This document shows, piece by piece, positions 1 to 64,000 of a stretch of 64,000 nucleotides of DNA. The stretch comes from Candidatus Stahliibacteriota bacterium. GTDB lineage: Bacteria; Hydrothermota; Tepidihabitantia; SM23-42. The stretch covers positions 55 through 64,054 of the forward strand of contig JAUWCU010000003.1 in NCBI GenBank assembly GCA_030609135.1, given 5' to 3'. The translations under genes were made by a program, and so were the position numbers. A model generated the notes under the pieces. The model did no database searches. It was not told the origin of the DNA and saw only the letters and a list, made by a program, of their open reading frames with translations. Numbering within the stretch: position 1 is the first letter of the stretch; every line of letters begins with the position of its first letter.

Positions 1-2372
1 GTAGCCGTATACGGGAACCCCGAATGATATGAGATTATGAAATCTGTGGAAAAATCCCTTAGTGGACTGAGATAGAAATCATCAGGGAGCATAATTCCAA
101 CGCTTGAATTTACAATGTGTCGTTCATCAAAATCCAACCAGTAATCAATCCGTGGTAAGGCGTATTCACCAGATATTGGATCCGGACCTCCAACATAAAC
201 ATCATAATAATGCTGCCAGGCATAAGAAGCAGTACCTTTGGCAAATTGCAATGTATAGGACAAATCAAAACGCCAGTAATCCAACATCTTTTTCTTGATA
301 GTAAATTCAATACCTTTTACATTACCGTAGTCAACATTCGTAACCTGATAATAAGGATAAGGCTGGGACAGTACCCTACGTGTTTGAATGAGGTCGTAGA
401 TATCTTTGTAATAAGCAACAAAACCAAAGGCAAAAGCATCAGATATTTGATTCTCATAACCCAATTCATAGGCAATTGTTTTTTCAACTGTAAGGTCAGG
501 ATTGCCAAGGACTGAGTTATATCTATGGAGAAGTAACCAGACAACGACCGGATTGGTTGAACGATAGAGGTTGTGTGCTGTGGGGGTTTGAAAGAAATGC
601 CCATAATTGAACCGTAACTTTGATCTCTCGGTAATAGGCATTGAAAATCCGAGACGGGGAGAAAAACGCCATTTAGCTGGGTATTGAACCATGGTTGTGT
701 CATCCATGTCTGAAGGGTTGTTCAAACCACTTGCCTTTGAATCGAAATAGTCGTAGCGAAGACCGATTCGACAAATAATACCTTCAAAATCTACCCTGTC
801 CTGTAAATAGACGGCTATTTTCAAAGGGTTTTTTTCATAAATGTCCCAGAAAGGGATTCTTGCCCAGGGCAGGTTATTGTCAAACCAGCCCACATTTTGA
901 GACATCAGGCTAACCCCGGATTTAACTTCGTGTATTTTAGCGATTGATTTTGTGATAGAAAAAACTCCTTGATAATCACGGTTATATAAATACCTCCAGA
1001 GCCTATTATCGCCTACAGTATAATAAAAACCGGTTGCTCCAAACGGGTTATTTCTTAAACTTGCAGCATTACGCTTACTCCATTCCTCGTAATAATTCAT
1101 CATGGAATCAACAAGATAAAGTTTTATCAAGGAATCATCTTCCATTTCCATTAACAGTTCAGGAAAGTGGTTGGCTTTAAAAATGTAGTCATCATACCAT
1201 TGCCTGTTCGCAGCTGCTTCTGCTTCGAGATCTCTTACTGCGTAAAACCGGATTGATTTTGTGTAACCCAGTTTCGATTCCAAAACAGTATTCTTTGTTA
1301 ACATATAATTAAACGTCACACTGGCGAGATAATTCTTCAGAGTTTCCGCCGTATTACGTTCAAGATTGTATATGAAGCTGAGATTACCCCAGATGTCTTT
1401 GTAGTGTGCGAACTGTTCACGGGAATAGAATCCGGAAAGAGTAACCTTGCCTTTTGCACCGGGCAGACGATAAGATACTTTTCCACCTAACTTGTAATCA
1501 AACCTTTCAGATTGAATTTTATATTTTGCTGCTTCAAACGCATCAGTTATCAGTGCTTCACCCGAGATAAAATATCTAAAACGGGATTTCTCCAATGCTC
1601 CACCCCCGAGGCTTATCTCATAAAGATTGTATCCATAATTTATTTTATCCGAAGCAAAGACCTCGTCGGTAGTATAACGGAATCTGCCACTTGGTTTCGC
1701 AGAGCCTTCACGCGTTATGATGCTAACGATTCCGGATAGAGCTTCACCGTATTCTGCGTCAAAGCCCCCCGTGGTTATTGCAATTTCTTCAACCGCTTGT
1801 TTATTTATTTTCACTGACTGATGACCATAATGCGGTGCTTTAGTGAGTATTCCATCAACATAATAGGCGATTTCTGTATCCCGACCGCCCCGGACATGAA
1901 TTCCTCTTTCACTGGTTGATACACCTGCCTGCAGGGTGATAATTTCGTTAATATCGCTTATCGGCATCATGTCAATATCGTCACCCGTTATGGTCCTCTG
2001 GGTCTGCGTCTGGGTTTTAATAACCAAGGGTCTTTCCGCGTTAACAACTATTGGTTCCATGGTAATTACTGCGGGGCTCAGCGTAAAATTAACAAAAACT
2101 GTCTGGTCGGAAAAAACAATGGTGTTGGATTTCGACACCGTGTTATAACCCAAATAAGACGCGGTTATTGTATGCATACCCACTGGGACAAAAGGTACGA
2201 TGAATTCGCCCTCCAGATCAGTGGCAGCACCCAATTCTGTTTTTTCAATTACGACGTTCACCCCAACTAAGGCTTCGCCATCTTCATCAATTACTTTTCC
2301 TTTTACTTGTCCTGTATTCGATGCTATTACAAAAGAGAAGATTACACAAACCGCGATAAAACATCTCTTCAT
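1..2372 (-). CDS. TonB-dependent outer-membrane receptor, partial (C-terminal part lies beyond the window start); N-terminal carboxypeptidase-regulatory-like domain followed by a TonB plug
   Basis: Manual translation of the minus strand from the ATG at 2372 (RBS GGAGG upstream) gives MKRCFIAVCVIFSFVIASNTGQVKGKVIDEDGEALVGVNVVIEKTELGAATDLEGEF...TITGDDIDMMPISDINEIITLQAGV...IHVRGGRDTEIAYYVDGI. This shows a signal peptide, a CarbopepD_reg-like domain and a TonB plug. The ORF runs off the window, which is why it is absent from the ORF track. Confidence 0.6.
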   Translation of the reverse strand, partial: MKRCFIAVCVIFSFVIASNTGQVKGKVIDEDGEALVGVNVVIEKTELGAATDLEGEFIVPFVPVGMHTITASYLGYNTVSKSNTIVFSDQTVFVNFTLSPAVITMEPIVVNAERPLVIKTQTQTQRTITGDDIDMMPISDINEIITLQAGVSTSERGIHVRGGRDTEIAYYVDGILTKAPHYGHQSVKINKQAVEEIAITTGGFDAEYGEALSGIVSIITREGSAKPSGRFRYTTDEVFASDKINYGYNLYEISLGGGALEKSRFRYFISGEALITDAFEAAKYKIQSERFDYKLGGKVSYRLPGAKGKVTLSGFYSREQFAHYKDIWGNLSFIYNLERNTAETLKNYLASVTFNYMLTKNTVLESKLGYTKSIRFYAVRDLEAEAAANRQWYDDYIFKANHFPELLMEMEDDSLIKLYLVDSMMNYYEEWSKRNAASLRNNPFGATGFYYTVGDNRLWRYLYNRDYQGVFSITKSIAKIHEVKSGVSLMSQNVGWFDNNLPWARIPFWDIYEKNPLKIAVYLQDRVDFEGIICRIGLRYDYFDSKASGLNNPSDMDDTTMVQYPAKWRFSPRLGFSMPITERSKLRFNYGHFFQTPTAHNLYRSTNPVVVWLLLHRYNSVLGNPDLTVEKTIAYELGYENQISDAFAFGFVAYYKDIYDLIQTRRVLSQPYPYYQVTNVDYGNVKGIEFTIKKKMLDYWRFDLSYTLQFAKGTASYAWQHYYDVYVGGPDPISGEYALPRIDYWLDFDERHIVNSSVGIMLPDDFYLSPLRDFSTDFIISYHSGFPYTA

Positions 2373-2838
2373 ACTTACCTCCAATTATAAATATATTAAC
2401 AAAAAATATACTTAAGTCAAGACCCAATAATCAAACGACCGAGAATTAAAAGTAGGGCATTTAAGCCCAGTATATCTCGAAGTTTTGAAGATGTGAGGCT
2501 CAGAACCTCTGAACAGATTGTTTAATAGCTGTAGTTGTCCAATTCATTGGACTGCCCGATAAATCCCGCAATCCTATTTATAGAATCTTGATACGAAACG
2601 GGATAAATCCCGCAATTCTATTTATAAAATCTTAATACGAAGCGGGATAAATCATCTGTCTGCCTCAGGCTGAGGCGACTACAATTGATTGAATCATAAG
2701 TGATTGGAAGTCACGCTGGCGCTGTGATTGTTAAAAAGGGAGAGGGAAAAAGCCTGCTCTGAACCTTGTGCTGAATATCATTTCAGTATTGTTTCAGAGG
2801 TGAGGGATAAAGATGTGTTCAAGTTTCTGTTATTAGTA

Positions 2839-2866
2839 TTGACATAAGAGAAGCGCTAATTATAAT
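2839..2866 (+). promoter_or_regulatory. sigma70-type promoter (TTGACA-16-TATAAT), 14 nt upstream of the ATG at 2881 with no SD sequence; near-leaderless
   Basis: TTGACA at 2839-2844, a 16-nt spacer, TATAAT at 2861-2866. The same upstream module gggataaagatgtgtNcaag also precedes the tRNA-Glu promoter. Confidence 0.5.
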
Positions 2867-2880
2867 CATTATACGGTCAT

Positions 2881-5451
2881 ATGAATTATCATATTATTTT
2901 AGTGCTTTTCATAAATAATCTTTCATTTATCCCTGGTATTAACGATACAATTACAATACACCAGTGGCAATATCTGGGTCCTTTTTCAATGGGGATGCGT
3001 GAGGGGATCATCGGCGTCGAGGAAAATATTAGACTTCTTGAGGATTTTGAGCCAGATAAAAGGTCGATATATCCAAGTCTTCTCGTGCAGGGCGGCAAAG
3101 TCATGTGGCGAACAATAGAATCTGCTAATGGAATAGTTAAGATCGAATATGAAAATGTCTTATGGGATAGTATTCAGGATTATTATGGTGCTGCCGGAGT
3201 TCTCTGCGGCGCTTATGCCTACGGTGATTTTAGTAGCGGCAGCACAAGGAGAGCATTGGTTATTGCACAAGATGTTTCTTCCTTCATCTTGAACGGCGTG
3301 AAATTCCCGGGTGATCCCTATAGCAATGGATTTTTGCAGGTCCCGGTTGTTCTAAACGAGGGAAAGAACAGAGTAATAGTCAAACTCAGCGGGTTTGGGG
3401 ACCATGAATTCACATTTAAACTCATCCCCGTACCAGGTCCTTTAATGTTGATAACCAAAGATATTACTACACCGGATTTTTTAAGGGGTGAACCGGTATG
3501 TGCCTGGGCAGGGATACCGATTGTCAATGCGACAAATCAGAGACTCTTTGATATTCAACTTAAAATAGAAGGCGTGAACATTAAAACAGACATTCAAACG
3601 GTTGCTAATATAATGCCTTTTTCAGCGGTTAAGATACCATTGAACATCGAATCAGAAGATAAAATAGAGACAGAAGAGGATAGCATTCTGATAACTATAA
3701 CGGCTTCCTTTGACACTTTTTCTACACAAGAAGATTTCTGGATCAAAGTGAAGCATAGAGATGAAGCATATGTTAAGACCTTTGTCTCTAATATAGATAA
3801 TTCATGCCAATACTATGCGATTCTGCCACCAGAAAACTATAATGAAGATTCATCTTATGCCCTCATAATGACTTGTCATGGAGCCAGTGTTAAGGCAAGA
3901 GGTCAGGTGAAAGCCTATACACAGAAGGATTGGGCTTTTGTCGTTGCGCCGACTAATCGCCGCAGGTTTGGTTTTGACTGGCAGGATTGGGGTAGACTCG
4001 ATTTTCTTGAGGTTCTGGAAGATGTTAAGAAGAATTTCAAGATTGATACAAATAGAATCTATCTTACTGGACATTCTATGGGTGGCCATGGTGCCTGGCA
4101 TATCGGCATAACCCATCCAGATATCTTCGCGGCAATGGCACCTTCTGCTGGATGGACCAGCTTTCAACTCTATGTCCCGTGGTTTCTTCAAAAAAGTGAG
4201 CTCTTTGCGCATCCTGATCTGATAAAGTATCGCGATATGGTATTGCGACAAGACAATCCGCTTTTATTCCTGGAAAACGCATATAATCTGCCGATCTATA
4301 TCTTGCAAGGCGGAACTGATGACAATGTGCCTCCAATCCAGGCAAGAATGTTCTGCAAATATCTGACCAATCTTGGCTATGATTATATATACAACGAGCT
4401 TGAGGGCAAAGGTCACTGGTGGAATATAGATTCCACGCCAGGTACTGACTGTGTGGATTTAAAAGAAATGATGGATTTTCTGAAAACCAAGGTGCGCAAC
4501 CCCTACCCTGAACGTATAATCTTCAAAACCTCAGATGTTGACTGTTCAAATAAGGCATACTGGGTGAGGATCGATGAACTTGAAAATCTATACCAGGATG
4601 GGATAATAGATATTTGGAAAACTGGAATGATAGGAGATCACACCGTGTTTTCAGTGGGACCACGCATTGGGTTCTTGGTGAAAACGAGCAACATAAACGG
4701 ATTCACCGTAGTATTAAATGATAAGGTTATTCCTAAAAGCATGCTAGGTGGAAAAATATGGTTTGAAATTAATGGTCAAAAAATTGCCTTCGACTATAAA
4801 GAAATAAGCGAAATTTCCTTCCACAAAAACAATGTGGGATTTGAAATCGTCAAACCGAAAGACCAAGGCTTGAAAAAACAGAAAAGGTTTTATGGACCTA
4901 TAAAAAAGGCATATTTTGAGCCTTTTGTTCTTGTCTATGGCACAACTGGAGATTCGGTTTCGACCGAGAACAACCTTCACCAAGCACGATTACAGTCTTA
5001 TACCTGGTGGTATCGGGCAAATGGATTTGTTGAGATACTGCCTGACACTGAAGTTACCGAAAAAATTATCAAAAACTATAACCTTGTTCTCTTTGGGAAT
5101 CCTGTAACTAACTCCATTCTCAAGTGGATTAGCTACAGATTACCTCTTCATATTGAAGAAGGTAGAGTGATTGTTGATAGAGATACAATAAGGGGGGATC
5201 TCTGTCTTGTAGAAATATATCCCAACCCTCTAAACCCTGAAAAATTCGTATTATTATATTCAGCAACTACAAAACCCGCAGAGAAATTAATCGGTCTATT
5301 TTCCACACTTTATGCAGGTGCCGGTTTACCTGATTTTCTTGTTTATGATAAATCAGCGCTTAAATACGGATGGGGTGGTGTAAACGCAGCCGGTTTTTTT
5401 GACAAAGACTGGAAATTTGATAGTAAATTGAGTTACTACTCAGAACCTTAA
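2881..5451 (+). CDS. secreted multidomain alpha/beta-hydrolase (S9 prolyl-oligopeptidase / dienelactone-hydrolase-like serine hydrolase)
   Basis: 856-aa ORF with a hydrophobic N-terminus and a GHSMGG nucleophile elbow (GxSxG) within a typical alpha/beta-hydrolase core (YLTGHSMGGHGAW...ILQGGTDDNVP...GHWW). Confidence 0.6.
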   Translation: MNYHIILVLFINNLSFIPGINDTITIHQWQYLGPFSMGMREGIIGVEENIRLLEDFEPDKRSIYPSLLVQGGKVMWRTIESANGIVKIEYENVLWDSIQDYYGAAGVLCGAYAYGDFSSGSTRRALVIAQDVSSFILNGVKFPGDPYSNGFLQVPVVLNEGKNRVIVKLSGFGDHEFTFKLIPVPGPLMLITKDITTPDFLRGEPVCAWAGIPIVNATNQRLFDIQLKIEGVNIKTDIQTVANIMPFSAVKIPLNIESEDKIETEEDSILITITASFDTFSTQEDFWIKVKHRDEAYVKTFVSNIDNSCQYYAILPPENYNEDSSYALIMTCHGASVKARGQVKAYTQKDWAFVVAPTNRRRFGFDWQDWGRLDFLEVLEDVKKNFKIDTNRIYLTGHSMGGHGAWHIGITHPDIFAAMAPSAGWTSFQLYVPWFLQKSELFAHPDLIKYRDMVLRQDNPLLFLENAYNLPIYILQGGTDDNVPPIQARMFCKYLTNLGYDYIYNELEGKGHWWNIDSTPGTDCVDLKEMMDFLKTKVRNPYPERIIFKTSDVDCSNKAYWVRIDELENLYQDGIIDIWKTGMIGDHTVFSVGPRIGFLVKTSNINGFTVVLNDKVIPKSMLGGKIWFEINGQKIAFDYKEISEISFHKNNVGFEIVKPKDQGLKKQKRFYGPIKKAYFEPFVLVYGTTGDSVSTENNLHQARLQSYTWWYRANGFVEILPDTEVTEKIIKNYNLVLFGNPVTNSILKWISYRLPLHIEEGRVIVDRDTIRGDLCLVEIYPNPLNPEKFVLLYSATTKPAEKLIGLFSTLYAGAGLPDFLVYDKSALKYGWGGVNAAGFFDKDWKFDSKLSYYSEP

Positions 5452-5645
5452 ATAGTTTAATTTGATAGTTCTCCATAGCTTGCTACAGAGTTTCTTCTGT
5501 CATTCCCTGGCTTGACCAGGGAATCCAGGAAAATAAGGAAATACAAAAGACTGGATTCCGCCTCAGGTGCGGAATGACGACATACATTGAGCAGTATTTG
5601 ATTAAACTATTTAATGTTCTCCGTAATATATTGAGGATTGAGCAT

Positions 5646-6902
5646 TTACACCAATTCTATCCCCTTCTGTTCCTTTCTGAAAAATGCAAATATTATTACT
5701 GTCGAAATCAAATAAAGTACGCTTGTCGATAAAAAGGGTATTGTGTAAGAAAAGCGCTCAATGAGAAACCCACCCACACTGGCACTAGCTCCCCACCCTG
5801 CGGTCCAGGCTATGACAAGTAAAGCATTGGTAAAAGCTTGTTCATCGTGTTTGACTTTTTCCATTGCAAAGTTGGTGAATAAAGGCTGGGCCATATTCAT
5901 TAGCGCCGCCCTAACAAGGAATGCTATAATAGCTAAGATAAAATTAGTTGTTAGCCCCAGAACTACTAAAAAGGGTATTGATACTAATTGTGAAACGACA
6001 ACGGTTCTTATCTTTCCAATTCTTTCTGCAATGACCGGCGCAATCAGCAAGCCTGTTATCATTAGTAATTGTTGGCCGCTATAGAGTATGCCGATGTAGC
6101 TGGTTCCGGTCTGGAATACGTTCTTAAAATAAAGATTTAGAAAAGGGATACTTAAACCTGCTCCAATGCCGACGACCAAGCCAGGCAAAAATAATTTTAG
6201 AATAAGTCGCCACGAATGAATTTTCATTTTCTCTACTTTGCCAACAGGTTTTTCTTTAATCATTGAATAGGGTAATAGTGCGATCAACACCAAACAGGCA
6301 AAAATATACAATGTGTATCTGTATGCAAGATAGGGTACAGTACCGGTTTGTTCAATAATACCTGGAAGAAAACCAGCTAAGAGACTACCGATGATACCGG
6401 CAACGAGCATGAGCGCGAACTGCATGCTGAACAGATAAGGTCTTTCTTTTTGGGTGCTATTGCGCATGAAAAATGGTGCGGAGGCAACCCTTGAGAAAAC
6501 CGCAGCTAAACCAGCCATAAACCCACCGGCGATAATCAAATGATATGTTGATACACTTACCTGGATTAGGTAGGAGAATGTTGCAATCGGTGTGGCAATT
6601 AAGAGGATACGTTTTATTGGAACCCTTCTAATCAATACTGAAGCAGGTAATGCCATTATAAGCGTACCCAGCGTTGTTGCAGTTATTATGTTGCCGATTC
6701 GACTTTCCAGAAAGCCCATTTCTTTAAGGTAGAGGTTGAAAAGCAACATAAAACCAGAAAACCCCATACCCATAAAGAATGTCCCGATAAGGAATAATCG
6801 GGCATTTATTGAAAACAAACCTAGGTTATTTAGGTAATTGGAAATACCCCTTACTTTTGCGGAGCTGGTTTTGTTCTTTGGTCGGAACTCTTGGCTCGTC
6901 AA
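5646..6902 (-). CDS. MFS transporter
   Basis: 418 aa with about 12 predicted hydrophobic helices and an MFS-like glycine/arginine-rich inter-helix loop pattern. Confidence 0.65.
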
Positions 6903-7669
6903 AGTTTTTTAATCACTATTTCAGCGACTTTTTTACCCGACAATAGCATGCCGCCAAAAATAGGACCCATCCTTGGTCCACCAAATACGGCATTTGCTGC
7001 CATGCCAGTGACATATAAATTTGGAAAAACCTCCTTGGTATTTTGCATAGTTAATTGTTCAGCAACCTCTGCCCACATGGACTTTTCACCCTCGATTTTT
7101 CCTGAAGGTGTGAGCAGTTTACCGCCACTTTTCCTTTCGACAATATGAGCTATCTCGCACGGGTGACCAGTTGCATCGATCACTATCTTGGACTTGAAAG
7201 ATAATGGGTCAATATGCAGTTTTGCTAATTCAACGCTTGACCAGTTGATTACGACTCCGTTCACGCTATTCTCACGCACGATTACATCTTCTATGGATAG
7301 TAAATTGTAGATTCTCAAACCTGCCTTTATTGCTTTGTCAGTGAGACATGCGGTTGTCTCTAATGAGTTGGCAACGTAGTAGCCGGGCTGGTATTCATGA
7401 TAACCAATGCCGAATTCATCGAGCAAATGTTTTGCTTCATCTTGTACAACGATTCGATTGAACATGATACCGCCGCCTGGTAAACCACCACCAAGCTTGA
7501 GTCCCCGCTCAAAAAGTAGGGTTTTGTACCCTTTTTGCGCTAGATAATACCCGGCACAGAGTCCAGACGGTCCAGCACCACCGATTATGACATCGCTTTC
7601 AACTGAGCTGAGCAATTCCTTGAGATAGGTTTCGATTATCGCTTTTGTAATGACCGTTTCTTCGATCAT
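6899..7669 (-). CDS. thi4: Thi4-family thiazole biosynthesis enzyme (sulfide-dependent thiazole synthase)
   Basis: 256 aa with an N-terminal GAGPSGL FAD/NAD dinucleotide fold, and length and motifs (ATGHP, GMAANA) typical of Thi4/THI1. It overlaps the upstream and downstream genes by 4 bp, consistent with an operon. Confidence 0.65.
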
Positions 7670-8169
7670 TTCAAGACCCCGAACCTTGCTCCTATAGAAA
7701 GTCGGAATGTTACATCAGTGTCGCCGTTATCAGTAATAATCACACCGGGTTCGACAAAAAGATTAGTTGCCCGGCTCCATGGATAGGTTAAACCTAAGCC
7801 GCCGCGGATTGAGAAAAGTGTGACTGAACCACCATTACCTATCATATTAAACCCAAAACCAGCATGTACGTAGGGTTGCGGACCCCGCATCGGGAAATAA
7901 ATAAGTGCATCAAGAGAGTTGCCAAAATTCAAGTAGAATTGTGTGTAATTACCAAAACTGAGTTCTGTAAGACCAAAACGAAAACTTACTGTTTTCAAGG
8001 GGTTGAATATAACATCACAGCCGAGTCCAAAACGCACACTGCCAATATAAAGACTAACCTTTGGTTCAACCTCAACCAATGATCTGTAGCGTTTGGCATC
8101 CGCTGCCACAACAAAGAGCAGTATTGCACCAATGATAAGAATCTTCTTCATACATCCTCCTTTTTTCAT
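7666..8169 (-). CDS. small outer-membrane beta-barrel protein (OmpW/opacity-like) with signal peptide
   Basis: 167 aa with a signal peptide ([19 protein letters not shown]), an alternating hydrophobic beta-strand pattern and a C-terminal aromatic residue. Confidence 0.5.
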
Positions 8170-8222
8170 TATGTAATTCTATATACATTTAGTTAAATTT
8201 CAAGGGTTATTTATCCGCACTT

Positions 8223-8440
8223 TGTAGTTGCTCGATTCATCGAGCATTGCCTGATAAATCAGGGGACTACATTATGCCTGATTCAGCGTGGGCTTGAGCG
8301 TGGAAAGTGTAGTTGCTCGATTTGCCCATACTTTGTAGTTGCCCAATTTATTGGGCTTATGGCCATGTTCATGTCCGATAAATCCCGCAATTCTATTTAT
8401 AGAATTATAATACGAAGCGGGATAAATCGGAGAACTACTC
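8223..8440. repeat. cluster of REP-like palindromic elements: three TGTAGTTG-hairpin units plus one GATAAATCCCGC...GCGGGATAAATC unit
   Basis: 8223-8271 reads TGTAGTTG[CTCGATTCATCGAG]CATTG[CCTGATAAATCAGG]GGACTACA. There are further GTAGTTG hairpins at 8308 and 8334, and an A-type element at 8376-8430. Related copies occur at 2530, 32213, 36515 and 36815. Confidence 0.7.
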
Positions 8441-10987
8441 AATTTTGGTTTTCAGGAAATCAATTGCTTCTGCGACCTTTTTTGGATCGCCACCGCCGCC
8501 TTCTGCCATATGGGGTCGACCACCACCCCCGCCGCCAAGGATTTTGCTGACATCTTTGATGAGCTTGTTAGCAGGGTATTTTTTTACTAATTCATCGCCG
8601 ACAAATATTAAGAAGTTAATTTTACCCTTTGTCTTCTCATAGAAAAAACCCGCTGCTTTTTTAGATTTTTCTCTTATTAAATCAGCTACCAGACGCATTC
8701 CCTGACCCCCATAATTTTTGAGTTCTTTTGCGACAAAATTGCTTTTTTCCTCCCACATTTTAGCAAGTAGAACCATTGCTTCACTGTGTGTGAGTTGAGC
8801 AAGGGCTTCCTGGAAAGATTTCTCTGTTTCCTTGAATTTCTGTAGCGAATCAGAAATCCAGCTAACCAAATCGACATTCTTCCCGCCGACCAAATTTGTG
8901 ATTTCCTTGAGAATAGTTTCGTTCTTACGCAATTCCTCAAATAGCCTCAAGCCGACAATTGCTTCTACCCTACGTATACCAGCAGCTGCAGCTTCCTGCG
9001 AGATAATTTTGAAGAGACCAATTTGACCGGTATTATCAAGGTGGATCCCTCCACAGAGTTCAATTGAGAAATCATTGATCTTAACCACCCTGACTTTATC
9101 ACCATATTTCTCGCCGAATATCGCCATTGCACCGAGTCGCTTTGCTTCATCCAATGTTGTATTGAATTTTTCAACGGGTATATTGTCCAGGACCTTTTCG
9201 TTTACTGTATTTTCAATGACATTGATTTCATCGTTGCTCAACGGCTTAAAGTGCGAAAAGTCAAAACGGAACCTTCCTGGTTCAACAAATGAACCTTCCT
9301 GGCGGGCATGTTCGCCAAGGGTTTTCCTGAGCGCAGCATGGAGTAGATGGGTTGCCGTATGCGCACGCGCGCTTTCTTTGCGTTTCCTTAAATCTACCTC
9401 AGCAACAACTTTGCCAGGTGTAAACTTACCTTGAGCAAGTTTGCAATGGCATACAATCATGCCCTGGTACCAGTAAGTATCCTGGACTATCAATTTATAG
9501 GTTTTTCCGACAATTTCACCTTGGTCGCCTACTTGACCTCCAGCCTCAGCGTAAAAAGGTGATTCTTTTAATACTATCTCAATGATCTTTTCATGCGCAT
9601 TGAATTTTATTATTTTGGTTTCAACGCTGACTTTATCGTAACCAACGAATGTGCCATTTTCATCGTTTAAGATAGTCCACTCACCCTTGGGAATGAATTT
9701 TGTTTCTGCTTTTGAGATCTCGCGGGCTTGTTCAAGCTTAGCCATGAAGCCTTTTTCATCAACACTAATACCTTTTTCCTTGGCTATTTCCTGAATTAAT
9801 TCAATGGGGAATCCGTATGTGTCATAGAGCTTGAAAGCTTCTTCTCCAGAAATGGAGTTGTGGGTTTTGCTTATTACTTCAAATTGCTGTAATCCTTTTT
9901 CCAACGTGGTTAGAAATCGTTCTTCTTCTGATTTTATAATAAGAGTAATTTCTTCTCTTCTTTCAACTAAATCAGCATATGCAGGTTTATACATATCTAT
10001 AACCCTCGGTACAAACCTGTAGAGAAAAGGGTTGTTTATAGCCAGATTTCGACACAATCGGACAGCCCTACGTAAAATCCTTCGTAGCACATACCCGCGT
10101 TCTTCATTTGAAGGGATAATACCATCACCTATTGCAAAGACTAATGCCCTGACGTGGTCTGCCATCACATTGATAGCTACATCAATTCTTCTATCTTCAC
10201 CATATTTCAAATTCTTGTGTTTAATAATATCCTCAATAATAGGATAAAACAGGTCGGTCTGAAAAACCGAGTCCTTATTTTGCAGGATCGCTGCAAGTCT
10301 TTCAAAACCCATGCCCGTATCCACCCCGCGGTTCTTTAGAGGTAATCTTTCGCCGGCTACGGTCTGGTTAAACTGGGGGAATACCAGATTCCAGATTTCC
10401 GGATACCGGTCGCAGTCGCAGCCCGGTACACAAGTTTTCTTACCGCAGGAATATTTCTCGCCAAGGTCAAAAAATATTTCTGAGCATGGTCCACATGGTC
10501 CAGAATTCCCCGCCGGTCCCCAGAAGTTATCCTCATCACCAAACCTGAAGATTCTTTCTTTTTTCAAACCAATCTTCTTATGCCAGATATCATATGCCTC
10601 ATCATCATCCTTATATACTGAGACAGACAATCTGGTCGGGTCGATTCCCAGTACCTCAAGCAGGTATTCCCATGCCCATAAAATAGCCTCTTCCTTAAAA
10701 TAGTCGCCAAATGAAAAATTGCCCAGCATTTCAAAGAACGTATGGTGGCGTCTGGTCTTTCCCACATTATCTAAATCCGATGTCCTGAAACATTTTTGCA
10801 CACTTGTTGCGCGTTTATACGGCAGGAGCACAGAGCCTGTCCACAAAGGTTTAAACTGCACACAGCCGGCACTTGTGAACAATAGACTCGGGTCATCTTT
10901 CGGAATCAATGACATTGAAGGAACAATAGTATGGTCCTTGTTTTTAAAGAATTCTAAGAAACTCGTGCGCAGTTCGTTACTATTCAT
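8435..10987 (-). CDS. alaS: alanine--tRNA ligase
   Basis: 850 aa with class II aaRS motifs and the AlaRS signature HTFFEMLGNFSFGDYFK, the editing-domain HxxxH...CGG motif and a C-terminal DHHA1-like GGGGG segment. Confidence 0.9.
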   Translation of the reverse strand: MNSNELRTSFLEFFKNKDHTIVPSMSLIPKDDPSLLFTSAGCVQFKPLWTGSVLLPYKRATSVQKCFRTSDLDNVGKTRRHHTFFEMLGNFSFGDYFKEEAILWAWEYLLEVLGIDPTRLSVSVYKDDDEAYDIWHKKIGLKKERIFRFGDEDNFWGPAGNSGPCGPCSEIFFDLGEKYSCGKKTCVPGCDCDRYPEIWNLVFPQFNQTVAGERLPLKNRGVDTGMGFERLAAILQNKDSVFQTDLFYPIIEDIIKHKNLKYGEDRRIDVAINVMADHVRALVFAIGDGIIPSNEERGYVLRRILRRAVRLCRNLAINNPFLYRFVPRVIDMYKPAYADLVERREEITLIIKSEEERFLTTLEKGLQQFEVISKTHNSISGEEAFKLYDTYGFPIELIQEIAKEKGISVDEKGFMAKLEQAREISKAETKFIPKGEWTILNDENGTFVGYDKVSVETKIIKFNAHEKIIEIVLKESPFYAEAGGQVGDQGEIVGKTYKLIVQDTYWYQGMIVCHCKLAQGKFTPGKVVAEVDLRKRKESARAHTATHLLHAALRKTLGEHARQEGSFVEPGRFRFDFSHFKPLSNDEINVIENTVNEKVLDNIPVEKFNTTLDEAKRLGAMAIFGEKYGDKVRVVKINDFSIELCGGIHLDNTGQIGLFKIISQEAAAAGIRRVEAIVGLRLFEELRKNETILKEITNLVGGKNVDLVSWISDSLQKFKETEKSFQEALAQLTHSEAMVLLAKMWEEKSNFVAKELKNYGGQGMRLVADLIREKSKKAAGFFYEKTKGKINFLIFVGDELVKKYPANKLIKDVSKILGGGGGGRPHMAEGGGGDPKKVAEAIDFLKTKIE

Positions 10988-10989
10988 AT

Positions 10990-11150
10990 ATCTATCCCCC
11001 TCTCTTTATCTCTCCCCCTTTGAAGGGGGAGAGAAAGGTGGGGGTTCGTTCGGAATTTACCGGACATTATTGTGATTCCTATGATTGAAAAATTGTCAAG
11101 CCCAGAAGGGCTTTCCCACAATATGTGGGAGCGGGCTGCCCGCGATTATC
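10990..11150. repeat. GC-rich hairpin element (family F: CTCCCCCTTTGAAGGGGGAG hairpin plus gcccagaagggctttcccaca / gggctgcccgcg module)
   Basis: A second, inverted copy lies at 25560-25760. The hairpins are related to those inserted in the phosphorylase gene at 23436-23579. Confidence 0.6.
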
Positions 11151-11748
11151 ATTCTTTAATAATTTCATATACAATGCTCGGGGTGAATCCTCGAGTCAGC
11201 AAGCGACGGACAAGTTTCTGGCGTTCTTTAGGATTTTTTATATCTAAATTGCCCGCTTTTTTTTCGATGTAATTTCTTATCAGTTCTCCCTCATCCCTTG
11301 TGTCAAGCAAATTCGTAATGATTTCTCTATCAACACCCCTTCTAGTCAGTTCGCTTAAGATGAAACGATTCCCCTTTGGCTTCAAGTTTGTATAGTCATT
11401 TACAAAAGCCCTGGCAAACCGTTTATCGTCAAGTGTTTTATCAGCGATCAATTCGTCAATCACTTCATCTGCGAGTGAATTGTCAAAACCAATACGCATC
11501 AGTCTATCCCTGAGTTCCTCAACTGATCTTTCACGATAGTGGAGTATTTTGAATGCTCGCTCCATGATTTTGGCTTTATCTGCATGGTGCACAATTTCAT
11601 CAATTTCCCGGTCGGTAATTTCAACACCTTCATACAAACCATACTGGAGAACTATTTCCTTTGGTAATCCAAATCTGAATTCACCGTCGATAAATATGGA
11701 ACAACGTTTCCTATTTTTTTTCTGAGGTTCGATCTTGCTTATCTTCAT
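11149..11748 (-). CDS. recX: recombination regulator RecX
   Basis: 199 aa located immediately downstream of recA, with a RecX-like three-helical-repeat composition. Confidence 0.7.
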
Positions 11749-12754
11749 GCTTGGATCTCTGTGCAGGGTTCATCTCTTCGCGTATTTTCTGTTCGATTTT
11801 CTGGGCGATGTCGCTGTCTGTTTTTAATAACTCGATAACTGCATCACGTCCTTGGCCGATTCGTTCATCGCCGTAAGAATACCAGGAACCTGCTTTCTGG
11901 ATAATTTTCAGATCCACGCCGATATCGACTAATTCTCCATATTTGGATATTCCTTCTCCGTAAATAATATCGAACTCCACTTTCTTAAAAGGTGGTGCGA
12001 GTTTGTTCTTTACCACTCGAACCCTTGTTCTTGAACCGATCATTGTATCGCCTTTCTTTATCGTGGCGATCCGTCTAATATCACATCGGACTGACGAATG
12101 AAACTTTAAAGCCATGCCTCCAGGTGTTGTTTCGGGTGAACCATATATAACCCCGATTTTGTAGCGTATTTGGTTAATGAAAACTGCGCAGGTATTTGAT
12201 TTGCTGATGACGCCAGTCAGTTTTCTCAGTGCTTGAGACATGAGACGGGCAATCAAGCCGACTTGTAGTTCACCCATTTCTCCGGCAATCTCCGCCTTCG
12301 GTACTAAGGCGGCAACTGAATCAAGCACGACAATATCAACACCGCCAGAACGGGTTAGGATTTCGGTAATTTCTAAAGCCTGTTCAGCAGTATCTGGTTG
12401 GGAAATGAGCAGGTCAGTTAGATTGATCCCAAGATTTTGAGCATAAGTTGGGTCAAAAGCGTGTTCGACATCAATGAAGATCGCGGTGCCACCAGCTTTT
12501 TGAGCTTGAGCAATAGCCTCTAAGGCAAGCGTGGTCTTACCACCTGCTTCTGGGCCAAATATCTCTACAACCCGACCACGTGGGAATCCACCAACACCCA
12601 GGGCAAAATCAAGACCGATTGAGCCAGTTGGAATCACTTCGACATCTACTCTTGCTCCTTTGTCGCCAAGGCGCATAATGGATCCTTTACCGAATTGTTT
12701 TTCAATTTGACTGATTGCTACATTCAAGACTTTTTGTTTATCGTCTTTTGCCAT
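11711..12754 (-). CDS. recA: recombinase RecA
   Basis: 347 aa containing the Walker A motif GPEAGGKTT and the conserved RecA core ([22 protein letters not shown]...). Confidence 0.92.
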
Positions 12755-12794
12755 ATTCCTCCTTGCCTATATCATAATTAAAATCGTCACCAAG

Positions 12795-13454
12795 TCAAGG
12801 GGAAGTAGGGTTATGATGTTTTATTACTTTTCCCTCCACTGCAAATATTACCTCTTCACAAATATTTGTGGATAAATCAGCAATACGTTCTAAATTTTTT
12901 GTAATATTAAGTAAATGGAAAGAACGTTCAATAGTGGTTGCGTCTGAAATCATATAAGTGATTAGTTCTCTTAAAATCTGATCTCGCAAGGCATCTACAA
13001 CACTATCTCTTTCACAAATACCCTTAGCCAATCCGGGGTTTTCATTTATAAAAGAATTTATACTGTCATTTAACATTTTAATTACTTCCTCTGCCATCCT
13101 TGGTATATCTATTAAGGGTTTAACCAAAGGTGTTTCTATTAAATACAATGCGCTCTGCGAAATATTTACTGCATGATCTGCAATTCTCTCCAGGTCATTA
13201 TTCATTTTTAATATCATTAATATTGTCCTTAGATCTATTGCTCTGGGTTGAAACTTAACAATGAGTGTTATACATATTTCATCTAATTCTATTTCAAAAT
13301 CGTTTGCATTAGGTTCATCTTTTTCTATTATGCCAGTGAGTAATTCCACGTTTTTTTCTACTAATCCTTTAATACTTTTCTCGACCATACTCACAACAAG
13401 ACAAGTGTAATCGACAAGCCTCTTTTTAAGCTCGTTTATTTTTTCCTCTAACAA
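12795..13454 (-). CDS. phoU: phosphate signalling complex protein PhoU
   Basis: 219 aa with a duplicated PhoU helical domain and the ERIADHA / ERIADLS motifs, immediately downstream of pstB. Confidence 0.8.
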   Translation of the reverse strand: MLEEKINELKKRLVDYTCLVVSMVEKSIKGLVEKNVELLTGIIEKDEPNANDFEIELDEICITLIVKFQPRAIDLRTILMILKMNNDLERIADHAVNISQSALYLIETPLVKPLIDIPRMAEEVIKMLNDSINSFINENPGLAKGICERDSVVDALRDQILRELITYMISDATTIERSFHLLNITKNLERIADLSTNICEEVIFAVEGKVIKHHNPTSP

Positions 13455-13465
13455 TCAATACCTCC

Positions 13466-14296
13466 TTATCCAAAACGTCCGGTTATATAATTTTCTGTTA
13501 GCTTTTCTTTTGGGGCAGTAAAAAGCTTTGTTGTTTCGCCAAACTCGACCAACTTACCCAGGTAGAGAAACCCCGTGTAATCTGAAATTCTTGCTGCCTG
13601 CTGCAAGTTATGAGTGACAATAATAATTGTATATCTTTGTTTAAGGTTAATCATTAAATCTTCTATTTTTGCTGTGGAGATAGGATCCAGGGCAGAACAC
13701 GGTTCATCAAACAGGATGACTTCAGGCTCAATTGCTAAAGCGCGGGCAATACAGAGTCTTTGTTGCTGTCCACCGGAAAGAGAAAATGCTGAATCATGTA
13801 AACGGTTTTTCACCTCATCCCATAAAGCAGCTGATTTTATAGCAGAAACAACTCTTTTTTCAATTTCTCTTTTATTTTTTATACCGTGTAGTCTTAACCC
13901 AAATGCGAGATTTTCAATGATTGATTTGGGAAATGGATTCGGTTTTTGAAAAACCATCCCAACTTTCTTTCTAAGTTCATACGGTTCATAATTGGGATCA
14001 TAAATATTAATATCATCCAAAATAATTTTACCTGTTATTCGTGCTGAAGGTATAATGTCATTCATCCTGTTTAAGCAGCGAATAAAGGTAGATTTACCAC
14101 AACCAGAGGGTCCGATGATTGCGGTAATACTATTACATTTTATATTAAATGTAACATCTTTTAAAACATGATTTTTACCGAAAGAGACATTTAATTTTTC
14201 AATTTTAAGACGCGTGTTATTTTTATCGCATTTAGACGTAGTGTCTAATAACGCAGGTATTATTTTTGGAGGATTGATATTTGCTACTTTTACCAT
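13466..14296 (-). CDS. pstB: phosphate ABC transporter ATP-binding protein PstB
   Basis: Walker [10 protein letters not shown], signature LSGGQQQRL and Walker B ILFDEP, in pst operon context. Confidence 0.88.
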
Positions 14297-15207
14297 AATT
14301 TTTTCTTCCTTGCTCTTGTTCTTATTATGATTGCAATAAGATCCAGTCCTAAGACTAAAAGGAGAAGGACTAAAGCACTACCATAGGCAATTGGAATCTG
14401 TTCCTTAGGATGTGTACCTTCTGTCACTAATGCATAAATATGGTATGGAAGTGCTTGAACTTCAGAAAGAATCGATTTGGGCAGTTTCCTGGAAAAGAAG
14501 GTTACTGCAGTAAAAAGTATTGGTGCGGTCTCTCCTGCTGCCCTGCCTATCCCTAATATTGTTCCTGTGAGAATGCCCGGAAGTGCCGCTGGTAAGATAA
14601 TACCTCTAACCATTTGCCATTTTGTAGCACCAACACCATAACCTGCTTCACGAAATGAATCGGGTATAGATTTTAACGCTTCTACTGTTGTGCTAATAAT
14701 GACCGGCAGAATCATAATTGCCAGGGTCAGTGAACCGGATAAAAGGGATACTCCAAATCCGAAAAACTTAACAAATATTGCCAAACCAAAAAGACCGAAT
14801 ACAATAGAAGGTACACCCGCAAGATTGTTTATACCCATTTTTATTATTCTCACCAATGTGTTGGCACCGGTATATTCATTTAAATATATCGCCGTAAGAA
14901 TACCAAGCGGCAGGGCGAAAATAACAGCTCCTAATGATAAGTAGAATGTGCCGAGGATTGCCGGTAATATGCCTCCTTTTGTCATTGCCTGTCTAGGCAT
15001 GGCTGTTAAAAATTCGATATTTAAAACGCCTGCGCCGCGTACGGCTATAAAAATCACAATTATGAAAAGGAAAAATATAGTTACGATGAGTGAAAGAAAT
15101 AGTATAGAAATACCAATTTTTTGAACTAATCTCCGGTGATTTGCATACGATTTTATATTTAAGGGTGTATTCAACGCCGGTGAAATTTCCATTGCCCGAT
15201 TCTCCAT
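14290..15207 (-). CDS. pstA: phosphate ABC transporter permease PstA
   Basis: 305-aa permease carrying the EAA-like motif ([14 protein letters not shown]) and sitting in the pst operon. Confidence 0.8.
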
Positions 15208-15209
15208 GG

Positions 15210-16097
15210 CTATCTGGTTGCTGTAAATTTTTTATGGAATTGATAAGAGATTCGGTCGGCAATGAAATTGAAACATAAGGTCATTATGAATAATACAATA
15301 GCAATACCAAAGAGGGCATAATAATGCTCACTGCCCATTACAGTCTCTGCCATTTCAGAAGCAATTGTTGAAGTCATTGCCCGCACTGGTTTTAAAAACG
15401 AGAAGACTATTCTTGCAGAACCACCGGCAACCATCAAAATAGCCATTGTCTCTCCAATTGCCCGGCCAATCCCTAAGATTAAAGCCGTAGAAATACCTGA
15501 AGCTGCGGCCGGCAACGTAATCTTAGTCATTGTCTCCCATTTGGTAGCTCCAACAGCAAAAGCCGCTTCTTTATATTCCTTTGGGATTGAAGAAAGGGCA
15601 TCTTCAACAATACTGGTCACTGTAGGTAAAACCATTATCCCCAGAATAATCGCTGCAGAAAATGCAGTAAGCCCAATAGGTAAATTGAATAGCTTCTGAA
15701 CAATTGGGGCTATTAACAACACACCGAAAAGTCCATAGATAACTGAAGGGATACACGCAAGGAGTTCAACAATCGGCTTCATTATTTCCTTGAGCCAAAA
15801 AGGAGCAACTTCAGCTATATATAAGGCACTGAGGATACCAAGAGGTGCAGCAAAAATTAATGCGCCGAGCGTGATGATAAGTGAACCGTAGATCATGGGA
15901 AGGATTCCAAATTCAGCATATTCGTGTGTTGGATACCAATGTGTGCCAAATAAAAATTCTCCAATACCTACATACTTTAATATGGGTAGCCCCTGAGTAA
16001 ATAGAACGATAACAATACCGCCAAGAAAGAGAAGCGAACTCAAGGCGCAGAATAGTAGTATTGATTTGATTATTAATTCTTTTAGTTTTCTACTCAT
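15210..16097 (-). CDS. pstC: phosphate ABC transporter permease PstC
   Basis: 295-aa permease with an EAAFAVGATKWE motif, located upstream of pstA. Confidence 0.8.
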   Translation of the reverse strand: MSRKLKELIIKSILLFCALSSLLFLGGIVIVLFTQGLPILKYVGIGEFLFGTHWYPTHEYAEFGILPMIYGSLIITLGALIFAAPLGILSALYIAEVAPFWLKEIMKPIVELLACIPSVIYGLFGVLLIAPIVQKLFNLPIGLTAFSAAIILGIMVLPTVTSIVEDALSSIPKEYKEAAFAVGATKWETMTKITLPAAASGISTALILGIGRAIGETMAILMVAGGSARIVFSFLKPVRAMTSTIASEMAETVMGSEHYYALFGIAIVLFIMTLCFNFIADRISYQFHKKFTATR

Positions 16098-16148
16098 GTT
16101 CAGTCAATCTTCTTCCTTTTAATTAAGTAACAGTTTAGTTTTTCAAAA

Positions 16149-16181
16149 CCTGTCCTGGTCCTGAATTAAGTTCAGGACAGG
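16149..16181 (-). terminator. intra-operon hairpin between pstS and pstC (possible attenuator), followed by a TGTAGTGG-type REP unit
   Basis: CCTGTCCTG-N15-CAGGACAGG is a perfect 9-bp stem. On the coding (minus) strand it is followed by TTTTGAAAAA. A TGTAGTGGTCGGATTCATCCGAC REP unit lies adjacent at about 16188-16215. Confidence 0.35.
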
Positions 16182-16445
16182 TCAAGATTGTAGTGGTCGG
16201 ATTCATCCGACATTAATAAAAATGTGCAATAAATTGCACCGCTACAATTATTAATTGTACAACCATCTGAATATTGACATCTGTACTTTTTAATTTGTTC
16301 AAAGATAAACCCCGTAGGACATTTGCTGTCCAACGGGGTAAAGCCTTCTCCACGGTTCAAATTAGATACAAAAGCTTTTTGCTTTAGCAATAGCTGTTCT
16401 ATTTTATACATATCACCGCGGAGAAGACTTTACCATTATCTCTAT

Positions 16446-17240
16446 TTATTTAACTGGCACAAAACCAGCTTCTTGAACGATTTTCTGTCCTTGTTCTGAC
16501 ATGATAAAATCGATAAAATCCTTGGCTAAACCATCTGGTGAACCATTCGTATACATGAAAAGTGGACGGGCAAGTGGATAAGTTTCATTCCTTACAGTCT
16601 CTTCTGAAGGTGTTATACCATCAACCTTTAATGCCTTGACCTCGTCACTCAAATAACCAAGTCCAACATAACCAATTGCACCAGGTGTTTGGGCAACAAT
16701 TCTGGCAACCTCAAGATTTGATATAAGCATAAGTGCACCATCAGTCACTTTTGCTTTATTTAATGCCAGTTTGTTAAAGGTCTCAAATGTTCCTGATGCT
16801 GCATCTCGCGAAATCACGACAATTGTCCCAGAACCTCTGCCAATTTTATCCCAACGGGTAACTTCACCAGTGTAGATTTTTTTCAGATCCTCTTTTGATA
16901 TCTCATTTAAGGGATTATCAGGATGAACAATAACCGCAATGCCATCACGGGCAATGATATTGGCAACAGGATTCACGCCTTTTTCTCTTGCTTTTTTGAT
17001 TTCTTTTGTCTTCATGGGTCTTGAGGCATCTGCAATATCTGTTGCTCCATCAATAAGTGCTGCAATTCCTGTTCCTGAACCTCCCCCACGGATTGTAATG
17101 TCCGCTTCAGGGTTATTATCCATATAAACCTCTGCAGCATACTGTGCTATTGGAAGCACAGTTGTTGAACCCTGGATTGTCAGTTTCTGGGCAAAAAGCC
17201 CAACTGATAATACCAAAGCAAGAAAAGATAGTTTTTTCAT
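16446..17240 (-). CDS. pstS: phosphate ABC transporter substrate-binding protein PstS
   Basis: Starts at the internal Met (MKKLSFLALVLSVGLFA, preceded by AAGGAG). Has a PBP-type fold with the SGTG phosphate-binding loop motifs. The longer track ORF adds an unlikely 27-aa extension. Confidence 0.8.
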   Translation of the reverse strand: MKKLSFLALVLSVGLFAQKLTIQGSTTVLPIAQYAAEVYMDNNPEADITIRGGGSGTGIAALIDGATDIADASRPMKTKEIKKAREKGVNPVANIIARDGIAVIVHPDNPLNEISKEDLKKIYTGEVTRWDKIGRGSGTIVVISRDAASGTFETFNKLALNKAKVTDGALMLISNLEVARIVAQTPGAIGYVGLGYLSDEVKALKVDGITPSEETVRNETYPLARPLFMYTNGSPDGLAKDFIDFIMSEQGQKIVQEAGFVPVK

Positions 17241-17388
17241 TATTTCTCCTTTTGAATCTTTATTAAAATAAAGATTCAATGATTGCAATGTTTTTTTTAG
17301 ATTACAATGACAATTTTTCATTTTTATATTAATCGTTGTAATCGTTTAATGATCGCTGTAATCAAAAATATGTTTTGAAAACATATTT
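17241..17388 (-). promoter_or_regulatory. candidate Pho-box-like region upstream of pstS (direct repeats of GATTACA(A/G)CGAT / TTGTAATC)
   Basis: Minus-strand reading shows GATTACAGCGATCATTAAACGATTACAACGATTAAT plus further CATTGTAATC / CATTGCAATC copies, i.e. 7-bp direct repeats at about 11-bp phasing. The sequence of a Pho box in this lineage is unknown. Confidence 0.3.
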
Positions 17389-18363
17389 TCAATATGAATA
17401 CTTAAACTGGATCATTGCCTTATCCGAAGAATCGCTGTCGTCCTCATACGTCTTTATCTGATAATTAACCTGGGTTAAAAGAGTATTAGAGATTTTATAA
17501 TTAAAACCTCCAATAATCCTATTATGTGCATCATCATCAGTATCAACATCTTTGTCAAAGTAATCATACCTGCCAAGAATACTGAAATTTTTATTAATGG
17601 CAATTTCTCCAAGCCCTGTATAACCCATTCCTTTTATTTCGTCGTCTTCTGTTCCAAGATATTCTGCGATCAGTGTTACTGGTCCGTATTTCAATTGCAA
17701 GAGTCCTGCATATCTGTTTTGATCGACCTGTGTTACTATTGTATCACCCGCTGGCTGATCTGCATACCAGTAAGAACCTTTGAACATAACTCCTGGTATA
17801 GGGATCATTGCCAAATTTGCGCATAGAGCTTTATTCGTATTATTTTCTGTATAAGAATAACCATTTCCATTAAAGACCTGAACAGCAAATTCACCATATC
17901 CACCTGGCAATAGTCCATAAAAACCAACACCTAAATCCGCACTGTTTGTCTTCTTTTCAACCTCTTCTAAATTCTTCTCGATTACTGGATATTTCCAGAT
18001 ATCCATCATTCCAAAATAGACCTTTTGCAAACCAATAATTAGTTTTGCATCAGGTATGTATTCACCTATATAGGGAAGTTTCCAGTCTGCCTGGGCATAC
18101 TTTAATCTGACACGCCAGTCTGATTTATTTGTCGCACTACTTTTCTGAGCAATGTCTATGGTTCCTTTAAAAGAAACCGGTTTGGTCTTTGTTTTCCAGC
18201 GGATATAGCCTCTTTTGATTGCGAATTCGTGTTCATTCTCATCAACCTCGGGTGTGGTAGGATTTTCATAAGTATACCGACACCAGAAATAGCCGTATAT
18301 TGGTGCATCTGCATAACTAAAAACAGCGCACCCTAATAATAGAACCAACAAAAGCTGTTTCAT
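17389..18363 (-). CDS. phosphate-selective porin O/P-like outer-membrane porin
   Basis: 324 aa with a signal peptide, an acidic/aromatic beta-barrel composition and a C-terminal F/Y. It sits between phoR and pstS in the Pho cluster. Confidence 0.55.
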   Translation of the reverse strand: MKQLLLVLLLGCAVFSYADAPIYGYFWCRYTYENPTTPEVDENEHEFAIKRGYIRWKTKTKPVSFKGTIDIAQKSSATNKSDWRVRLKYAQADWKLPYIGEYIPDAKLIIGLQKVYFGMMDIWKYPVIEKNLEEVEKKTNSADLGVGFYGLLPGGYGEFAVQVFNGNGYSYTENNTNKALCANLAMIPIPGVMFKGSYWYADQPAGDTIVTQVDQNRYAGLLQLKYGPVTLIAEYLGTEDDEIKGMGYTGLGEIAINKNFSILGRYDYFDKDVDTDDDAHNRIIGGFNYKISNTLLTQVNYQIKTYEDDSDSSDKAMIQFKYSY

Positions 18364-18719
18364 TAAGCCTCCTTTCTTATAATATAATAATACTATATGG
18401 TTAATGTATGATTAAGAAATTGTTAAAATATGGTTAACCCCGTTAGAAATTCAAACGGCAAATTTATGATCTATCTATAAATATTTGTGTTTTTTAAATC
18501 ATTCAGGTTGTTTAAAAAGTCATTTTTCACTGGAGTAGAGCATTTATGCTCGCCCCGTTAAATAAAGGTATAGCAAAATGTTTTTGGTATAGTGAAATTA
18601 GTATTTAAACGGGGCTCGTGAAAAACGATGAAATTTCATTGCTTTTAACGGGGCTAAAGCCCCTACTCCACTAAATCAACAGCCTGATTAAATCATTTTT
18701 CTCGCAGTTATTGGGATTT
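18364..18719. promoter_or_regulatory. intergenic region upstream of the porin gene carrying five copies of a (A/G)CCCCGTTA(A/G)A decamer in both orientations, forming long-range inverted repeats
   Basis: Copies at about 18434, 18553, 18612 (rc), 18647 (rc) and 18706 (rc). TGGAGTAG...CTACTCCA outer arms flank the region. Two related copies occur at 25768-25790. Confidence 0.3.
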
Positions 18720-26978: not shown

Positions 26979-27640
26979 ATAAGGAACGATTCATCAGGTT
27001 TGTCTTTTACTGTCTCGTCATTTGTTTCTTCATCCTCAGTAGTTTCTTGCTCTGCTCCCTCAGTGCTCGGTTCAGGTTCTTGTTCATTGCCAGAAGGTTT
27101 AGTACCAGTGTGTTCCATGGTTGCAATTGCTTCACCAAAATCTTCTTCCCGGGGTAGATCACCCAGTTCTTTTATGCCAAAATATCTTAAGAATTCTTTG
27201 GTCGTGCCATACCTAATTGGTCTACCAGGAACCGGCAGTCTGCCGCATGTTTTAACCAGATTTTTCTGCAGGAGAACGTCTAATATCCAGGTTGAATCAA
27301 CACCCCTTACTTTTTCGATTTCTGGTCTGGTAATAGGTTGGTGGTATGCTATTATTGCAAGGGTTTCCAGTCCAGCTTTTGAAAGCCTGCTCTTGCGGTC
27401 GTGGAGTGCACCGACCCATAGAGCAAATTCTGGTAGGGTGTATATCTGATAGCCTCCAGCGATTTCCTTTATTTCAAAAGCTCGTTGTGACTCGTGATAT
27501 TCTTGATTCAGTTCTTTAACACAGCTGACAATCTCATCTTTTTGTAAATTGGCTATTTCAATGATCTTTTGCAATGTCAAAGGAGCATCAGTTGCTATTA
27601 ATAGTGCTTCTATAGTGCGTTTCATATTAGATCTGTCCAT
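26975..27640 (-). CDS. scpB: segregation and condensation protein B
   Basis: 221 aa with tandem winged-helix ScpB motifs (TLQKIIEIANL..., ITRPEIEKVRGV) and an acidic C-terminal tail. Confidence 0.8.
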   Translation of the reverse strand: MDRSNMKRTIEALLIATDAPLTLQKIIEIANLQKDEIVSCVKELNQEYHESQRAFEIKEIAGGYQIYTLPEFALWVGALHDRKSRLSKAGLETLAIIAYHQPITRPEIEKVRGVDSTWILDVLLQKNLVKTCGRLPVPGRPIRYGTTKEFLRYFGIKELGDLPREEDFGEAIATMEHTGTKPSGNEQEPEPSTEGAEQETTEDEETNDETVKDKPDESFLI

Positions 27641-28813
27641 TTATTTCTCCTTGGTGGCATATAGCGAAATCAATTTATTTACAATCTTATCCCAATTGAA
27701 CCTATCGTCAATGCTTTTCTTAGCCCTCTTCCCCATTTCTTCACGTAGTTTTTTATCAATTGCCAGTCTTCGTATTGCCCTGGCAAGTGCCGGGACGTCG
27801 CCGGGCGGGACAAGAATGCCGTTCACACCATCTTCAACAACATCGGTAATGCCCCCAGCCTTCGAGGCAATAACTGGTTTATAGCAACTCATCGCCTCGA
27901 TCAAGACTACACCAAGACCTTCAATATCGCCTTGTTTATCATATACTGCCGGCAGCACAAAAAAGCCGCATTTTTCATAGTGCCGCAACTTTTCATCAAC
28001 TGAAATCCAGCCGGTAAAATAAACCCGGGAGCGTAGATCAAGACGGTCAACAAGGTTTTCCAGTTCAGGTCGCTCTGCTCCATCGCCGATGATCACTAAT
28101 TTATGGGGTATTTCATTTCTTAGCTCAGCCATGGCCTGTATCAAATACTTGATCCCTTTGCGCTCCACCAGCCGGCCAACAAAAAGAATTTCATTTTCAT
28201 CGCTGATGCTCGATACTCTTTCCGGAACTGCAGCGCTGAACGGTATGACTTCAATTTCACTTTTTATATAACTTCCTAATTCAGTTCTTGTATGGGTAGA
28301 TATCGCAGTAATCGTATCAGACTTATTCAGCAAAATCGAAAGACACTTTGTCAGCCACTTGAATTTTTTCGTGAACCAGCGTATTTCGCGTCCATAAAAA
28401 GTAGAGAATAAGCGGGTTTTACCGGCAATGCGGGCGAATACTCCAAAAATGATATGAGGAAATGGCCAGTGAACGTGAACGATATCATATTTTTCTCTTT
28501 TGACTAATTGGACAATTGCCCAGGTACCAGCTATCATATAGAAAAATATCAGCAGTAGGTTTAAGGGGTTGCGGCTTACCCGGTCGACAACGGTTTCGTC
28601 ATGCGTGAGTTTTTCCAGATTTTTGAAGAAATAACGGAAACGATGAACTTTAACCCGGTCAAGGATCTGATCACGCAAACCTTTGTATGATGAAGTAAAT
28701 ACTTCGACATCGATTTTTTTGTCACGAAGCCGGAGTATTAGCTCGGTAAGCCAGGGGGTTATTACATCCCCTTCATAACGTTTGTAAGCAGTAGTAACAA
28801 ATAATACCTTCAT
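27641..28813 (-). CDS. glycosyltransferase family 4 (GT-B)
   Basis: 390 aa with the GT4 C-terminal motif pattern (GVVLIEAMSCYKPVIASKAGG). Confidence 0.7.
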   Translation of the reverse strand: MKVLFVTTAYKRYEGDVITPWLTELILRLRDKKIDVEVFTSSYKGLRDQILDRVKVHRFRYFFKNLEKLTHDETVVDRVSRNPLNLLLIFFYMIAGTWAIVQLVKREKYDIVHVHWPFPHIIFGVFARIAGKTRLFSTFYGREIRWFTKKFKWLTKCLSILLNKSDTITAISTHTRTELGSYIKSEIEVIPFSAAVPERVSSISDENEILFVGRLVERKGIKYLIQAMAELRNEIPHKLVIIGDGAERPELENLVDRLDLRSRVYFTGWISVDEKLRHYEKCGFFVLPAVYDKQGDIEGLGVVLIEAMSCYKPVIASKAGGITDVVEDGVNGILVPPGDVPALARAIRRLAIDKKLREEMGKRAKKSIDDRFNWDKIVNKLISLYATKEK

Positions 28814-29472
28814 TTCTTAAATTTCCACTTGATCAAGCTCCAGATTGCCTGAATGCCGTCTTTCACACCTATTTTCTTACCTTTTTTGCGTCCGGTGTAG
28901 CTAATCGGTATTTCGACAATTTTCTCTCTTCTTTTCAGGATTTTGCAGGTTATTTCGGGTTCGATCTCAAAATGCGATGAGATTAGGTGTAGATCCCTTA
29001 GGAGATCAGTTTTTATGACCTTATAACATGTCTCCATGTCTGATATATGGCTGCCAAATAAAACATTAGTCAAAAAGGTTAAGAACCGATTCGCAAAATA
29101 ACTTGATTTTAAGAAGCTACCTTTTCCTAAAATTCTTGAACCATACACAACATTTGTTCTTTTTTCTTTAATAGGTTTAATCAGCTGTGGATACTGTTTA
29201 GGTGAATACTCTAAATCAGCATCCTGAATAATAACTATATCTCCAGAGGCAATTTGCAAACCACTTCGGATGGCGGCTCCTTTTCCTCTGTTTTTCTCGT
29301 GAAATATTGTTTTTATTCCTTTTCGCCTTTTCAAAAAATCTCTGGTGCCGTCCACTGAAAAATCATCAACTACGACAATTTCGCGTGCTAAACCTACTTT
29401 TTCGACATCGGTTATTATCGTCTCTATATCGTTCTTCTCATTATATACAGGGATTATCACCGTAACCTCCAT
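28810..29472 (-). CDS. glycosyltransferase family 2 (polyprenol-phosphate sugar transferase-like)
   Basis: 220 aa with a GT-A fold (IPVYNE...VVDDFSVDGT...QDADLEY, a DxD motif). Confidence 0.7.
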   Translation of the reverse strand: MEVTVIIPVYNEKNDIETIITDVEKVGLAREIVVVDDFSVDGTRDFLKRRKGIKTIFHEKNRGKGAAIRSGLQIASGDIVIIQDADLEYSPKQYPQLIKPIKEKRTNVVYGSRILGKGSFLKSSYFANRFLTFLTNVLFGSHISDMETCYKVIKTDLLRDLHLISSHFEIEPEITCKILKRREKIVEIPISYTGRKKGKKIGVKDGIQAIWSLIKWKFKK

Positions 29473-29638
29473 GCCCAGATTATATGGAAAAATCCCTCAA
29501 TGTAAAGTATATTCATAAATCTGACATGTTGTAGTCCTGACAGGCATTTGCAGAGTAAACTCTGCCACTACAGAATGTGCGAAATATCACTGTCCCGCTA
29601 TGCGGGATCTTCGATTTTCCTATAGTGTATGCTAATAT

Positions 29639-29690
29639 GATAAATCCCGCAATTCAATTTATAGAATTACAATACGAAGCGGGATAAATA
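29639..29690. repeat. A-type palindromic element GATAAATCCCGC-[AATTCAATTTATAGAATT]-ACGAAGCGGGATAAAT
   Basis: Copies at 2558-2653 (a tandem pair), 8376-8430, 32245-32294 and 36748-36797 (reverse). Flanked here by a TGTAGTCC...CCACTACA unit (29531-29575) and a cruciform GGAGTGCA...TGCACTCC unit (29703-29750). Confidence 0.7.
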
Positions 29691-29811
29691 GGGCGGAGAG
29701 AGTAGATGGAGTGCAACGGCTTGCCGTTGCATGCAGTAGCAAGCTACTGCACTCCGTAGCAAAATCAAGGGATAAGGGATAAAGATGTGTCCAAGGTTTC
29801 TTAATTAAAAG

Positions 29812-29839
29812 TTGACATTTCGTGCTATATATCTATAAT
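29812..29839 (+). promoter_or_regulatory. sigma70-type promoter TTGACA-16-TATAAT driving tRNA-Glu
   Basis: TTGACA at 29812-29817 and TATAAT at 29834-29839, 7 nt before the tRNA 5' end. The upstream module gggataaagatgtgtccaagg is shared with the 2839 promoter. Confidence 0.55.
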
Positions 29840-29846
29840 ATCCCAC

Positions 29847-29922
29847 GGCGCCATCGTCTAGCTTGGTTTAGGACGTCGCCCTCTCAAGGCGAAGATCACG
29901 GGTTCAAATCCCGTTGGCGCTA
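29847..29922 (+). tRNA. tRNA-Glu (anticodon CTC)
   Basis: Manually folded cloverleaf: acceptor GGCGCCA / TGGCGCT, D-arm GTCT...GGAC, anticodon stem TCGCC / GGCGA with loop CTCTCAA (anticodon CUC), T-arm ACGGG-TTCAAAT-CCCGT. CCA is not encoded, and a T-run follows. Confidence 0.85.
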
Positions 29923-29939
29923 TTTTTTGAAATCGTTTA

Positions 29940-29967
29940 TTGACAAAATGAAGATTTTGCATATAAT
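29940..29967 (+). promoter_or_regulatory. sigma70-type promoter TTGACA-16-TATAAT for the bactofilin operon (36-nt leader with AAGGAGG)
   Basis: TTGACA at 29940-29945, TATAAT at 29962-29967. Confidence 0.5.
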
Positions 29968-30003
29968 TTATGTTAATAAATTACTGATTCAAAGGAGGAT
30001 TGG

Positions 30004-30351
30004 ATGGCGAAAGAAGGTCAGATAGACAGTGTTGTGGGAAAAGGGACTGTTATAAATGGCGATATCAAAGTTGATGGTTCAACTAAAATTGACGGGAAGG
30101 TCAAAGGAAACCTTACAGTAAAAGATAGTCTCTTTGTTGGTAAAAGTTCCGTGATAAAAGGTGATATTTACTGCAAATCAGCAATCATTGGAGGTAAGAT
30201 TCAAGGCAATATCCATATCCAAAACATTGTTGAATTCCAGAGTGGCGCGCAGATGTTTGGTGACATTATTTGCAAAGGCATAATCATCCATGCGGGCGTC
30301 TTTTTTGAAGGTACTTGCCAGATGTCTGAAAAAACAAAGGAAAAGCCGTAG
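30004..30351 (+). CDS. bactofilin (polymer-forming cytoskeletal protein)
   Basis: 115 aa with repetitive beta-helical bactofilin/DUF583 motifs (G.V.G.I.G.L.V.G). Confidence 0.8.
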   Translation: MAKEGQIDSVVGKGTVINGDIKVDGSTKIDGKVKGNLTVKDSLFVGKSSVIKGDIYCKSAIIGGKIQGNIHIQNIVEFQSGAQMFGDIICKGIIIHAGVFFEGTCQMSEKTKEKP

Positions 30352-31173
30352 ATGATAATCAAGTTGTACGGAACAAGAGGTTCCATAGCAGTTGCTAATA
30401 AAGAAACTAAAAAATACGGCGGCAATACGACTTGTCTATATGTTGAATCGAATTCGGGTGATGTAATAGTAGTTGACGCGGGGACTGGTATCCGGCTATT
30501 AGGTGTTCATCTAATACAGGAGAAGAAGGGCAAGATAAATATGCTATTCACCCATTATCACTGGGATCATATTCAGGGCTTTCCCTTTTTTACACCGATA
30601 TTTTTGCCTAGTTCAGTTATAGATATTTACGGTTCATCAAAAATGACAGATCCAAAAAAGGCTTTGTCGTATCAAATGACTCGACCGTACTTTCCCGCAG
30701 TATTGTCTGAATTACCTTCTAAAATCACATTCAAAACCTTAAAGAATAAATTAACTATCGGAGATATAGAAATTCAGACCATTATAAATAACCATCCAGA
30801 TCAAGCCTTAGGCATCAGATTTACTGAAGGCAAGAACTCGTTTGCCTTTTTAACGGACAACGAGCTTTTTGACGAGAATGGCAATACTCCATACAAAAAA
30901 TTCGTTGATTTCATAAAAGGTGTAAATTTCTTCATACATGACGCACAATACAAAGACGATATCTATAAAAAAAGATTGGGCTGGGGTCATTCAACGTACA
31001 GTCAAGTCATGAAGCTTGCTGAGGATGCTGGTGTAAGAAATGTTATGTTTACCCACCACGATCACGGCAGTATTGATAAATGCATAGATGGCATTGTGAA
31101 AGGGTACCGGGGTAAATATCCCAAATACAACATTCAAGCCGCCGCCGACGGTAAGACAATCATTTTAAAATAG
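30352..31173 (+). CDS. MBL-fold metallo-hydrolase
   Basis: HYHWDH (HxHxDH) metal-binding motif. The ATG immediately follows the bactofilin stop codon (TAGATG). Confidence 0.7.
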   Translation: MIIKLYGTRGSIAVANKETKKYGGNTTCLYVESNSGDVIVVDAGTGIRLLGVHLIQEKKGKINMLFTHYHWDHIQGFPFFTPIFLPSSVIDIYGSSKMTDPKKALSYQMTRPYFPAVLSELPSKITFKTLKNKLTIGDIEIQTIINNHPDQALGIRFTEGKNSFAFLTDNELFDENGNTPYKKFVDFIKGVNFFIHDAQYKDDIYKKRLGWGHSTYSQVMKLAEDAGVRNVMFTHHDHGSIDKCIDGIVKGYRGKYPKYNIQAAADGKTIILK

Positions 31174-31182
31174 AAACGTATA

Positions 31183-31950
31183 GTGAAACCCAAGGTTTTA
31201 GTTCTTCGAGCCGCTGGGACAAATTGTGATGTCGAAACAGCTTATGCCTTTAAGATCGCCGGTGCGGAAATTGAAAGCGTATATATAGATGAACTTGAAC
31301 ACCGACAACTAACCGATTACCAAATTATCGCTCTGTCTGGTGGGTTTACTTATGGTGATGATATTGCAGCCGGGAAAATCCTTGCCAATGAGATCAAATA
31401 TAAATTCCGGGATAAGTTTCTTGAGTTTATTGAGCTGGATAATTTGATAATTGGAATCTGTAATGGCTTTCAAGTATTGGTGAAATGCGGGATTTTACCT
31501 GCTTTTGATGAAAGCTTTGAAGCACAATCAGTGAGCCTGATAAGTAATGATTCTGAACGCTTTGAGGATCGTTGGGTCCATCTGAAGGTCTACAGTAATA
31601 GGTCGATTTTCACTAAGGGAATGAAATCAATAATAACCCTTCCAGTAGCCCATGCTGAGGGCAAATTTGTTGTTAAGGATGACGACATTCTAAAACAAAT
31701 CCAAGAACATATTGTTTTCCAGTATGTTGACAAAAAAGGTAATGAAGCCGGTTATCCATTCAACCCAAATGGTTCAATACTTGGTGTCGCTGGCATAACT
31801 GATCAAACCGGTAGAATTCTTGGGTTGATGCCGCATCCAGAACGGCATATTTCGTTTTTGCAACACCCCAATCATACCCGGGAAAAACTCGATGAAACCG
31901 GTGATGGGCTGCGGATTTTTGAAAATGCAGTTAAGTACTTTGAGGTATAA
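31183..31950 (+). CDS. purQ: phosphoribosylformylglycinamidine synthase subunit PurQ-like class-I glutamine amidotransferase (GTG start)
   Basis: Catalytic ICNGFQ (Cys nucleophile) and LGLMPHPER (His/Glu) match PurQ. N-terminal VLVLRAAGTNCD resembles the PurQ VAVVVFPGSNCD block. Confidence 0.6.
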   Translation: MKPKVLVLRAAGTNCDVETAYAFKIAGAEIESVYIDELEHRQLTDYQIIALSGGFTYGDDIAAGKILANEIKYKFRDKFLEFIELDNLIIGICNGFQVLVKCGILPAFDESFEAQSVSLISNDSERFEDRWVHLKVYSNRSIFTKGMKSIITLPVAHAEGKFVVKDDDILKQIQEHIVFQYVDKKGNEAGYPFNPNGSILGVAGITDQTGRILGLMPHPERHISFLQHPNHTREKLDETGDGLRIFENAVKYFEV

Positions 31951-32137
31951 ACAAGTGTTTTTTAACAGAATTATTAATAGCTATCATTATGGTGAGTTCT
32001 CGACAAGCCCCGTTAAATAATAGAGATCGATTTATGATAGAAGCAAAAAAGCGGGTTTAATGAGATGATAGATTTACTCGGAGGTGTAATATCTTGTATT
32101 TAACAGGGCAAGCTATCTCGATTTTACTCGATACAGG

Positions 32138-32405
32138 TCGAACAATAATGATTTTATACTTCGAGCGACCATGAGTTTTACGAATGAGAGTCGAGAATCG
32201 AGCGTTAATAATTGTAGTTGTCCAATTTATTGGACAAAACCTGATAAATCCCGCAATCCTATTCATAACATCATAACACGAAGCGGGATAAATCACCTGT
32301 CTGCGTGCGATGCACAGGCAGGCCTGTCTACCTCAGGCAGAGGCGACTCGAACAATAATGATTTTATACTTCGAGCGACCATGAGCTTTACGAATGAGAG
32401 TCGAT
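32138..32405. mobile_element. composite TGTAGT-type MITE (about 134 bp, C+A+B modules) flanked by 59-bp near-perfect direct repeats
   Basis: The direct repeats are 32138-32196 and 32347-32405 (tcgaacaataatgattttatacttcgagcgaccatgag(t/c)tttacgaatgagagtcga). The core at 32213-32346 starts TGTAGTTGTCCAATTTATTGGAC and ends GGCAGAGGCGAC. The 78-aa track ORF MSFTNESR...MSFTNESR is an artefact of this duplication. Confidence 0.6.
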
Positions 32406-32578
32406 AAGTACCATTCTGTCATTGCCTGGCTTGACCAGGCAATCCAGAATACCTATTCCGGGATCATTCGGCTAAACCGTATGATGACGACTAAAAATTT
32501 TTTGGATTTGATCATTGGAATTTGTTTAAGATTTAGAATTTTGATTTTGGGATTTACCGAACGAAGTGAGGTGTCATT

Positions 32579-32890
32579 ATGGATGGTTACTTAAAAGAAC
32601 ATCCGATTTTAGAATTCAAACGCGGCAAAAAAATTAAGTTCTTTTTCGAAGACCGGGAAATCGAGGGCTATGAAGGACTTCCTATAGCCGCCGCGTTACA
32701 TGCAGCCGGTATTAAGGTGCTCAGTTTCTCAGAAAGGTATAATCGACCCCGAGGGTTCTTTTGTGCAGTTGGCAAATGCTCTTCTTGTTTAATGGAGGTT
32801 GATGGTCATTCCAATGTAATGGTTTGCATGGAATTACTAAAACCAGGTATGAAAGTGCGTCGGCAAAAAGGAAAAAGTCAGAAACAATGA
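32579..32890 (+). CDS. 2Fe-2S cluster-binding small subunit (sarcosine-oxidase-alpha N-terminal / HcnA / OoxA-like)
   Basis: 103 aa with the Cys pattern CAVGKCSSC...C; its stop overlaps the next ATG (ATGA). Confidence 0.6.
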   Translation: MDGYLKEHPILEFKRGKKIKFFFEDREIEGYEGLPIAAALHAAGIKVLSFSERYNRPRGFFCAVGKCSSCLMEVDGHSNVMVCMELLKPGMKVRRQKGKSQKQ

Positions 32891-34026
32891 ATTCAAGCGC
32901 CAAGAACCAAGACCCAAGACCCAAAAATAACATTCAAAACTTCTCATCTTCAGAATTTCCTAACTTCGATATTTGTATTATCGGCGGCGGTCCTGCAGGT
33001 CTTGAAGCCGGGATCATTGCACGTAGGCTCGGAGCCAAGGTTATGATAATCGATGATAACCCAGTGCTCGGTGGACAATTAATCAAGCAGACGCACAAGT
33101 TTTTCGGCTCTAAAGCGCATTATTGCGGTGTAAGAGGCGTTGATATAGCAGGTATTCTCAGCAAAGAGATTAAGGATTTAGGTTTTGACGTTCTCCACAA
33201 TGCAACTGTAGTTGGGTATTATGATGATGATATCATCGGTGTGCTGCAACATGATAAATTGTTGTCAGTAAAGGCAAGGGCGTACATTTTTGCAACCGGG
33301 GCTAGTGAAAACATGCTCGCCTTTGACAACGCAGATTTACCTGGTGTTTATGGCGCTGGTGCTGTACAGACCATGATGAATGTCTATGGTGTTGTGCCCG
33401 GGAAAAGAGCGGTGGTAATCGGGTCTGGTAATATCGGCTTGATTGTTCCTTATCAGTTGCTGCAGGCTGGTGTTGAGGTGGCGGCAATTATAGAAATCAT
33501 GGATAAAGTCGGTGGTTATTATGTTCACGCGGCAAAGCTAAAAAGAGCCGGTGTACCGATTATCCTCAAACACACAATTATCCAAGCCCAGGGTAGAGAT
33601 TGTGTTGAAGCTGCACTTATCAGCAAGGTCGACGGAAAATATAAGTGCCTGCCCGGTACAGAAAAAACAATTGAGTGCGACATGATTCTGATTGCGATCG
33701 GTCTTTCGCCACTCTGCGAATTGCTCTACCAGGCAGGATGTCGTATAGATTATATCCCTGAGCTTGGCGGTCATGTACCCCTTCACAATGAAGACATGAT
33801 GACTACCCAGAAAAACATCTTTGTGTGCGGTGATCTGGCGTGTATTGAGGAAGCGTCTACGGCTATGCTCGAAGGCAAGATTGCCGGAGCCAAGGCGCAT
33901 GAAGTTATATACGGCGAGACCAAGCAGGGTAAAGAGATTGCCCAACAGGCAAAAAGAGAACTCGCGGTTATTCGGTCTTCTCCATTTGAACAAAGGATTA
34001 CTTACGGTCTGAATAAGTTGAAGTAG
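32887..34026 (+). CDS. FAD/NAD(P)-binding pyridine-nucleotide-disulfide-family oxidoreductase (HcnB / opine-oxidase-A-like)
   Basis: Two Rossmann dinucleotide motifs (IIGGGPAGLEAG and VIGSGNIGL). Start set at ATG 32887, which overlaps the upstream stop; the track ORF from 32824 is in the same frame. Confidence 0.65.
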   Translation: MNSSAKNQDPRPKNNIQNFSSSEFPNFDICIIGGGPAGLEAGIIARRLGAKVMIIDDNPVLGGQLIKQTHKFFGSKAHYCGVRGVDIAGILSKEIKDLGFDVLHNATVVGYYDDDIIGVLQHDKLLSVKARAYIFATGASENMLAFDNADLPGVYGAGAVQTMMNVYGVVPGKRAVVIGSGNIGLIVPYQLLQAGVEVAAIIEIMDKVGGYYVHAAKLKRAGVPIILKHTIIQAQGRDCVEAALISKVDGKYKCLPGTEKTIECDMILIAIGLSPLCELLYQAGCRIDYIPELGGHVPLHNEDMMTTQKNIFVCGDLACIEEASTAMLEGKIAGAKAHEVIYGETKQGKEIAQQAKRELAVIRSSPFEQRITYGLNKLK

Positions 34027-34220
34027 CTGCAAATACGTCTTCAACAATTCAACAGGACTATTGTCATTACGAGTGTAGTCGAGAACCCTCAACATGATTA
34101 TTGTTCCTCTCACCTTGTTCGAGACAGGCGAGCGAAGTTGAGAACTTCCGCAATATGGGTGATGGCCCTAGATAAAAATGTCATTGCGAAGGCGTAGCCT
34201 GAAGCAATCTCACCTCCTTT

Positions 34221-34324
34221 TGTCAATCAAGCGCGTGAGGGCATAGTATTTGTAGTGGTCGAGTTTACTCGACAAACATCCCTGCACGCTACGGTATTTG
34301 TGCAGAGCAAGCTCTGCCACTACA
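34221..34324. repeat. D-type REP element: TGTAGTGG-[TCGAGTTTACTCGA]-CAAACATCCC-[TGCACGCTACGGTATTTGTGCA]-GAGCAAGCTCTGCCACTACA with a conserved 30-bp upstream arm
   Basis: Near-identical copies at 36388-36478 and 36961-37062. A partial inverted composite lies at 39048-39180. The perfect 8-bp termini are TGTAGTGG / CCACTACA. Confidence 0.75.
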
Positions 34325-34473
34325 TATGTTGGGGTAGGTCTTTACACGAGCGGGACTCTGTTTCATGTCATTGCGAATCCGCCGCGTCATATAGCGGACA
34401 AAGTCCCGCAATGCAAGGATCCTCGATTTTCATTTATTAGAAATATATAGTACGGAAAATCGGGATAGTCTCA

Positions 34474-34501
34474 TTGACAGCCCAATTTTTCTCTATATAA
34501 T
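34474..34501 (+). promoter_or_regulatory. sigma70-type promoter TTGACA-16-TATAAT, leaderless (ATG 8 nt after the -10)
   Basis: TTGACA at 34474-34479, TATAAT at 34496-34501, ATG at 34510. Confidence 0.5.
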
Positions 34502-34509
34502 ACCATGTT

Positions 34510-35526
34510 ATGAATGCAATAGAAGTCATAAAATCAGTTGCTGGTCTTGGCGGTCTCAGTTTGATTTTTGGTATTGTTCTGGCTGTTGCATTTAAGAAAC
34601 TCGCGGTCAAAGTTAGTGAACAAGAGCAGAAACTGAGAGATGCTTTGCCAGGTACAAATTGCGGTGCCTGTGGTTTCCCGGGTTGTGATGCCTATGCCCA
34701 TGCCTTAGCTGAAAATACTGGTGAGGTAGCGTCAAACCTCTGCACCGTCGGTGGTGCTGAAACAATTAGGAAAATCGGCGAAATCCTGGGCATTGAGGTT
34801 GAGGCAGCAGAACCAATGATGTGTGTATTACGATGCCGGGGCGGTAGGGAAAACGCAGTTGAAAAGTTTGAGTATATAGGGCCAGGTGATTGCCGAAGCA
34901 ATTACATCCTCTTGGGCGGTAATAAAGCATGTGAGTGGGGGTGTTTGGGCGGTGGTCACTGTGAGACTGTTTGTCCATTTGACGCCATTACAATGGGGCC
35001 GAATCGTCTACCTATTATTGATCCACACAAATGCACGGCATGTGGTATTTGCGTAAAAGAGTGTCCGCGTCAGGTACTTGAGTTACTACCCCGCGTTCAA
35101 TTGATATACTTGGCCTGTAAAACTCTGGATAAAGGTAAAGTGGTCAAAAATGTCTGCAAGGTTGGTTGTATTGGTTGTACCCTCTGTGTTAAGTCCTGTC
35201 CTTATGAAGGAGCAATACAAATGGATGGTAATCTTCCCAAGATGGACTATACCAAGTGTATATCATGTGGTATTTGTTATAATAAATGCCCTACCAAATC
35301 ATTTGTTGACCGTGCTCCAGCGCGACCTTATGCGATTATTTCTTCAAAGTGCGATGGCTGTGGAGAATGCGTAAAAGTATGTTTGTTCAAGGCAATTGAG
35401 GGAAAACCAGGAAAACGCCACACCGTGATAAAAGATAAGTGCATAGGCTGTGGCAGGTGTTTTGAAGTTTGTCCGATAAAAGTTATTACCATGGCTGGCG
35501 CCTTGGGATATGTAGAAACAGCATAG
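34510..35526 (+). CDS. membrane-anchored RnfB-like polyferredoxin (RnfB N-terminal Fe-S domain plus at least four 4Fe-4S ferredoxin motifs)
   Basis: N-terminal TM helix followed by PGTNCGACGFPGCDAYA (the RnfB signature). Multiple CxxCxxCxxxCP motifs follow (CTACGICVKECP, CIGCTLCVKSCP, CISCGICYNKCP, CDGCGECVKVC, CIGCGRCFEVCP). Confidence 0.65.
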   Translation: MNAIEVIKSVAGLGGLSLIFGIVLAVAFKKLAVKVSEQEQKLRDALPGTNCGACGFPGCDAYAHALAENTGEVASNLCTVGGAETIRKIGEILGIEVEAAEPMMCVLRCRGGRENAVEKFEYIGPGDCRSNYILLGGNKACEWGCLGGGHCETVCPFDAITMGPNRLPIIDPHKCTACGICVKECPRQVLELLPRVQLIYLACKTLDKGKVVKNVCKVGCIGCTLCVKSCPYEGAIQMDGNLPKMDYTKCISCGICYNKCPTKSFVDRAPARPYAIISSKCDGCGECVKVCLFKAIEGKPGKRHTVIKDKCIGCGRCFEVCPIKVITMAGALGYVETA

Positions 35527-35557
35527 TGTTAGAACATCAGGCTATCAGAGGATCAGG

Positions 35558-36373
35558 ATGAAGTTATATTATGCCAACTCCACATTGGACAATGCTCAAG
35601 TTATCATCCTTGGTCTTGGTTATGATAGAACTTCATCATTTATCCCTGGTTCGCGATTTGGACCCGAGTTTATAAGATTATGTTCTAATAATATTGAGGA
35701 ATATTCACCATATCAAGATAAGAGTCTTTGTAATGTGAACATATGTGATTGCGGGGAGGTAGAGTTTGACACAAAAGATTGGGTCTTAAAAGCGCGTACC
35801 GCAGTCAAAGAATACATAGATGAACAGAAATATCTCATTGCACTCGGCGGAGAGCATACGATTACCTTACCGATTACTCAAGTCCTAAAAGAGAAATATG
35901 AAAATTTTTCACTGGTTCATTTTGATGCTCACTGTGATCTACGCGATGAGTATCTTGAGCAGAAAATCTGCCACGCTACAGTGATGCGCCGGGTGAGCGA
36001 TATTATTGGGCTTGATAATCTATACCAGTTTGGTATTCGTTCAGGAACCCAGGAGGAATTTAGTTTTGGCAAGAACCTGTACAAATTCGATCTTTTTAAA
36101 CCTTTATCTTCAGTAATAAACAATATCAAAGAACCTATTTATCTATCAATAGATGTGGATGTTTTGGACCCGGGAGTATTACCGGCAGTTTCCACACCTG
36201 AACCAGGCGGGGTTTCATATCAGGAGTTTATTAAAGCACTGCTATTATTTAAAGACAAGAAAATACTTGGAGCTGATATTGTTGAATACAACCCTTTCGC
36301 TGCCTCACCATATGCGTCAGGCTCCACTGTCGCTGAGATACTGCGGGAGCTCATTCTGGTCGGAACTCCCTGA
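35558..36373 (+). CDS. speB: agmatinase (arginase/ureohydrolase family)
   Basis: GGEHTIT, DAHCDL and SIDVDVLDP Mn-binding signatures of the arginase family, and a length typical of SpeB. Confidence 0.75.
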   Translation: MKLYYANSTLDNAQVIILGLGYDRTSSFIPGSRFGPEFIRLCSNNIEEYSPYQDKSLCNVNICDCGEVEFDTKDWVLKARTAVKEYIDEQKYLIALGGEHTITLPITQVLKEKYENFSLVHFDAHCDLRDEYLEQKICHATVMRRVSDIIGLDNLYQFGIRSGTQEEFSFGKNLYKFDLFKPLSSVINNIKEPIYLSIDVDVLDPGVLPAVSTPEPGGVSYQEFIKALLLFKDKKILGADIVEYNPFAASPYASGSTVAEILRELILVGTP

Positions 36374-36387
36374 TCCAGGTAAGTTTA

Positions 36388-37064
36388 TAGTATTCGTAGT
36401 GGTCGAGTTCACTCGACAAACATCCTTGCACGCCACGGTATTTGTGCAGAGCAAGCTCTGCCACTACATGTGTTCTTGATTCGTTCCAGTATCCAACCCA
36501 AACCCTTTTTCCATACTCACAGTTATAGTCGCTCGATTCATCGAGCCAATCTAATGGAGCGTCTGATAAATCAGACAACTACAAAGATTAATCAAATTGT
36601 TACATCATATCATTGTAGTTGCTCGATTCATCGAGCCAATTTACGCGGAAAGCCCCTCAGACTAGCATAATTACTGTTTCTCTCACCTTGTTCGAGACAG
36701 GCGAGCGAAGTCGAGAACCACCCTTTGCATTTTTCGCCGCCCAATTCATCCCGCTTCGTATTGTAATTCTATAAATAGAATTGCGGGATTTATCGGGCCA
36801 ATTTACGCGGAAGTATGTAGTCGCTCGATTCATCGAGCCAATCTAATGGAGCGTCTGATAAATCAGACAACTACAGCGCAGCGTATCTTCAGTGAAACGT
36901 GTCTCCAGCGTAGCGTGTCTTCAACAGAGTGTGTTCTCCATTTCTCCCATACTCCTTTTGTCGATCAAACGCGTGAGGGCATAGTATTTGTAGTGGTCGA
37001 GTTTACTCGACAAACATCCCTGCACGCTACGGTATTTGTGCAGAGCAAGCTCTGCCACTACATG
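36388..37064. repeat. BIME-like array of at least seven REP-type units in a 790-bp intergenic region
   Basis: Order: D (36388-36478), TATAGTCG-type C (36515-36600), C (36610-36650), the ctctcaccttgttcgagacaggcgagcgaagtcgagaacc unit (36676-36720, also at 34085-34140), A reversed (36748-36797), C (36815-36885), D (36961-37062). Four track ORFs here are spurious. Confidence 0.75.
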
Positions 37065-37120
37065 TGTTCGGAATTCCTAATTACCAAATTACTCGGTTAC
37101 ACAACTATAAAAGGCTCGTA

Positions 37121-37148
37121 TTGACACCGCCCATACCGTGCTTATAAT
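37121..37148 (+). promoter_or_regulatory. sigma70-type promoter TTGACA-16-TATAAT with a 17-nt leader containing AAGGAGG
   Basis: TTGACA at 37121-37126, TATAAT at 37143-37148, ATG at 37166. Confidence 0.5.
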
Positions 37149-37165
37149 TATCGTAAGGAGGAACA

Positions 37166-39016
37166 ATGACACTAATAATATTGTTTTTAGCAGGTCAATC
37201 ATTTTTTAACATTGAGAACAAGCAAGTATTCTATCCTGAACCAGTTAGAGCTGAATCAACGCACTCGTATGATGTACTGCACTATTTCATAGATCTGAAC
37301 CTTCCAATGACTTCCCGCTATCTTGAAGGCGCGGTTACGATTTCAGCCCGGAGTAATCAGGATAATTTGACGATTCTTGACCTCCACCTTTTAGGCTTGA
37401 GTGTTGATTCTTTAAAAGTCGATGGAGTTACTGCATCTTACTCCCACAATTACGAGACTTTATATGTGAATCTGCCTCAAGTCTATAATCAGGGTGATTC
37501 CTTTGATATAATGGTGGGATATAGTGGCACGGCTTCGGGCAGCATGGGTTATCTCAGGTATACCAGCACCCACCCCATTTCATATACCCTGGGTTGTCCA
37601 TTCTGCACAAGAAGATGGCTACCCTGTTATGACCGATTATGGGACAAGGCTGATTATGGTGTCGAGTTTTTTATAACTGTACCGGATTCCTATTATGTCT
37701 GCGCTACCGGAGAATTAATTGACGTAGATACTACGGCAGGTTATGCAACATTCAATTGGAAACATAATTATCCTATCGCTCCTTATCTTATTCACTTTGC
37801 TTCAAGCATCTTTACCACATATTCAGATTGGTATTATCCAGCGGCAGGAGATAGCATTGAGATTAAAAATCATTTCTGGCCTGAGGATATGATTTATGCC
37901 CCGACCGCGTTTCAATATACCACAGACATGATGTCTTATTATGATTCGCTTTATGGCGCTTATCCTTTTGAACGCTATGGTATGGTAATACTTCAGCCAT
38001 TCTATTATGCGGGCATGGAACATCAAACCATGAGCTCGATATATCGTACAGGTTTTGTTGGTAATGATTATTACCTGATGGCGCATGAGATGTCGCATAT
38101 GTGGTGGGGTGATATGGTAACGTGTTTTGGTTGGCAGAATGTCTGGCTGAACGAGGGTTTTGCAACATATTCTGATGCCCTGTACCGTGAACACCATGTT
38201 AATCATCAGCTTTTCATTAATACCATGATCTCCCGCCGCAATGCATACTTCAGCTCAGAAGCGTCGTTTCCACATCCGATCTATGACCCGCCGGCAAATC
38301 ATATTTTTAATTGGGGTCATTCTTATTGCAAGGGTTCATGGCTCTGTCATATGATCAGATATTTGTGCGGTGATGATAATACCTGGTTAAACCTGCTTGC
38401 CACATACCGTGATTCATTCGCATATCAAGATGCCTCAAGCGATGATTTGAACCGGATAATGGACCAGGTACTCGGAGGAAATTATGATTGGTTCTTTAAT
38501 GAATGGGTGTATGATCTTTACTATCCAATCTATGATATCGTGTGGGTAAAAATCTATGAATCGCCGAACTGGCGTTTGATTTTGGACATCACTCAAACTC
38601 AACCCATGGGCCCTTCGGTTTTTCATATGCCATTGCCAATCGGCGTAGATTTCTCAAGCGGTGATACAATATTAACGCTCGACATAAATCAATCCCCACA
38701 ACACTTTGAGTATGTATTGCTACAAGAGCCAATGGACATTATCGTTGATCCAGAAACCTGGGTAATTCAAAAAAATACTGTGACCCAGGGTATTGCAGAA
38801 TATGTTGCTCCCGGTATATTTATTGAGAACATCAACACGATCGGTCGGGCAATCGAGCTCAAGCTTACTCAACCCGGTTTAATTCGAATTTTTGATATTA
38901 CAGGCAGAAAGGTCTATGAAACACATGCTCAGGAGGTTAAATATCAACCTTCAAGCGCGGGTATCTACCACGTAATAATCGGTGACAAGAAACAGCGAGT
39001 AGTCGTTGTAAAATAA
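37166..39016 (+). CDS. M1-family zinc aminopeptidase with a C-terminal T9SS (Por) sorting domain
   Basis: HEMSHMWWG...NEGFATY is the gluzincin HExxH-x18-E motif. The C-terminus LIRIFDITGRKVYE...AGIYHVIIGDKKQRVVVVK matches the T9SS CTD pattern. Confidence 0.75.
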   Translation: MTLIILFLAGQSFFNIENKQVFYPEPVRAESTHSYDVLHYFIDLNLPMTSRYLEGAVTISARSNQDNLTILDLHLLGLSVDSLKVDGVTASYSHNYETLYVNLPQVYNQGDSFDIMVGYSGTASGSMGYLRYTSTHPISYTLGCPFCTRRWLPCYDRLWDKADYGVEFFITVPDSYYVCATGELIDVDTTAGYATFNWKHNYPIAPYLIHFASSIFTTYSDWYYPAAGDSIEIKNHFWPEDMIYAPTAFQYTTDMMSYYDSLYGAYPFERYGMVILQPFYYAGMEHQTMSSIYRTGFVGNDYYLMAHEMSHMWWGDMVTCFGWQNVWLNEGFATYSDALYREHHVNHQLFINTMISRRNAYFSSEASFPHPIYDPPANHIFNWGHSYCKGSWLCHMIRYLCGDDNTWLNLLATYRDSFAYQDASSDDLNRIMDQVLGGNYDWFFNEWVYDLYYPIYDIVWVKIYESPNWRLILDITQTQPMGPSVFHMPLPIGVDFSSGDTILTLDINQSPQHFEYVLLQEPMDIIVDPETWVIQKNTVTQGIAEYVAPGIFIENINTIGRAIELKLTQPGLIRIFDITGRKVYETHAQEVKYQPSSAGIYHVIIGDKKQRVVVVK

Positions 39017-39047
39017 GTCTGCTGTCATTGCGTAAGTATTTAATAAT

Positions 39048-39180
39048 TGTAGTGGTCGAGTTTACTCGACAAATATCCTTCACGCTGCTTTTGCCCAACT
39101 GTAGTTGCCTCTGCCTGAGGCAGACAGGCCTGCCTGTGCGTCGCACGCAGACAGGTGATTTATCAGGCTGCATCAATCCG
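39048..39180. repeat. inverted composite REP element (partial D unit, B hairpin and the A-junction GTGATTTATCAGG)
   Basis: Reverse complement of the 32225-32345 architecture. The GCCTCTGCCTGAGGCAGACAGG hairpin equals B-type units at 2656-2683 and 32296-32346. Confidence 0.6.
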
Positions 39181-39382
39181 CCATCTTATGTCATTGTGAA
39201 GGCGAAGTCCGAAGCAATCTCCAAAAAAGAGATCGCTTCGTTCACACTCGCGATGACAGGAAAAAAATGTTACTGCGAGCGGAATCGAGAACCTTCAGCA
39301 GTAGTATAATATTGTTCTCTCCGTTGCTCCGATACTCCCTTTCACCGTTTCTCCCATTCTCCTGTTCTTGCCCGTTATCACG

Positions 39383-39410
39383 TTGACATATAGCCCTTTC
39401 TCGCTATAAT
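39383..39410 (+). promoter_or_regulatory. sigma70-type promoter TTGACA-16-TATAAT, 5 nt upstream of a GTG start
   Basis: TTGACA at 39383-39388, TATAAT at 39405-39410. Confidence 0.45.
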
Positions 39411-39415
39411 ATATA

Positions 39416-40618
39416 GTGTCTCAGCAACTAAATATCTTGGTCACCGGCGCCGCCGGCTTTATCGGCTGGAAAGTCTGCGAACTCCTCCTCACCAAACCAG
39501 AGCTAATTCCGAGTGACATAATGACCAATGACTCAATGACTGTTTCTGTTATTGGCATCGACAACCTCAACGACTACTACGACATCCGCCTCAAACAATG
39601 GCGTCTTGAGCAATTAAAGAAGTTAAATAGTCATTGCCAGGAACCTTCCTCTTCCGTCATTGCGAGGAATCCCGAGTTTGTCGAGGGAGACGAAGCAATC
39701 TCACCCAATCGATTCATGTTTCACAAACTCGACATCGAAGACTACGCATCTCTTAAGAAATTGTTCCAAAAATACTCTGTTCATTCAAAAAGTACCGCAC
39801 AAAGTGCTCATAACCGCCCCGACACTTTGAATAAAAGTGTGGGGGCCAAAACCGCATCTTTGATGCCAGAACCGCCGTTTACGGCAGTGATCAATCTCGC
39901 TGCTCGTGCTGGTGTTCGCTACAGTTTGGAAAACCCGTTTGTATATTATACGACAAATGTCATCGGTACTTTAAACCTTCTCGAACTGTGTCGTGAATTT
40001 GGTGTGAAAAAATTCATCCTTGCATCTACTTCATCACTATATGCCGGACAGAAAATGCCTTTTAAAGAGGAGTTACCGGTGAATGAACCCATATCGCCTT
40101 ACGCAGCATCAAAAAAGAGTGCTGAAGTTACCTGTTATACATATCACAATTTGTATGATATCGATGTGACGATTTTAAGGTATTTCACTGTGTATGGACC
40201 AGCATCCAGACCTGATATGAGTCCCTTGCGTTTCATATCCTGGGTATATCAGGAAAAACCTGTTATCATATATGGAGATGGTACCCAGTCACGAGATTTT
40301 ACCTATGTCGATGACATCGCCCGCGGCACAATAATGGCATTAAAACCTTTGGGTTTTGATATAATAAACCTTGGCTGTGATCAACCCCATGAATTGCTCG
40401 AATTTCTTCACATGATTGAGGAGAAGCTGGGCAAGAAAGCAAAGATTGTCAATGAACCCATGCATCCTGCAGACATGAAAGCAACCTGGGCAGATATCAC
40501 TAAAGCTAAGAAAATACTCGGCTGGCAGCCTTCAGTAAGATTGGAACAGGGGCTCGATACTGCGGTTGTTTGGTTCACAAAAAACCGTACCTGGCTTGCT
40601 GATATCAAGCTCTCTTGA
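39416..40618 (+). CDS. NAD-dependent nucleotide-sugar epimerase (UDP-glucuronate 4-epimerase / CapI-like SDR) with two lineage-specific insertions, one derived from a repeat element
   Basis: N-terminal ILVTGAAGFIG and the catalytic YAASK motif. Compared with the CapI-like core there are extra segments SSVIARNPEFVEGDEAIS and VHSKSTAQSAHNRPDTLNKSVGAKTASLMPEPP. The start is uncertain (GTG at 39416, or the TTG three codons downstream). Confidence 0.7.
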   Translation: MSQQLNILVTGAAGFIGWKVCELLLTKPELIPSDIMTNDSMTVSVIGIDNLNDYYDIRLKQWRLEQLKKLNSHCQEPSSSVIARNPEFVEGDEAISPNRFMFHKLDIEDYASLKKLFQKYSVHSKSTAQSAHNRPDTLNKSVGAKTASLMPEPPFTAVINLAARAGVRYSLENPFVYYTTNVIGTLNLLELCREFGVKKFILASTSSLYAGQKMPFKEELPVNEPISPYAASKKSAEVTCYTYHNLYDIDVTILRYFTVYGPASRPDMSPLRFISWVYQEKPVIIYGDGTQSRDFTYVDDIARGTIMALKPLGFDIINLGCDQPHELLEFLHMIEEKLGKKAKIVNEPMHPADMKATWADITKAKKILGWQPSVRLEQGLDTAVVWFTKNRTWLADIKLS

Positions 40619-40645
40619 CTTTTTATTGAATGGAGGTTACTTAAT

Positions 40646-41566
40646 ATGAATCGTAGTGCAGTGTGTACATGCCCTATTTGCAAGGGTAATGACGTGATAT
40701 TGATGGGAAAACCACAGATCTCTCCTCAAGGTGTCGATATAATAAACAAAGAATATCAGGTCGTAAAGTGTAAAACATGTAACTTCTATTATGTTTATCC
40801 GCAGATTTCACTTAGTGCTGAAGTCTGGGAGAAACTTTATGCGGTTGAGTATTTTAGTAATAAGACATCATGGTGGATAAGAAAAAGAGATAAGGACTTA
40901 AAACAGCGTTTTGACTGGCTTCAAAAATATTGCAGGCATAATATACAAAATTTCCTTGATGTTGGTTGTGGCGAGGGATATACACTCTTAGAAGCTCTTA
41001 AAAGAGGCTGGAAAACATACGGTATTGATATCTCGGATAATAGAGTAGCCGAAGCAAATAATGAACATGTCATCTTTCACAAAAGTGATATATCCCAGAC
41101 TAACTTCCCAACAGACTTCTTCGATTGTATATATATGGATTCAGTGCTGGAACATCTAACAGATCCCTGCCGCCATCTACTTGAAATTAAACGAATACTC
41201 CGTAAAGGAGGAGTTTTGTATATTGGAGTACCGAATGAAGATTGTTTGTTCAACGAGGTCAAAAGGCTTCTCTTCATATTGATGGGTAAGCATAATTTCT
41301 CCGCTTACCTATATCCTTTCAAACGTCCGTACCATATTATTGGATTTACAAAAGACTCCCTACTTAAAATTTTACAAAAAAGTGGTTTTGACATTTTACG
41401 ATTTAGAAATTTTTCCGGTGAATATGAATACAGGAAATTCAAATTTTTTACTAAGCCGTTTTTGGTTAATTTTTTCCTGTTGCCTGTGCACTTAGTTGCC
41501 ATACCACTCAAAAAGAGGATATATCTGGATACAATAGTGACTAAGAGTCATTCATCACGGCAGTAG
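40646..41566 (+). CDS. class I SAM-dependent methyltransferase with an N-terminal zinc-ribbon
   Basis: CPICKG...CKTCNFYY ribbon, motif I LDVGCGEG and a post-I acidic residue (GIDISD). Confidence 0.7.
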   Translation: MNRSAVCTCPICKGNDVILMGKPQISPQGVDIINKEYQVVKCKTCNFYYVYPQISLSAEVWEKLYAVEYFSNKTSWWIRKRDKDLKQRFDWLQKYCRHNIQNFLDVGCGEGYTLLEALKRGWKTYGIDISDNRVAEANNEHVIFHKSDISQTNFPTDFFDCIYMDSVLEHLTDPCRHLLEIKRILRKGGVLYIGVPNEDCLFNEVKRLLFILMGKHNFSAYLYPFKRPYHIIGFTKDSLLKILQKSGFDILRFRNFSGEYEYRKFKFFTKPFLVNFFLLPVHLVAIPLKKRIYLDTIVTKSHSSRQ

Positions 41567-41678
41567 AATAATTAAGCTTTAAACCAGAATATAGAAAAGG
41601 TCATAAATCTGTATATAATCCTTTATCTAATTTGATTCACTATATAAAGGTCTTCTCCCTGATTCACACAATTCTTTT

Positions 41679-42578
41679 ATGCTGGCAACTAATCTTACCG
41701 TTCATATAGATTCTTCCTACATCCCTTGGCGAGTTCAAGCTGGAGAAGAACCACAGTATTTGTGGCGCTGGGCAATGGCATACGGTGAGTCATACTGGCG
41801 GAATTTTTATGCCTGCACCACCAAGGTGCAATGCCTGCGGAATTATGCAGACACAACTTATGACGACACCTATTTTGATGGTGTCTTTGTTGACAATTTG
41901 CTCCACTTCGTTGATGGTTTGAGTTATGGTTACAACATTTATCCTGCACAATATCGTCCTTATCCGGATACCAATAACTTTGCACAATGGGATGCAAACT
42001 TACGTGCGGCAGTAGATACTTTTGTGCAAACAGTAAGCGCTGAATACCATAACCCTAACACACCTTCTGGTCATCCTTGCGAGGTTTTAGCAATAGGCAA
42101 TACAAACCGGGCACATTTGGTGGATGAATATGCTACTTTATGGAAAAATTTTCTGCAATATCTGGATGGCGCAGTGGAAGAATCTGATTTTGCGCGTGCT
42201 GATATAGAATTTGGTCGCTGGCAGAGAATGATTCATGAAATGGCGATTGCCGAATCATTGGGCAAGATATGCCTCATTCATGTGCCCTGTTCCACAGAAT
42301 TTTATAGTCCTAATGACCCTTTGAGTGTCTACTATTATGACTCAACTCAGATGATTTATGGTTTTGCAAGTTACTTGATGGCTTACGATTCTGTGAGTCA
42401 TTTCGCTTTAAATAAGAATCTTTCTCCCAATTATGCCCATATCTACTGGGCACCGATTTTTTCAATTTGTTCAATTTCTGAATTGGTGAATAGGCGGTTT
42501 CGGAATAGATATTTCGGCTTAAATGTTTCTGGAGATTTTCCCATAAAACAATTATACATATTTTTTGCGAGAACTTAA
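41679..42578 (+). pseudogene. N-terminally truncated paralog of the secreted GH114/TM1410-like hydrolase at 45127 (no signal peptide; starts mid-domain)
   Basis: Aligns to residues about 155-450 of the 45127 protein. It contains a 112-bp tract (41763-41874) that is 100% identical to 45647-45758 while the flanks are diverged. It ends at a TAA that is followed immediately by G9. Confidence 0.45.
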
Positions 42579-42587
42579 GGGGGGGGG
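42579..42587. repeat. poly-G homopolymer (G9)
   Basis: Nine consecutive G in a roughly 35%-GC region, directly after the stop codon of the truncated paralog and 72 bp upstream of the -35 of the SBBP gene promoter. Confidence 0.8.
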
Positions 42588-42658
42588 TAATATGAGGACC
42601 TTTTTATCGAAACAATTATCGGTAAAAATTTTAAGACCCCAAAAAGTGCATTCGCGTG

Positions 42659-42687
42659 TTGACAAAGACAAAACCAATGATTATAAT
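42659..42687 (+). promoter_or_regulatory. sigma70-type promoter TTGACA-17-TATAAT with a 70-nt leader and a GGAGG SD
   Basis: TTGACA at 42659-42664, TATAAT at 42682-42687, start ATG at 42759. Confidence 0.5.
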
Positions 42688-42758
42688 TATAATATGAATT
42701 TTGATACCACGAAGTTTTGGGGAAAATTAAATTATTACTAAAAAGACAAGGAGGAAAT

Positions 42759-43733
42759 ATGAAAAGAGTGGTCATTGGGATATGTGCAATAGTGATAGGG
42801 TTTATGCCCTTGTCCATCTATGGTTCTGAAATTGCAACTGTAACTTTGGAAACCTGGATGAATGCTTCCCAGGGTTTTGAACCAAACCTTGGTCAGATTG
42901 GCGATTTTGAAGGGAATGTGGTTAATAATATCTTGTGCGCTTTCAAGGGTAATGGACTTGGTATATTCATTAATGAAAAAGGGGTAAGTTATGTTATTTA
43001 TCAAGCGGAAAAAATCTTAAGAGATGAGTCCCAGAGAATTGATTTAAGAGAACCTGAAAAAAATCTTATCCACTATGCAAGGATTGATGTGGAGCTTGTG
43101 AATTCCAATTTTGAAAAGTCAAAAATCGTTTATGAAGATGAGCTACCCGGATATGCGCATTATTATTTGCCACAATGTCCTGATGGTATTCTTTATGTGA
43201 AAAGTTTCAGAAAGGTGCGGATTAAAGAGATATATCCGGGCGTTGACTGGATATGGAAATATGAAGATGGACGGTTGCATCATGAATTTGAGGTCAAACC
43301 TGCGTCTGATGTTTCAAAGATAAAGATGAAGGTTAAATGGGCTGATGTTGAGATAAGCGAAAATGGTAGAAAACTTATATATTCTACGCCACTTGGTAAG
43401 ATAAAAGATGGAAATATACTTGGTTATGAAAATCCGAAATCCAAAATCCGAAATCCGAGACCGATTGATATTTCTTATATAAAAAATGAAGATGGGATAA
43501 TTTCCTTTGAAATAAAGAATTATTCCGGTAAAAATCCTCTAATTATTGACCCACCCCTTGCACTATTATGGGGGACATATTACGGAGGCAATGATCCTGA
43601 TCGTGGCTATTCAATTACAACCGATAATTCAGGTAATATTTTTGTAACTGGGACCACTTATTCAACAGAATTTTCCCACACAAGACCCCGGTGGTGGTGC
43701 TTATTATCAAGGTACAAAAGCAGGATATTTTGA
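42759..43733 (+). CDS. SBBP-repeat beta-propeller surface protein, N-terminal part (signal peptide, unique 270-aa domain and the first repeat); reading frame breaks at the T4 run at 43677-43680
   Basis: Start at the internal Met [22 protein letters not shown], preceded by GGAGG. After TTYSTEF the frame yields SHTRPRWWC..., whereas the +1 frame continues the repeat consensus [14 protein letters not shown]. Deleting one T restores a single 770-aa ORF. Confidence 0.6.
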
Positions 43734-44800
43734 TGTATTTGTTTTAAAGTTTACAAATACAGGGGTTCGGCTTTGGGCGACATATTACGGAGGAAATGAC
43801 AGAGATGGGGGCGCTTCAATTATAACTGACAATTCAGGTAATGTTTTTGTAGGTGGAACCACCTATTCAACAGATTTTGCCACACAGGACCCTGGCGGTG
43901 GTGCTTATTATCAAGGAACATTTGCAGGTGTTGGTGATGCATTTATTTTGAAGTTTACAAATGTTGGTATTCGCCTCTGGGCAACATATTACGGCGGAAA
44001 TGATAGTGATATGGTGTGTTCGATTACCACTGATAATTCAGGTAATGTTTTTATAACTGGGTGGACTCTTTCAACAGATTTTCCCATACAGGACCCTGGC
44101 GGTGGTGCCTATTATCAGGGAGCAAATGCAGGTTATAGAGATGCATTTATTTTGAAGTTTACAAATACGGGTGTTCGTCAATGGGCAACGTATTACGGAG
44201 GAAATGCTGGTGATTGGTGCAATTCAATTACAGCGGATAGTTCAGGTAATGTTTTTATAGCCGGATACACCTATTCAACAAATTTCCCCACATATGACCC
44301 CGGGGGAGGTGCTTATTATCAGGAAACACTTGGAGGTGTTCATGATGCATTTATTTTGAAGTTTACAAATACCGGTGTTCGGCAAAGGGCGACATATTAC
44401 GGCGGAAATAATGAGGATATGTGTAATTCAGTTACAACTGATGCTTCAGGTAATATTTTTGTGACTGGATACACTTTTTCACCAGATTTTCCCACATATG
44501 ACCCCGGGGGAGGTGCTTATTATCAGGGAGCACTTGCAGGCGGATATGATGCATTTGTCTTGAAGTTTACAAATAGCGGTATTCGCCAATGGGCAACGTA
44601 TTACGGAGGAAATGATGTGGATTGTGGCTTTTCAATTAAAACCGATAATTCAGGTAATGTTTTTGTAACTGGACTAACTGTTTCAACAAATTTCCCAACA
44701 CAGGACCCTGGCGGTGGTGCTTATTATCAGGGGACACATGCAGGTGTTGGTGATGTATTTCTTTTGAAGTTTGAAACTTCACTGGGAATTGTAGAGGAAA
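43560..44800 (+). repeat. intragenic tandem DNA repeats (144-bp period, about 8 copies, high nucleotide identity) encoding the SBBP blades
   Basis: Recurrent strings include gcaacatattacggcggaaatga, ggtgcttattatcagg and gcatttattttgaagtttacaaata. Confidence 0.7.
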
Positions 44801-45069
44801 ATACTAAAAAGAATGAGCCTTCGGTTCTAATTATTTCTTCTATCTTTATCAACAGAATACGAATAGACCTTTCATTATCTTCTAAAAAACCCATGGCTCT
44901 TATCCTTTATAATTTATTGGGGCAGAAAATCTTTTCAAGGTCTTATCCTGAAACTAAGTCTCTTATTATAAGAGGCAGAGAGATTGAAGAATTGAGTAAA
45001 GGAATATATTTCTTATCTGTCTATTCAGGAAAAAAAGAGATTGGCAGGGTTAAGCTGATAAAGAGATAA
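43948..45069 (+). CDS. SBBP-repeat beta-propeller protein, C-terminal part (about 7 x 48-aa repeats plus a T9SS C-terminal sorting domain); the frame is open upstream to about 43680
   Basis: Repeats follow [68 protein letters not shown]. The C-terminus ...[23 protein letters not shown] is a typical T9SS CTD. Confidence 0.65.
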
Positions 45070-45126
45070 AGGCTCCATGTTTGCGCGTTGGTTTAATAAT
45101 AACTTTGTAATAATTGGAGGTGTGCG

Positions 45127-47931
45127 ATGGGGCGATTTAAGGTAATTCTTATCGTGATTGTAATCTATTTAATGGCTCAGATTGTTTTTGCTGAGCCCAC
45201 CGCAAAGACTTATATCTTTGCCGCATCCCAATATATGTTTTACCATCCCTGGTATGGTGGAAACCCTCTGGATTCGCTTTGCAAACACTTTGATGTGATT
45301 ATCTTTCATGACTGGAATAGGGATACAATCCCTACGATTCGGGATAGCACAAAAGTAGAATGGCGTAGAAATAATGCGCCAATACTTTTATTGTATAAAG
45401 ATGCAATGACTATATGTGGTCCAGGTCGTCCCTGGCATCCTGAACCAGACCCGACAATTGGTGGTCGTGAAACTGTTGGTGGGTATAATCATTTTGATTC
45501 GTTATTAAAGCAAAATTACCCGTCAGATACTTTCTTTATGTTAGCGACGACCGTAGGTTCTCAGCAAACTTCCCATTATGATACCATCGTTATCGGTAAT
45601 GATACTCTGCATCGTGTCAAGGCTGGTAGTGATCCCTCCTGGCAGTGGCGCTGGGCAATGGCATACGGTGAGTCATACTGGCGGAATTTTTATGCCTGCA
45701 CCACCAAGGTGCAATGCCTGCGGAATTATGCAGACACAACTTATGATGATACCTATTTTGACGGTGTACTCATTGATAATTTGTTACCCTTAAGAAGTCT
45801 GCATGGCTTATATCCACAACAATATCCCGACAATAACAGTTTTAGAGAGGCGGTTTATTCTTTCACCCAGACCGCCTGCTCTGAATATCATAATCTTACA
45901 TCACCTCCGGGTAATCCCCGTTCAATTCTTGGTACTGGCAATTTGAACTATATTTACTTAACACCTCTAAGTGATACAGTATGGAAAAAGCTTCTCCATA
46001 TTTTAGATGGCGGTATGGAGGAAGGCTCAGATGGCTTACACAGATTGTCTTTTAATGACTGGCATAGAATTATGCAGGAAATTGCAATGGCTGAATCTTT
46101 AGGTAAGATATCTTTTATACGTGAGGCAGTTGACTCATGCGAATACGATACAATTATCAATCCCTTTGGATTACTTTCGTTTAGTTCTACAAATCTGATG
46201 TTTGGTTTTACAAGTTATCTTATGGTCTTTGATTCTATGGCGCACTTCTATTTTTGTCCACGGGAAGGTCCGCATTACGCGTTTATCTGCTGGGCGCCAG
46301 TCTTAGATATTGATATTGGTAAGCCAATGGGGCGGTACATCCTGACCGCAGACACCCTCGCATATCGTTATTATGAAGGTGCAGCAGTATTTGCCAATCC
46401 GTGCAGTCTTTCATCAGTAACTGCAGGTTTCCCCGGTGATACTTTGTTGTTCATAAAGACAGCATCCTGCACAGTGGATGTTACAATTGACCAGTTAATA
46501 CTTCCTTCTCATACAGGGGTAATTGGACTTTATCCATTAAACTATTTCCAGGCAAGCGGTTTTGAGCCTGATGACCGTTTGTGCTGGGAGAACTACTGTC
46601 TTGAGGTTGAGGGGGTTACAAATTGCTATGCAAAAAGAGTGCAGGGTATTCCGCCAAACGGTGTGACACCACATTCCGGTCAATGGATGTATAAGGTTTA
46701 TGGTCAGGATGAGAGCACTGATACAAGTTTTGTCAGCTTCAAGGTCTTTCCGTACGATGTGCTGATTGAAGATCCCACTTATCTGTCTTTCTGGATATAT
46801 GTTGAAGATGCACCCGGCGATTCAGCACCGATTGGTATAGACTGTCTACTAAAGAGCGGCAAGCGGTTGAGTGAGTGGACAAAATTTGGCACGATTTTAG
46901 ACCAGTATGGTAAAGAAATAAATCCCGCTGACCGCCGTGTGCCCGAAGGTGCGTGGTATCAATATGTGTTTACATTTAACCCGGCAGTCAACGAAACGAT
47001 TGACCACATTGAGTTGGTTTATGATGGCTCGCAGATTTCAGAGACCGGCGATTTTTGTGCGTATATTGATGATATAGAGATACTAACTCAATTCCCGATA
47101 CTCGATACCTGGTATGCGGAGAAGTTTCCGGTTGGCAGTCCCATCAATAATCCTAACAATTATGACCCGAACTTCTATATGAACTTCATTGCTCAAGGCG
47201 ATTCTGTTAGATTGATTATCAATCCACAGGGTGATGGTGGTGAGGGTGCGCACTGGGTTAACCCGGCGCCAGGGATTAGAAACAACATTACTGATATTTC
47301 TGTTGATTCATTCACAACAGTCATCTGGAGTCAGTATGATAAGGCACACAGTCTGATTCTTTCGCTATTTGTCCATGATAACCAGGAGAATAACCGATGG
47401 CTTATGTATGCAAAGAATGCGAGCAATTGGTGGCCACAAACCGGCTGGGTTGATATGGGAGATACGGCGAGGCATTATAATATGTGGGAAGGGTTTTTTA
47501 GGAACATTAGAGATGATTATACTGCGGAATACGGCGGTGAAGTTGAACCCGAATCTATCATAGAGTTGAGACTGGAGCACTTTGCCCGGTCAGAATGGGT
47601 TGGTGATTCCGGTGGGACAATCAGGAATCTTTTCATCGTGCCCTTCACCCAGGAATTTACCATAAATCAAAATCAGACCTATACCAATATGCCATATGTA
47701 GCACTGAGGACCAAAGTGACTTCTGAGATTGTGGACTCAATGAATATCCATCAGGATTATAGCGATTCGCTTACGGATTCTACTGGCTGGATTGCCTATG
47801 ATACTTCCTATTGCTGGTATCTGCGAGAGGGAGAAGGAAACAACACAGTTTATATTCAATACAAGGTTGGTGGTTTCAGCGAGAGTCCGGTCTATTGCGA
47901 TACCATCATCTTTGATAAAACTTTGACTTGA
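45127..47931 (+). CDS. secreted 934-aa protein; N-terminal half is a putative glycoside-hydrolase-like TIM-barrel (GH114/TM1410-like, DGVxxDN motif), C-terminal half unknown
   Basis: Signal peptide MGRFKVILIVIVIYLMAQIVFA. YFDGVLIDNLL resembles the GFDGVFLD motif of GH114/GHL families. The assignment is tentative and made without a search. Confidence 0.4.
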   Translation: MGRFKVILIVIVIYLMAQIVFAEPTAKTYIFAASQYMFYHPWYGGNPLDSLCKHFDVIIFHDWNRDTIPTIRDSTKVEWRRNNAPILLLYKDAMTICGPGRPWHPEPDPTIGGRETVGGYNHFDSLLKQNYPSDTFFMLATTVGSQQTSHYDTIVIGNDTLHRVKAGSDPSWQWRWAMAYGESYWRNFYACTTKVQCLRNYADTTYDDTYFDGVLIDNLLPLRSLHGLYPQQYPDNNSFREAVYSFTQTACSEYHNLTSPPGNPRSILGTGNLNYIYLTPLSDTVWKKLLHILDGGMEEGSDGLHRLSFNDWHRIMQEIAMAESLGKISFIREAVDSCEYDTIINPFGLLSFSSTNLMFGFTSYLMVFDSMAHFYFCPREGPHYAFICWAPVLDIDIGKPMGRYILTADTLAYRYYEGAAVFANPCSLSSVTAGFPGDTLLFIKTASCTVDVTIDQLILPSHTGVIGLYPLNYFQASGFEPDDRLCWENYCLEVEGVTNCYAKRVQGIPPNGVTPHSGQWMYKVYGQDESTDTSFVSFKVFPYDVLIEDPTYLSFWIYVEDAPGDSAPIGIDCLLKSGKRLSEWTKFGTILDQYGKEINPADRRVPEGAWYQYVFTFNPAVNETIDHIELVYDGSQISETGDFCAYIDDIEILTQFPILDTWYAEKFPVGSPINNPNNYDPNFYMNFIAQGDSVRLIINPQGDGGEGAHWVNPAPGIRNNITDISVDSFTTVIWSQYDKAHSLILSLFVHDNQENNRWLMYAKNASNWWPQTGWVDMGDTARHYNMWEGFFRNIRDDYTAEYGGEVEPESIIELRLEHFARSEWVGDSGGTIRNLFIVPFTQEFTINQNQTYTNMPYVALRTKVTSEIVDSMNIHQDYSDSLTDSTGWIAYDTSYCWYLREGEGNNTVYIQYKVGGFSESPVYCDTIIFDKTLT

Positions 47932-47986
47932 AAATTGTTTTTAAAATAAGAAATTCTGTAACAATTAGAACTCTTGTTATTGCGAG

Positions 47987-48014
47987 CCCACACACCAATG
48001 CATTGGTGTGCGGG
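47987..48014. terminator. bidirectional stem-loop terminator between convergent genes (CCCACACACCAATG/CATTGGTGTGCGGG)
   Basis: 12-bp GC-rich stem embedded in a TTGCGAGCC...GGCGTGGCAATCTC repeat unit that is also present at 25136-25178. Confidence 0.5.
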
Positions 48015-48053
48015 CGTGGCAATCTCTATTTAGGATATCTGCAATTAAAAAAT

Positions 48054-49031
48054 CTATTTATTAACTTCATTAGCTAAGTACCAATCTATCATTCTTCGGA
48101 ACCCTTCTGTTATCTCTATCTTTTGTATAAACCCCTGTTCTCGTATTTTCTCTGCTTTATGGTGTGTAGCGGTAGCGAACTTCTTCATTCTTGCGGCGGT
48201 AATGGGAAGGTTGCGTCCTGTTATCTTGGCAAGGAGATCAAATATGCTGCCGAGAGATACTGCAAGAAATAAAGGTAGTTTGATTTTCGGTGCACCATAA
48301 GGCAGGCATGTGCCAATCACGTCTACTATCTGAGCTATAGTCATTTGTGGTTCATCAGAATAAGAGAAAATCTGAATACCAGGTTTTAGTTTGTCAATCA
48401 AGAATATGTTTGCATCCACTAAATTTTCTACATAAGCAACCGATTTTATATTATCACCTTTACCAACAAAAACAAATTTCTTCTTGTATATTTTGTCAAT
48501 TAAATTATAAACATTCGCGAAATTATTTGGCCCAAATATTACAGATGGTCTAATAATTATTACATTTCTGCTTTTGTCATCATCAACCCACTTCTGTATA
48601 ACTTTTTCTGCAGCCAGTTTCGATTCACCATAATTATTATCTGGTTGCGGAATAGTATTTTCAGTGCTGGGTTCGTCGTTTGTTCCGTATACTGCCACAG
48701 AGCTATAGAAAATCAGCTTCTTGATCTGCAATTTGGCTGCGCAGTCGAGCAGCATTTGGGTACCGGTTTCATTTACGTGAAAGAATTCTTCCCTTGTGAC
48801 GCCAAAATCATGGTGTTTTGCTGCGAGCGTAATGATTAAATCCACGCCCCGCGCTGCTTTAAGGATATCTTCAGGACATAGCATATTACCAACAAGGCAA
48901 GTGCAGAGCTTATTCAGTTCTTTTGGACCAGGGTTGATATCCAAGCCAATGACTTCATGTTTTTTCTCGACAAGCTTCTTAACCAGAAATTGACCGATAA
49001 AACCTGTGGAACCTATCACCAGTATTTTCAT
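48054..49031 (-). CDS. NAD-dependent epimerase/dehydratase (SDR family)
   Basis: GSTGFIG N-terminal Rossmann motif and YxxxK (YGESK). Confidence 0.7.
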   Translation of the reverse strand: MKILVIGSTGFIGQFLVKKLVEKKHEVIGLDINPGPKELNKLCTCLVGNMLCPEDILKAARGVDLIITLAAKHHDFGVTREEFFHVNETGTQMLLDCAAKLQIKKLIFYSSVAVYGTNDEPSTENTIPQPDNNYGESKLAAEKVIQKWVDDDKSRNVIIIRPSVIFGPNNFANVYNLIDKIYKKKFVFVGKGDNIKSVAYVENLVDANIFLIDKLKPGIQIFSYSDEPQMTIAQIVDVIGTCLPYGAPKIKLPLFLAVSLGSIFDLLAKITGRNLPITAARMKKFATATHHKAEKIREQGFIQKIEITEGFRRMIDWYLANEVNK

Positions 49032-49044
49032 GTGGATATTATAG

Positions 49045-50238
49045 CTAAAATGGATAATATTTCAATATTTCTCTTACTACTTGTTTTGAATCGAATTTTT
49101 GAAGAGCTATATCTCTACTTGCTTGGCCCATACTGGAAATCAACCCTGGGTTAGCAATATACTTTTCCATGGCTGAGGCAAGTTTTGCTGAATCCTTAAT
49201 TGGCACCAGAAAACCATTTATACCATCCTCAACAACCTCCCTACAGCCAGTTGAATCGGTAGTAATTATGGGCATTCCCATTGCGGCACCTTCTAATAGT
49301 GATAAAGGAAGCCCCTCTCGATAATAGGATGGCAAAACTATCACATCTGCCTTTTCATAATAGGTTTTTATATTATCAGTCATGCCAAAGTATTTCACTG
49401 TGCCTTCTTTATTCCATTTCTCCAATTGCTCTGAAGATATGCCTTTTGGGTTTTGTAGATCTACAGGACCCAATAACCAGAAATCAACGTTATTATATTT
49501 CTTGCGGAGCGTATATGCAGCATCGACAAACTCTTTAATCCCTTTGTCCCATAACATGCGGGCGGCAAGAATGAAGGTGACTACTTTTTTTCGCTCGTGC
49601 TTACGTGGCGAAAATTTGGCGGTATCAACACCTGTTCCTGGAATCACGCTTGTTTTCTGTTTATCTACCATTTTATGTTCAAGAAAGTAATTTCTATCAT
49701 CCTGATTTTGGAAAAATACATGTTGGGAGAATAGCATAGTTCTTCGGTAGAGAAATCTTACAATCTTTTGAACCCAGAACTTCTTGAAACTAGTACCAGT
49801 AAAGACATAACCCAATCCTGGAACCATATTGTAGATATGTCTAACACGCGATACGCGGGCTGCTATTGTGCCATAGATCACAGGTTTAACAGTGAAGTGT
49901 TGGACTATATCTGGCTTGTGGCGTTTATAAATGCTAAGGAATTTGAGAAATAGTACAATATCCTCAAATGGATTAATGCCACTGCGTGTAATCTGTATAT
50001 CTAGGTGCTTAATACCGTATTCTTGAAAATGTTTTGCATAGGAGTCAAACGGAGCAAGTGCAAATACCTGGTATCCACGCTTTACCAGTTCTTTAAGAAG
50101 CGGTAAACGAAAATTGAAAAGATACCAGGATGTGTTACTTGAAACTACAGTTTTTTTTGGTTTATCGTGAGACACTCGGGTTATTATATACGTTGGCATA
50201 ATAAAGTCAAGGATTCTCAAATGATTATTTCTTGACAT
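49045..50238 (-). CDS. glycosyltransferase family 4
   Basis: GT-B fold with the C-terminal motif EGLPLSLLEGAAMGMPIITTD. Confidence 0.7.
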   Translation of the reverse strand: MSRNNHLRILDFIMPTYIITRVSHDKPKKTVVSSNTSWYLFNFRLPLLKELVKRGYQVFALAPFDSYAKHFQEYGIKHLDIQITRSGINPFEDIVLFLKFLSIYKRHKPDIVQHFTVKPVIYGTIAARVSRVRHIYNMVPGLGYVFTGTSFKKFWVQKIVRFLYRRTMLFSQHVFFQNQDDRNYFLEHKMVDKQKTSVIPGTGVDTAKFSPRKHERKKVVTFILAARMLWDKGIKEFVDAAYTLRKKYNNVDFWLLGPVDLQNPKGISSEQLEKWNKEGTVKYFGMTDNIKTYYEKADVIVLPSYYREGLPLSLLEGAAMGMPIITTDSTGCREVVEDGINGFLVPIKDSAKLASAMEKYIANPGLISSMGQASRDIALQKFDSKQVVREILKYYPF

Positions 50239-50348
50239 ATGCGTATAATTTGTGTATTGTTATGAGCGAATTCAAGTGGTGCGGATTTATTATTACAATC
50301 TGAAAAAGGTGTTTCCAAATAGGGTGATAAAGAAAGGAAGGTAGAGAT

Positions 50349-50777
50349 ATGCCTCTTAATCAAATGAATGACCAACTGAACGACGCATTTGAAACATATT
50401 TTCCAAAATTTGGGGTTTTGATAAGATTTGTTTATAGATTATTTAGTTTACTCGTACTAATTGGGTTGAAACTACGAATTATGCTATTACCAGAAGCAGA
50501 TAGACGAGCTGTTGCTCAGGTATCAAAGTGGCTAAGACGAGGAGGTCAGCTTCTTGTCACCGTTCCATTTGGGAAACCTGAGGTGACCAAGAAGCACCGA
50601 ATTTATGATATTGGTAGATTGAAATATCTTTTTTCTGACTTCAAGTGGGTACAACAGCGGTTTTTTGAGCGAGTTGAGGGAGCATGGGTTCAGAGCAGTG
50701 CTGAGAAATTAAAAAATGTAGCTTCTTCTACCCTACCTCCTAATGACGTAGCGATTCTTGACCTTGAAAGGAAATGA
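50349..50777 (+). CDS. hypothetical protein; resembles a C-terminal fragment of a class I methyltransferase (possible gene remnant)
   Basis: LRRGGQLLVTVPFG resembles the post-motif-III region of SAM methyltransferases. There is no motif I, so it is possibly a decayed gene. Confidence 0.3.
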   Translation: MPLNQMNDQLNDAFETYFPKFGVLIRFVYRLFSLLVLIGLKLRIMLLPEADRRAVAQVSKWLRRGGQLLVTVPFGKPEVTKKHRIYDIGRLKYLFSDFKWVQQRFFERVEGAWVQSSAEKLKNVASSTLPPNDVAILDLERK

Positions 50778-50826
50778 TTAGAAAAGGTCACATATCAGTG
50801 TTAATGATTGCTGTGCACACCTCATC

Positions 50827-51939
50827 ATGTCCTTAAAGAAAATATTAATAGATGCTACAGGAATCGTTGATATACCCACTGGTTTAGGGAAATATAGCTA
50901 CTATCTTTTAAAAGCATTACTTAAAAGTTCAGATTATACATTTGTAGTACTTCACCAGGTAAGTTTAATGAAAACCCATCCACTTTTTCAACTAAGTAAG
51001 ACAAATCTGAGATTCATGCCCGTGGATGCTCCTACAATTGGTCCAAAGCGAGAGCTGACAATGTTCAGTTTGCGAAAGGAAATAAACGAGTATGATATTT
51101 TTCATTGCCTCAGCTCATATTTACCAGCTTTTGGTTTGCGCATTCCATCAATAGTAACGATACATGACCTGAAATATCTTCTGTTTCCTGATTTTTTTGG
51201 TAACCGATTTAAAACGCTATATTATGATTGGATAATTCGGAAAGGAATTCGAAACGCATCTCGTGTTATTGCTGTATCTGAGGCTACAAAAAGAGACATT
51301 GAAGATATTGGTGTGCGGTCAAATAAGATCCAGGTAATATATGAAGCTTCAACAATTCCATTTTCTGGTTCCAGCGATGATTTACCAGACGAATTGCGTG
51401 GTAAATCATACTTGCTATTCGTGGGTGAAAATCGACCCCACAAGAATATATTCAGACTCATAAAGGCATACAACAAAGTACTTTGTAGACTTGGTGAACT
51501 ATGTCCTTTTCTTGTGTTTGTCGGATCAGGATTTAATAGTCTAAAAGAGAGGTGTAAGTGTGAAAAAATACTTATTTGTGGACTAGTCTCGGAAGCAAAA
51601 GTAGTAAGTTTATATAGACATGCAATAGTGCTCATTTATCCATCTTTGTATGAAGGCTTTGGATTGCCAATATTAGAGGCAATGTCTACAGAAACGCCAG
51701 TCATTACTTCAAATTGTTCATCTATGCCTGAGGTTGCTGGAGAAGCAGCAATTCTTGTCGATCCATACAATGTAGATCAATTGGCAGATGCAATATTAAA
51801 GGTCATACAGAACAATTCCGAAAAGAGGAGATTAGGACATTTGGGCACACGACGTGCAAAATGTTTTTCCTGGGGAAGAGCAGCAAAATCGATTGAAGCT
51901 CTATATGCAAGAATTTTATCATATAGAGAAAACCGATAG
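50827..51939 (+). CDS. glycosyltransferase family 4
   Basis: EGFGLPILEAMSTETPVITSN is the canonical GT4 motif. Confidence 0.75.
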   Translation: MSLKKILIDATGIVDIPTGLGKYSYYLLKALLKSSDYTFVVLHQVSLMKTHPLFQLSKTNLRFMPVDAPTIGPKRELTMFSLRKEINEYDIFHCLSSYLPAFGLRIPSIVTIHDLKYLLFPDFFGNRFKTLYYDWIIRKGIRNASRVIAVSEATKRDIEDIGVRSNKIQVIYEASTIPFSGSSDDLPDELRGKSYLLFVGENRPHKNIFRLIKAYNKVLCRLGELCPFLVFVGSGFNSLKERCKCEKILICGLVSEAKVVSLYRHAIVLIYPSLYEGFGLPILEAMSTETPVITSNCSSMPEVAGEAAILVDPYNVDQLADAILKVIQNNSEKRRLGHLGTRRAKCFSWGRAAKSIEALYARILSYRENR

Positions 51940-51981
51940 TTATTAACCCACATCCTCAATCAAAAAAACCGGGCTGGATCA

Positions 51982-53082
51982 TTATAATTGTTCGCTATTC
52001 AAGAATTTTTTTTGCGGTCTGTCCAAAAACGGCAGAATTGCTTTATAATTTTCCCTGCCAACATCATCCCAGGTTCTTAATTTTTTGCTTAACCGGACAT
52101 TGTTTTTCATTATGGCATATCTTAAATTAGTATCACATGCTAATTTGCGAATTGCCAGAGCAAGCGATTCAGAATCTTCAGTGTCATAGAGAATACCATT
52201 GGTATTGTTGTCAATGATACCAACAGTTGTCGGTATACTAGATGCAATTACCGGAAGCCCAAATGAAATTGCTTCTACTAGAACCATACCAAATGTTTCG
52301 TGACGCGATGGAAAAACGAATAAGTCAGCCTTCTTATAGAGGTTTGAGAGTTCATTTGGTGACAAGCAACCATGAAATGATACATGGTCAGTCAATTGAC
52401 TTTCGTTGATTGTTTTTTGAATATTTCTGAAATAACTCGAATTTCTGTTATATAAACCAGCAACGTCCAAATGCAAGTCGAGATCTTTCAATCTACCCAT
52501 GGCCTTAATTAAAATATCCAAGCCCTTTCGCCATTCAACATGTCCGGTGAATAGTATTTTACTAACCTGCCTGTGAAATAATACTTCGTTCTGTCCTACA
52601 ACATTGGGCGCAGGATTGACTACAACTATTTTTTTTCTTTCGATATGAAAAACTTTGAATTGTTGGATGGCGGCTTTACTTGGTATAATAAGCAATGAGG
52701 CGCCTTGAAGAATTAGATATTCGCACAGAAATTCAAGCCATCTCATAAAGAAATTTTTCCTGAGATTGTATTGGGTTAAATGACAACCACATCCGTATTT
52801 GTTTCCCATTAGGCGGCTGAAAAAAAGCGGAATTAAAAGATAAAAATAGAGATTATGGTTGGTAAAAGAAAAAATACCTTTTCTGTTTCTCAAAAAGTGT
52901 TTAAGGATATAAACAACGAAAAGAAAACGATTATTTCTGGCTTTTATTGGAACTGTATCGCAATTAAACACATCCATATTTAATTTTTCACGCTTCAGAT
53001 ATTGTATAGTATTTGCTAAATAGTAATGTCCACCTGTACTAAGATTCTTGAAATTTCTATGAATTACTATGAGCTTATTCAT
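51982..53082 (-). CDS. glycosyltransferase family 4
   Basis: ETFGMVLVEAISFGLPVIASS matches the GT4 motif. Confidence 0.7.
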   Translation of the reverse strand: MNKLIVIHRNFKNLSTGGHYYLANTIQYLKREKLNMDVFNCDTVPIKARNNRFLFVVYILKHFLRNRKGIFSFTNHNLYFYLLIPLFFSRLMGNKYGCGCHLTQYNLRKNFFMRWLEFLCEYLILQGASLLIIPSKAAIQQFKVFHIERKKIVVVNPAPNVVGQNEVLFHRQVSKILFTGHVEWRKGLDILIKAMGRLKDLDLHLDVAGLYNRNSSYFRNIQKTINESQLTDHVSFHGCLSPNELSNLYKKADLFVFPSRHETFGMVLVEAISFGLPVIASSIPTTVGIIDNNTNGILYDTEDSESLALAIRKLACDTNLRYAIMKNNVRLSKKLRTWDDVGRENYKAILPFLDRPQKKFLNSEQL

Positions 53083-53319
53083 AATAATATAGTAGCATAA
53101 TATTATTTCCAGCCTATTATACTGATATCAGTGTGTATGTCAACGACGTAAAACTCTCAGTAATTTGGAATATAATATTTTTGATACGGAAATAAACCAA
53201 GTAGACCTACCAAATACGTTTTGATGTTTCTGACGTTGAAGCATATGTATTTGTGCTAATTGAGATGTGTAAGTTGCTCTGAAGCGATAGCTCTTGACAC
53301 ACAAAGGGTTGGGAGTATA

Positions 53320-53560
53320 ATGGTGCGATTAGATTCGCTCCGTTCTTGCAGCACGATATGCATATTCTGTTTTCATGAGGCATTATCAACTAGCTAATGT
53401 GGAACGTCATTTTACTTGCTTGGAATTAGGTCCAGGAGACTCTTTTTTCTCTGATTTAATACGGCAATCTGATTTCTTTGCTAAATCAGGGTTTTGCACG
53501 AATAGAATTAGGTTTGCAGAAATGCAAAACTTGTTTAAAAAAGCGGGATTTTAAGTTGAA
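53320..53560 (+). pseudogene. possible decayed methyltransferase remnant (short out-of-frame fragments)
   Basis: The fragments MVRLDSLRSCS... and LELGPGDSFFSDLIRQSDFFAKSGFCTNRIRFAEMQNLFKKAGF resemble the motif I and C-terminus of class I methyltransferases but are separated by stops and frame changes. Confidence 0.2.
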
Positions 53561-53839
53561 ATAATTAAAAAAAAGCGAATTGACACTAAAGAGATACTTG
53601 ACCTTAAGTAGCATTTACATATAATGTGTGGTAGTGGTGTGGTTTCAATCCTTGTTGGTTTTGTGATAAGGATTTCCTGGATGGGAATCGTTAATTATTA
53701 TTCTATAAAACGTGAGTTATGCCAAGATTGCAAAATATTTGTGTTTAGATACACTCGTGCGGGTGTGTGTTATATCATTAGGTAAAATCACAGTTGCTGA
53801 TGCTAAGAATATCAAACAAGCCGTGATTCATAAAACGAG

Positions 53840-55270
53840 ATGACCTATAATACTGATGCAATACATTCATCATTGATTCAAAAACTTTCAACTATATTTA
53901 ATCGTAGCAATCAGGGTGGGATTTTAGTTACTATGCTACTTATTTTGATATTGAGTCTAGAAGTCCTAACGGTGGTATTCTTTGCTTATTATGGATTTTA
54001 CGTTATTATTTCGTTACTACTTATTTTTCTGTTTCTTTTTACCGCATTTGCAATGGAGAAATCATACTATTTATTTACTGCATATTTCCTTATTCTTCCA
54101 GAGAAATTTTACAGTATTTTTTTTCCAGGTGTACCTATTACCTTTCACTGGGTAATTGGCTATCTTTTATTTCTTTTATTATTATTTTATTGGATTATCT
54201 ACGTATTGAAAAACTCTGTACAATTTTCATTTAAAGCTACAGATAAAATGTTGATAGTTTTTTTTATAGCAATTGCTGTTGCATTAGTGTCTGGGGTTCT
54301 AAGAAAGCACCAATTCTCGTTTATTCGATTAGAAATTATCGCTCTATCACTATATTTAGCCTATTTTATGGTCCTATATTCACCCTTGAAAAATAATCCA
54401 AAGCGGTTCTTTGATTTTGTAACATTGTGTTCAGTTATAATAGCATTTCAATTTTTGGATTCACTTTTTAAATTCGGAGGGAGTATTTTCTTGGTGCGTG
54501 TAGTTTCTATGCATATTCACGTGGCATTGCTTGCGATTTCTTATATTTGCATTACGTTAGTCTACTCAATGAATAGGATTAGAAGAATAATTATGGGATT
54601 GCTACTACCTCTTATATTCGCGAGTGTTATAATATCACAGCAACGAGCATTGTGGGGTGCTTCCTTGGTTATATGTGTGTTGGTTTTGTTAATATACATT
54701 TATCACAAACGTCATAAAATGAGAATTATTTTAATAACAATTGGTGGATCTATTGCTTTTGTGGTTTTGTCTTTTCTTATTATCAATTATTTAACAGCAG
54801 GTAGTTTCTATAATACTATAATTTCAAGGGGTCGTGTTCTATTGAATATTGAAGCAACCTTATCCGACGCATCATATATAATTCGAACAAATGAAATAGC
54901 TGAAGCGATCCAGACTGTAAAAGGTGATTTTCTTTTAGGCAAAGGAATTGGAGCTTCAACAATTTCAAGATGGCGTTTGATGAACCATGCCACCGTGGAT
55001 AATAGCTATGCTTACATCTATTGGAAAATGGGAATCTTAGGCTTGATAGGGTTTGTTGGTTTCTATATTGTTTTCTTTGTGAGGGGATTAAAATTACTTA
55101 GGTTACCAATAACCACCGATGAACGGATATTCACGATTGCCACGCTTTTAAATTTTGTCGGTCTGTTCATTGTTGGACTGACAAATGTGTGCATTGTGCA
55201 TTATAGATTTATACTCATTTGGGCTGCCAGTATTGGGTTTATAGAGTTTATTATAAGAAAATATGATTGA
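53840..55270 (+). CDS. wzy: O-antigen/EPS polymerase (Wzy / O-antigen ligase family) membrane protein
   Basis: 476 aa with about 11 TM helices and a large periplasmic loop near the C-terminus. The gene is very AT-rich. Confidence 0.55.
   Translation: MTYNTDAIHSSLIQKLSTIFNRSNQGGILVTMLLILILSLEVLTVVFFAYYGFYVIISLLLIFLFLFTAFAMEKSYYLFTAYFLILPEKFYSIFFPGVPITFHWVIGYLLFLLLLFYWIIYVLKNSVQFSFKATDKMLIVFFIAIAVALVSGVLRKHQFSFIRLEIIALSLYLAYFMVLYSPLKNNPKRFFDFVTLCSVIIAFQFLDSLFKFGGSIFLVRVVSMHIHVALLAISYICITLVYSMNRIRRIIMGLLLPLIFASVIISQQRALWGASLVICVLVLLIYIYHKRHKMRIILITIGGSIAFVVLSFLIINYLTAGSFYNTIISRGRVLLNIEATLSDASYIIRTNEIAEAIQTVKGDFLLGKGIGASTISRWRLMNHATVDNSYAYIYWKMGILGLIGFVGFYIVFFVRGLKLLRLPITTDERIFTIATLLNFVGLFIVGLTNVCIVHYRFILIWAASIGFIEFIIRKYD

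Positions 55271-64000: not shown

Follow-up and report, generated by a model that had tools for sequence, protein, structure and literature searches.

A family of intergenic GTAG-tagged hairpin repeats, probably RAYT-associated REPs and REPINs, in an uncultured WOR-3 bacterium

The repeats of the window, the 64 kb stretch of bacterial DNA analysed here over its full length, are very probably GTAG-tagged REPs, most of them paired as REPINs (HH dimers) and assembled into BIME-like mosaics, and belong to a RAYT-associated family. The units display a common anatomy and a strictly extragenic position, REPtrons are present in other genomes and the clusters turn over rapidly. Movement of the units would be catalysed by a RAYT acting on single-stranded DNA, by analogy with the systems of E. 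coli and Pseudomonas (PMC3116915, PMC3733652, PMC6006769). The only unusual feature of the system is the A unit, a 36-nt insert that is nested in some of the REP loops.

Repeat units and their arrangement in the window

The window contains 22 REP copies of 22-23 nt each when at most one stem mismatch is allowed. The unit is built on the plan T-GTAG-(T/C)N, followed by a 6-bp stem whose first base is G, a 4-nt loop and a complementary stem that ends in C. The spacer separating tag and stem is 2 nt long (TG, TT, TC or CG), the loop is either TTYA (TTTA, TTCA) or CTTG, and positions G2, T3, A4 and G5 are invariant in 22/22 units. Nine different stem sequences occur in the window, all of them complementary; the units were chosen for pairing and the stem-pairing statistic is thus partly circular, the informative observation being the many stem variants carried on one tag, spacer and loop. 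The window units agree with the sequence definition of GTAG-tagged REPs.

An initial annotation of this DNA had described a repeat family that colonises nearly every long intergenic region. The family is real, since the window contains 22 copies of TGTAGTKG where 2.9 are expected, a count that 0 of 100 shuffles reached, and all 22 units are intergenic. Its spread was also judged roughly correctly: of the 13 intergenic gaps that measure at least 230 bp, 10 contain one or more units. Reading of the individual sites revealed a hairpin directly after 17 of the 22 TGTAGTKG sites; four of the other five are located inside ORFs and look like chance matches, while a truncated unit accounts for the fifth (8308). 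In an independent scan, GTAG followed by a hairpin was retrieved at 29 sites, against 6.5 ± 2.9 in shuffles (maximum 13). Strictly canonical units, defined by GTAG, 2 nt, a perfect 6-bp stem and a 4-nt loop, number 20 in the 64 kb window, 1 in 446 kb of unrelated viral contigs and 0 in 39 kb of cyanobacterial loci, which corresponds to 3.1 per 10 kb in the window and 0.02 per 10 kb in the control DNA. Units are found in divergent, promoter-containing gaps and between tandem genes, with none in the three convergent gaps, and their hairpins lack a T-run. An Rfam search of the window identified tRNA-Glu only.

Most units belong to inverted pairs whose GTAG tags lie at the outer ends; those at 36614 and 39048 alone are clearly solo. 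The 11 doublets of the window span 42-154 nt and, as single-stranded DNA, are predicted to fold into one structure in which the two tags are base-paired and the two hairpins are formed (z = -2.5 to -5.8). By this predicted fold, together with the inverted REPs and the short spacer, the window doublets appear to possess the anatomy of REPINs. The conserved TGTAGT...ACTACA termini of the initial annotation are indeed present, although they do not represent transposon-like inverted repeats; they result from the inverted REP pairs, whose outermost GTAG tags they contain. No consistent target-site duplication was observed at the flanks of the 11 window doublets, as expected for Y1 transposition. 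The features are listed below, with the loop given after the stem.

2530..2683, + strand: composite doublet (fold z = -4.4). The left unit is REP(+) 2530-2552 (stem GTCCAA, loop TTCA); the insert comprises two 36-nt A cores in tandem (2566-2601 and 2610-2645), with GATAAATC copies at 2558, 2602 and 2646 on their outer sides and between them; the right unit is a variant REP(-), TGTAGTCGCCTCAGCCTGAGGC, at 2661-2683, which ends GACTACA.
8223..8271, + strand: minimal 49-nt REPIN-like doublet with no insert (fold z = -5.6), formed by REP(+) 8223-8245 (GCTCGA/TTCA) and REP(-) 8249-8271 (CCTGA/TTTA). The REP(-) loop is an unoccupied GATAAATC site; in the predicted fold TGTAGT pairs with ACTAC(A) and two hairpins form.
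8308..8323, + strand: truncated REP unit TGTAGTTGCTCGATTT.
8334..8439, + strand: doublet whose right REP(-) is split by an A unit (fold z = -5.8). REP(+) 8334-8356 is followed by host stem TCC, GATAAATC, A core 8385-8420, GATAAATC and GGA-GAACTAC.
16189..16246, + strand: 58-nt doublet, with REP(+) 16189-16211 (GTCGGA/TTCA) and REP(-) 16224-16246 (GTGCAA/TTTA, tag GTAGCG).
21219..21291, + strand: 73-nt doublet, paralogue of 62688-62761 (83% identity over 101 nt), with an imperfect REP(+) 21219-21241 and REP(-) 21269-21291 (GCACGA/TTCA).
29531..29572, + strand: short doublet, with degenerate left unit GTAGTCCTGACAGG and REP(-) 29550-29572 (GCAGAG/TTTA).
29639..29690, + strand: A unit without a recognisable REP host (GATAAATC, core 29647-29682, GATAAATA).
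32213..32346, + strand: composite with REP(+) 32213-32235, A core 32251-32286 between GATAAATC at 32243 and 32287, two longer B hairpins, CCTGTCTGCGTGCGATGCACAGGCAGG and CCTGTCTACCTCAGGCAGAGG, and a degenerate right tag GCGACTC.
34251..34324, + strand: 74-nt REPIN e/f, with REP(+) GTAGTGGTCGAGTTTACTCGAC and REP(-) GTAGTGGCAGAGCTTGCTCTGC.
36395..36468, + strand: second copy of REPIN e/f, left unit with tag CGTAG and loop TTCA.
36524..36583, + strand: 60-nt REPIN b/g, with ATAG-tag left unit TATAGTCGCTCGATTCATCGAGC and REP(-) 36561-36583 (GTCTGA/TTTA).
36614..36652, + strand: solo REP(+) GCTCGA/TTCA with conserved tail CAATTTACGCGGAAAG; unit and tail are also present in L070.
36743..36794, - strand: A unit in reverse orientation, core 36751-36786, within hairpin GCCC...GGGC, followed by REP tail CAATTTACGCGGAAG.
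36816..36875, + strand: second copy of REPIN b/g, 100% identical over 58 nt to 36526-36583.
36989..37062, + strand: third copy of REPIN e/f, 97% identical over 120 nt to 34214-34333.
39048..39070, + strand: solo REP(+), type e.
39100..39170, - strand: inverted copy of the right half of 32213-32346 (variant REP and B hairpins), with GATTTATC at 39157 unoccupied.
62688..62761, + strand: 74-nt doublet, with REP(+) 62688-62710 (one stem mismatch) and REP(-) 62739-62761 (GCACGA/TTCA).

The architecture given in the initial annotation for the composite at 2530-2683 is confirmed by these features, with a REP(+), two A copies and the variant REP(-). The site placed at 16188-16215 is in fact the doublet 16189-16246, the doublets at 21219-21291 and 62688-62761 had been missed, and no ACTACA closes the composite 32213-32346 on the right. 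A 60-bp direct repeat flanks the latter composite on either side. In the gap at 36374-37165, 8 canonical units form a mosaic together with other short repeats. The 74-nt pair e/f is present three times (34251, 36395, 36989) and the 60-nt pair b/g twice (36524, 36816), and the three e/f REPINs, all within 3 kb, have extended flanks in common. The copy number in the window is partly due to local segmental duplication and not to transposition.

The 36-nt A unit

The A unit consists of a 36-nt core, CCGCAATYCTATTTATARAATYTTRATACGAARCGG, with the 8-nt GATAAATC before and after each copy. Six copies are distributed over five separate loci, and the core is always exactly 36 nt long with the same boundaries. 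In several copies (8377-8428, 36743-36794) the GATAAATC sequences around A constitute the loop region of a REP hairpin, and wherever the orientation of the host unit is clear that of A is opposite to it. The filled site at 32241-32300 has an empty-site counterpart at 39152-39168, where plain GATTTATC occurs at 39157. No A units were found in 1.27 Mb of related loci, the close relative L070 included; a search of viral contigs with the 15-mer GATAAATCCCGCAAT returned 51 matches, all by chance and none extending into an A unit, and when 1.3 Mb of related loci were scanned for loop insertions resembling A, tandem REP arrays swamped the output. The best explanation of these sequences is that the A unit, which the initial annotation had nested between the termini of composite versions, is a separate element outside the REP plan, probably a lineage-restricted micro-insertion into GATAAATC, usually in the loop of a REP hairpin, that duplicates 8 nt. 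The best guess as to its movement is a hairpin-loop targeted integration by single-strand HUH chemistry.

Alternatively, A would not be an insertion at all and would derive from unequal recombination or gene conversion between REP hairpins with a common GATTTATC loop, one partner being the REP-like hairpin GCGGGA-TTTA-TCCCGC (free hairpin GCGGGATTTATCCCGC) that is seen at the junction of the tandem A copies. This junction (2596-2615) forms the hairpin CGGGATAAATCCCG, which follows the loop plan of the REP family, and the 8-nt repeat is itself the REP loop region; in addition, the 2530-2683 composite carries an extra 42-nt tandem duplication in contig L001, which derives from another sample of the same species. 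Recombination is nevertheless a rather unlikely origin of the A unit, given that the six cores are exactly 36 nt long with identical boundaries at five separate loci, that the matching empty site exists and that the copy at 29639 lies outside any REP.

Small dispersed repeats of Nostoc that are nested in other repeats were reportedly described by Elhai et al. in 2008. They resemble the A unit in being repeats of tens of nucleotides nested in repeats, but the window does not come from a cyanobacterium, and the REPs beside Nostoc RAYTs are unrelated. Similarly, IS1397 and ISKpn1, mentioned through citation in PMC3116915 as REP-loop-specific insertions, are foreign elements placed precisely inside a REP palindrome. 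In contrast to these, the A unit is 36 nt long, non-coding, associated with an 8-nt duplication and not an IS.

RAYT genes, host range and cluster turnover

In four metagenome contigs (L121, L129, L130 and L131) a RAYT-type Y1 (HUH) gene is bracketed on both sides by GTAGTGG-hairpin units. The L121 gene encodes 146 aa, and a cluster of three REPs is present in one copy on each side of it (5577-5655 and 6133-6213). The REPs beside the RAYT genes include the exact 22-mers GTAGTGGTCGAGTTTACTCGAC and GTAGTGGCAGAGCTTGCTCTGC of the window REPIN e/f (34251-34324). The RAYT homologues of L129, L130 and L131 are 61-65% identical to the L121 protein, and more distant homologues are found in L223, with one flanking unit, and in L237, with none. 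The L121 protein scores 48 bits against Pfam Y1_Tnp. Among NCBIfam models the REP-associated tyrosine transposase (REP_Tyr_transpos) fits best, at 76.8 bits and thus slightly below the cut-off of 80, while IS200 scores 38.6 bits. A single-sequence PDB search with the L121-clade RAYT gave no match, and a profile of 26 clade members matched E. coli TnpA-REP 4ER8 (E = 1.3e-9) and ISDra2 TnpA (4e-5).

Residues H66, W106, Q107, E112, H113, R116, Y127 and N131 are invariant in the alignment of the 26 RAYT sequences, H68 and P132 are conserved in at least 90% of them, and the catalytic Tyr of the clade lies within REYIQNNP. In the profile alignment to 4ER8, W106, Q107, E112, H113 and R116 correspond to E. 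coli W94, Q95, E100, H101 and R104, and the WQ..EH..R region of the E. coli protein has been tied to GTAG recognition (PMC6006769). To judge from these motifs (HuH, a single Tyr in Y---NP and WQ..[ED]H..R), the L121-clade proteins are probably genuine RAYTs, and the JGI annotation already labels them RayT. A derivative of IS200/IS605 or PATE type was considered and rejected, because the motif is Y---NP and not Y---Q and the RAYT model outscores IS200. No tnpB-like ORF was noted beside the L121 Y1 gene.

The window itself has no RAYT, as previously stated in the initial annotation: a profile HMM applied to its six reading frames detected no Y1 gene at E<=10. Similarly, none was found in the close relatives L070, L072 and L084. 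The RAYT-bearing contigs belong to other lineages, the RecA of L130 being 64% identical to that of the window, and two RAYT genes are present among the at least 120 genome stretches listed for unit f. The proposal that RAYT genes flanked by such units would exist elsewhere is thus borne out by L121, L129, L130 and L131, and the REP/RAYT reading as a whole is supported by the tag and hairpin definition, the inverted doublets, the mosaic clusters and the REPtrons. According to this reading, a single-copy RAYT (TnpA-REP, Y1 HUH), encoded now or formerly elsewhere in the genome, would bind the REP hairpin on single-stranded DNA at the replication fork, the conserved WQ..EH..R motif of the enzyme reading the 5' tag GTAG. 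Cleavage and rejoining of the strand by the enzyme would allow doublets to be copied or moved without a target-site duplication, and unequal recombination and slippage between copies would produce the tandem and mosaic clusters.

The units are not unique to the window. Unit e was retrieved in 71 metagenome stretches and unit f in at least 120 genome stretches from at least 35 MAGs of 36-60% G+C, several of which contain many matches each. These MAGs are labelled Elusimicrobia, Bacillota, Nitrospinae, Planctomycetes/Brocadiales, Desantisbacteria, WOR-3, Zixibacteria, Ratteibacteria, Stahlbacteria, Parcubacteria, Ignavibacteria, Deltaproteobacteria and Thermotogae. The identical unit f 22-mer thus occurs across MAGs labelled as at least 12 phyla; MAG labels and binning can err, but the range of base compositions points to hosts that truly differ. 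The 22-nt REP sequence is identical while the associated RAYTs have diverged to ~47-65% identity. Unit e had no match in viral contigs and a 98-nt REPIN none in a plasmid collection, where the RAYT queries recovered, among cyanobacteria, only Kovacikia and Gloeocapsa.

The window has a G+C content of 40%, and its RecA is 80-83% identical to that of the best-named relatives, all of which are labelled candidate division WOR-3 or TA06. A Nostoc-like cyanobacterial host was rejected, as the window contains no HIP1 site and its RecA is closest to WOR-3. The repeats are also not cyanobacterial REPs or Nostoc SDRs, since the window lacks the GTAGGRTGCGTTA-type REPs that flank two Nostocales RAYTs of L004 and L006, P0022 and P0061.

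In relatives, single units as well as whole pairs also occur in head-to-tail arrays. L070 is 90-95% identical to window positions 33174-40530. The 483-bp window spacer that holds the 34251-34324 REPIN measures only ~30 bp in L070, and the next spacer contains one REPIN e/f and no b/g in L070 against two of each in the window. Several clusters are missing or rearranged in L070, and the clusters therefore turn over quickly. Between relatives the differences observed were indels only, and no clean pair of filled and empty sites was obtained for a REPIN.

A more far-reaching reading joins the two parts of the data. The A unit would be a new REP-parasitic micro-mobile element that targets the GATTTATC loop of REP hairpins in single-stranded form and enters it in one orientation, through HUH-type cleavage and strand exchange with the identical loop of its own circularised form (GCGGGA-TTTA-TCCCGC), the exchange leaving the 8-nt duplication, while RAYT and REP would have spread horizontally among sediment and groundwater bacteria of a dozen phyla with the 22-nt REP kept identical. 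Taken jointly, these propositions are decidedly improbable.

With still lower probability, the elements would be structural motifs selected by the host and no longer moving, such as RNA 3'-end stabilisers, attenuators or protein/gyrase sites, whose copies arose by selection and local duplication and whose link to a RAYT is either historical or reflects a housekeeping RAYT. The hairpins are conserved by structure, with compensatory changes in the stems, some copies clearly come from segmental duplication, the RAYT was not found in the window or its near relatives, and such roles are reported for E. coli REPs in passages of PMC3733652. However, the presence of units in divergent and tandem gaps and their absence from the three convergent ones speak against a terminator or 3'-end role, and the hairpins are devoid of a T-run. 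The sharp differences between clusters of 90-95% identical genomes also oppose a static motif, and identical 22-mers in MAGs of at least 12 phyla and 36-60% G+C would be hard to obtain by independent selection. A structural role would in any case be compatible with mobility, and a purely structural, non-mobile one fits the cross-genome pattern poorly.

Scarcely credible is a classical MITE reading (the initial annotation had called the elements REP/MITE-like), by which the doublets would be IS deletion derivatives moved in trans by a DDE transposase via terminal inverted repeats: they are short (42-154 nt), non-coding and intergenic with inverted termini of 6-8 nt, but they lack a consistent target-site duplication, single units and head-to-tail single-unit arrays are common in relatives and would not be expected from a terminal-repeat-dependent element, the conserved part is the GTAG tag and the structure rather than the sequence (nine stems in the window), and the sole transposase found beside the units is Y1/RAYT, in 4/4 close clade members.

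Relation to known systems and significance

REP/REPIN-RAYT systems have reportedly been described in E. coli and Pseudomonas by Nunvar (2010), Bertels & Rainey (2011) and Ton-Hoang/Messing (2012). The window elements share with the E. coli and Pseudomonas systems (PMC3116915; 4ER8) a 5' GTAG at the foot of a short hairpin, an extragenic position, inverted doublets that fold as one structure and the lack of a target-site duplication, while the REPtron likewise consists of a single Y1 HUH gene located between its own REPs. The window unit differs in its shorter length of 22 nt, in a spacer fixed at 2 nt and in a loop of 4 nt (TTYA or CTTG); a single genome harbours many stem variants side by side, and the host is an uncultured WOR-3 bacterium. 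The L121-clade RAYT is also distant from E. coli RayT, the PDB match being reached by profile only.

The units similarly resemble the GTAG REP superfamily and its HH heterodimers, as described in portions of Di Nocera et al. 2013 (PMC3733652), in their tag, stems of 6-9 bp and minimal loops, and in the pairing of unlike partners with outermost GTAG tags, represented here by TTTA-loop and CTTG-loop units. The likeness to the 24 GTAG REP families of that paper concerns their description there and not their consensus sequences, and WOR-3, Elusimicrobia and Desantisbacteria are not among the phyla named in those portions of PMC3733652. By its motifs only, the L121-clade RAYT resembles TnpA-Y1 subclass 2.4 (Bertels group 4; Quentin et al. 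2018, PMC6006769), with NHLH, WQ and YIQNNP in the clade against NH[IFV]H, WQ and YIxNNP in the subclass. Subclass 2.4 is likewise scattered patchily over many phyla, and its double foot REPs (PMC6006769) also have GT[AG]G at one end and the complementary sequence at the opposite one. The clade proteins are shorter, however (~145 aa against a median of 194 in PMC6006769), and REP insertions inside the RAYT gene, compared with that subclass, were not seen in the clade. Enterobacterial BIMEs are likewise mosaics of several REP types and other short motifs, although the accessory motifs differ.

To our knowledge, nearly all work on REP/REPIN-RAYT systems has concerned Proteobacteria and a few cyanobacteria. 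Here the same REP/RAYT architecture is found in uncultured lineages, including WOR-3, Elusimicrobia, Desantisbacteria, Brocadiales, Nitrospinae and others. Systems of this kind are well known. In the literature searched, no description was found of this particular REP family, of its range of hosts among uncultured phyla or of the A unit, and a search with the exact unit sequences returned no relevant paper. REP clusters break short-read assemblies, and knowledge of the family helps MAG finishing, because short Logan/JGI contigs of the same species end at these clusters. The 146-aa enzyme and its 22-nt substrate provide a compact system for the recognition of tag, spacer, stem and loop by a RAYT, which also suits the question of whether REPtrons move between phyla. 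The parts most worth following are the cross-phylum identity of the REP and the A unit, which may represent a naturally occurring insertion directed at hairpin loops.

Repeats accompanying the REP clusters

The composite at 32213-32346, a REP unit followed by an A unit and two longer hairpins, is bracketed by a 60-bp direct repeat whose two copies (32138-32197 and 32348-32407) are 97% identical, and its right-hand ACTACA is absent. Taken together, the flanking repeat and the missing terminus suggest that this region arose through a 210-bp duplication or through a recombination event rather than through a simple insertion. The composite at 2530-2683 varies within the species, as L001, a locus from another sample that is 99-100% identical to the window, displays an extra 42-nt tandem duplication (L001 2190-2235 versus window 2549-2592) that covers the 3' REP stem together with the initial portion of the 36-nt A unit. 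A 53-nt repeat, TTCTCTCACCTTGTTCGAGACAGGCGAGCGAAGTYGAGAAC, also accompanies REP clusters, with two copies that are 92% identical and additional partial copies. In addition, a hairpin repeat family unrelated to the REPs, composed of GTCATTGCG, 15-35 variable nucleotides and GCAATCTC, recurs in the window and in close relatives, and two copies of its left arm, at 39024 and 39190, bracket a REP block. Some copies of this family are located within called ORFs.

Positions of the 53-nt repeat and the second hairpin family
34093-34145 and 36666-36718: 53-nt repeat
near 39265 and 32347 (minus strand): partial copies of the 53-nt repeat
24922 and 24949 (both minus strand), 25137, 34180, 34367, 39024, 39190 and 39656: second hairpin family, window
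L070 5058 and L084 5903: second hairpin family, relatives

Repeats outside the REP family

The nested complex palindrome GGAGTGCAACGGCTTGCCGTTGCA TGCAGTAGCAAGCTACTGCACTCC at 29700-29760, which immediately precedes the window's single tRNA gene (tRNA-Glu, 29847-29922) on its upstream side, falls outside the REP family. A 64-nt repeat starting with AGTAGGGCATTTAAGCCC and ending with GAAGATGTGAGGCTCAGAACCTCTGAAC, 84% identical between 2451-2514 and 24991-25054, has no match in Rfam. Two further repeats lie inside ORFs. At 43569-44784, within ORFs 42717-43733 and 43948-45069, a 204-bp unit recurs in tandem five to six times at approximately 76-81% identity and probably encodes a repeated protein domain. 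Similarly, the 147-nt copies at 41762-41908 and 45645-45791, 93% identical and contained in two different ORFs (41679-42578 and 45127-47931, respectively), may represent either a domain common to both or a tract of gene conversion.

RAYT neighbourhoods and distribution of the REP units

In L130 (region 4774-7284), a locus of another lineage, the RAYT gene is placed between recA and recX. This neighbourhood, recA-recX-...-alaS, resembles window 11149-12754, where recA and recX adjoin with no RAYT in between. Cyanobacterial loci served as the contrast set. In Gloeocapsa PCC 7428, whose RAYT gene is frameshifted, in Nostoc sp. MS1 and in a Nostoc sp. MAG, REPs of the GTAGG(A/G)TGCGTTA type lie on both sides of the RAYT gene; these loci are classical REPtrons.

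REPs bracketing the cyanobacterial RAYT genes
L002: 2870-2945 and 3590-3660
L004: 4880-4925 and 5570-5605
L006: 4740-4830 and 5555-5590

In related metagenome contigs the same REP units are arrayed head to tail, both as single REPs that recur every 24-28 nt and as entire REPINs that recur every 51-52 nt; no such array is present in the window.

Head-to-tail REP or REPIN arrays
L058: 7588-7662
L085: 5330-5500
L088: 1741-1840
L108: 4932-5043
L069: 127-343
L098: 1395-1485

Short-read contigs of the same species, L252 (SRR14923480) and L253 (SRR14876856), stop tens to ~200 bp from genes bordering REP clusters, and the clusters therefore break assemblies. A scan of genome contigs (L132-L251), whose counts are lower bounds on a wider true range, identified the exact 22-mer GTAGTGGCA(R)AGCTTGCT(Y)TGC in at least 35 MAGs with labels from at least 12 phyla and 36-60% G+C.

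Follow-up and report, generated by a model that had tools for sequence, protein, structure and literature searches.

A Fer2_4-flavoprotein gene pair without a DAO-type partner beside an rnfB-speB unit in a candidate-division WOR-3 bacterium

Gene content of the locus

The window (the whole 64-kb stretch of DNA that was analysed) belongs to the lineage of candidate division WOR-3 ("Stahlbacteria"-like), and the region of interest contains the following features:

29940..29967, forward strand: perfect sigma-70 consensus promoter (12/12 match) upstream of a bactofilin gene
31183..31950, forward strand: purQ, FGAM synthase glutaminase subunit (Pfam GATase_5, E=3.9e-82)
31951..32578: spacer of 628 bp between purQ and the Fer2_4 gene, filled with REP-like elements (repeat analysis)
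32579..32890, forward strand: HcnA-like small subunit, [2Fe-2S] Fer2_4 protein of 103 aa (Pfam PF13510, E=7.7e-26)
32887..34026, forward strand: HcnB/OoxA/PDH1-alpha-like flavoprotein of 379 aa with FAD and NAD(P)H sites (Pfam Pyr_redox_2, E=4.1e-33)
34027..34509: repeat-filled spacer of 483 bp, with elements of family D4
34474..34501, forward strand: rnfB promoter, a perfect TTGACA-N16-TATAAT, with 8 nt between the -10 box and the ATG
34510..35526, forward strand: rnfB, membrane-anchored eight-cluster ferredoxin-binding Rnf subunit of 338 aa (NCBIfam NF005503)
35558..36373, forward strand: speB, agmatinase (TIGR01230, 241 bits against a cut-off of 174)
37121..37148, forward strand: perfect consensus promoter of an M1 peptidase gene (37166-39016), marking the end of the rnfB-speB unit

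The gene pair, spacer, RnfB and agmatinase described in an earlier note on this DNA were all found where it had placed them, and Pfam, NCBIfam and TIGR profile searches on the pair, RnfB and the agmatinase bore out the families it had named. The same holds for the repeat-filled spacer of about 480 bp downstream of the pair, where two GTAGT-hairpin (REP/REPIN-like) elements, one on the forward (34252) and one on the reverse strand (34323), form an inverted doublet at 34214-34333. Like REP/REPIN sequences, the spacer repeats are short, strictly intergenic hairpins with GTAG(T) in front of them, often arranged as inverted doublets, with stems that vary yet stay complementary; unlike in REP/REPIN systems, the window showed no gene for a RAYT (Y1 transposase). 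To our knowledge, a repeat family of this kind has not been described for WOR-3.

The Fer2_4-flavoprotein pair and its purQ linkage

The stop of the Fer2_4 gene overlaps the start of the flavoprotein gene in an ATGA at 32887-32890, confirming the overlap behind the translational coupling proposed earlier. Single-chain Fer2_4-flavoprotein fusions occur naturally (P0243 and P0245) and, together with the overlap, suggest that the pair works as one unit. The 103-aa protein carries the cluster motif C62-x4-C67-x2-C70-x12-C83, while the residues invariant among 25 flavoproteins include GGGPAG (33-38), GSGNIG (179-184), E203 and G315-D316. Judged by these motifs, the cofactor sites of the pair are intact. 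An AlphaFold model of the flavoprotein, of moderate confidence (pLDDT 66), shows only the general two-dinucleotide-binding fold. The pair has more than 7,500 homologues, the best 120 of which are all at least 72% identical. The dN/dS values (0.06-0.15 for the Fer2_4 gene and 0.07-0.27 for the flavoprotein gene) are similar to those of neighbouring genes.

The small protein corresponds to HcnA (Fer2_4 [2Fe-2S]) of the Pseudomonas hydrogen cyanide synthase HcnABC and the 379-aa protein to the Pyr_redox_2 core of HcnB and of OoxA from the Agrobacterium opine oxidase OoxAB, with the same order of small Fe-S protein followed by flavoprotein and the same tight coupling. However, the window pair lacks an HcnC/OoxB (DAO) subunit, has no BFD/SO_alpha_A3 domain on the flavoprotein or adjoining it, is linked to purQ, and resides in an anaerobe-type WOR-3 bacterium. 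Taken together, the two window proteins also align with the first ~260 residues of PH1363 (1Y56_A), the alpha subunit of the L-proline dehydrogenase PDH1 of Pyrococcus horikoshii, the 103-aa protein matching its N-terminal domain. This domain of PH1363 lacks the four cysteines, whereas its window counterpart is a protein of its own and has the full cluster motif; moreover, PH1363 is one chain partnered by a DAO-type beta subunit, and the window pair has no beta subunit. The best solved-structure match of the flavoprotein is SoxA, the alpha subunit of heterotetrameric sarcosine oxidase (2GAG_A, 1VRQ_A; TIGR01372; E=1.4e-20, residues 26-364 against 128-470), whose N-terminal half it matches (TIGR01372 positions 169-495), and homologues are named sarcosine oxidase alpha subunit in JGI annotation. 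Nevertheless, only about one third of SoxA is covered (158 bits against the TIGR01372 cut-off of 1164), the folate-binding C-terminal half is missing, and the beta, gamma and delta subunits are absent. By homology, the pair belongs with the HcnA/HcnB-, OoxA- or PDH1-alpha-type modules but lacks their DAO-type partner, and would form a two-subunit iron-sulfur flavoprotein related to the HcnA+HcnB, OoxA or PDH1-alpha parts of HCN-synthase, opine-oxidase and archaeal proline-dehydrogenase complexes.

The earlier note had pointed out that the catalytic DAO-type (DadA/HcnC/SoxB-like) subunit is absent beside the pair. This absence proved to be systematic, as no DAO or BFD gene was found in any of 16 same-clade loci whose downstream sequence extends for 2.5 kb or more (L162, also purQ-linked, was left out of this judgement because its downstream sequence is too short). 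These 16 purQ-linked, DAO-less loci include the divergent L092 and L105 in unrelated flanks. Nor is a DAO-type protein encoded in the 64-kb window, according to a Pfam scan of nearly all of its ~50 gene-like ORFs of at least 120 aa; the sole DAO-superfamily match is a Thi4 thiazole synthase (6899-7669). Outside the scan lay the ORFs 27641-28813 and 28810-29472, which have glycosyltransferases as their orthologues in L004, and a small number of ORFs lying inside larger genes. In the next-closest clade (43-54% identity), a DAO gene lies downstream in 44 of 50 loci, in the order Fer2_4-flavoprotein-Fer4/BFD-BFD-DAO, and the six remaining loci include at least four (L125, L140, L149 and L169) that carry it upstream. 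An adjacent DAO gene, which the earlier note would have taken as a sign of simple gene loss if present in related genomes, was found only in distant relatives. Since no WOR-3 relative has an adjacent DAO gene, its absence appears to be an ancient, fixed state and not a recent loss; the Fer4/BFD and DAO components may have been permanently lost from the clade of the pair, or never present in it.

The only neighbour of the pair conserved throughout the clade is purQ, which is found upstream in every clade locus with enough upstream sequence. Its product exceeds the TIGR01737 cut-off (215.5 against 177.8 bits), and its PDB matches are PurQ and the PurL C-terminal domain. In five loci (the window, L003, L004, L006 and L007), the promoter ahead of the bactofilin gene has no further consensus promoter behind it up to the flavoprotein stop. 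The bactofilin-MBL-purQ-Fer2_4-flavoprotein block, of which the pair makes up the last two genes, is likely co-transcribed from this promoter.

The rnfB-speB unit

RnfB of the window scores 265 bits against NF005503 (cut-off 252), and its residues 4-328 align with residues 5-327 of Acetobacterium woodii RnfB (PDB 9ERI_B; E=1.6e-71; 43% identity; 338 against 333 aa). Of its 33 cysteines, 32 align with cysteines of the eight-cluster 9ERI_B, and these 32 are all of the cluster cysteines. The A. woodii structure has been described as TM1, a B8 domain and B1-B7 (PMC11889175), and the window protein shares this layout, with a TM helix at the N-terminus, the B8 Fe-S domain and another seven [4Fe-4S] motifs. 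What the earlier note described as an RnfB N-terminus fused to four or more ferredoxin motifs is how long-form RnfB is normally built, and no unusual fusion. The protein would serve as the ordinary ferredoxin-docking subunit of Rnf, the Na+/H+-translocating ferredoxin:NAD+ oxidoreductase.

Unlike its A. woodii counterpart, the window rnfB lies outside an rnfCDGEAB operon, in a probable bicistron with the agmatinase gene and behind its own leaderless-type promoter. No rnfCDGEA genes are present in the window, and the loci of its RnfB clade lack all five of them within 10 kb. Other WOR-3 loci contain canonical rnfCDGEAB (L025-L033, L062, L077, L087 and L088). Operons of rnfCDGEA without B also exist (L091 and L172), and their RnfC proteins cluster with a Stahlbacteria-labelled RnfC (P0229), whose gene is followed by rnfD. 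Rnf genes have been reported in 135 of 181 WOR-3 MAGs (PMC12542636). In each of five complete WOR-3 chromosomes only one RnfB locus was found, and no RnfC from these chromosomes is among the best 120 matches listed. Being the sole RnfB locus there, the gene is not a pseudo-paralog, as had been considered; it is an ordinary full-length Rnf subunit B gene that would have moved out of its operon. In this clade rnfB is split from rnfCDGEA, which presumably lies elsewhere in the genome, including that of the window. Anchorless 237-aa RnfB cores precede agmatinase in some WOR-3 lineages, so an RnfB homologue linked to speB need not be a classical Rnf subunit.

The rnfB promoter recurs at an identical position in each of the 23 related detached-rnfB loci examined, with varying flanking bases. 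The distance of its -10 box from the ATG predicts a leaderless or near-leaderless mRNA, from which rnfB and speB would be expressed. speB begins 31 nt after rnfB, has its own Shine-Dalgarno-like sequence and is probably co-transcribed with rnfB; its product would be the usual putrescine-forming enzyme. The rnfB-agmatinase adjacency occurs in most detached-rnfB WOR-3 loci, and agmatinase, rather than the flavoprotein pair, is the stable neighbour of rnfB.

Possible functions of the pair

The archaeal PDH1 alpha subunit alone has NADH dehydrogenase activity. On this model, the pair is most likely a stand-alone, DAO-less NADH:acceptor oxidoreductase, in which NADH would reduce FAD on the 379-aa subunit and electrons would leave singly via the [2Fe-2S] cluster of the 103-aa subunit. 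A stand-alone NADH-FAD-[2Fe-2S] enzyme beside a relocated rnfB-speB unit is the best reading of the locus and, in our judgement, a probable one. We also consider there to be a good chance that the region comprises two functionally independent units, which became neighbours by chance in one WOR-3 sub-lineage.

Alternatively, the pair could still serve an amine or amino-acid dehydrogenase as its electron-transfer half, with the catalytic DAO subunit, and perhaps BFD, supplied in trans from another locus. The closest non-clade relatives are all in Fer2_4-flavoprotein-Fer4/BFD-DAO operons, a full fusion including DAO is known (P0273), CP070834.1 has a separate 85-aa Fer2_BFD/SO_alpha_A3 gene 3 kb away, and WOR-3 tolerates split operons, as the rnf genes show. 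We nevertheless regard this as unlikely: DAO and BFD were found neither within 7-10 kb in the 16 clade loci nor in the 64-kb window, the BFD gene seen in L002 has no counterpart at any other locus, a DAO query (a low-sensitivity, word-limited search) returned no WOR-3-labelled protein, and the Fer4/BFD connector between flavoprotein and DAO in most related operons examined is missing too.

The deep purQ linkage of the pair, with gaps of only 0-100 nt in divergent relatives, could reflect a functional tie. purQ, Fer2_4 and flavoprotein would then form a three-gene system, with a redox-linked PurQ-like role or in the service of purine or glutamine metabolism. purQ is kept in every clade locus despite flanks such as secY, lptFG and an M54 peptidase, neither purL nor purS is nearby, and the gain of the linkage goes hand in hand with the lack of BFD and DAO. 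However, the protein exceeds the equivalog threshold of genuine PurQ and retains the Cys-His-Glu triad motifs, a conserved gene order may be a relic of history, purQ and the pair lie 628 bp of repeats apart in the window, and FGAM synthesis, by established biochemistry, has no redox step, leaving this option with a small probability.

The membrane-associated pair-RnfB-polyamine module proposed in the earlier note, in which the pair would feed NAD(P)H electrons to RnfB (as a substitute for RnfC or an extra input) in connection with agmatine/polyamine turnover, was not borne out and is very improbable. The two are adjacent in ~15 Stahlbacteria-like loci, rnfB of this clade does not lie with rnfC, and in P0312 a distant relative of the flavoprotein is joined to polyferredoxin and MvhD domains. 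Yet the adjacency is confined to one sub-lineage and is absent in L003 (which has the pair without rnfB), L013-L020, L034-L044, L092 and L105. Most detached-rnfB loci lack it: rnfB occurs without an adjacent pair in ~24 WOR-3 loci (L013-L020, L023, L034-L044 and others), and in L021 the two blocks are 7 kb apart and inverted relative to each other. Furthermore, rnfB has its own strongly conserved promoter, B-less rnfCDGEA operons provide its normal partners elsewhere, and agmatinase is hydrolytic and needs no electrons.

Finally, a degenerating remnant of an Hcn/Oox-type operon, as the missing BFD and DAO genes of related operons might suggest, was rejected as having almost no likelihood, given intact frames, invariant cofactor motifs (the four cluster cysteines are conserved in 84 of 84 Fer2_4 homologues), purifying selection like that on neighbouring genes (dN/dS 0.06-0.27) and 70-97% identity of the pair across WOR-3.

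Composition of the Fer2_4-flavoprotein pair

The earlier note's gene observations were confirmed: the 103-aa Fer2_4 protein and the 379-aa flavoprotein (together, the pair) are joined by a genuine ATGA overlap, and the window lacks a catalytic partner subunit of the DadA/HcnC/OoxB/SoxB type (DAO). A Pfam scan of nearly every gene-like ORF of at least 120 aa in the window, apart from two glycosyltransferase-like ORFs at 27641-29472, detected no DAO-type dehydrogenase in the 64 kb, the sole match being Thi4 (6899-7669), and tblastn searches with Rnf proteins from clostridia and from candidate division WOR-3, the host group of the window, detected none of the genes rnfC, D, G, E and A in it. The best homologues of the window proteins carry the label of either candidate division WOR-3 or Candidatus Stahlbacteria.

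Gene content of the region (positions in the window)
29847-29922, +, tRNA
30004-30351, +, bactofilin
30352-31173, +, MBL-fold protein
31183-31950, +, purQ
31951-32578, repeat spacer, 628 bp
32579-32890, +, Fer2_4 protein, 103 aa (PF13510)
32887-34026, +, Pyr_redox_2 flavoprotein, 379 aa (PF07992)
34027-34509, repeat spacer, 483 bp
34510-35526, +, rnfB, 338 aa (NF005503)
35558-36373, +, agmatinase (TIGR01230)
36374-37165, repeat spacer
37166-39016, +, M1 peptidase

The Fer2_4 protein matches PF13510 (E=7.7e-26), and its [2Fe-2S] ligands C62, C67, C70 and C83 are invariant across 84 sequences. The flavoprotein matches PF07992 (E=4.1e-33) and, among 25 sequences, retains without exception GGGPAG as its FAD motif and GSGNIG as its second Rossmann motif, along with a G-D motif and E203, an acidic residue at the end of the second strand of the second Rossmann motif. 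An acidic residue in this position, by the usual rule, favors NADH over NADPH, and E203 would accordingly point to an NADH preference of the flavoprotein. Among solved structures, it is best matched by the N-terminal half of SoxA (2GAG_A, E=1.4e-20) and by that of PH1363, the proline dehydrogenase alpha subunit from Pyrococcus horikoshii; the N-terminal domain of PH1363 is matched by the Fer2_4 protein. Against the sarcosine oxidase alpha model (TIGR01372), the flavoprotein scored 157.8 bits, compared with a curated cut-off of 1164, and aligned to model positions 169-495 only, rather than giving the full-length match that includes the folate-binding C-terminal half. In terms of domains and motifs, the pair is a split version of the HcnA+HcnB / OoxA / PDH1-alpha module: the four-Cys Fer2_4 subunit and the two-motif Pyr_redox_2 flavoprotein of the HcnABC, opine oxidase and PDH1 complexes are present, while the BFD/SO_alpha_A3 (and Fer4) module and the DAO subunit are missing at this locus. 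No BFD-like, SO_alpha_A3 or Fer4 domain was found by Pfam in the 379-aa flavoprotein, and no BFD-like ORF was detected in the window by tblastn.

On its own, the alpha subunit of archaeal PDH1 acts as an NADH dehydrogenase. In the window pair, NADH would reduce the FAD on the large, 379-aa subunit, and the small subunit's [2Fe-2S] cluster would then pass the electrons on singly to an acceptor. An AlphaFold2 model of the flavoprotein (pLDDT 66, with its most conserved loops disordered) retrieved SoxA and TrxR-type ferredoxin-NADP reductases in Foldseek at a TM of about 0.35; the model is consistent with the fold class and adds no mechanistic detail.

Relatives of the pair and linkage to purQ

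When 1.84 billion representatives were searched exhaustively, 486 relatives were returned at E≤1e-30. These included single-chain Fer2_4-flavoprotein fusions (proteins P0243 and P0245), a flavoprotein-Fer4-BFD architecture, a full fusion of Fer2_4, flavoprotein, Fer4, BFD and DAO (P0273) and a relative fused to MvhD/polyferredoxin (P0312). A metagenome scan seeded with relatives of 43-63% identity yielded 80 loci, which were pooled with the WOR-3 loci; the pooled loci fell into two clean classes, DAO-linked and purQ-linked.

Classes of loci encoding relatives of the window flavoprotein
Next-closest clade, 43-54% identity: Fer2_4-flavoprotein-Fer4/BFD-(BFD)-DAO in 44 of the 50 loci that have at least 2.5 kb of downstream sequence
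Window's clade, 58-100% identity among scored loci: purQ-Fer2_4-flavoprotein, without BFD/DAO, in all 16 loci whose downstream sequence sufficed for scoring

Of the six remaining next-closest loci, at least four (L125, L140, L149 and L169) have DAO upstream. The window's clade reaches about 50% identity in three loci that are too short downstream to be scored (L094, L100 and L162), and no DAO was found within 7-10 kb of the pair in loci of this clade. A DAO partner may possibly be encoded in trans; when the DAO domain of P0273 was used as the query in a word-limited search, none of the 42 matches was labelled WOR-3. In locus L002 (CP070834.1), the gene for a separate 85-aa Fer2_BFD/SO_alpha_A3 protein lies 3 kb upstream of the pair (4531-4788, minus strand) and adjoins those for lipoate-protein ligase and lipoyl synthase; no counterpart was found in the window or the remaining loci.

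Positions of the purQ-Fer2_4-flavoprotein trio
Window, 31183-34026
L092, 5654-8080
L105, 5570-8086
L162, 107-2232
L094, 5735-8083

The trio is kept down to about 50% identity in otherwise unrelated surroundings, flanked by secY (L092), divergent lptFG (L105) or an M54 peptidase gene (L162), without purL or purS in the vicinity. The purQ-Fer2_4 gap measures 0-100 nt in divergent members, compared with 628 bp in the window, where it is enlarged by repeats. A functional tie of the pair to purQ is thus conceivable. It seems improbable, though worth stating, that the trio forms a three-component system which took the place of the BFD/DAO half of the ancestral complex and in which a PurQ-type glutaminase is coupled in function to the NADH-driven [2Fe-2S] flavoprotein, or, as a variant, that the pair serves as a dedicated NADH-dependent reductase of some WOR-3 target. 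The literature on PDH1 alpha and HcnAB offered nothing usable about DAO-less forms.

Compared with four close orthologues, dN/dS was 0.06-0.15 for the Fer2_4 protein and 0.07-0.27 for the flavoprotein, the same range as for purQ, rnfB and agmatinase, and by these measures the pair is functional. The idea of a degenerate Hcn/Oox remnant, which the earlier note had left as its alternative, is excluded by these low values (0.06-0.27) together with the invariant cysteine and Rossmann motifs. Instead, the pair represents a known family in a conserved but uncharacterised variant that lacks DAO and is linked to purQ. This defines a phylum-wide subfamily of HcnAB/OoxA/PDH1-alpha flavoproteins whose members are misnamed "sarcosine oxidase alpha", "HcnB" or "ferredoxin-NADP reductase" by annotation pipelines, and its small two-protein NADH/[2Fe-2S] enzyme is a candidate for expression and biochemical testing.

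Transcription units and spacers around the pair

Perfect TTGACA-N16-18-TATAAT promoters occur 11 times in the window, compared with 0.12 expected, and nearly all lie directly 5' of genes.

Perfect consensus promoters in the window
2839-2866
21327-21354, 5' of the gene starting at 21361
29812-29839, 7 nt before the tRNA at 29847
29940-29967, before the bactofilin gene
34474-34501, ending 8 nt before the rnfB ATG
37121-37148, the M1 peptidase gene's own
39383-39410, 5' of the gene starting at 39416
42659-42687
53116-53143, minus strand
53294-53321, no gene within about 500 nt downstream
62828-62855

At three genes (21361, 34510 and 39416) the -10 box lies only 5-8 nt from the start codon, which implies leaderless mRNAs; the rnfB mRNA is probably leaderless or near-leaderless. 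The rnfB promoter is kept at the same distance, amid differing surrounding bases, in all 23 related loci examined that have a detached rnfB, that is, one without adjoining rnfCDGEA. Because of this conserved promoter, rnfB is considered to be transcribed on its own. Agmatinase follows 31 nt after rnfB with a Shine-Dalgarno-like GAGGA and no promoter. Upstream of the pair, the only consensus promoters are those before the tRNA and bactofilin genes, both in the window and in L003, L004, L006 and L007, which suggests that bactofilin, MBL, purQ, Fer2_4 and flavoprotein genes may form one transcription unit. No intrinsic terminator was predicted on the plus strand of the 34027-34509 spacer. Conserved consensus promoters and leaderless starts offer a practical delimiter of transcription units in these uncultured bacteria.

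The earlier note had suggested that the pair, RnfB and agmatinase could form one membrane electron-transfer module. This tempting proposal is not supported, since rnfB has its own promoter in 23 loci and the pair precedes it only in a Stahlbacteria-like sub-lineage (about 15 loci). In most detached-rnfB loci, agmatinase, and usually the M1 peptidase gene too, lies 3' of rnfB. Elsewhere the pair occurs with no rnfB nearby (L003, L092 and L105), or the bactofilin-MBL-purQ-pair block is inverted and placed 7 kb upstream of rnfB (L021). Synteny across loci thus identifies the pair block and the rnfB block as independent and merely juxtaposed.

The repeat-filled spacers recorded previously consist of short elements in which a GTAGT head precedes a 6-bp stem that closes on a 4-nt loop of the TTYA type. 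The window holds 22 such hairpins, all intergenic, compared with 2.5 expected in shuffles (for example at 2531, 8224, 8335, 16190, 32214, 34252/34323, 36396/36467, 36615, 36817, 36990/37061, 39049 and 62760). Their stem sequences differ but stay complementary, indicating co-variation, and inverted doublets are frequent inside a 120-nt unit (34214-34333, 36358-36477 and 36952-37071). The identical element type is found in the related loci L006 and L008. GTAG-headed, extragenic and multi-copy, these elements bear the signature of REP/REPIN-like sequences and account for the long spacers; no RAYT (Y1 transposase) gene was found among the scanned window ORFs. They have no evident regulatory meaning for the pair or rnfB, and an Rfam search of 29400-39500 (E≤1) detected no riboswitch or other regulatory RNA, returning only the tRNA at 29847-29922 and one chance match.

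Repeats of other kinds are also present. Five to six tandem 204-nt repeats (43569-44784; 76-81% identity) code for SBBP beta-propeller repeats; the protein that contains them weakly matches a T9SS (Por_Secre_tail) C-terminus (E=5e-4, below the Pfam cut-off). A 147-nt segment is duplicated at 93% identity (41762-41908 and 45645-45791) within two ORFs, 41679-42578 and 45127-47931, neither of which has a Pfam match. A toxin-antitoxin pair of a HepT-like RNase and an MNT nucleotidyltransferase lies at 61619-62453 on the minus strand; similar NTP_transf_2/HEPN pairs occur 3' of the M1 peptidase gene in L004 and L005 and 3' of the flavoprotein pair in L105.

RnfB and a probable split of the rnf operon in WOR-3

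RnfB aligns end to end with Acetobacterium woodii RnfB (residues 4-328 with 5-327 of 9ERI_B, E=1.6e-71), a subunit whose transmembrane helix is joined by the mobile B8 Fe-S domain (residues 30-100) and another seven [4Fe-4S] clusters (PMC11889175). The 32 aligned cysteines correspond exactly to eight clusters; the window protein has five CxxCxxCxxxC motifs as well as atypical ones, and its membrane helix is read from the alignment of hydrophobic residues 10-28 with TM1 of 9ERI_B. PF04060 (B8) matches residues 46-78 (E=4.7e-11), and the NF005503 score of 265.1 bits exceeds the cut-off of 252. The alignment, the eight-cluster cysteine set and the NF005503 score identify the protein as the standard long form; the fusion of an RnfB N-terminus to ferredoxin motifs, described in the earlier note, is rejected as a novelty since A. 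woodii RnfB has the same architecture. Agmatinase passes the TIGR01230 equivalog threshold (240.9 bits, cut-off 174.3), matches PF00491 (E=5.5e-65), displays the arginase-fold metal motifs GGEH, DAHCD and SIDVDVLDP and is closest in the PDB to the putative agmatinase 3LHL. Apart from the fact that rnfB has moved, both proteins are ordinary.

One genome was scanned for each GTDB species, which gave 80 RnfB loci; these were searched for the other five subunits with the C, D, G, E and A proteins of L025 (WOR-3) and L061 (Peptostreptococcus) as queries. Canonical rnfCDGEAB was found in WOR-3 lineages with RnfB 55-60% identical to that of the window (L025-L033, L062 and L077, plus L087 and L088), and no other rnf gene was detected within 10 kb of rnfB in any of the 61-94% identical loci (L002-L024, L034-L044 and L135). 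Two loci, L091 and L172, carry rnfCDGEA operons that end without rnfB, and their RnfC groups with P0229, a Candidatus Stahlbacteria-labelled RnfC whose gene precedes rnfD. Five complete WOR-3 chromosomes have one RnfB locus each, of the detached type. Because no RnfC from these chromosomes was among the best 120 matches, it is taxon labels and RnfC clustering that tie the B-less rnfCDGEA operons to detached rnfB. A survey of 181 WOR-3 MAGs reports Rnf in 135, with all subunits present (PMC12542636). The economical reading is that the rnf operon was split, with rnfB moved and the complex intact; from L091 and L172, the RnfC clustering and the survey, we infer that the window's own genome probably encodes rnfCDGEA. 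Since the window RnfB is a normal Rnf subunit, WOR-3 MAGs with rnfB and rnfCDGEA on separate contigs can still be scored correctly for Rnf-based energy conservation, a situation that presence/absence tables based on one operon would otherwise misjudge. This corrected annotation logic for split WOR-3 rnf operons and a defined enzyme for testing are the most useful outputs of the analysis.

The rnf cluster is broken up in several ways across the WOR-3 phylum. Some WOR-3-like contigs carry rnfC-rnfD without following rnfGEA (L089, 9001-14107; L090, 2146-7252; L173, 10001-12932), and 3' of these genes are either Aldedh and class-III aminotransferase genes or one for an anchorless polyferredoxin (L173). 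In another WOR-3 lineage, L035-L044 (for example L039, 9695-11546), agmatinase is preceded by a 237-aa RnfB core without the TM helix and B8 domain, apparently an RnfB-derived anchorless polyferredoxin. This core starts 4-8 nt 3' of a gene for a 98-aa protein, GYD-like by eye, which is itself downstream of a gene resembling, in appearance only, a sigma-54-type response regulator.

What the first reader, a model, noticed from the sequence alone, without database searches (positions are those of the whole stretch)
39656..39705. Second case of a repeat element translated inside a gene: a GTCATTGCGA...GAAGCAATCTCACC unit within the nucleotide-sugar epimerase ORF
The intergenic unit GTCATTGCGAAGGCGTAGCCTGAAGCAATCTCACC (34180-34214; variant at 39190-39222) reappears inside the epimerase gene as GTCATTGCGAGGAATCCCGAGTTTGTCGAGGGAGACGAAGCAATCTCACC. 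It is translated there as SSVIARNPEFVEGDEAIS.

This region is absent from canonical CapI/WbpP-like epimerases between the N-terminal Rossmann strands. A second extra segment of about 33 aa (VHSKSTAQSAHNRPDTLNKSVGAKTASLMPEPP, containing a CAAAGTG...CACTTTG hairpin) follows about 100 bp later.

Together with the phosphorylase insertion, this suggests the repeat families in this genome routinely land in coding sequence while preserving the frame.
Basis: partly seen in the sequence, partly recalled or inferred. Interest (0 to 1): 0.65.

Follow-up and report, generated by a model that had tools for sequence, protein, structure and literature searches.

The report
Hairpin repeat translated inside epimerase gene
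A short hairpin-forming DNA repeat that normally sits between genes has been inserted, in frame, into a sugar-epimerase gene of a WOR-3/Stahlbacteria bacterium and is read as a floppy surface loop; the same repeat family turns up in frame in many unrelated bacterial and phage genes, so this is one case of a widespread way in which selfish DNA adds loops to proteins.

Summary
Positions 39656-39702 hold a full copy of an intergenic repeat, GTCATTGCGA-centre-GAAGCAATCTC. It lies inside an intact 400-aa UDP-glucuronate-4-epimerase-like gene (39416-40618). The composite is collinear with an intergenic copy at 24897-24957.

Orthologs, one of them syntenic, have an empty site (QLKK-YPNF-KFH), a one-unit form (RHCEESSDEAIS) or this long form. 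The AlphaFold model shows the segment as an unstructured helix-to-strand loop.

The second extra segment (39779-39877) matches ortholog insertions that start with an intact unit (VIASEAKQS). It also carries a nested hairpin.

The unit resembles the (C/T)GTC-tagged class of REP repeats. It has a 5-bp closing stem, a GA/GAA internal loop and a variable inner hairpin.

The same arms occur in genomes of 28-69% G+C. They sit in frame in phage portal and terminase genes and in UvrC, MurB, HsdR and M50 peptidase.

In-frame repeat insertion is a known kind of event (Rickettsia RPEs, intragenic REPs). This family, its spread across phyla and phages, and the three-loop hot spot appear undescribed. How it moves is unknown.

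The parts
39416..40618 (+). Host gene: a 400-aa extended-SDR nucleotide-sugar epimerase, UDP-glucuronate 4-epimerase-like. It is intact, with TGAAGFIG, the Ser cluster and Y229xxxK233 conserved.
   Evidence: ORF list. Pfam PF01370 and PF16363. PDB matches 5u4q and 6zl6. Foldseek best match 6zl6, TMt 0.86. Invariant columns of alignment A1.
39630..39655 (+). Lone 5' arm (GTCATTGCCA, 1 mismatch) plus a C/T-rich spacer. It is read as HCQEPSSS, in frame 3 of the unit.
   Evidence: It is collinear with intergenic 24931-24957(-). The same 'lone 5' arm + spacer + full unit' layout is seen in 9 of 155 units in viral contigs, and never the reverse.
39656..39702 (+). Full repeat unit: 5' arm GTCATTGCGA, centre GGAATCCCGAGTTTGTCGAGGGAGAC, 3' arm GAAGCAATCTC. 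It is read as VIARNPEFVEGDEAIS. The length of the centre shifts the reading frame between the two arms.
   Evidence: It shares 15 + 14 identical terminal bases with the copy at 24897-24930(-). A near-identical subfamily copy is in viral contig L039.
39623..39715 (+). The whole of insertion 2 at the protein level: L70-F100 replaces the four residues YPNF of empty-site orthologs (net +27 aa). It is a disordered loop between helix 57-73 and strand 100-104.
   Evidence: Ortholog DNA at the site. AlphaFold pLDDT < 50 for 77-96.
39779..39877 (+). Insertion 3 (V122-P154), between helix 110-119 and strand 157-160. It matches ortholog insertions that begin with an intact unit, such as P0011 SSVIASEAKQSQKNTAQSAHNRRGATLTASSMPKPP and L003.
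   Evidence: pLDDT < 50 for 124-143. No significant match within the window.
39817..39845 (+). Hairpin nested in insertion 3: CCCC-G-ACACTTT GAATA AAAGTGT GGGGG. It resembles the central hairpin of intergenic units upstream of the epimerase in L004, L013 and L017 (CCCCGCACCTTTTATAAAAGGTGCGGGG).
   Evidence: Fold of the 102-nt segment: -17.8 kcal/mol, z = -3.6, 0 of 200 shuffles as stable. Comparison with the ortholog loci.
39520..39541 (+). Insertion 1: a tandem 8-mer, AATGACTC x 2.9, in the loop between helix 15-26 and strand 42-49. Orthologs carry other 8-mer arrays or GEGKGEG-type hairpin modules at this site.
   Evidence: TRF. Ortholog DNA.
24897..24957 (-). Intergenic composite in the leader of queC: a lone 5' arm plus C/T spacer (24931-24957), then a full unit GTCATTGCGAGGAATGAAATGACGAAGCAATCTC (24897-24930). 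This is the closest relative in the window of the epimerase copy.
   Evidence: The QueC domain starts at residue 72 of the mechanical ORF, so these copies lie upstream of the real gene.
34180..34211 (+). Intergenic unit GTCATTGCGA-AGGCGTAGCCT-GAAGCAATCTC, with a clean inner hairpin.
   Evidence: Fold -5.4 kcal/mol, z = -2.4.
39190..39257 (.). Two units in opposite orientation (39190-39221 on +, 39229-39257 on -), upstream of the epimerase promoter. The first unit is conserved at the same place in L003.
25066..25175 (.). Two further diverged units: 25066-25099 on - and 25137-25175 on +.

Best explanation
**What it is.** Positions 39630-39702 are a composite copy of a short hairpin repeat: a lone 5' arm with a C/T spacer, followed by a full unit. 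The family is abundant between genes in this lineage (candidate division WOR-3 / Ca. Stahlbacteria).

**Anatomy of a unit.**
- a (T/C)GTC tag;
- a 5-bp closing stem, ATTGC/GCAAT;
- a conserved GA / GAA internal loop;
- an inner hairpin of variable sequence and length;
- a CTC tail.

Four of the six reading frames of a unit are free of stop codons.

**How it got there (partly shown, partly inferred).**
- One such element entered the loop between a helix and strand 3 of the Rossmann domain of a UDP-glucuronate-4-epimerase-like gene.
- The net length is a multiple of three and the frame is open, so the gene survived.
- The element is now translated as about 27 extra residues of disordered surface loop, on the side of the fold away from the cofactor site.
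- The same gene has two more tolerant helix-to-strand loops. Across the lineage these have been filled with units of this family, other hairpin modules and short tandem repeats.
- The filled and empty versions have been reshuffled among alleles by recombination.

**Shown here.** Identity as a repeat, absence from orthologs, the open frame, location in a loop, mosaic distribution, and in-frame copies in many other real genes.

**Inferred.** The insertion is a tolerated passenger rather than a functional module. The element moves or is copied as a single-stranded hairpin, as REP-type repeats are thought to be. The enzyme responsible is unknown. Gene conversion between copies keeps the arms uniform.
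For: **The repeat is real.**
- Motif counts are far above shuffles.
- The match to the intergenic composite is collinear, E = 1.8e-6.

**It is an insertion.**
- Empty site CTAAAAAAA|TACCCCAACTTC|AAATTCCAC in L004, L005, L007, L008, L017, L020 and L021.
- One-unit form GTCATTGCGAGGAGAGTAGCGACGAAGCAATCTC in L003, L015, L018, L019 and L023.
- Long form in the window, L013 and L022.
- L020 is syntenic.

**It is not an assembly artefact.** A near-identical allele with all three insertions occurs in another sample (L022).

**The gene is still functional in appearance.** The ORF is intact and the catalytic and NAD motifs are invariant. The GxxGxxG motif lies upstream of the insertions, so a working enzyme must read through them.

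**The insertions are in loops.**
- pLDDT < 50 and no secondary structure at 77-96 and 124-143, both between a helix and a strand.
- Gaps against 5u4q at the same places.
- TMt 0.86 against TMq 0.68.

**The unit is a structured element.**
- The base before the arm is T or C in 151 of 154 copies.
- The 95 distinct centres have terminal perfect stems of mean 2.43 bp against 0.39 when shuffled.
- Stems of 3 bp or more occur in 34 centres against 1.9 expected.

**The three sites are hot spots and the alleles are mosaics.** The states at the three sites are combined freely across a tree built on the C-terminal core.

**It happens in other genes too.**
- In frame in phage portal, terminase and capsid genes.
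- In frame in UvrC, HsdR, M50 peptidase, MurB, an NTPase, a PD-(D/E)XK nuclease and a PFL-like enzyme.

**Precedent.** Rickettsia RPEs and intragenic REPs (PMC10969869, PMC3733652).
Against: - No target-site duplication or clean insertion boundary could be defined. In the closest filled/empty pair (L023 and L021, 90% identical), the difference is a diverged patch of 69 versus 27 nt, not a clean insertion.
- No transposase was found. Ten small or neighbouring ORFs tested gave nothing relevant, but 64 kb is too little to judge.
- The unit in the gene folds no better than shuffled sequence (z = +0.3).
- The long insertion is 94% identical (85/90 nt) between the window and L013, while the core of the gene is 74% identical.
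  - A neutral passenger should not be that conserved.
  - Explaining it needs either recent recombination or gene conversion, or selection on the DNA or RNA.
- Translation is inferred from the frame, not observed.
Confidence: 0.82

Rival explanations
1. The inserted element has been co-opted. It is kept in the gene because the DNA or mRNA hairpin does something: for example it slows translation, marks a recombination hot spot that diversifies a surface loop, or binds a factor. Alternatively the extra loop itself has a role in the protein.
For: - The long insertion is 85/90 nt identical between the window and L013, against 545/735 in the core.
- The arms are identical in alleles that differ widely elsewhere.
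- The three loops are filled again and again in the lineage.
- The gene lies next to surface-polysaccharide genes: a methyltransferase beside it and a Wzy-like protein at 53840.
Against: - Many orthologs do without any insertion at this site.
- The inserted sequences at a given loop are unrelated modules in different alleles, so no particular peptide is needed.
- The loop is predicted to be disordered.
- The in-gene unit has no fold advantage over shuffles.
- High identity is equally explained by recent exchange of a patch, or by gene conversion from other copies.
Confidence: 0.1
2. The segment is not translated. The ribosome bypasses it, or it is removed from the mRNA, or the gene is a pseudogene whose frame is open by luck.
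For: Hairpin-rich inserts that are bypassed are known elsewhere: T4 gene 60 and mitochondrial 'byps' (from my own knowledge, not tested here). Nothing in the sequence directly proves translation.
Against: - All insertions seen at three sites in about 90 orthologs keep the frame and lack stops. This sample is biased towards intact ORFs.
- There is no stop codon at the would-be take-off site.
- No RNA family matched, including ribozymes and introns.
- In the units read in genes, the length of the centre adjusts so that only open frames are used.
- A 400-codon open frame with invariant catalytic residues is not expected of a pseudogene.
Confidence: 0.04
3. The loop is ancestral to this epimerase clade and its likeness to intergenic repeats is chance or convergence. 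Orthologs without it have lost it.
For: - No clean insertion boundary was found.
- The one-unit form is spread over many alleles.
Against: - The joint pattern is expected 0.00 times in the window, yet it is found in the gene and twice between genes.
- The collinear match is 44 nt, E = 1.8e-6.
- The same 21 arm bases occur in at least 240 public stretches.
- More distant homologs (L007, P0106-P0120 and solved structures) lack the loop.
Confidence: 0.02

Closest known systems
Rickettsia palindromic elements (RPEs; Ogata et al. 2000 and 2002, as summarised in PMC10969869 and PMC3733652)
   Same: - Selfish palindromic repeats inserted in frame into unrelated, still functional protein-coding genes.
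- They are translated as extra peptide segments that sit where the fold tolerates them.
   Different: - RPEs were reported as about 150 bp, in ten families, and confined to Rickettsia.
- Here the unit is 26-56 nt.
- It has invariant 10-11-nt arms found in genomes of 28-69% G+C, in several phyla and in phages.
- There is no sequence similarity to claim.
CGTC-tagged REP repeats (Di Nocera et al. 2013, PMC3733652), which include Neisseria dRS3 and Rickettsia RPE-4 and RPE-6
   Same: - An unpaired CGTC or TGTC tag at one end.
- A stem that opens with A-T and T-A pairs.
- A short unpaired tail.
- Mostly intergenic, often in pairs of opposite orientation, sometimes inside genes. That paper found them in repair genes such as uvrA; here one sits in UvrC.
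- No dedicated transposase is known.
   Different: - The published families have an uninterrupted 8-9-bp stem, a 4-5-nt loop and a CCA tail.
- This unit has a 5-bp stem, a conserved GA/GAA internal loop, a second hairpin of free sequence and length (centres of 5-35 nt) and a CTC tail.
- Neither the unit's sequence nor the named hosts were found in that paper or its supplements.
GTAG-tagged REPs mobilised by RAYT transposases, and E. coli BIME mosaics
   Same: - Short hairpin repeats built from modules that nest and combine between genes.
- This window also carries a separate GTAG-tagged family (TTGTAGTKG + variable stem).
   Different: - The unit studied here has no GTAG tag.
- No RAYT gene was seen, though the search was limited.

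Membership tests
CGTC-tagged REP superfamily (Di Nocera 2013) | An unpaired CGTC tag (often TGTC) at one end | tested here: met
   The base before GTCATTGCGA is T in 120 and C in 31 of 154 viral-contig copies, and T in 89 and C in 44 of 144 metagenome copies. The epimerase copy reads CCGTCATTGC.
CGTC-tagged REP superfamily (Di Nocera 2013) | The stem starts with complementary A-T residues at positions 1 and 2 | tested here: met
   The stem is ATTGC...GCAAT in all copies. These bases were fixed by my search pattern in the public scans, so only the window copies are independent evidence.
CGTC-tagged REP superfamily (Di Nocera 2013) | An uninterrupted stem of 8-9 bp with a loop of 4-5 nt | tested here: not met
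   There are only 5 canonical pairs, then GA facing GAA, then a variable inner hairpin. Centres are 5-35 nt long.
CGTC-tagged REP superfamily (Di Nocera 2013) | A short unpaired tail, consensus CCA | tested here: inconclusive
   The tail is CTC in the window copies (CTCACC, CTCGCC, CTCCAA). A tail exists, but its sequence differs.
REP/RAYT system (REPtron) | A RAYT (Y1 HUH) transposase gene flanked by the repeats | not testable with these tools
   None was found among the ten ORFs scanned. The window is 64 kb of an incomplete genome, so absence means little.
Rickettsia palindromic elements | Elements of roughly 100-150 bp belonging to RPE families 1-10 of Rickettsia | tested here: not met
   The unit is 26-56 nt. 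The host is WOR-3/Stahlbacteria.
Rickettsia palindromic elements | In-frame residence in functional genes at positions the fold tolerates | tested here: met
MITE (miniature inverted-repeat transposable element) | Terminal inverted repeats of 15-30 bp and a target-site duplication | tested here: not met
   The arms are only partly complementary (5 bp). No duplication is seen at the filled site compared with empty sites.
Extended SDR nucleotide-sugar 4-epimerase (the host gene) | An N-terminal GxxGxxG Rossmann motif, a catalytic S/T and YxxxK, and the SDR fold | tested here: met
   T10-G17, S204-S207 and Y229/K233 are invariant in A1. Pfam PF01370 E = 1.4e-49. Foldseek to 6zl6, prob 1.00. The substrate was not tested.
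Any described RNA family (Rfam 15) | A score above threshold against a covariance model | tested here: not met
   The only hit in the window is a tRNA. Nothing scored at E <= 5 in 38900-40000.

The most novel reading that the evidence does not exclude
The GTCATTGCGA...GAAGCAATCTC unit may be an undescribed hairpin mini-element of 26-56 nt that crosses phyla and infects phages.

- Its 21 arm bases stay the same in genomes from 28 to 69% G+C. It occurs in WOR-3, Alpha- and Gammaproteobacteria, Cyanobacteria and phages.
- It settles in frame in linkers and loops of essential genes: phage portal and terminase, UvrC and MurB.
- If it is still active, an unknown machinery must recognise the tag and the GA/GAA loop.
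- A directional copying step could explain why lone 5' arms are duplicated (9 of 155) and lone 3' arms never are.
- It would then be a general, ongoing source of new protein loops and linkers.
Probability: 0.3. Interest if true: 0.8.

Novelty: new variant of a known kind. Interest (0 to 1): 0.6.

Why it matters
**What it shows.** Selfish hairpin repeats can build new protein loops outside Rickettsia. Here it happens in an uncultured phylum, and in one gene three tolerant loops have been filled repeatedly with interchangeable modules.

**What it offers in practice.**
- The public scans suggest that one small element with fixed arms does this in many bacteria and phages.
- That gives a sequence tag for finding repeat-derived loops in protein databases.
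- It helps avoid mis-annotating spurious 'hypothetical proteins' that are made of translated repeats, such as P0122.
- It marks positions in enzymes and phage proteins that tolerate insertions.

**What it leaves open.** What keeps 21 bases constant across phyla, and what moves them, are both testable questions.

Tried and rejected
- **The 'phosphorylase insertion'.** I looked for it and did not find it. The two ORFs of about 850 aa are an esterase-like protein and alanyl-tRNA synthetase. Twelve other ORFs gave no phosphorylase.
- **The window's exact protein.** It is not on record in the assembly collection.
- **Insertions 1 and 3 against the rest of the window.** Only chance-level matches, so their repeat origin cannot be shown from the window alone.
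- **Rfam.** No family matched the region.
- **Target-site duplication.**
  - The closest filled/empty pair differs by a diverged patch, so no boundary could be drawn.
  - The intergenic alignment of the window with L003 and L020 also gave no clean boundary.
- **Exhaustive search with the 30-aa loop peptide.** There were four hits. Two are adhesin repeats alike by chance, one is a tandem-repeat ORF, and one is a 64-aa ORF made of units. No new host gene was found.
- **Transposase search in small ORFs.** Nothing relevant.
- **Literature.** Searches by DNA words, by reverse complement and by translated peptides returned only unrelated primer sequences or nothing. The REP survey and its supplements do not contain the unit.
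- **K-turn, integron attC site or CRISPR solo repeat as identities for the unit.**
  - I considered these from memory and dropped them.
  - The internal loop lacks the 3-nt bulge of a K-turn.
  - The arms do not match the attC core sites.
  - The copies are not regularly spaced.
Full report
**1. The observation**

The sequence GTCATTGCGAGGAATCCCGAGTTTGTCGAGGGAGACGAAGCAATCTCACC is at 39656-39705. It lies inside ORF 39416..40618 (+) and is read as SSVIARNPEFVEGDEAIS.

The two arms are far more frequent than chance:
- GTCATTGCGA with up to 1 mismatch: 15 hits against 3.5 expected.
- GAAGCAATCTC: 8 hits against 1.06 expected.
- The joint pattern: 3 hits against 0.00 expected.

I compared all intergenic DNA of the window with all long ORFs. 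The epimerase is the only gene with a repeat match: 24916-24957(-) against 39630-39670, 44 nt, E = 1.8e-6.

A lone 5' arm with a C/T-rich spacer (39630-39655) lies before the full unit. The intergenic copy in front of queC has the same two-part layout (24897-24957, minus strand).

**2. The host gene**

The ORF is an extended-SDR nucleotide-sugar epimerase.
- Pfam matches PF01370 and PF16363.
- The best solved relatives are the Klebsiella NAD-dependent epimerase 5u4q and the B. cereus UDP-glucuronate 4-epimerase 6zl6.
- The glycine-rich NAD motif, the serine cluster and Y229xxxK233 are invariant among 54 orthologs.
- Named relatives in genome collections are MAGs of candidate division WOR-3 and Ca. 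Stahlbacteria.

**3. Are the extra segments insertions?**

Against 5u4q the protein has about 14 extra residues after the first helix. It has about 61 extra residues between the helix that follows strand 2 and strand 4.

In an alignment of orthologs of about 62-86% identity, three sites vary in length. At the DNA level, the second site has three states:
- **Empty:** ...CTAAAAAAA TACCCCAACTTC AAATTCCAC, read as QLKK YPNF KFH, in seven loci. One of these is the syntenic L020.
- **One unit:** GTCATTGCGAGGAGAGTAGCGACGAAGCAATCTC, read in another frame as RHCEESSDEAIS, in five loci.
- **Long form:** in the window, L013 and L022.

L022 comes from a different sample and is nearly identical across all three insertions. 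The arrangement is therefore not an assembly artefact.

The third site in the window has no repeat match inside the window. Orthologs carry VIASEAKQS there, which is a perfect GTCATTGCGAGCGAAGCGAAGCAATCTC. The same tail follows as in the window, AQSAHNR...TAS.MP.PP. The window's third insertion is therefore most likely a decayed unit with its tail.

A 29-nt hairpin (39817-39845) is nested in this insertion. The hairpin resembles the central hairpin of units that lie upstream of the epimerase in L004, L013 and L017.

The first site holds a tandem 8-mer in the window. In orthologs it holds other arrays or GEGKGEG-type hairpin modules.

**4. Where the insertions sit in the protein**

The AlphaFold model (mean pLDDT 78, pTM 0.81) places the segments as follows:
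- Insertion 2 lies between helix 57-73 and strand 100-104.
- Insertion 3 lies between helix 110-119 and strand 157-160.
- Residues 77-96 and 124-143 have pLDDT below 50 and no secondary structure.

Foldseek gives a TM-score of 0.86 per residue of 6zl6 but 0.68 per residue of the query. This is what is expected if about 80 residues lie outside the fold.

All three sites are helix-to-strand connections. In Rossmann folds these lie on the edge of the sheet opposite the cofactor. This last point rests on established knowledge of the fold and was not measured on coordinates here.

**5. What the repeat is**

A scan of metagenome contigs did the same. By my rough estimate about one match would be expected by chance in the viral collection. 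I was not given the size of the collection in bases, so this figure is inference.

From 154 viral-contig copies:
- The preceding base is T (120) or C (31).
- The ten bases before that are pyrimidine-rich.
- The 95 distinct centres begin and end with complementary bases far more often than shuffled centres: mean terminal stem 2.43 against 0.39 bp.
- Stems of 3 bp or more occur in 34 centres against 1.9 expected.

The unit is therefore a tag, a 5-bp stem, a fixed GA/GAA internal loop, a free inner hairpin and a short tail.

A lone 5' arm with a C/T spacer precedes 9 of 155 full units. The mirror arrangement was never seen. One such copy, in viral contig L039, is almost the same subfamily as the epimerase copy.

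Carrier DNA ranges from 28 to 69% G+C. Named cultured carriers include Methylosinus trichosporium OB3b, Methylocystis rosea, Halomonas, Aulosira and Tolypothrix. In OB3b the unit lies between convergent genes.

**6. In-frame copies elsewhere**

Thirty of 158 viral-contig copies and 23 of 144 metagenome copies lie in stop-free spans of at least 60 codons on each side. Some of these spans are artefacts of high G+C. I tested 20 with Pfam, and 15 are real genes.

In phage contigs:
- portal proteins, with the unit mostly between the portal and Mu-F domains;
- large terminase subunits, with the unit between the N- and C-terminal domains;
- a capsid fusion.

In metagenome contigs:
- UvrC, with the unit between the two RNase-H-like domains;
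- the R subunit of a type I restriction enzyme;
- an M50 peptidase;
- MurB, where the unit splits the FAD-binding domain match in two;
- an NTPase;
- a PD-(D/E)XK nuclease;
- a PFL-like enzyme.

In related portal and terminase proteins the units lie at different positions of variable linkers, and in both orientations. These are therefore separate events.

**7. History in the epimerase**

On a tree built from the C-terminal core, the states at the three sites are combined freely.
- The closest filled/empty pair differs by a diverged patch rather than a clean insertion.
- The window and L022 share the gene but not the upstream DNA.

These points indicate old insertions that recombination has reshuffled among alleles.

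The long insertion is 85/90 nt identical between the window and L013, while the core is 545/735. Recent exchange of the patch, gene conversion from other copies, or constraint on the DNA or RNA could each explain this. I cannot tell them apart.

**8. Comparison with what is known**

In-frame palindromic repeats in working genes are known from Rickettsia (RPEs). More broadly, they are known as intragenic REPs, many of them in repair genes.

The unit shares three features with the CGTC-tagged REP class: the tag, the A-T start of the stem, and the lack of a known transposase. It fails that class's stem and loop definition, which calls for 8-9 bp uninterrupted and a 4-5-nt loop.

I found no paper that contains the unit, its reverse complement or its typical translations. 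The library does not cover subscription journals, so this is absence in what I could search, not proof of novelty.

**9. Verdict**

- The element is a composite spanning 39630-39702.
- The second segment is repeat-derived only by comparison with orthologs.
- 'Routine in this genome' is not shown by this window, although it holds for the repeat family at large.

The event is of a known kind. The family, its reach across phyla and phages, and the three-loop hot spot are the new parts. The way the element moves remains unknown.

Noticed in passing
window 8209-8356, 16187-16212, 32205-32250, 34249-34274, 36393-37062, 39046-39071: A separate, GTAG-tagged REP-like family: TTGTAGTKG followed by a 6-bp stem of changing sequence with matching changes on both sides (GTCGAG/CTCGAC, GCTCGA/TCGAGC, GTCCAA/TTGGAC, GCAGAG/CTCTGC) and a TTYAT-type loop. 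All copies are intergenic.
   Followed up: partly
window 2549-2663, 8368-8438, 29630-29700, 32234-32304: A third repeat family of about 50-70 nt: GATAAATCCCGCAAT..ATTTATAGAAT..CGAAGCGGGATAAATC, an inverted pair around an A/T-rich centre. There are five copies, all intergenic.
   Followed up: no
window 39383-39416: A perfect sigma-70 consensus (TTGACA, 16 nt, TATAAT; 12 of 12) ends 5 nt before the GTG start of the epimerase. The same promoter and GTG are conserved in L003. This suggests a leaderless or nearly leaderless mRNA that starts with GTG.
   Followed up: partly
window 39623-39712 compared with L013 2208-2300: The long insertion is 94% identical at the DNA level between two alleles whose core is only 74% identical. 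Recent patch exchange, gene conversion or constraint on the element could explain it. This is not resolved.
   Followed up: partly
viral loci L024-L143: 5' arms of the unit (401, allowing 1 mismatch) outnumber 3' arms (253). 'Lone 5' arm + C/T spacer + full unit' occurs in 9 of 155 units, while 'full unit + lone 3' arm' never occurs. This asymmetry hints at a directional copying step.
   Followed up: partly
L022 1683-1684 (window 40225-40270): The near-identical allele from another sample lacks 46 bp inside the gene. This breaks the frame into ORFs of 290 and 94 aa. It is either a real inactivated variant or an assembly error.
   Followed up: no
window 24897-25101: The mechanical ORF 24271-25101(-) runs through the repeat units in an open frame. 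The QueC domain begins only at its residue 72, so the units are in the leader. A gene caller could wrongly extend queC over them.
   Followed up: partly
window 43569-44784: Six tandem copies of a 204-nt repeat (76-81% identical) span the end of ORF 42717-43733 (DUF7948 and beta-propeller repeat) and most of ORF 43948-45069. This is a repeat-domain surface protein, possibly split into two ORFs.
   Followed up: no
orthologs P0099 (site 2) and P0110 (site 3): These carry translations of a sister repeat (SRHPEPGSG, SCHPEPRE, that is GTCATCCTGAG...). It has the same GTCAT start but a different stem. The tag may therefore define a wider superfamily.
   Followed up: no
window 61619-62453; L013, L014, L020, L023 downstream of the epimerase: A HepT/MNT toxin-antitoxin pair lies at the end of the window. 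In relatives, HepT/MNT and RHH/PIN pairs lie directly downstream of the epimerase, so the neighbourhood is variable.
   Followed up: no
P0122 (64 aa, from the representative library): This 'protein' consists wholly of translated units: VIARNPELAEGDEAI, LSLRGTLSLPKGTKQS, VIARNPELVEGDEAI, CHCEEP. It is an example of intergenic repeat arrays being called as genes.
   Followed up: no

Follow-up and report, generated by a model that had tools for sequence, protein, structure and literature searches.

Ectopic conversion between bacterial paralogs is known from tufA/tufB in Salmonella and babA/babB in Helicobacter pylori, and the antigen families of Mycobacterium tuberculosis have reportedly been the subject of a study of ectopic gene conversion. 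Silent-cassette antigenic variation is known from Neisseria pilE/pilS, the tprK donor sites of Treponema pallidum, the msp2 pseudogenes of Anaplasma and vlsE of Borrelia.

The tprK gene of T. pallidum is also mentioned in PMC7864442, where poly-G tracts are described upstream of tprE/G/J/L (eight or fewer G's permit transcription) and homopolymeric-tract contingency loci are given for porA and opc of N. meningitidis. Homology-facilitated illegitimate recombination combines microhomologies of 3–10 bp with a homologous anchor, according to 2002 work as cited in PMC6382021; the minimal efficient processing segment (MEPS) is put at ~25–35 bp (PMC6382021). GHL15 belongs to the group of hypothetical glycoside hydrolase-like TIM-barrel families of Naumoff (PMC5765458). 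The folds of GH114, TM1410 (now GH191) and GH168 are more distant from it.

We compared with these systems a locus of an environmental, WOR-3/Stahlbacteria-like host. The window, by which we mean the whole 64-kb stretch of DNA that was analysed, contains a strain-variable block between the methyltransferase and epimerase genes of a polysaccharide-synthesis cluster. The features of the block are listed in Table 1. Their apparently designed arrangement probably resolves into three ordinary processes that acted on a captured and partly decayed block of surface-protein genes, namely illegitimate capture at a microhomology, short-patch ectopic conversion and homopolymer slippage. Under this best explanation, taken as a whole, the ORF of 299 codons is no dedicated cassette but a gene fragment that comes from the interior of a GHL15-family TIM-barrel glycosidase-like paralog.

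Table 1. Features of the strain-variable block and its borders (window positions)
Feature	Position	Strand	Remarks
Epimerase-gene 3′ relic (left junction)	41622–41646	−	25 nt; L011-type
GHL15 fragment, homologous core	41631–42467	+	Corresponds to aa 123–395 of long copy (tblastn)
Strain-variable block	41647–48053		GHL15 fragment, SBBP gene, long GHL15 gene and spacer; 6.4 kb
GHL15 paralog fragment ORF	41679–42578	+	299 aa; start is the conserved internal Met of the FMLAT motif
Tract ascribed to conversion, fragment copy	41762–41863	+	102 bp exact
Remainder of conserved nucleotide block	41864–41900	+	Pairs with 45747–45783; 8 mismatches in 37 bp, background level
G9 homopolymer	42579–42587	+	Length-polymorphic; G11 in L010
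49-aa ORF	42592–42741	+	Starts 4 nt after G-run; overlaps SBBP promoter
SBBP promoter	42659–42687	+	Perfect sigma-70-type, TTGACA-17-TATAAT
SBBP beta-propeller surface-protein gene	42759–45069	+	DUF7948, six 204-bp SBBP repeats, T9SS sorting tail (Por_Secre_tail)
Long GHL15 paralog	45127–47931	+	934 aa, signal peptide
Tract ascribed to conversion, long-gene copy	45645–45746	+	102 bp exact
Lineage-unique spacer	47932–48053		GC-rich palindrome at 47979–48023; before epimerase gene
Complete epimerase gene	48054–49031	−	Directly right of spacer

The block is absent from three related assemblies from ENA (L011, L012 and L015; 89–96% nt identity). In these the methyltransferase gene is followed after 56 nt by the epimerase and GT4 genes, both on the minus strand, and homology to the window ends at 41646 and restarts at 48057. 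A relic of an epimerase-gene 3′ end marks the left junction. It matches L011 and L012 at 24 of its 25 positions and differs from the tail of the window's own epimerase gene at 48054. The relic contains TTTGATTCACT (41631–41641), which is also family-invariant coding sequence for the HFDSL of GHL15; all members of the family encode HFDSL with TTTGATTC. The relic overlaps the family-invariant TTTGATTC(A/G)CT, giving both a microhomology, of 11–16 nt, and a remnant of the replaced resident sequence. Together these point to illegitimate recombination. Identity of the flanks to the relatives is 91–96% left of the junction and 88.5% right of it, the right side being covered as far as L011 extends, and the lower value on the right fits expectation if the epimerase side was replaced. 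That the block was captured here, as opposed to lost in the relatives, is suggested by the relic, and this polarity depends on the relic argument. The composition profile has no anomaly across the block, and Rfam and tRNA scans gave nothing near the locus. The palindrome in the spacer is probably a bidirectional terminator.

Illegitimate recombination is the most likely route of capture, and one-sided homology in the epimerase and GT4 genes may have assisted it. At the left joint, the TTTGATTCACT microhomology would have connected the HFDSL-coding sequence of a GHL15 gene with the 3′ end, in antisense, of the resident epimerase gene, and the GHL15 gene would have lost its promoter, its signal peptide and ~120 codons from its start. 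On the right, the block is likewise cut, inside a second GHL15 gene at ~47925, and the middle gene (SBBP) is frameshifted. The junction documented here resembles homology-facilitated illegitimate recombination in its microhomology joint on one side, homologous diverged genes on the other side and few resident nucleotides left behind; it differs in that its microhomology is longer than the typical 3–10 bp. Either RecA or homology-facilitated illegitimate recombination may have been involved.

The two other genes of the block carry damage of their own. The SBBP gene is split by a +1 frameshift at ~43668–43677 into ORFs at 42759–43733 and 43948–45069. L010, L013 and L014 have this stop as well, and the ortholog in L007 is intact with 838 aa. 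The long GHL15 paralog is mosaic with respect to its relatives, the best match shifting along its length. It is 97.6% identical to L007 and L004 up to 47922, where the match stops abruptly, and beyond this point its orthologs still have NHL repeats and a T9SS sorting domain. Judged by these orthologs, the 934-aa ‘full-length’ protein is itself shortened.

The sequence-only reading, made from the letters of the window without database searches, had described the 299-aa ORF as matching only the central catalytic part of the 934-aa protein and as having no signal peptide. We find the same: the alignment is confined to aa 138–395 of the long protein (48% aa identity, E 2e-75), and the ORF has no hydrophobic leader. 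The fragment is without a signal peptide, ~120 N-terminal residues and ~60 or more C-terminal residues. No C-terminal homology hidden by a frameshift was found in any frame of 42300–42800, and for the region 42461–42749 (ORF tail, G-run and promoter) neither the fetched loci nor the rest of the window contain a match. No further GHL15 fragment occurs across the 64 kb. A point against the best explanation is that the fragment's core is not degraded: it keeps as many family-invariant residues (44 of 46) as intact members do, and its 299-codon frame is open. The truncation is recent, or selection is still acting. JGI contig L010, reached through P0012 (a 90% cluster mate of the fragment), carries the same ORF with one G-to-V change, and a search for proteins exactly identical to the window's own version of the fragment gave no match. 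The fragment is presumably non-functional.

The strongest sign of exchange between the two GHL15 copies is a tract of exact identity. The sequence-only reading had claimed 112 bp of identity between 41763–41874 and 45647–45758, but these ranges are 1 nt out of register and not identical, and the true match is 102 bp. The first two mismatches after the tract, at 41864 and 41867, are GAC GAC versus GAT GAT. Tract and adjoining 37 bp form a 139-bp block of 94.2% identity. Outside this block the codon-aligned copies have 54% nt and 43% aa identity, well below the 70–80% DNA identity assumed before. Left of the tract 13 of 30 nt are matched, and right of the 37 bp the copies are not alignable as DNA. 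The tract holds 33 consecutive identical codons; elsewhere, the same codon is used in 39 of the 98 codons for identical residues (~40%).

Family-wide conservation does not produce such runs. In the tract the nine other family members have 59–75% nt identity, and their DNA-level alignment to the fragment is limited to the 139-bp block. The longest exact run in the block among 45 family pairs is 28 nt (median 12). The probability of 102 consecutive matches is ~1e-13 at 75% identity and ~5e-9 at 80%; it is below 1e-9 for this tract, given the 59–75% identity of the nine other members. Independent Logan contigs, built with k=31 from separate sequencing runs, have breaks that fall exactly at both tract edges: L016 ends at 41791, 30 nt (k−1) into the tract, L013 begins at 41762, and L014 begins at 41834, with 30 nt of the tract remaining. 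Both copies of the tract are on one contig, 3.9 kb apart and in direct orientation.

At the assembly level, then, the pair shows excess identity, diverged flanks and both copies in one genome, and ectopic gene conversion between the fragment and the long gene is well supported. The recent conversion proposed earlier is thus borne out by the codon and run-length statistics and by the contig breaks. Neither copy is favoured as donor, the tract being about equally distant from all relatives and the 8 flanking differences being uninformative. Fragment and long paralog would have swapped a short patch by ectopic (non-allelic) conversion, and the patch would have been limited to the family-conserved block of ~140 bp because the ~46% divergence of the flanks blocks branch migration.

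In the related contig L007 a GHL15 fragment just upstream of the SBBP gene has a 108-bp exact match to the downstream full-length gene, a hint that the arrangement recurs and is not accidental; among the four paralogs of WOR-3 MAG Kmv43 there are no long identical tracts.

With tufA/tufB and babA/babB the locus shares a short perfect patch within diverged copies on the same replicon, with abrupt edges and restricted to the best-conserved segment. It differs from them in that one partner is an internal piece of a gene, without a promoter and located where a genomic island begins, and in the extreme divergence of the copies. This divergence accounts for the patch being only ~100 bp long, with no amino-acid change outside an already conserved motif. 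The locus is a natural case, in an uncultured phylum, of conversion confined to a ~100-bp island of homology between 54%-identical copies. As a side observation, the background identity in the block (~72–78%, with runs of up to 28 nt) is barely sufficient to seed RecA-mediated exchange.

Nine G's directly follow the stop codon (TAA) of the fragment, as had been noted before. The run has nine G's in the window, in L013 and in L014 (the last recorded in three samples), and eleven in JGI contig L010. The window and L010 are 99.9% identical, with one SNP in 2872 bp, and G9/G11 is the only indel. The run must therefore be hypermutable, which agrees with the slippage proposed by the sequence-only reading. 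G9 and G11 alleles would have arisen by slippage in replication, with no demonstrable effect on reading frames or the core promoter. Among the G/C runs of the 64 kb there are 25 of length 5, two of 6, none of 7 or 8 and a single one of 9, where an i.i.d. sequence would be expected to have 0.04 runs of at least 9. No long ORF crosses the run. It was correctly placed upstream of the SBBP promoter, and its distance from the −35 is 71 nt, not 72. Since it lies after a stop codon and this far from the −35, no switch function is evident, and we infer that it is neutral. Separately, the G9 as an outlier among G/C runs that otherwise reach at most 6 would be easier to explain under selection. The 49-aa ORF beyond the run was called by gene finders in three assemblies. 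It has no homolog and no counterpart in L007 or L005, and is probably spurious.

Other readings of the locus have to be weighed against capture, conversion and slippage. The sequence-only reading had suggested a silent donor cassette, that is, a promoterless archive copy that donates to the expressed long GHL15 gene in the manner of pilS/pilE, tprK and msp2. As in those systems, an incomplete copy with no promoter is found close to an expressed paralog for an exported protein, and the conserved segment common to both borders a variable region. The fragment is without promoter and 5′ end, yet its frame is open and its residues are conserved; the identical tract would serve as an anchor directly 5′ of the most variable region of the family; the mosaic make-up of the long protein would fit; and the independent fragment of L007 also adjoins the SBBP gene. 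We nevertheless regard a donor cassette as very unlikely. There is a single fragment in the 64-kb window, and it has an anchor on the 5′ side only. The longest exact match 3′ of the tract is 11 nt, less than the MEPS, so a second recombination anchor is missing. The variable region of the long copy has 39% aa identity to the fragment and 46–49% to the copies of other genomes, and is thus not derived from the fragment. The block junction accounts for the fragment's 5′ end, and damage affects the long copy as well as the SBBP gene beside the fragment. No variant or chimeric long protein, as expected of variant expression loci, is present among the 6 matches in a 5.8-billion-protein collection, the long gene being recovered in one MAG only. 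The host, moreover, is environmental and without known immune-type selection. A primitive version, in which WOR-3/Stahlbacteria-like bacteria retain partial GHL15 copies next to SBBP as recombination partners of the expressed paralog, the tract is the 5′ anchor and the G-run is a second contingency element, stands equally little chance of being right. Its basis is that two lineages each have at least 100 bp of exact identity between a fragment and an expressed gene, and its target would be the hypervariable catalytic-loop region of an exported glycosidase. Were a cassette true, programmed surface variation would extend to free-living candidate phyla. The ORF might instead be functional and under purifying selection, its product being a cytoplasmic GHL15-like protein with a shortened N terminus. 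Its open frame and invariant residues would fit this, together with a promoter-like site at 41592–41619 and a database protein, P0005, that begins near the position where the ORF starts. This we find quite unlikely. Strands beta1–beta3 of the barrel, as placed at aa 31–92 by a low-confidence model, would be missing, as is the conserved C-terminal region; an in-frame TAA stands directly 5′ of FDSL at the junction; there is no Shine-Dalgarno sequence upstream, a weak criterion because only 18 of the 43 ORFs in the window have one; the fragment has no Pfam match, in contrast to its relatives; and the sole polymorphism seen is non-synonymous (G131V).

As to the G-run, it could act as a contingency switch, either by re-phasing an upstream regulator site for SBBP or as a Shine-Dalgarno-like element of the 49-aa ORF, whose ATG lies 4 nt downstream. 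A G-run of 9–11 nt upstream of a surface-protein gene, with lengths that differ between populations, recalls contingency loci such as the tpr poly-G tracts of Treponema pallidum; here it is polymorphic on a nearly invariant background, and no other long G/C run occurs in the 64 kb, the genome seemingly avoiding such runs. Known switches, however, lie inside an ORF, between −35 and −10 or beside the start site, whereas this run, directly after the stop codon of the fragment, precedes the likely start site by ~107–115 nt and is neither within nor beside the core promoter. A perfect-consensus promoter should need no activator, the SBBP gene is frameshifted in every window-type assembly seen, a change in run length affects no long ORF, and the 49-aa ORF is itself doubtful. 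A switch is accordingly unlikely. An assembly artefact would dispose of both tract and run, the tract as a collapse or popped bubble of similar paralogs and the run-length difference as a homopolymer consensus error. De Bruijn assemblers merge near-identical paths, Illumina quality falls in and after long G-runs, and tract and run are known from assemblies alone. Yet the same fragment sequence comes from three pipelines (NCBI MAG, JGI and Logan k=31), breaks in the Logan contigs fall precisely on 41762 and 41863, with none inside the tract, and the adjoining 37 bp keep their 8 mismatches uncollapsed. The G-run, which the sequence-only reading thought a possible two-colour sequencing or assembly artefact, is internal to its contigs, has unique flanks, was recovered by all three pipelines, and differs by 2 nt, not 1. 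We consider an artefact highly improbable.

For annotation, the result is that neither the 299-aa nor the 49-aa ORF should be counted as a gene.

The family of the two copies had been described as GH114/TM1410-like. Nine of 10 homologs match Pfam PF14885 (GHL15), with scores of 39, 61, 32, 27.6 and 55 bits for P0002, P0003, P0005, P0020 and P0023. The long copy scores 24.0 bits (E 4e-5) against a gathering score of 27 bits and the fragment has no match, so that the window copies are putative members through transitive homology. There is no Pfam match to GH114 (PF03537) even at E ≤ 10, and a profile search against PDB sequences was not significant, GH114 chains appearing only at E 0.44. An AlphaFold model from a 12-sequence alignment is of low confidence (pLDDT 53, pTM 0.52); with it, Foldseek retrieved the GH168 fucanase 9joo (E 2.5e-5), TM1410 (2aam, 1e-3) and GH191 (2e-3), with TM-scores of at most 0.48. 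The earlier label thus stands only in the sense of a distant, predicted TIM-barrel glycosidase-like fold, and the family is probably GHL15. Within GHL15, these copies would represent a sub-family with a long C-terminal extension, to which the relatives add NHL repeats and a T9SS sorting tail.

The 299-aa ORF at 41679–42578 is as the sequence-only reading had described it: it has no hydrophobic leader and matches only the central part of its 934-aa paralog at 45127–47931 (residues 138–395; 48% identity, E 2e-75), whose N-terminus is MGRFKVILIVIVIYLMAQIVFA followed by EP. Family homology starts at 41631, 16 codons 5′ of the ATG and right behind an in-frame TAA, and stops at about 42467; the conserved C-terminal region is absent from every frame of the next 300 nt. 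The short ORF is thus an internal piece of a gene, and it starts at the FMLAT motif's conserved Met. Family members carry, ahead of this region, a signal peptide and some 120 further residues, which a low-confidence model (pLDDT 53) places in the first three beta-alpha units of the barrel. The fragment's core is intact, keeping 44 of the 46 residues invariant in other members (intact proteins score the same in a leave-one-out test), so either the truncation would be recent or selection on the fragment continues. The sole substitution between the window and a JGI contig (L010) over 2872 bp lies inside the fragment (window 42070, L010 923; G-to-T) and is non-synonymous, Gly131Val in PSGHPC.

Precomputed annotation assigns nine of ten homologs to GHL15 (PF14885); GHL families are predicted TIM-barrel glycosidases, mostly uncharacterised (PMC5765458). 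Against a cut-off of 27 bits, our direct Pfam scans gave about 28–61 bits for the homologs, 24 for the long copy and no score for the fragment. No GH114 match appeared in these scans, and a profile search of PDB sequences reached GH114 chains only at E 0.44. A poor structure model finds GH168 fucanase, TM1410 (2aam) and GH191 structures with low TM-scores. The original label, GH114/TM1410-like, may hold as a distant fold-level resemblance; it fails as a statement of GH114 membership by sequence.

The ranges proposed for a 112-bp perfectly identical tract are one base out of register and not identical. The true exact match between fragment and long copy is 102 bp (41762–41863 and 45645–45746), nested in a 139-bp block with 94.2% identity. 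The paralogs' supposed DNA identity of 70–80% was also too high: outside the 139-bp block the codon-aligned copies share 54% identity as DNA and 43% as protein. Because the tract encodes the family's most conserved motif (WRWAM.YG..W..FY.C..KVQCLRN....YD.T.FDG), amino-acid identity alone is weak proof, and the DNA evidence is stronger. The tract has 33 identical codons in a row, while elsewhere the same codon is used at 39 of 98 identical-residue positions. Identity to the 102 bp is 59–75% in nine members of the family drawn from other genomes, and the longest exact run in the block among 45 family pairs is 28 nt (median 12); at 75–80% per-site identity the probability of 102 matches in a row is 1e-13 to 5e-9. 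To the right, 8 mismatches in 37 bp equal the family background, and to the left 13 of 30 bp match. Such a patch, with abrupt edges and identity far above the family background, is the product of gene conversion between the copies, as had been proposed. All other family members align with the fragment as DNA only inside this same conserved block, which accounts for the confinement of the patch. Background identity where conversion was seeded is about 72–78%, and the minimal efficient processing segment is about 25–35 bp (PMC6382021). The most economical account is that two remnants exchanged one short patch in their only stretch of usable homology.

Could the tract be a polishing or collapse artefact? 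Same-locus assemblies, retrieved by look-up of cluster mates and neighbouring proteins, disfavour this at the level of assembled contigs. Three Logan contigs (k=31), each 100% identical to the window, break k-1 from both tract edges and nowhere inside the tract: L016 (SRR14923491; window 39128–41791) terminates 30 nt inside it, L014 (SRR14923480) begins at 41834, 30 nt ahead of its end, and L013 (SRR14876856) begins precisely at 41762. Breaks of this kind are the signature of a true two-copy exact repeat and therefore speak against an artefact. The suggestion that the fragment is a silent donor cassette for the long copy is not supported, since the central region of the long copy is 39% identical to the fragment versus 46–49% to other genomes' copies; copying from the fragment is thereby ruled out for that region. 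The best relative of the long protein, compared with copies on five contigs from other assemblies (L001, L002, L004, L005 and L007), shifts along its length (see table). The family recombines, and its central barrel region is fast-evolving.

Nor is the 934-aa copy, earlier called full-length, complete. It is 97.6% identical to orthologs in L007 and L004 up to 47922, then diverges abruptly (from 7675 onward in L007 and 3105 onward in L004) and meets a stop 6–9 nt on; the orthologs run 100 to 750 residues further, with NHL repeats, FlgD_ig and a T9SS sorting domain, that of L004 being fused into a 1671-aa ORF. The long copy was thus itself cut, at the right edge of a strain-variable block (41647–48053). 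A GC-rich near-perfect palindrome (CCCACACACCAATGCATTGGTGTGCGGG, 47979–48023), probably a bidirectional terminator, separates the long GHL15 gene from the epimerase gene that converges on it; the 122-nt spacer that bears it has no counterpart in relatives.

The block comprises both GHL15 copies, short and long, and the SBBP gene, and is missing in three ENA contigs (L011, L012 and L015). Their methyltransferase has 89–96% DNA identity to that of the window, epimerase and GT4 genes follow 56 nt past it, and homology to the window ends at 41646 and restarts at 48057. An epimerase relic directly left of the block is unlike the window's own epimerase tail. The relic includes TTTGATTCACT; the same plus-strand sequence encodes the HFDSL motif in every family member, TTTGATTC being invariant in that coding. 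Together these suggest that the 5′ end of the fragment is an illegitimate joint, with 11–16-nt microhomology, between the antisense end of the resident epimerase gene and a GHL15 gene. The window matches the island-less lineage at 91–96% left of the joint versus 88.5% right of it; this contrast and the relic fit an event in which incoming DNA replaced the resident epimerase side, a direction that we infer. Such a pattern has been named homology-facilitated illegitimate recombination (PMC6382021). The block may possibly have been deleted in the relatives rather than captured in the window lineage. The most economical account is capture of a roughly 6.4-kb segment of a surface-protein locus, which would then have partly decayed, with one GHL15 paralog cut at the left edge and the other at the right.

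Coordinates of window features and of segments of the long GHL15 protein
Feature	Position	Remark
Epimerase relic	41622-41646	24/25 match to last 25 nt of relatives' epimerase gene
SBBP gene promoter	42659-42687	TTGACA-17-TATAAT, perfect
Epimerase and GT4 genes	48054-50238	
Long protein	aa 21-80	~85% to L002
Long protein	aa 121-160	88% to L001
Long protein	aa 200-360	<=55% to all relatives
Long protein	aa 420-460	<=55% to every known member
Long protein	aa 540-934	85-100% to L004 and L007 (Stahlbacteria contigs)
Dispersed repeats	34214-34330, 36952-37068, 36387-36475, 29639-29699	
Dispersed repeats	36526-36583/36818-36875, 32138-32194/32348-32404	
Dispersed repeats	32287-32348/39164-39103, 2602-2653/8377-8428/36794-36744	

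The WOR-3 MAG Kmv43 has a full-length 581-aa GHL15 gene ahead of its SBBP gene (L005) and another behind it (L002). L007, an 84-kb metagenome contig with 81% identity to the window across the locus, opens within a GHL15 N-terminal fragment, 196 nt before the start of the SBBP gene; 75 nt separate the fragment from the SBBP start codon. The first 108 nt of this fragment recur unchanged in the full-length gene 5 kb further downstream (1–122 versus 4988–5109), and the contig probably ends there owing to this repeat. From these two arrangements the order GHL15–SBBP–GHL15 is ancestral, the upstream copy having decayed differently in different lineages; the strongest case for repeated exchange between upstream remnant and downstream gene comes from L007. 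Upstream of GHL15 in Kmv43, the gene for a T9SS-tailed protein is tandemly duplicated (L005 38–1611 versus 1992–3565; 77% identity), and in another lineage a GHL15/T9SS gene (L018 3266–5316) adjoins IS21 transposase genes (IstA/IstB). Such surface-protein loci appear rearrangement-prone.

The SBBP gene (42759–45069) codes for a beta-propeller surface protein with DUF7948, SBBP repeats and a weakly scoring T9SS sorting tail. It is broken into two ORFs by a +1 frameshift at about 43668–43677, which falls in a short run, A2T4 (ACAGAATTTTCCC, 43665–43687), at the first of the gene's six tandem repeats of 204 bp. The stop at 43733 is common to L010, L013 and L014; the L007 ortholog is unbroken (838 aa).

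Nine G (42579–42587) directly follow the TAA stop of the short ORF, as reported, and are upstream of the SBBP promoter, at a spacing of 71 nt, not 72. This is the sole G/C run of at least 7 in the window (there are 25 of length 5, two of length 6, none of length 7 or 8 and this one of length 9), where 0.04 runs of at least 9 are expected under an i.i.d. model, and 67 kb of related loci hold no G/C run of at least 7. L013 and L014 have G9. L010 (JGI sample 3300040951), which spans 41148–44017 and differs from the window at two places, the 42070 substitution and this run, has G11; the run is therefore length-polymorphic between samples, which bears out its proposed proneness to slippage. No ORF, long or short, depends on it; gene finders call a 49-aa ORF beginning 4 nt past it, but relatives lack a counterpart. 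Known poly-G switches are located inside ORFs, in core promoters or right beside the start site (PMC7864442), whereas this run lies about 107–115 nt upstream of the probable SBBP transcription start. On these grounds the run is hypermutable but probably functionless, and a regulatory role is possible but unlikely.

The window also has a family of dispersed repeats (50–120 bp, 90–100% identity, both orientations, mostly intergenic), with no tRNA and no Rfam family match, which may be small mobile or REP-like elements. A Shine-Dalgarno core of at least 4 nt precedes only 18 of the 43 window ORFs. The ORFs at 39416, 34510 and 21361 (plus strand) and 49031 (minus strand) have a TATAAT-like hexamer a few nt before the start codon and no Shine-Dalgarno, which suggests leaderless mRNAs.

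Follow-up and report, generated by a model that had tools for sequence, protein, structure and literature searches.

Homopolymer tracts in known contingency loci are usually at least 7–8 nt long, and the contingency genes of Neisseria, Haemophilus and Campylobacter are surface-protein genes interrupted at a mononucleotide run. T9SS cargo, for its part, needs both Sec export and a C-terminal domain. Our literature search for SBBP repeats in connection with T9SS retrieved general T9SS papers only, and to our knowledge no case of phase variation has been documented in Candidatus Stahlbacteria (WOR-3 lineage). Here we analyse a gene from an uncultured member of this group, contained in a 64-kb stretch of DNA (hereafter, the window), that encodes an SBBP surface protein and that is likewise interrupted at a mononucleotide run. 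Unlike in the contingency genes mentioned above, the tract is only 4 nt long and shows no length polymorphism in any assembly, and the gene is probably a recent pseudogene. The features of this gene and of its upstream region are on the + strand, and positions are those of the window.

A single gene split into two reading frames

The SBBP surface-protein gene spans positions 42759–45069 and is a single gene that one additional base divides in two. As read from the sequence, its ATG start codon (42759) is preceded, at a distance of 4 nt, by a Shine-Dalgarno-like AGGAGG (42749–42754). A consensus scan also identified a promoter-like TTGACA-17-TATAAT (42659–42687), with 12/12 matches to the consensus and situated 72 nt upstream of the ATG; this is suggestive of a functional promoter, although shuffled sequence contains at least as many promoter-like sites as the region does. 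The 5' reading frame (42759–43733; stop codon at 43731–43733) has 324 codons before the stop and comprises the signal peptide, DUF7948 and strands 1–3 of blade 1, followed by an out-of-frame tail of 19 codons. The +1 frame is open for 473 codons (43648–45069; TAA stop at 45067–45069) and contains the remainder of blade 1, blades 2–6, a linker and the C-terminal domain; after the break, it reads like the other repeat units. This second frame does not have a signal peptide of its own, and its earliest possible starts, a TTG at 43948 and an ATG at ca. 44011, are both within blade 3. The NCBI-derived gene call for this second ORF is of 352 aa (P0139).

Repairing the frame results in a protein of 769 aa in which a probable signal peptide is followed by DUF7948, by six SBBP blades and by a putative T9SS type A C-terminal domain, in agreement with the architecture of signal peptide, N-terminal domain, SBBP repeats and T9SS C-terminal domain that an earlier note on this DNA had proposed. 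The probable Sec signal peptide, of 23 residues (42759–42827), was assigned by inspection from a basic n-region followed by a hydrophobic stretch; in an AlphaFold2 model, the N-terminus forms a helix at residues 2–14 that is followed by a low-confidence linker. DUF7948 (PF25778) occupies residues 40–265 (42876–43553), with a match above the gathering threshold that covers nearly the full profile (E value of 4.3e-37; 128.7 bits versus a cut-off of 27). The SBBP profile (PF06739) matches six stretches with 146.6 bits, versus a gathering threshold of 20.5, and in the model the propeller consists of six four-stranded groups (24 strands in all), with a pLDDT of about 90. The putative C-terminal sorting domain corresponds to residues ca. 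700–769 of the repaired protein (44857–45066), and its scores are close to the cut-offs: 24.5 bits for TIGR04183 (Por_Secre_tail), just over the cut-off of 23, and 20 bits for PF18962, under its cut-off of 27 but carried by many homologues. The model shows here a seven-strand beta-sandwich, at residues 689–768. The frameshift parts the signal-peptide-like N-terminus from the C-terminal domain, and the two elements of a T9SS cargo protein are not found on one polypeptide. We did not find any T9SS component among the annotated genes of the window, which are a subset of its genes.

The frameshift site and the repeat array

The propeller is encoded by six tandem units (43566–44790), each of 68 aa and corresponding to one four-stranded SBBP blade; the first unit is 205 nt long, and the others 204 nt. 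The number of units was obtained from HMM matches, and TRF analysis of the array yielded a period of 204, with 5.9 copies and 78% matches. These values replace those of the earlier note, which had described about eight blades encoded by nearly identical repeats of 144 bp: in pairwise comparisons, DNA identity between units is only 71–81%, and the longest exact stretch in common is 37 nt. Because of this divergence, frequent changes of copy number by slipped-strand events are much less likely than that note assumed. The idea of a changing repeat number holds across the family and over evolutionary time, the 120 best homologues containing 5–8 units. The YYQE-LGG signature is a hint of a 4/5 chimera at unit 4, although half-unit identity matrices against the homologue P0001 (see below) did not discriminate which ancestral unit had been lost.

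The frameshift site, GAATTTTCCC (43668–43677), contains a T4 run at 43671–43674 and has one base extra with respect to the other units, which read GATTTTCCC or AATTTCCC. Both the sequence register and the AlphaFold2 model place it between the third and fourth strands of blade 1. The register of the units, with a first interval of 205 nt followed by four of 204 nt, indicates that there is exactly one extra base and that it is located in unit 1. This register, the stop of frame 0 at 43731–43733 and the open +1 frame all sustain the previous proposal of one gene broken by a single-base insertion, although not its details. The T4 run had been placed at 43677–43680, which is in fact CACA, and the break had been ascribed to an extra T. 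However, the same T4 is found in frame in units 2, 3 and 5 (GATTTTCC/GATTTTGC), so that an extra A (GAT to GAAT) fits equally well; judging from the aligned units, the extra base is not assignable to the T run.

The allele in public assemblies and its possible origin

The exact 324-aa product is present in Logan and NCBI assemblies. In Logan, it was found in two contigs across four run entries, the second contig being seen in three samples; over about 2.1 kb, these contigs are 100% identical to the window, as is the DNA in the assemblies of runs SRR14876856 and SRR14923480. A contig from the JGI metagenome 3300040951 specifies the same truncated product and differs from the window by one SNP and by the length of a poly-G tract, being otherwise 99.9% identical; from its sequence, we take it as a different genotype carrying the same frameshift. 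At the assembly level, positions 43668–43677 are identical in all assemblies of the strain. The agreeing assemblies may share a single study or sampling site, and perhaps the NCBI contig originates from the same reads, so their independence concerns runs and assemblers and does not extend to populations. No intact allele with at least 90% identity across the junction was retrieved from a collection of 5.8 billion proteins, and an exact pattern tolerating T3 or T4, CTTATTCAACAGAN{4,5}CCCACACAAGACCCCGGTGG, had no match in collections of genome contigs or of metagenome contigs. Likewise, a protein-based scan of metagenome contigs did not reveal any relative closer than 75%, nor further alleles of the strain; neither the neighbouring 934-aa protein nor the 352-aa second ORF was matched in exact look-ups, and a literature search on the run and sample accessions did not retrieve anything.

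We consider it likely that the gene is a pseudogene that derives from an accessory T9SS cargo gene of this uncultured Candidatus Stahlbacteria and that is both recent and fixed. Compared with intact homologues, its frame is disrupted in a way that separates essential parts, which is the defining trait of a pseudogene. A genuine insertion of a single base in blade 1 would have inactivated the gene: with the promoter-like site and the ribosome-binding site both intact, translation would lead to the 324-aa product, with a signal peptide but without propeller or sorting domain, while the 1.4 kb downstream would remain open in the +1 frame, with neither a signal peptide nor a start at its beginning. 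Since T9SS cargo depends on Sec export and on the C-terminal domain, neither fragment should be able to reach the cell surface. The lesion would be recent because there is no second disabling mutation, the expression signals are intact and the six units are still recognisable. On the basis of the public assemblies, it appears to be fixed in the sampled population, and not switching.

The earlier note favoured an on/off switch, in which slipped-strand phase variation at the T4 run would combine with changes in repeat copy number. The break does sit at a short homopolymer, the predicted product is a surface protein, a class of gene that is often phase-variable, and the number of units varies from 5 to 8 in the family. 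Nevertheless, a T4 run is far shorter than known contingency tracts and there are 409 of them in the window; the same run is in frame in units 2, 3 and 5, and the identity between units is only 71–81%, with at most 37 nt exact. Moreover, every assembly shows the same state, including that of a genotype differing elsewhere, and the protein collection did not contain an intact allele. The two traits of a contingency locus, a hypermutable tract and polymorphism in tract length at the site, are thus both lacking at the assembly level, and we regard such a switch as very improbable. The same holds for a sequencing or assembly error, the alternative raised in the same note, by which the true genome would be one base shorter and the gene intact. 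Although single-base indels in homopolymers are a common artefact on some platforms, three assembly pipelines (the NCBI contig, the per-run Logan assemblies and JGI) agree on the base count, over at least four run entries and one JGI metagenome. Additionally, RecA, AlaRS, QueC and other genes of the window have their full length, indicating that indels are not widespread in the assembly; the chances of an error are accordingly very small.

A programmed +1 ribosomal frameshift would also reconcile the two frames, with tRNA-Phe slipping from UUU to the overlapping UUU (UUU_U CCC) and allowing synthesis of the full-length protein. The geometry allows re-pairing on U UUU, and the 473-codon frame is fully open and conserved; indeed, a functional recoded gene would also be expected to show 1.4 kb of open frame in which the blade motifs are perfectly conserved. 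However, UCC, the A-site codon of frame 0, is not a rare one (6.3 per 1000), the sequence TTT TCC occurs in frame four times in ordinary genes of the window, and there is neither a stop codon nor a Shine-Dalgarno-like stimulator at the site. Besides, the closest homologues (L003 and L092) and all complete loci of the family are single-frame, and the shift site is not conserved. The site therefore differs from the prfB type in its conservation, its A-site codon and its stimulator, and we find this explanation barely credible.

Alternatively, the gene could be a contingency locus that operates through other tracts, with the frameshift at the T run being an incidental later lesion. The candidates are a poly-G tract, G9 (42579–42587), situated just 3' of the stop codon of an upstream gene remnant, and a heptanucleotide repeat, AAATCCG x 4.1 (43430–43458), identified by TRF within the DUF7948 coding region and in frame at present. 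The poly-G exceeds every other G/C homopolymer of the window (these reach 6 at most) and is the sole length-variable tract seen at the locus, with G9 in the window versus G11 in the JGI contig that is otherwise nearly identical; it also lies upstream of the perfect promoter consensus, and each 7-nt copy gained or lost in the coding region would shift the frame. Against this, length calls of poly-G are error-prone in short-read data, and the tract is 72 nt upstream of the -35 box and not in the spacer. G/C runs of at least 8 appeared only as scattered cases in 540 kb of family loci, with no consistent association to promoters. In turn, the two closest homologues contain AAATCGT x 5 at the same site as the heptanucleotide repeat, identical in sequence in both despite their divergence, which gives no sign of instability. 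We thus see this possibility as unlikely, and slightly more so the specific version in which the poly-G, perhaps together with the heptanucleotide repeat, would tune expression of a T9SS propeller protein, and the frameshift at the T run would be a later lesion or a second switch that rarely reverts. In any case, the G9/G11 difference is the one point that might merit attention. Under our preferred reading, that of a recent pseudogene, the case has little significance other than for annotation: both ORFs (324 aa and about 352–373 aa) should be annotated as one frameshifted DUF7948-SBBP-T9SS pseudogene, and not as two hypothetical proteins.

Genomic setting and relationship to known proteins

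Three ENA contigs (L007, L008 and L011) are collinear with the window, with 87–96% nucleotide identity. Collinearity extends up to position 40538 in L007 and L011, whereas L008 stops earlier, at about 39510; in L011, collinearity is regained at 47915, and the intervening stretch, of only about 600 bp, contains an RHH antitoxin gene. By RecA, the closest MAGs are those of JBARXC010000163.1 (98% identical) and JAUVZL010000021.1 (97%). The comparison delimits a segment of about 7.4 kb (40540–47915) that is absent from the related strains examined and that contains a methyltransferase gene, a gene remnant of 299 aa, the split SBBP gene and the gene for a 934-aa protein (45127–47931). The remnant (41679–42578) is a truncated paralogue that corresponds to residues 138–395 of the 934-aa protein (48% identity by BLASTP, E value of 2e-75), and it includes a patch of 147 nt (41762–41908) that is 93% identical to positions 45645–45791; no coding sequence for its missing N-terminus was found upstream. 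The strain-specific segment and the adjoining remnant would fit the ordinary decay of a dispensable accessory gene. The cargo gene, which is probably decaying, lies in a strain-variable island, itself inside a region for glycan biosynthesis in Candidatus Stahlbacteria.

Homologues with this architecture number more than 6,500; most are from WOR-3/Hydrothermia, and seven units are usual among them. The best homologues are single-frame and of 800–840 aa; in 64 of the 71 related loci whose ORF ends inside the contig, the ORF reaches 600 aa or more, and no frameshift is present in the remaining seven. Short members with 2–3 units (L019, L039, L056, L059 and L062) were left out of the evidence on copy number, because they could be assembly collapses. 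The homologue P0001 (838 aa, from JGI 3300024433) matches the window gene in domain order and in its 68-aa blade unit, is 77% identical to it over a MAFFT alignment (73% by BLASTP), and its locus also includes a downstream neighbour of the 934-aa type. P0021, annotated in UniRef as 'T9SS type A sorting domain-containing protein, candidate division WOR-3', is from the same architecture group.

Outside this family, SBBP propeller repeats are shared with the LipL53-family lipoproteins of Leptospira (NCBIfam NF047494). Membership in that family was rejected, because the score was of 106.5 bits versus a cut-off of 400; the window protein also differs in that it does not have a lipobox and in its N-terminal domain. 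Among solved structures, the best match to the model is CylK, a cyanobacterial Friedel-Crafts alkylating enzyme (PDB 7FH7 and 7RON), whose published structure we take to consist of an N-terminal domain and a beta-propeller. The Foldseek alignment (E value of 1e-23, about 21% identity) covers about 530 columns of the 653 residues of CylK, so that the match extends past the propeller region. Nevertheless, the TM-score is only 0.37–0.43 and CylK is not T9SS cargo; as judged from the model, the resemblance is of fold only and does not imply any enzymatic function. Compared with its relatives from WOR-3/Hydrothermia, the copy in the window is distinguished by its frameshift and by its six units, versus seven in 110 of the 120 best homologues (the others having six units in seven cases, five in two and eight in one).

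A single-base insertion shared by every available assembly

The split gene (42759-45069, + strand) starts at an ATG at 42759 and, as read from the sequence, is preceded by AGGAGG at 42749-42754. From this ATG the frame runs through a signal-peptide-like N-terminus and a domain of about 270 aa into an array of tandem units of 68 aa each (43566-44790), and past TGTTYSTEF it continues into a 19-residue out-of-frame tail that stops at 43731-43733. From 43648, the +1 frame has no stop before the TAA at 45067-45069, and beyond the break point it matches the reading of every other unit. Anchored on the TAYTACGG motif, the unit starts are spaced by 205, 204, 204, 204 and 204 nt; thus, exactly one extra base is located in unit 1, and this insertion splits the gene. 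The frameshift site, GAATTTTCCC (43668-43677, + strand), contains a T4 run at 43671-43674; an earlier note had placed this run at 43677-43680, which reads CACA. At the equivalent site, units 2, 3 and 5 show GATTTT(C/G)CC, in which an identical T4 is in frame, and units 4 and 6 show AATTTCCC. Because T4 is in frame in three units, an inserted A (GAT to GAAT) would explain the extra base just as well, so that the proposal of a single gene split by one extra base stands, although not its specification of a T.

The earlier note had also considered a sequencing error. However, several public assemblies contain an exact match to the 324-aa truncated product, out-of-frame tail included. Logan assemblies of SRR14876856 and SRR14923480 are 100% identical in DNA to window positions 41762-43911 and 41834-43911, respectively, and the contig of the latter was seen in three samples. 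The same product is encoded in contig Ga0451374_47983 (L004) of JGI metagenome 3300040951, which spans 41148-44017. Relative to the window, this contig has one SNP (42070) and a poly-G run of G11 instead of G9, indicating a slightly different genotype with an identical frameshift. The frameshifted allele is thus the consensus of every available assembly, although these datasets may share one study and a minority intact allele may be present within samples. Together with the full length of the housekeeping and other genes of the window, this agreement makes a one-off assembly or sequencing error unlikely. Likewise, a junction-spanning query of a collection of 5.8 billion proteins retrieved no intact allele, its sole high-identity match being the truncated product (P0121).

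The array was previously described as about eight blades encoded by nearly identical 144-bp repeats. Tandem Repeats Finder instead reports a 204-bp periodicity (5.9 copies, 78% matches), corresponding to six units that, in ungapped pair comparisons, show only 71-81% DNA and 62-77% protein identity; the longest exact stretch common to any two of them is 37 nt.

A strain-specific island containing another gene remnant

The RecA of this bacterium shows 97-98% identity to those of Candidatus Stahlbacteria MAGs and ca. 80% to those of WOR-3 MAGs. The split gene lies in a glycan biosynthesis neighbourhood, with epimerases, GT4 glycosyltransferases and a methyltransferase. Three ENA contigs from related strains (L007, L008 and L011) align collinearly to the window with 87-96% nucleotide identity, up to 40538 in L007 and L011, while L008 ends at ca. 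39510. The alignment with L011 restarts at 47915, after only about 600 bp with an RHH antitoxin gene, and L007 contains toxin-antitoxin genes at this position; the types found in these two strains are RHH/PIN and NTP_transf_2/HepT. The absence of 40540-47915 from the collinear L007 and L011 defines these 7.4 kb, which include a methyltransferase, a 299-aa ORF, the split gene and a 934-aa protein, as a strain-specific, accessory island occupying a variable slot within the glycan biosynthesis gene cluster.

The 299-aa ORF (41679-42578), 5' of the split gene, is itself a remnant, matching residues 138-395 of the 934-aa paralogue (45127-47931) with 48% identity overall and 93% over a 147-nt patch (41762-41908 versus 45645-45791). 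Such local similarity is suggestive of gene conversion between both copies; the patch is also precisely where short-read contigs break. No Pfam family matches the 934-aa protein at E≤0.001, and its 1,022-aa homologue in L003, the locus of the closest homologue of the split gene, has a weak GHL15 (glycoside-hydrolase-like) match. Both gene types co-occur in L003 and appear to travel as a pair.

A poly-G run (42579-42587) directly follows the stop of the 299-aa remnant and lies upstream of the -35 box, at a distance of 72 nt. It is the longest G/C homopolymer of the 64-kb window (the next longest being 6) and the only tract varying between assemblies at the split-gene locus: the window and the two Logan contigs have G9, whereas L004, with 99.9% identity otherwise, has G11. 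The run may be a hypermutable tract or else reflect poly-G sequencing noise. Additionally, the DUF7948 coding region contains four copies of AAATCCG (43430-43458), and the frame would shift with each copy gained or lost. The two closest homologues have AAATCGT x 5 at the equivalent site (L003, 866-900; L092, codons 223-235 of the P0020 gene), identical in both despite surrounding synonymous differences, so no instability is evident.

Switching, recoding or pseudogene

Slippage at T4 could in principle toggle the gene by phase variation, the on/off switch that had been envisaged for it. Nevertheless, the window contains 409 T4 runs and 667 T runs of at least four, the identical T4 is in frame in three other units, and the assemblies do not differ in length at the frameshift site; known contingency tracts are much longer than T4. 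The two frames could otherwise be joined by programmed +1 frameshifting, as the site permits re-pairing of tRNA-Phe on U UUU, but the 0-frame A-site codon UCC is an ordinary one (6.3 per 1000), TTT TCC occurs in frame four times in ordinary window genes, and there is neither a stop codon nor a Shine-Dalgarno-like stimulator at the shift site. Moreover, the shift is not conserved, because the closest homologues have an in-frame GTTTTTCCC there. We therefore reject both explanations, leaving each a small residual probability.

T9SS cargo requires Sec export plus a C-terminal domain. The 324-aa fragment would have a signal peptide, although not the propeller or the C-terminal domain, and the 3' part would have the C-terminal domain without a signal peptide or a start at its beginning, so neither should yield a surface protein, and we infer that the split gene has become a pseudogene. 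The insertion probably arose recently, since 1.4 kb of the +1 frame show no further lesion and both the ribosome-binding site and a promoter-like site of perfect consensus (TTGACA-17-TATAAT, 42659-42687) are intact. In all, the evidence points to an ordinary, recent pseudogene rather than a switch or a sequencing error.

The encoded protein and its family

Deletion of one T gives a repaired protein of 769 aa, with DUF7948 (PF25778) at residues 40-265 (128.7 bits), SBBP (PF06739) in six stretches (146.6 bits) and a C-terminal sorting domain (TIGR04183, 24.5 bits, cut-off 23; PF18962, 20 bits, under its cut-off of 27). The earlier note had thus correctly recognized, in one broken gene, a signal-peptide-like N-terminus, an N-terminal domain, SBBP repeats and a T9SS C-terminal domain.

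More than 6,500 proteins match the repaired protein, the best ones with identical architecture; they are typically of 800-840 aa, and those named come mostly from MAGs of candidate division WOR-3 and Hydrothermia. This DUF7948-SBBP surface-protein family is very common but uncharacterised. By a unit HMM, the best 120 of these homologues contain seven units in 110 cases, six in 7, five in 2 and eight in 1. Intact six-unit proteins exist, such as P0058 (773 aa) and P0076 (772 aa), so a count of six does not by itself make a copy defective; in a MAFFT alignment with the close homologue P0001 (838 aa, JGI 3300024433), the missing unit falls inside unit 4/5. In 71 of the top 80 related metagenome loci, the ORF ends within the contig, and none of these is frameshifted: 64 have a single-frame ORF of 600 aa or more, five are shorter in-frame versions, possibly repeat collapses, and two (L013, 3001-4692, and L014, 753-2348) have an in-frame TAA at codon 49 and represent another disrupted family member. 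In these two, which come from different assemblies (FWPU01005773.1 and FWWM01025846.1), the same TAA replaces the conserved G of GQ(I/V)GDFEG.

An AlphaFold2 model of the repaired protein, built from 58 input sequences (mean pLDDT 82.8, ca. 90 over the array), predicts that residues 269-671 form 24 strands, grouped in fours into six blades, so that each 68-aa unit corresponds to one blade; a seven-strand beta-sandwich follows at residues 689-768. The break maps to around residue 305 in blade 1, within the long loop that joins strand 3 to strand 4. Among solved structures, the closest match to the model is CylK (E 1e-23, 21% identity, TM-score 0.37-0.43), a resemblance of fold only.
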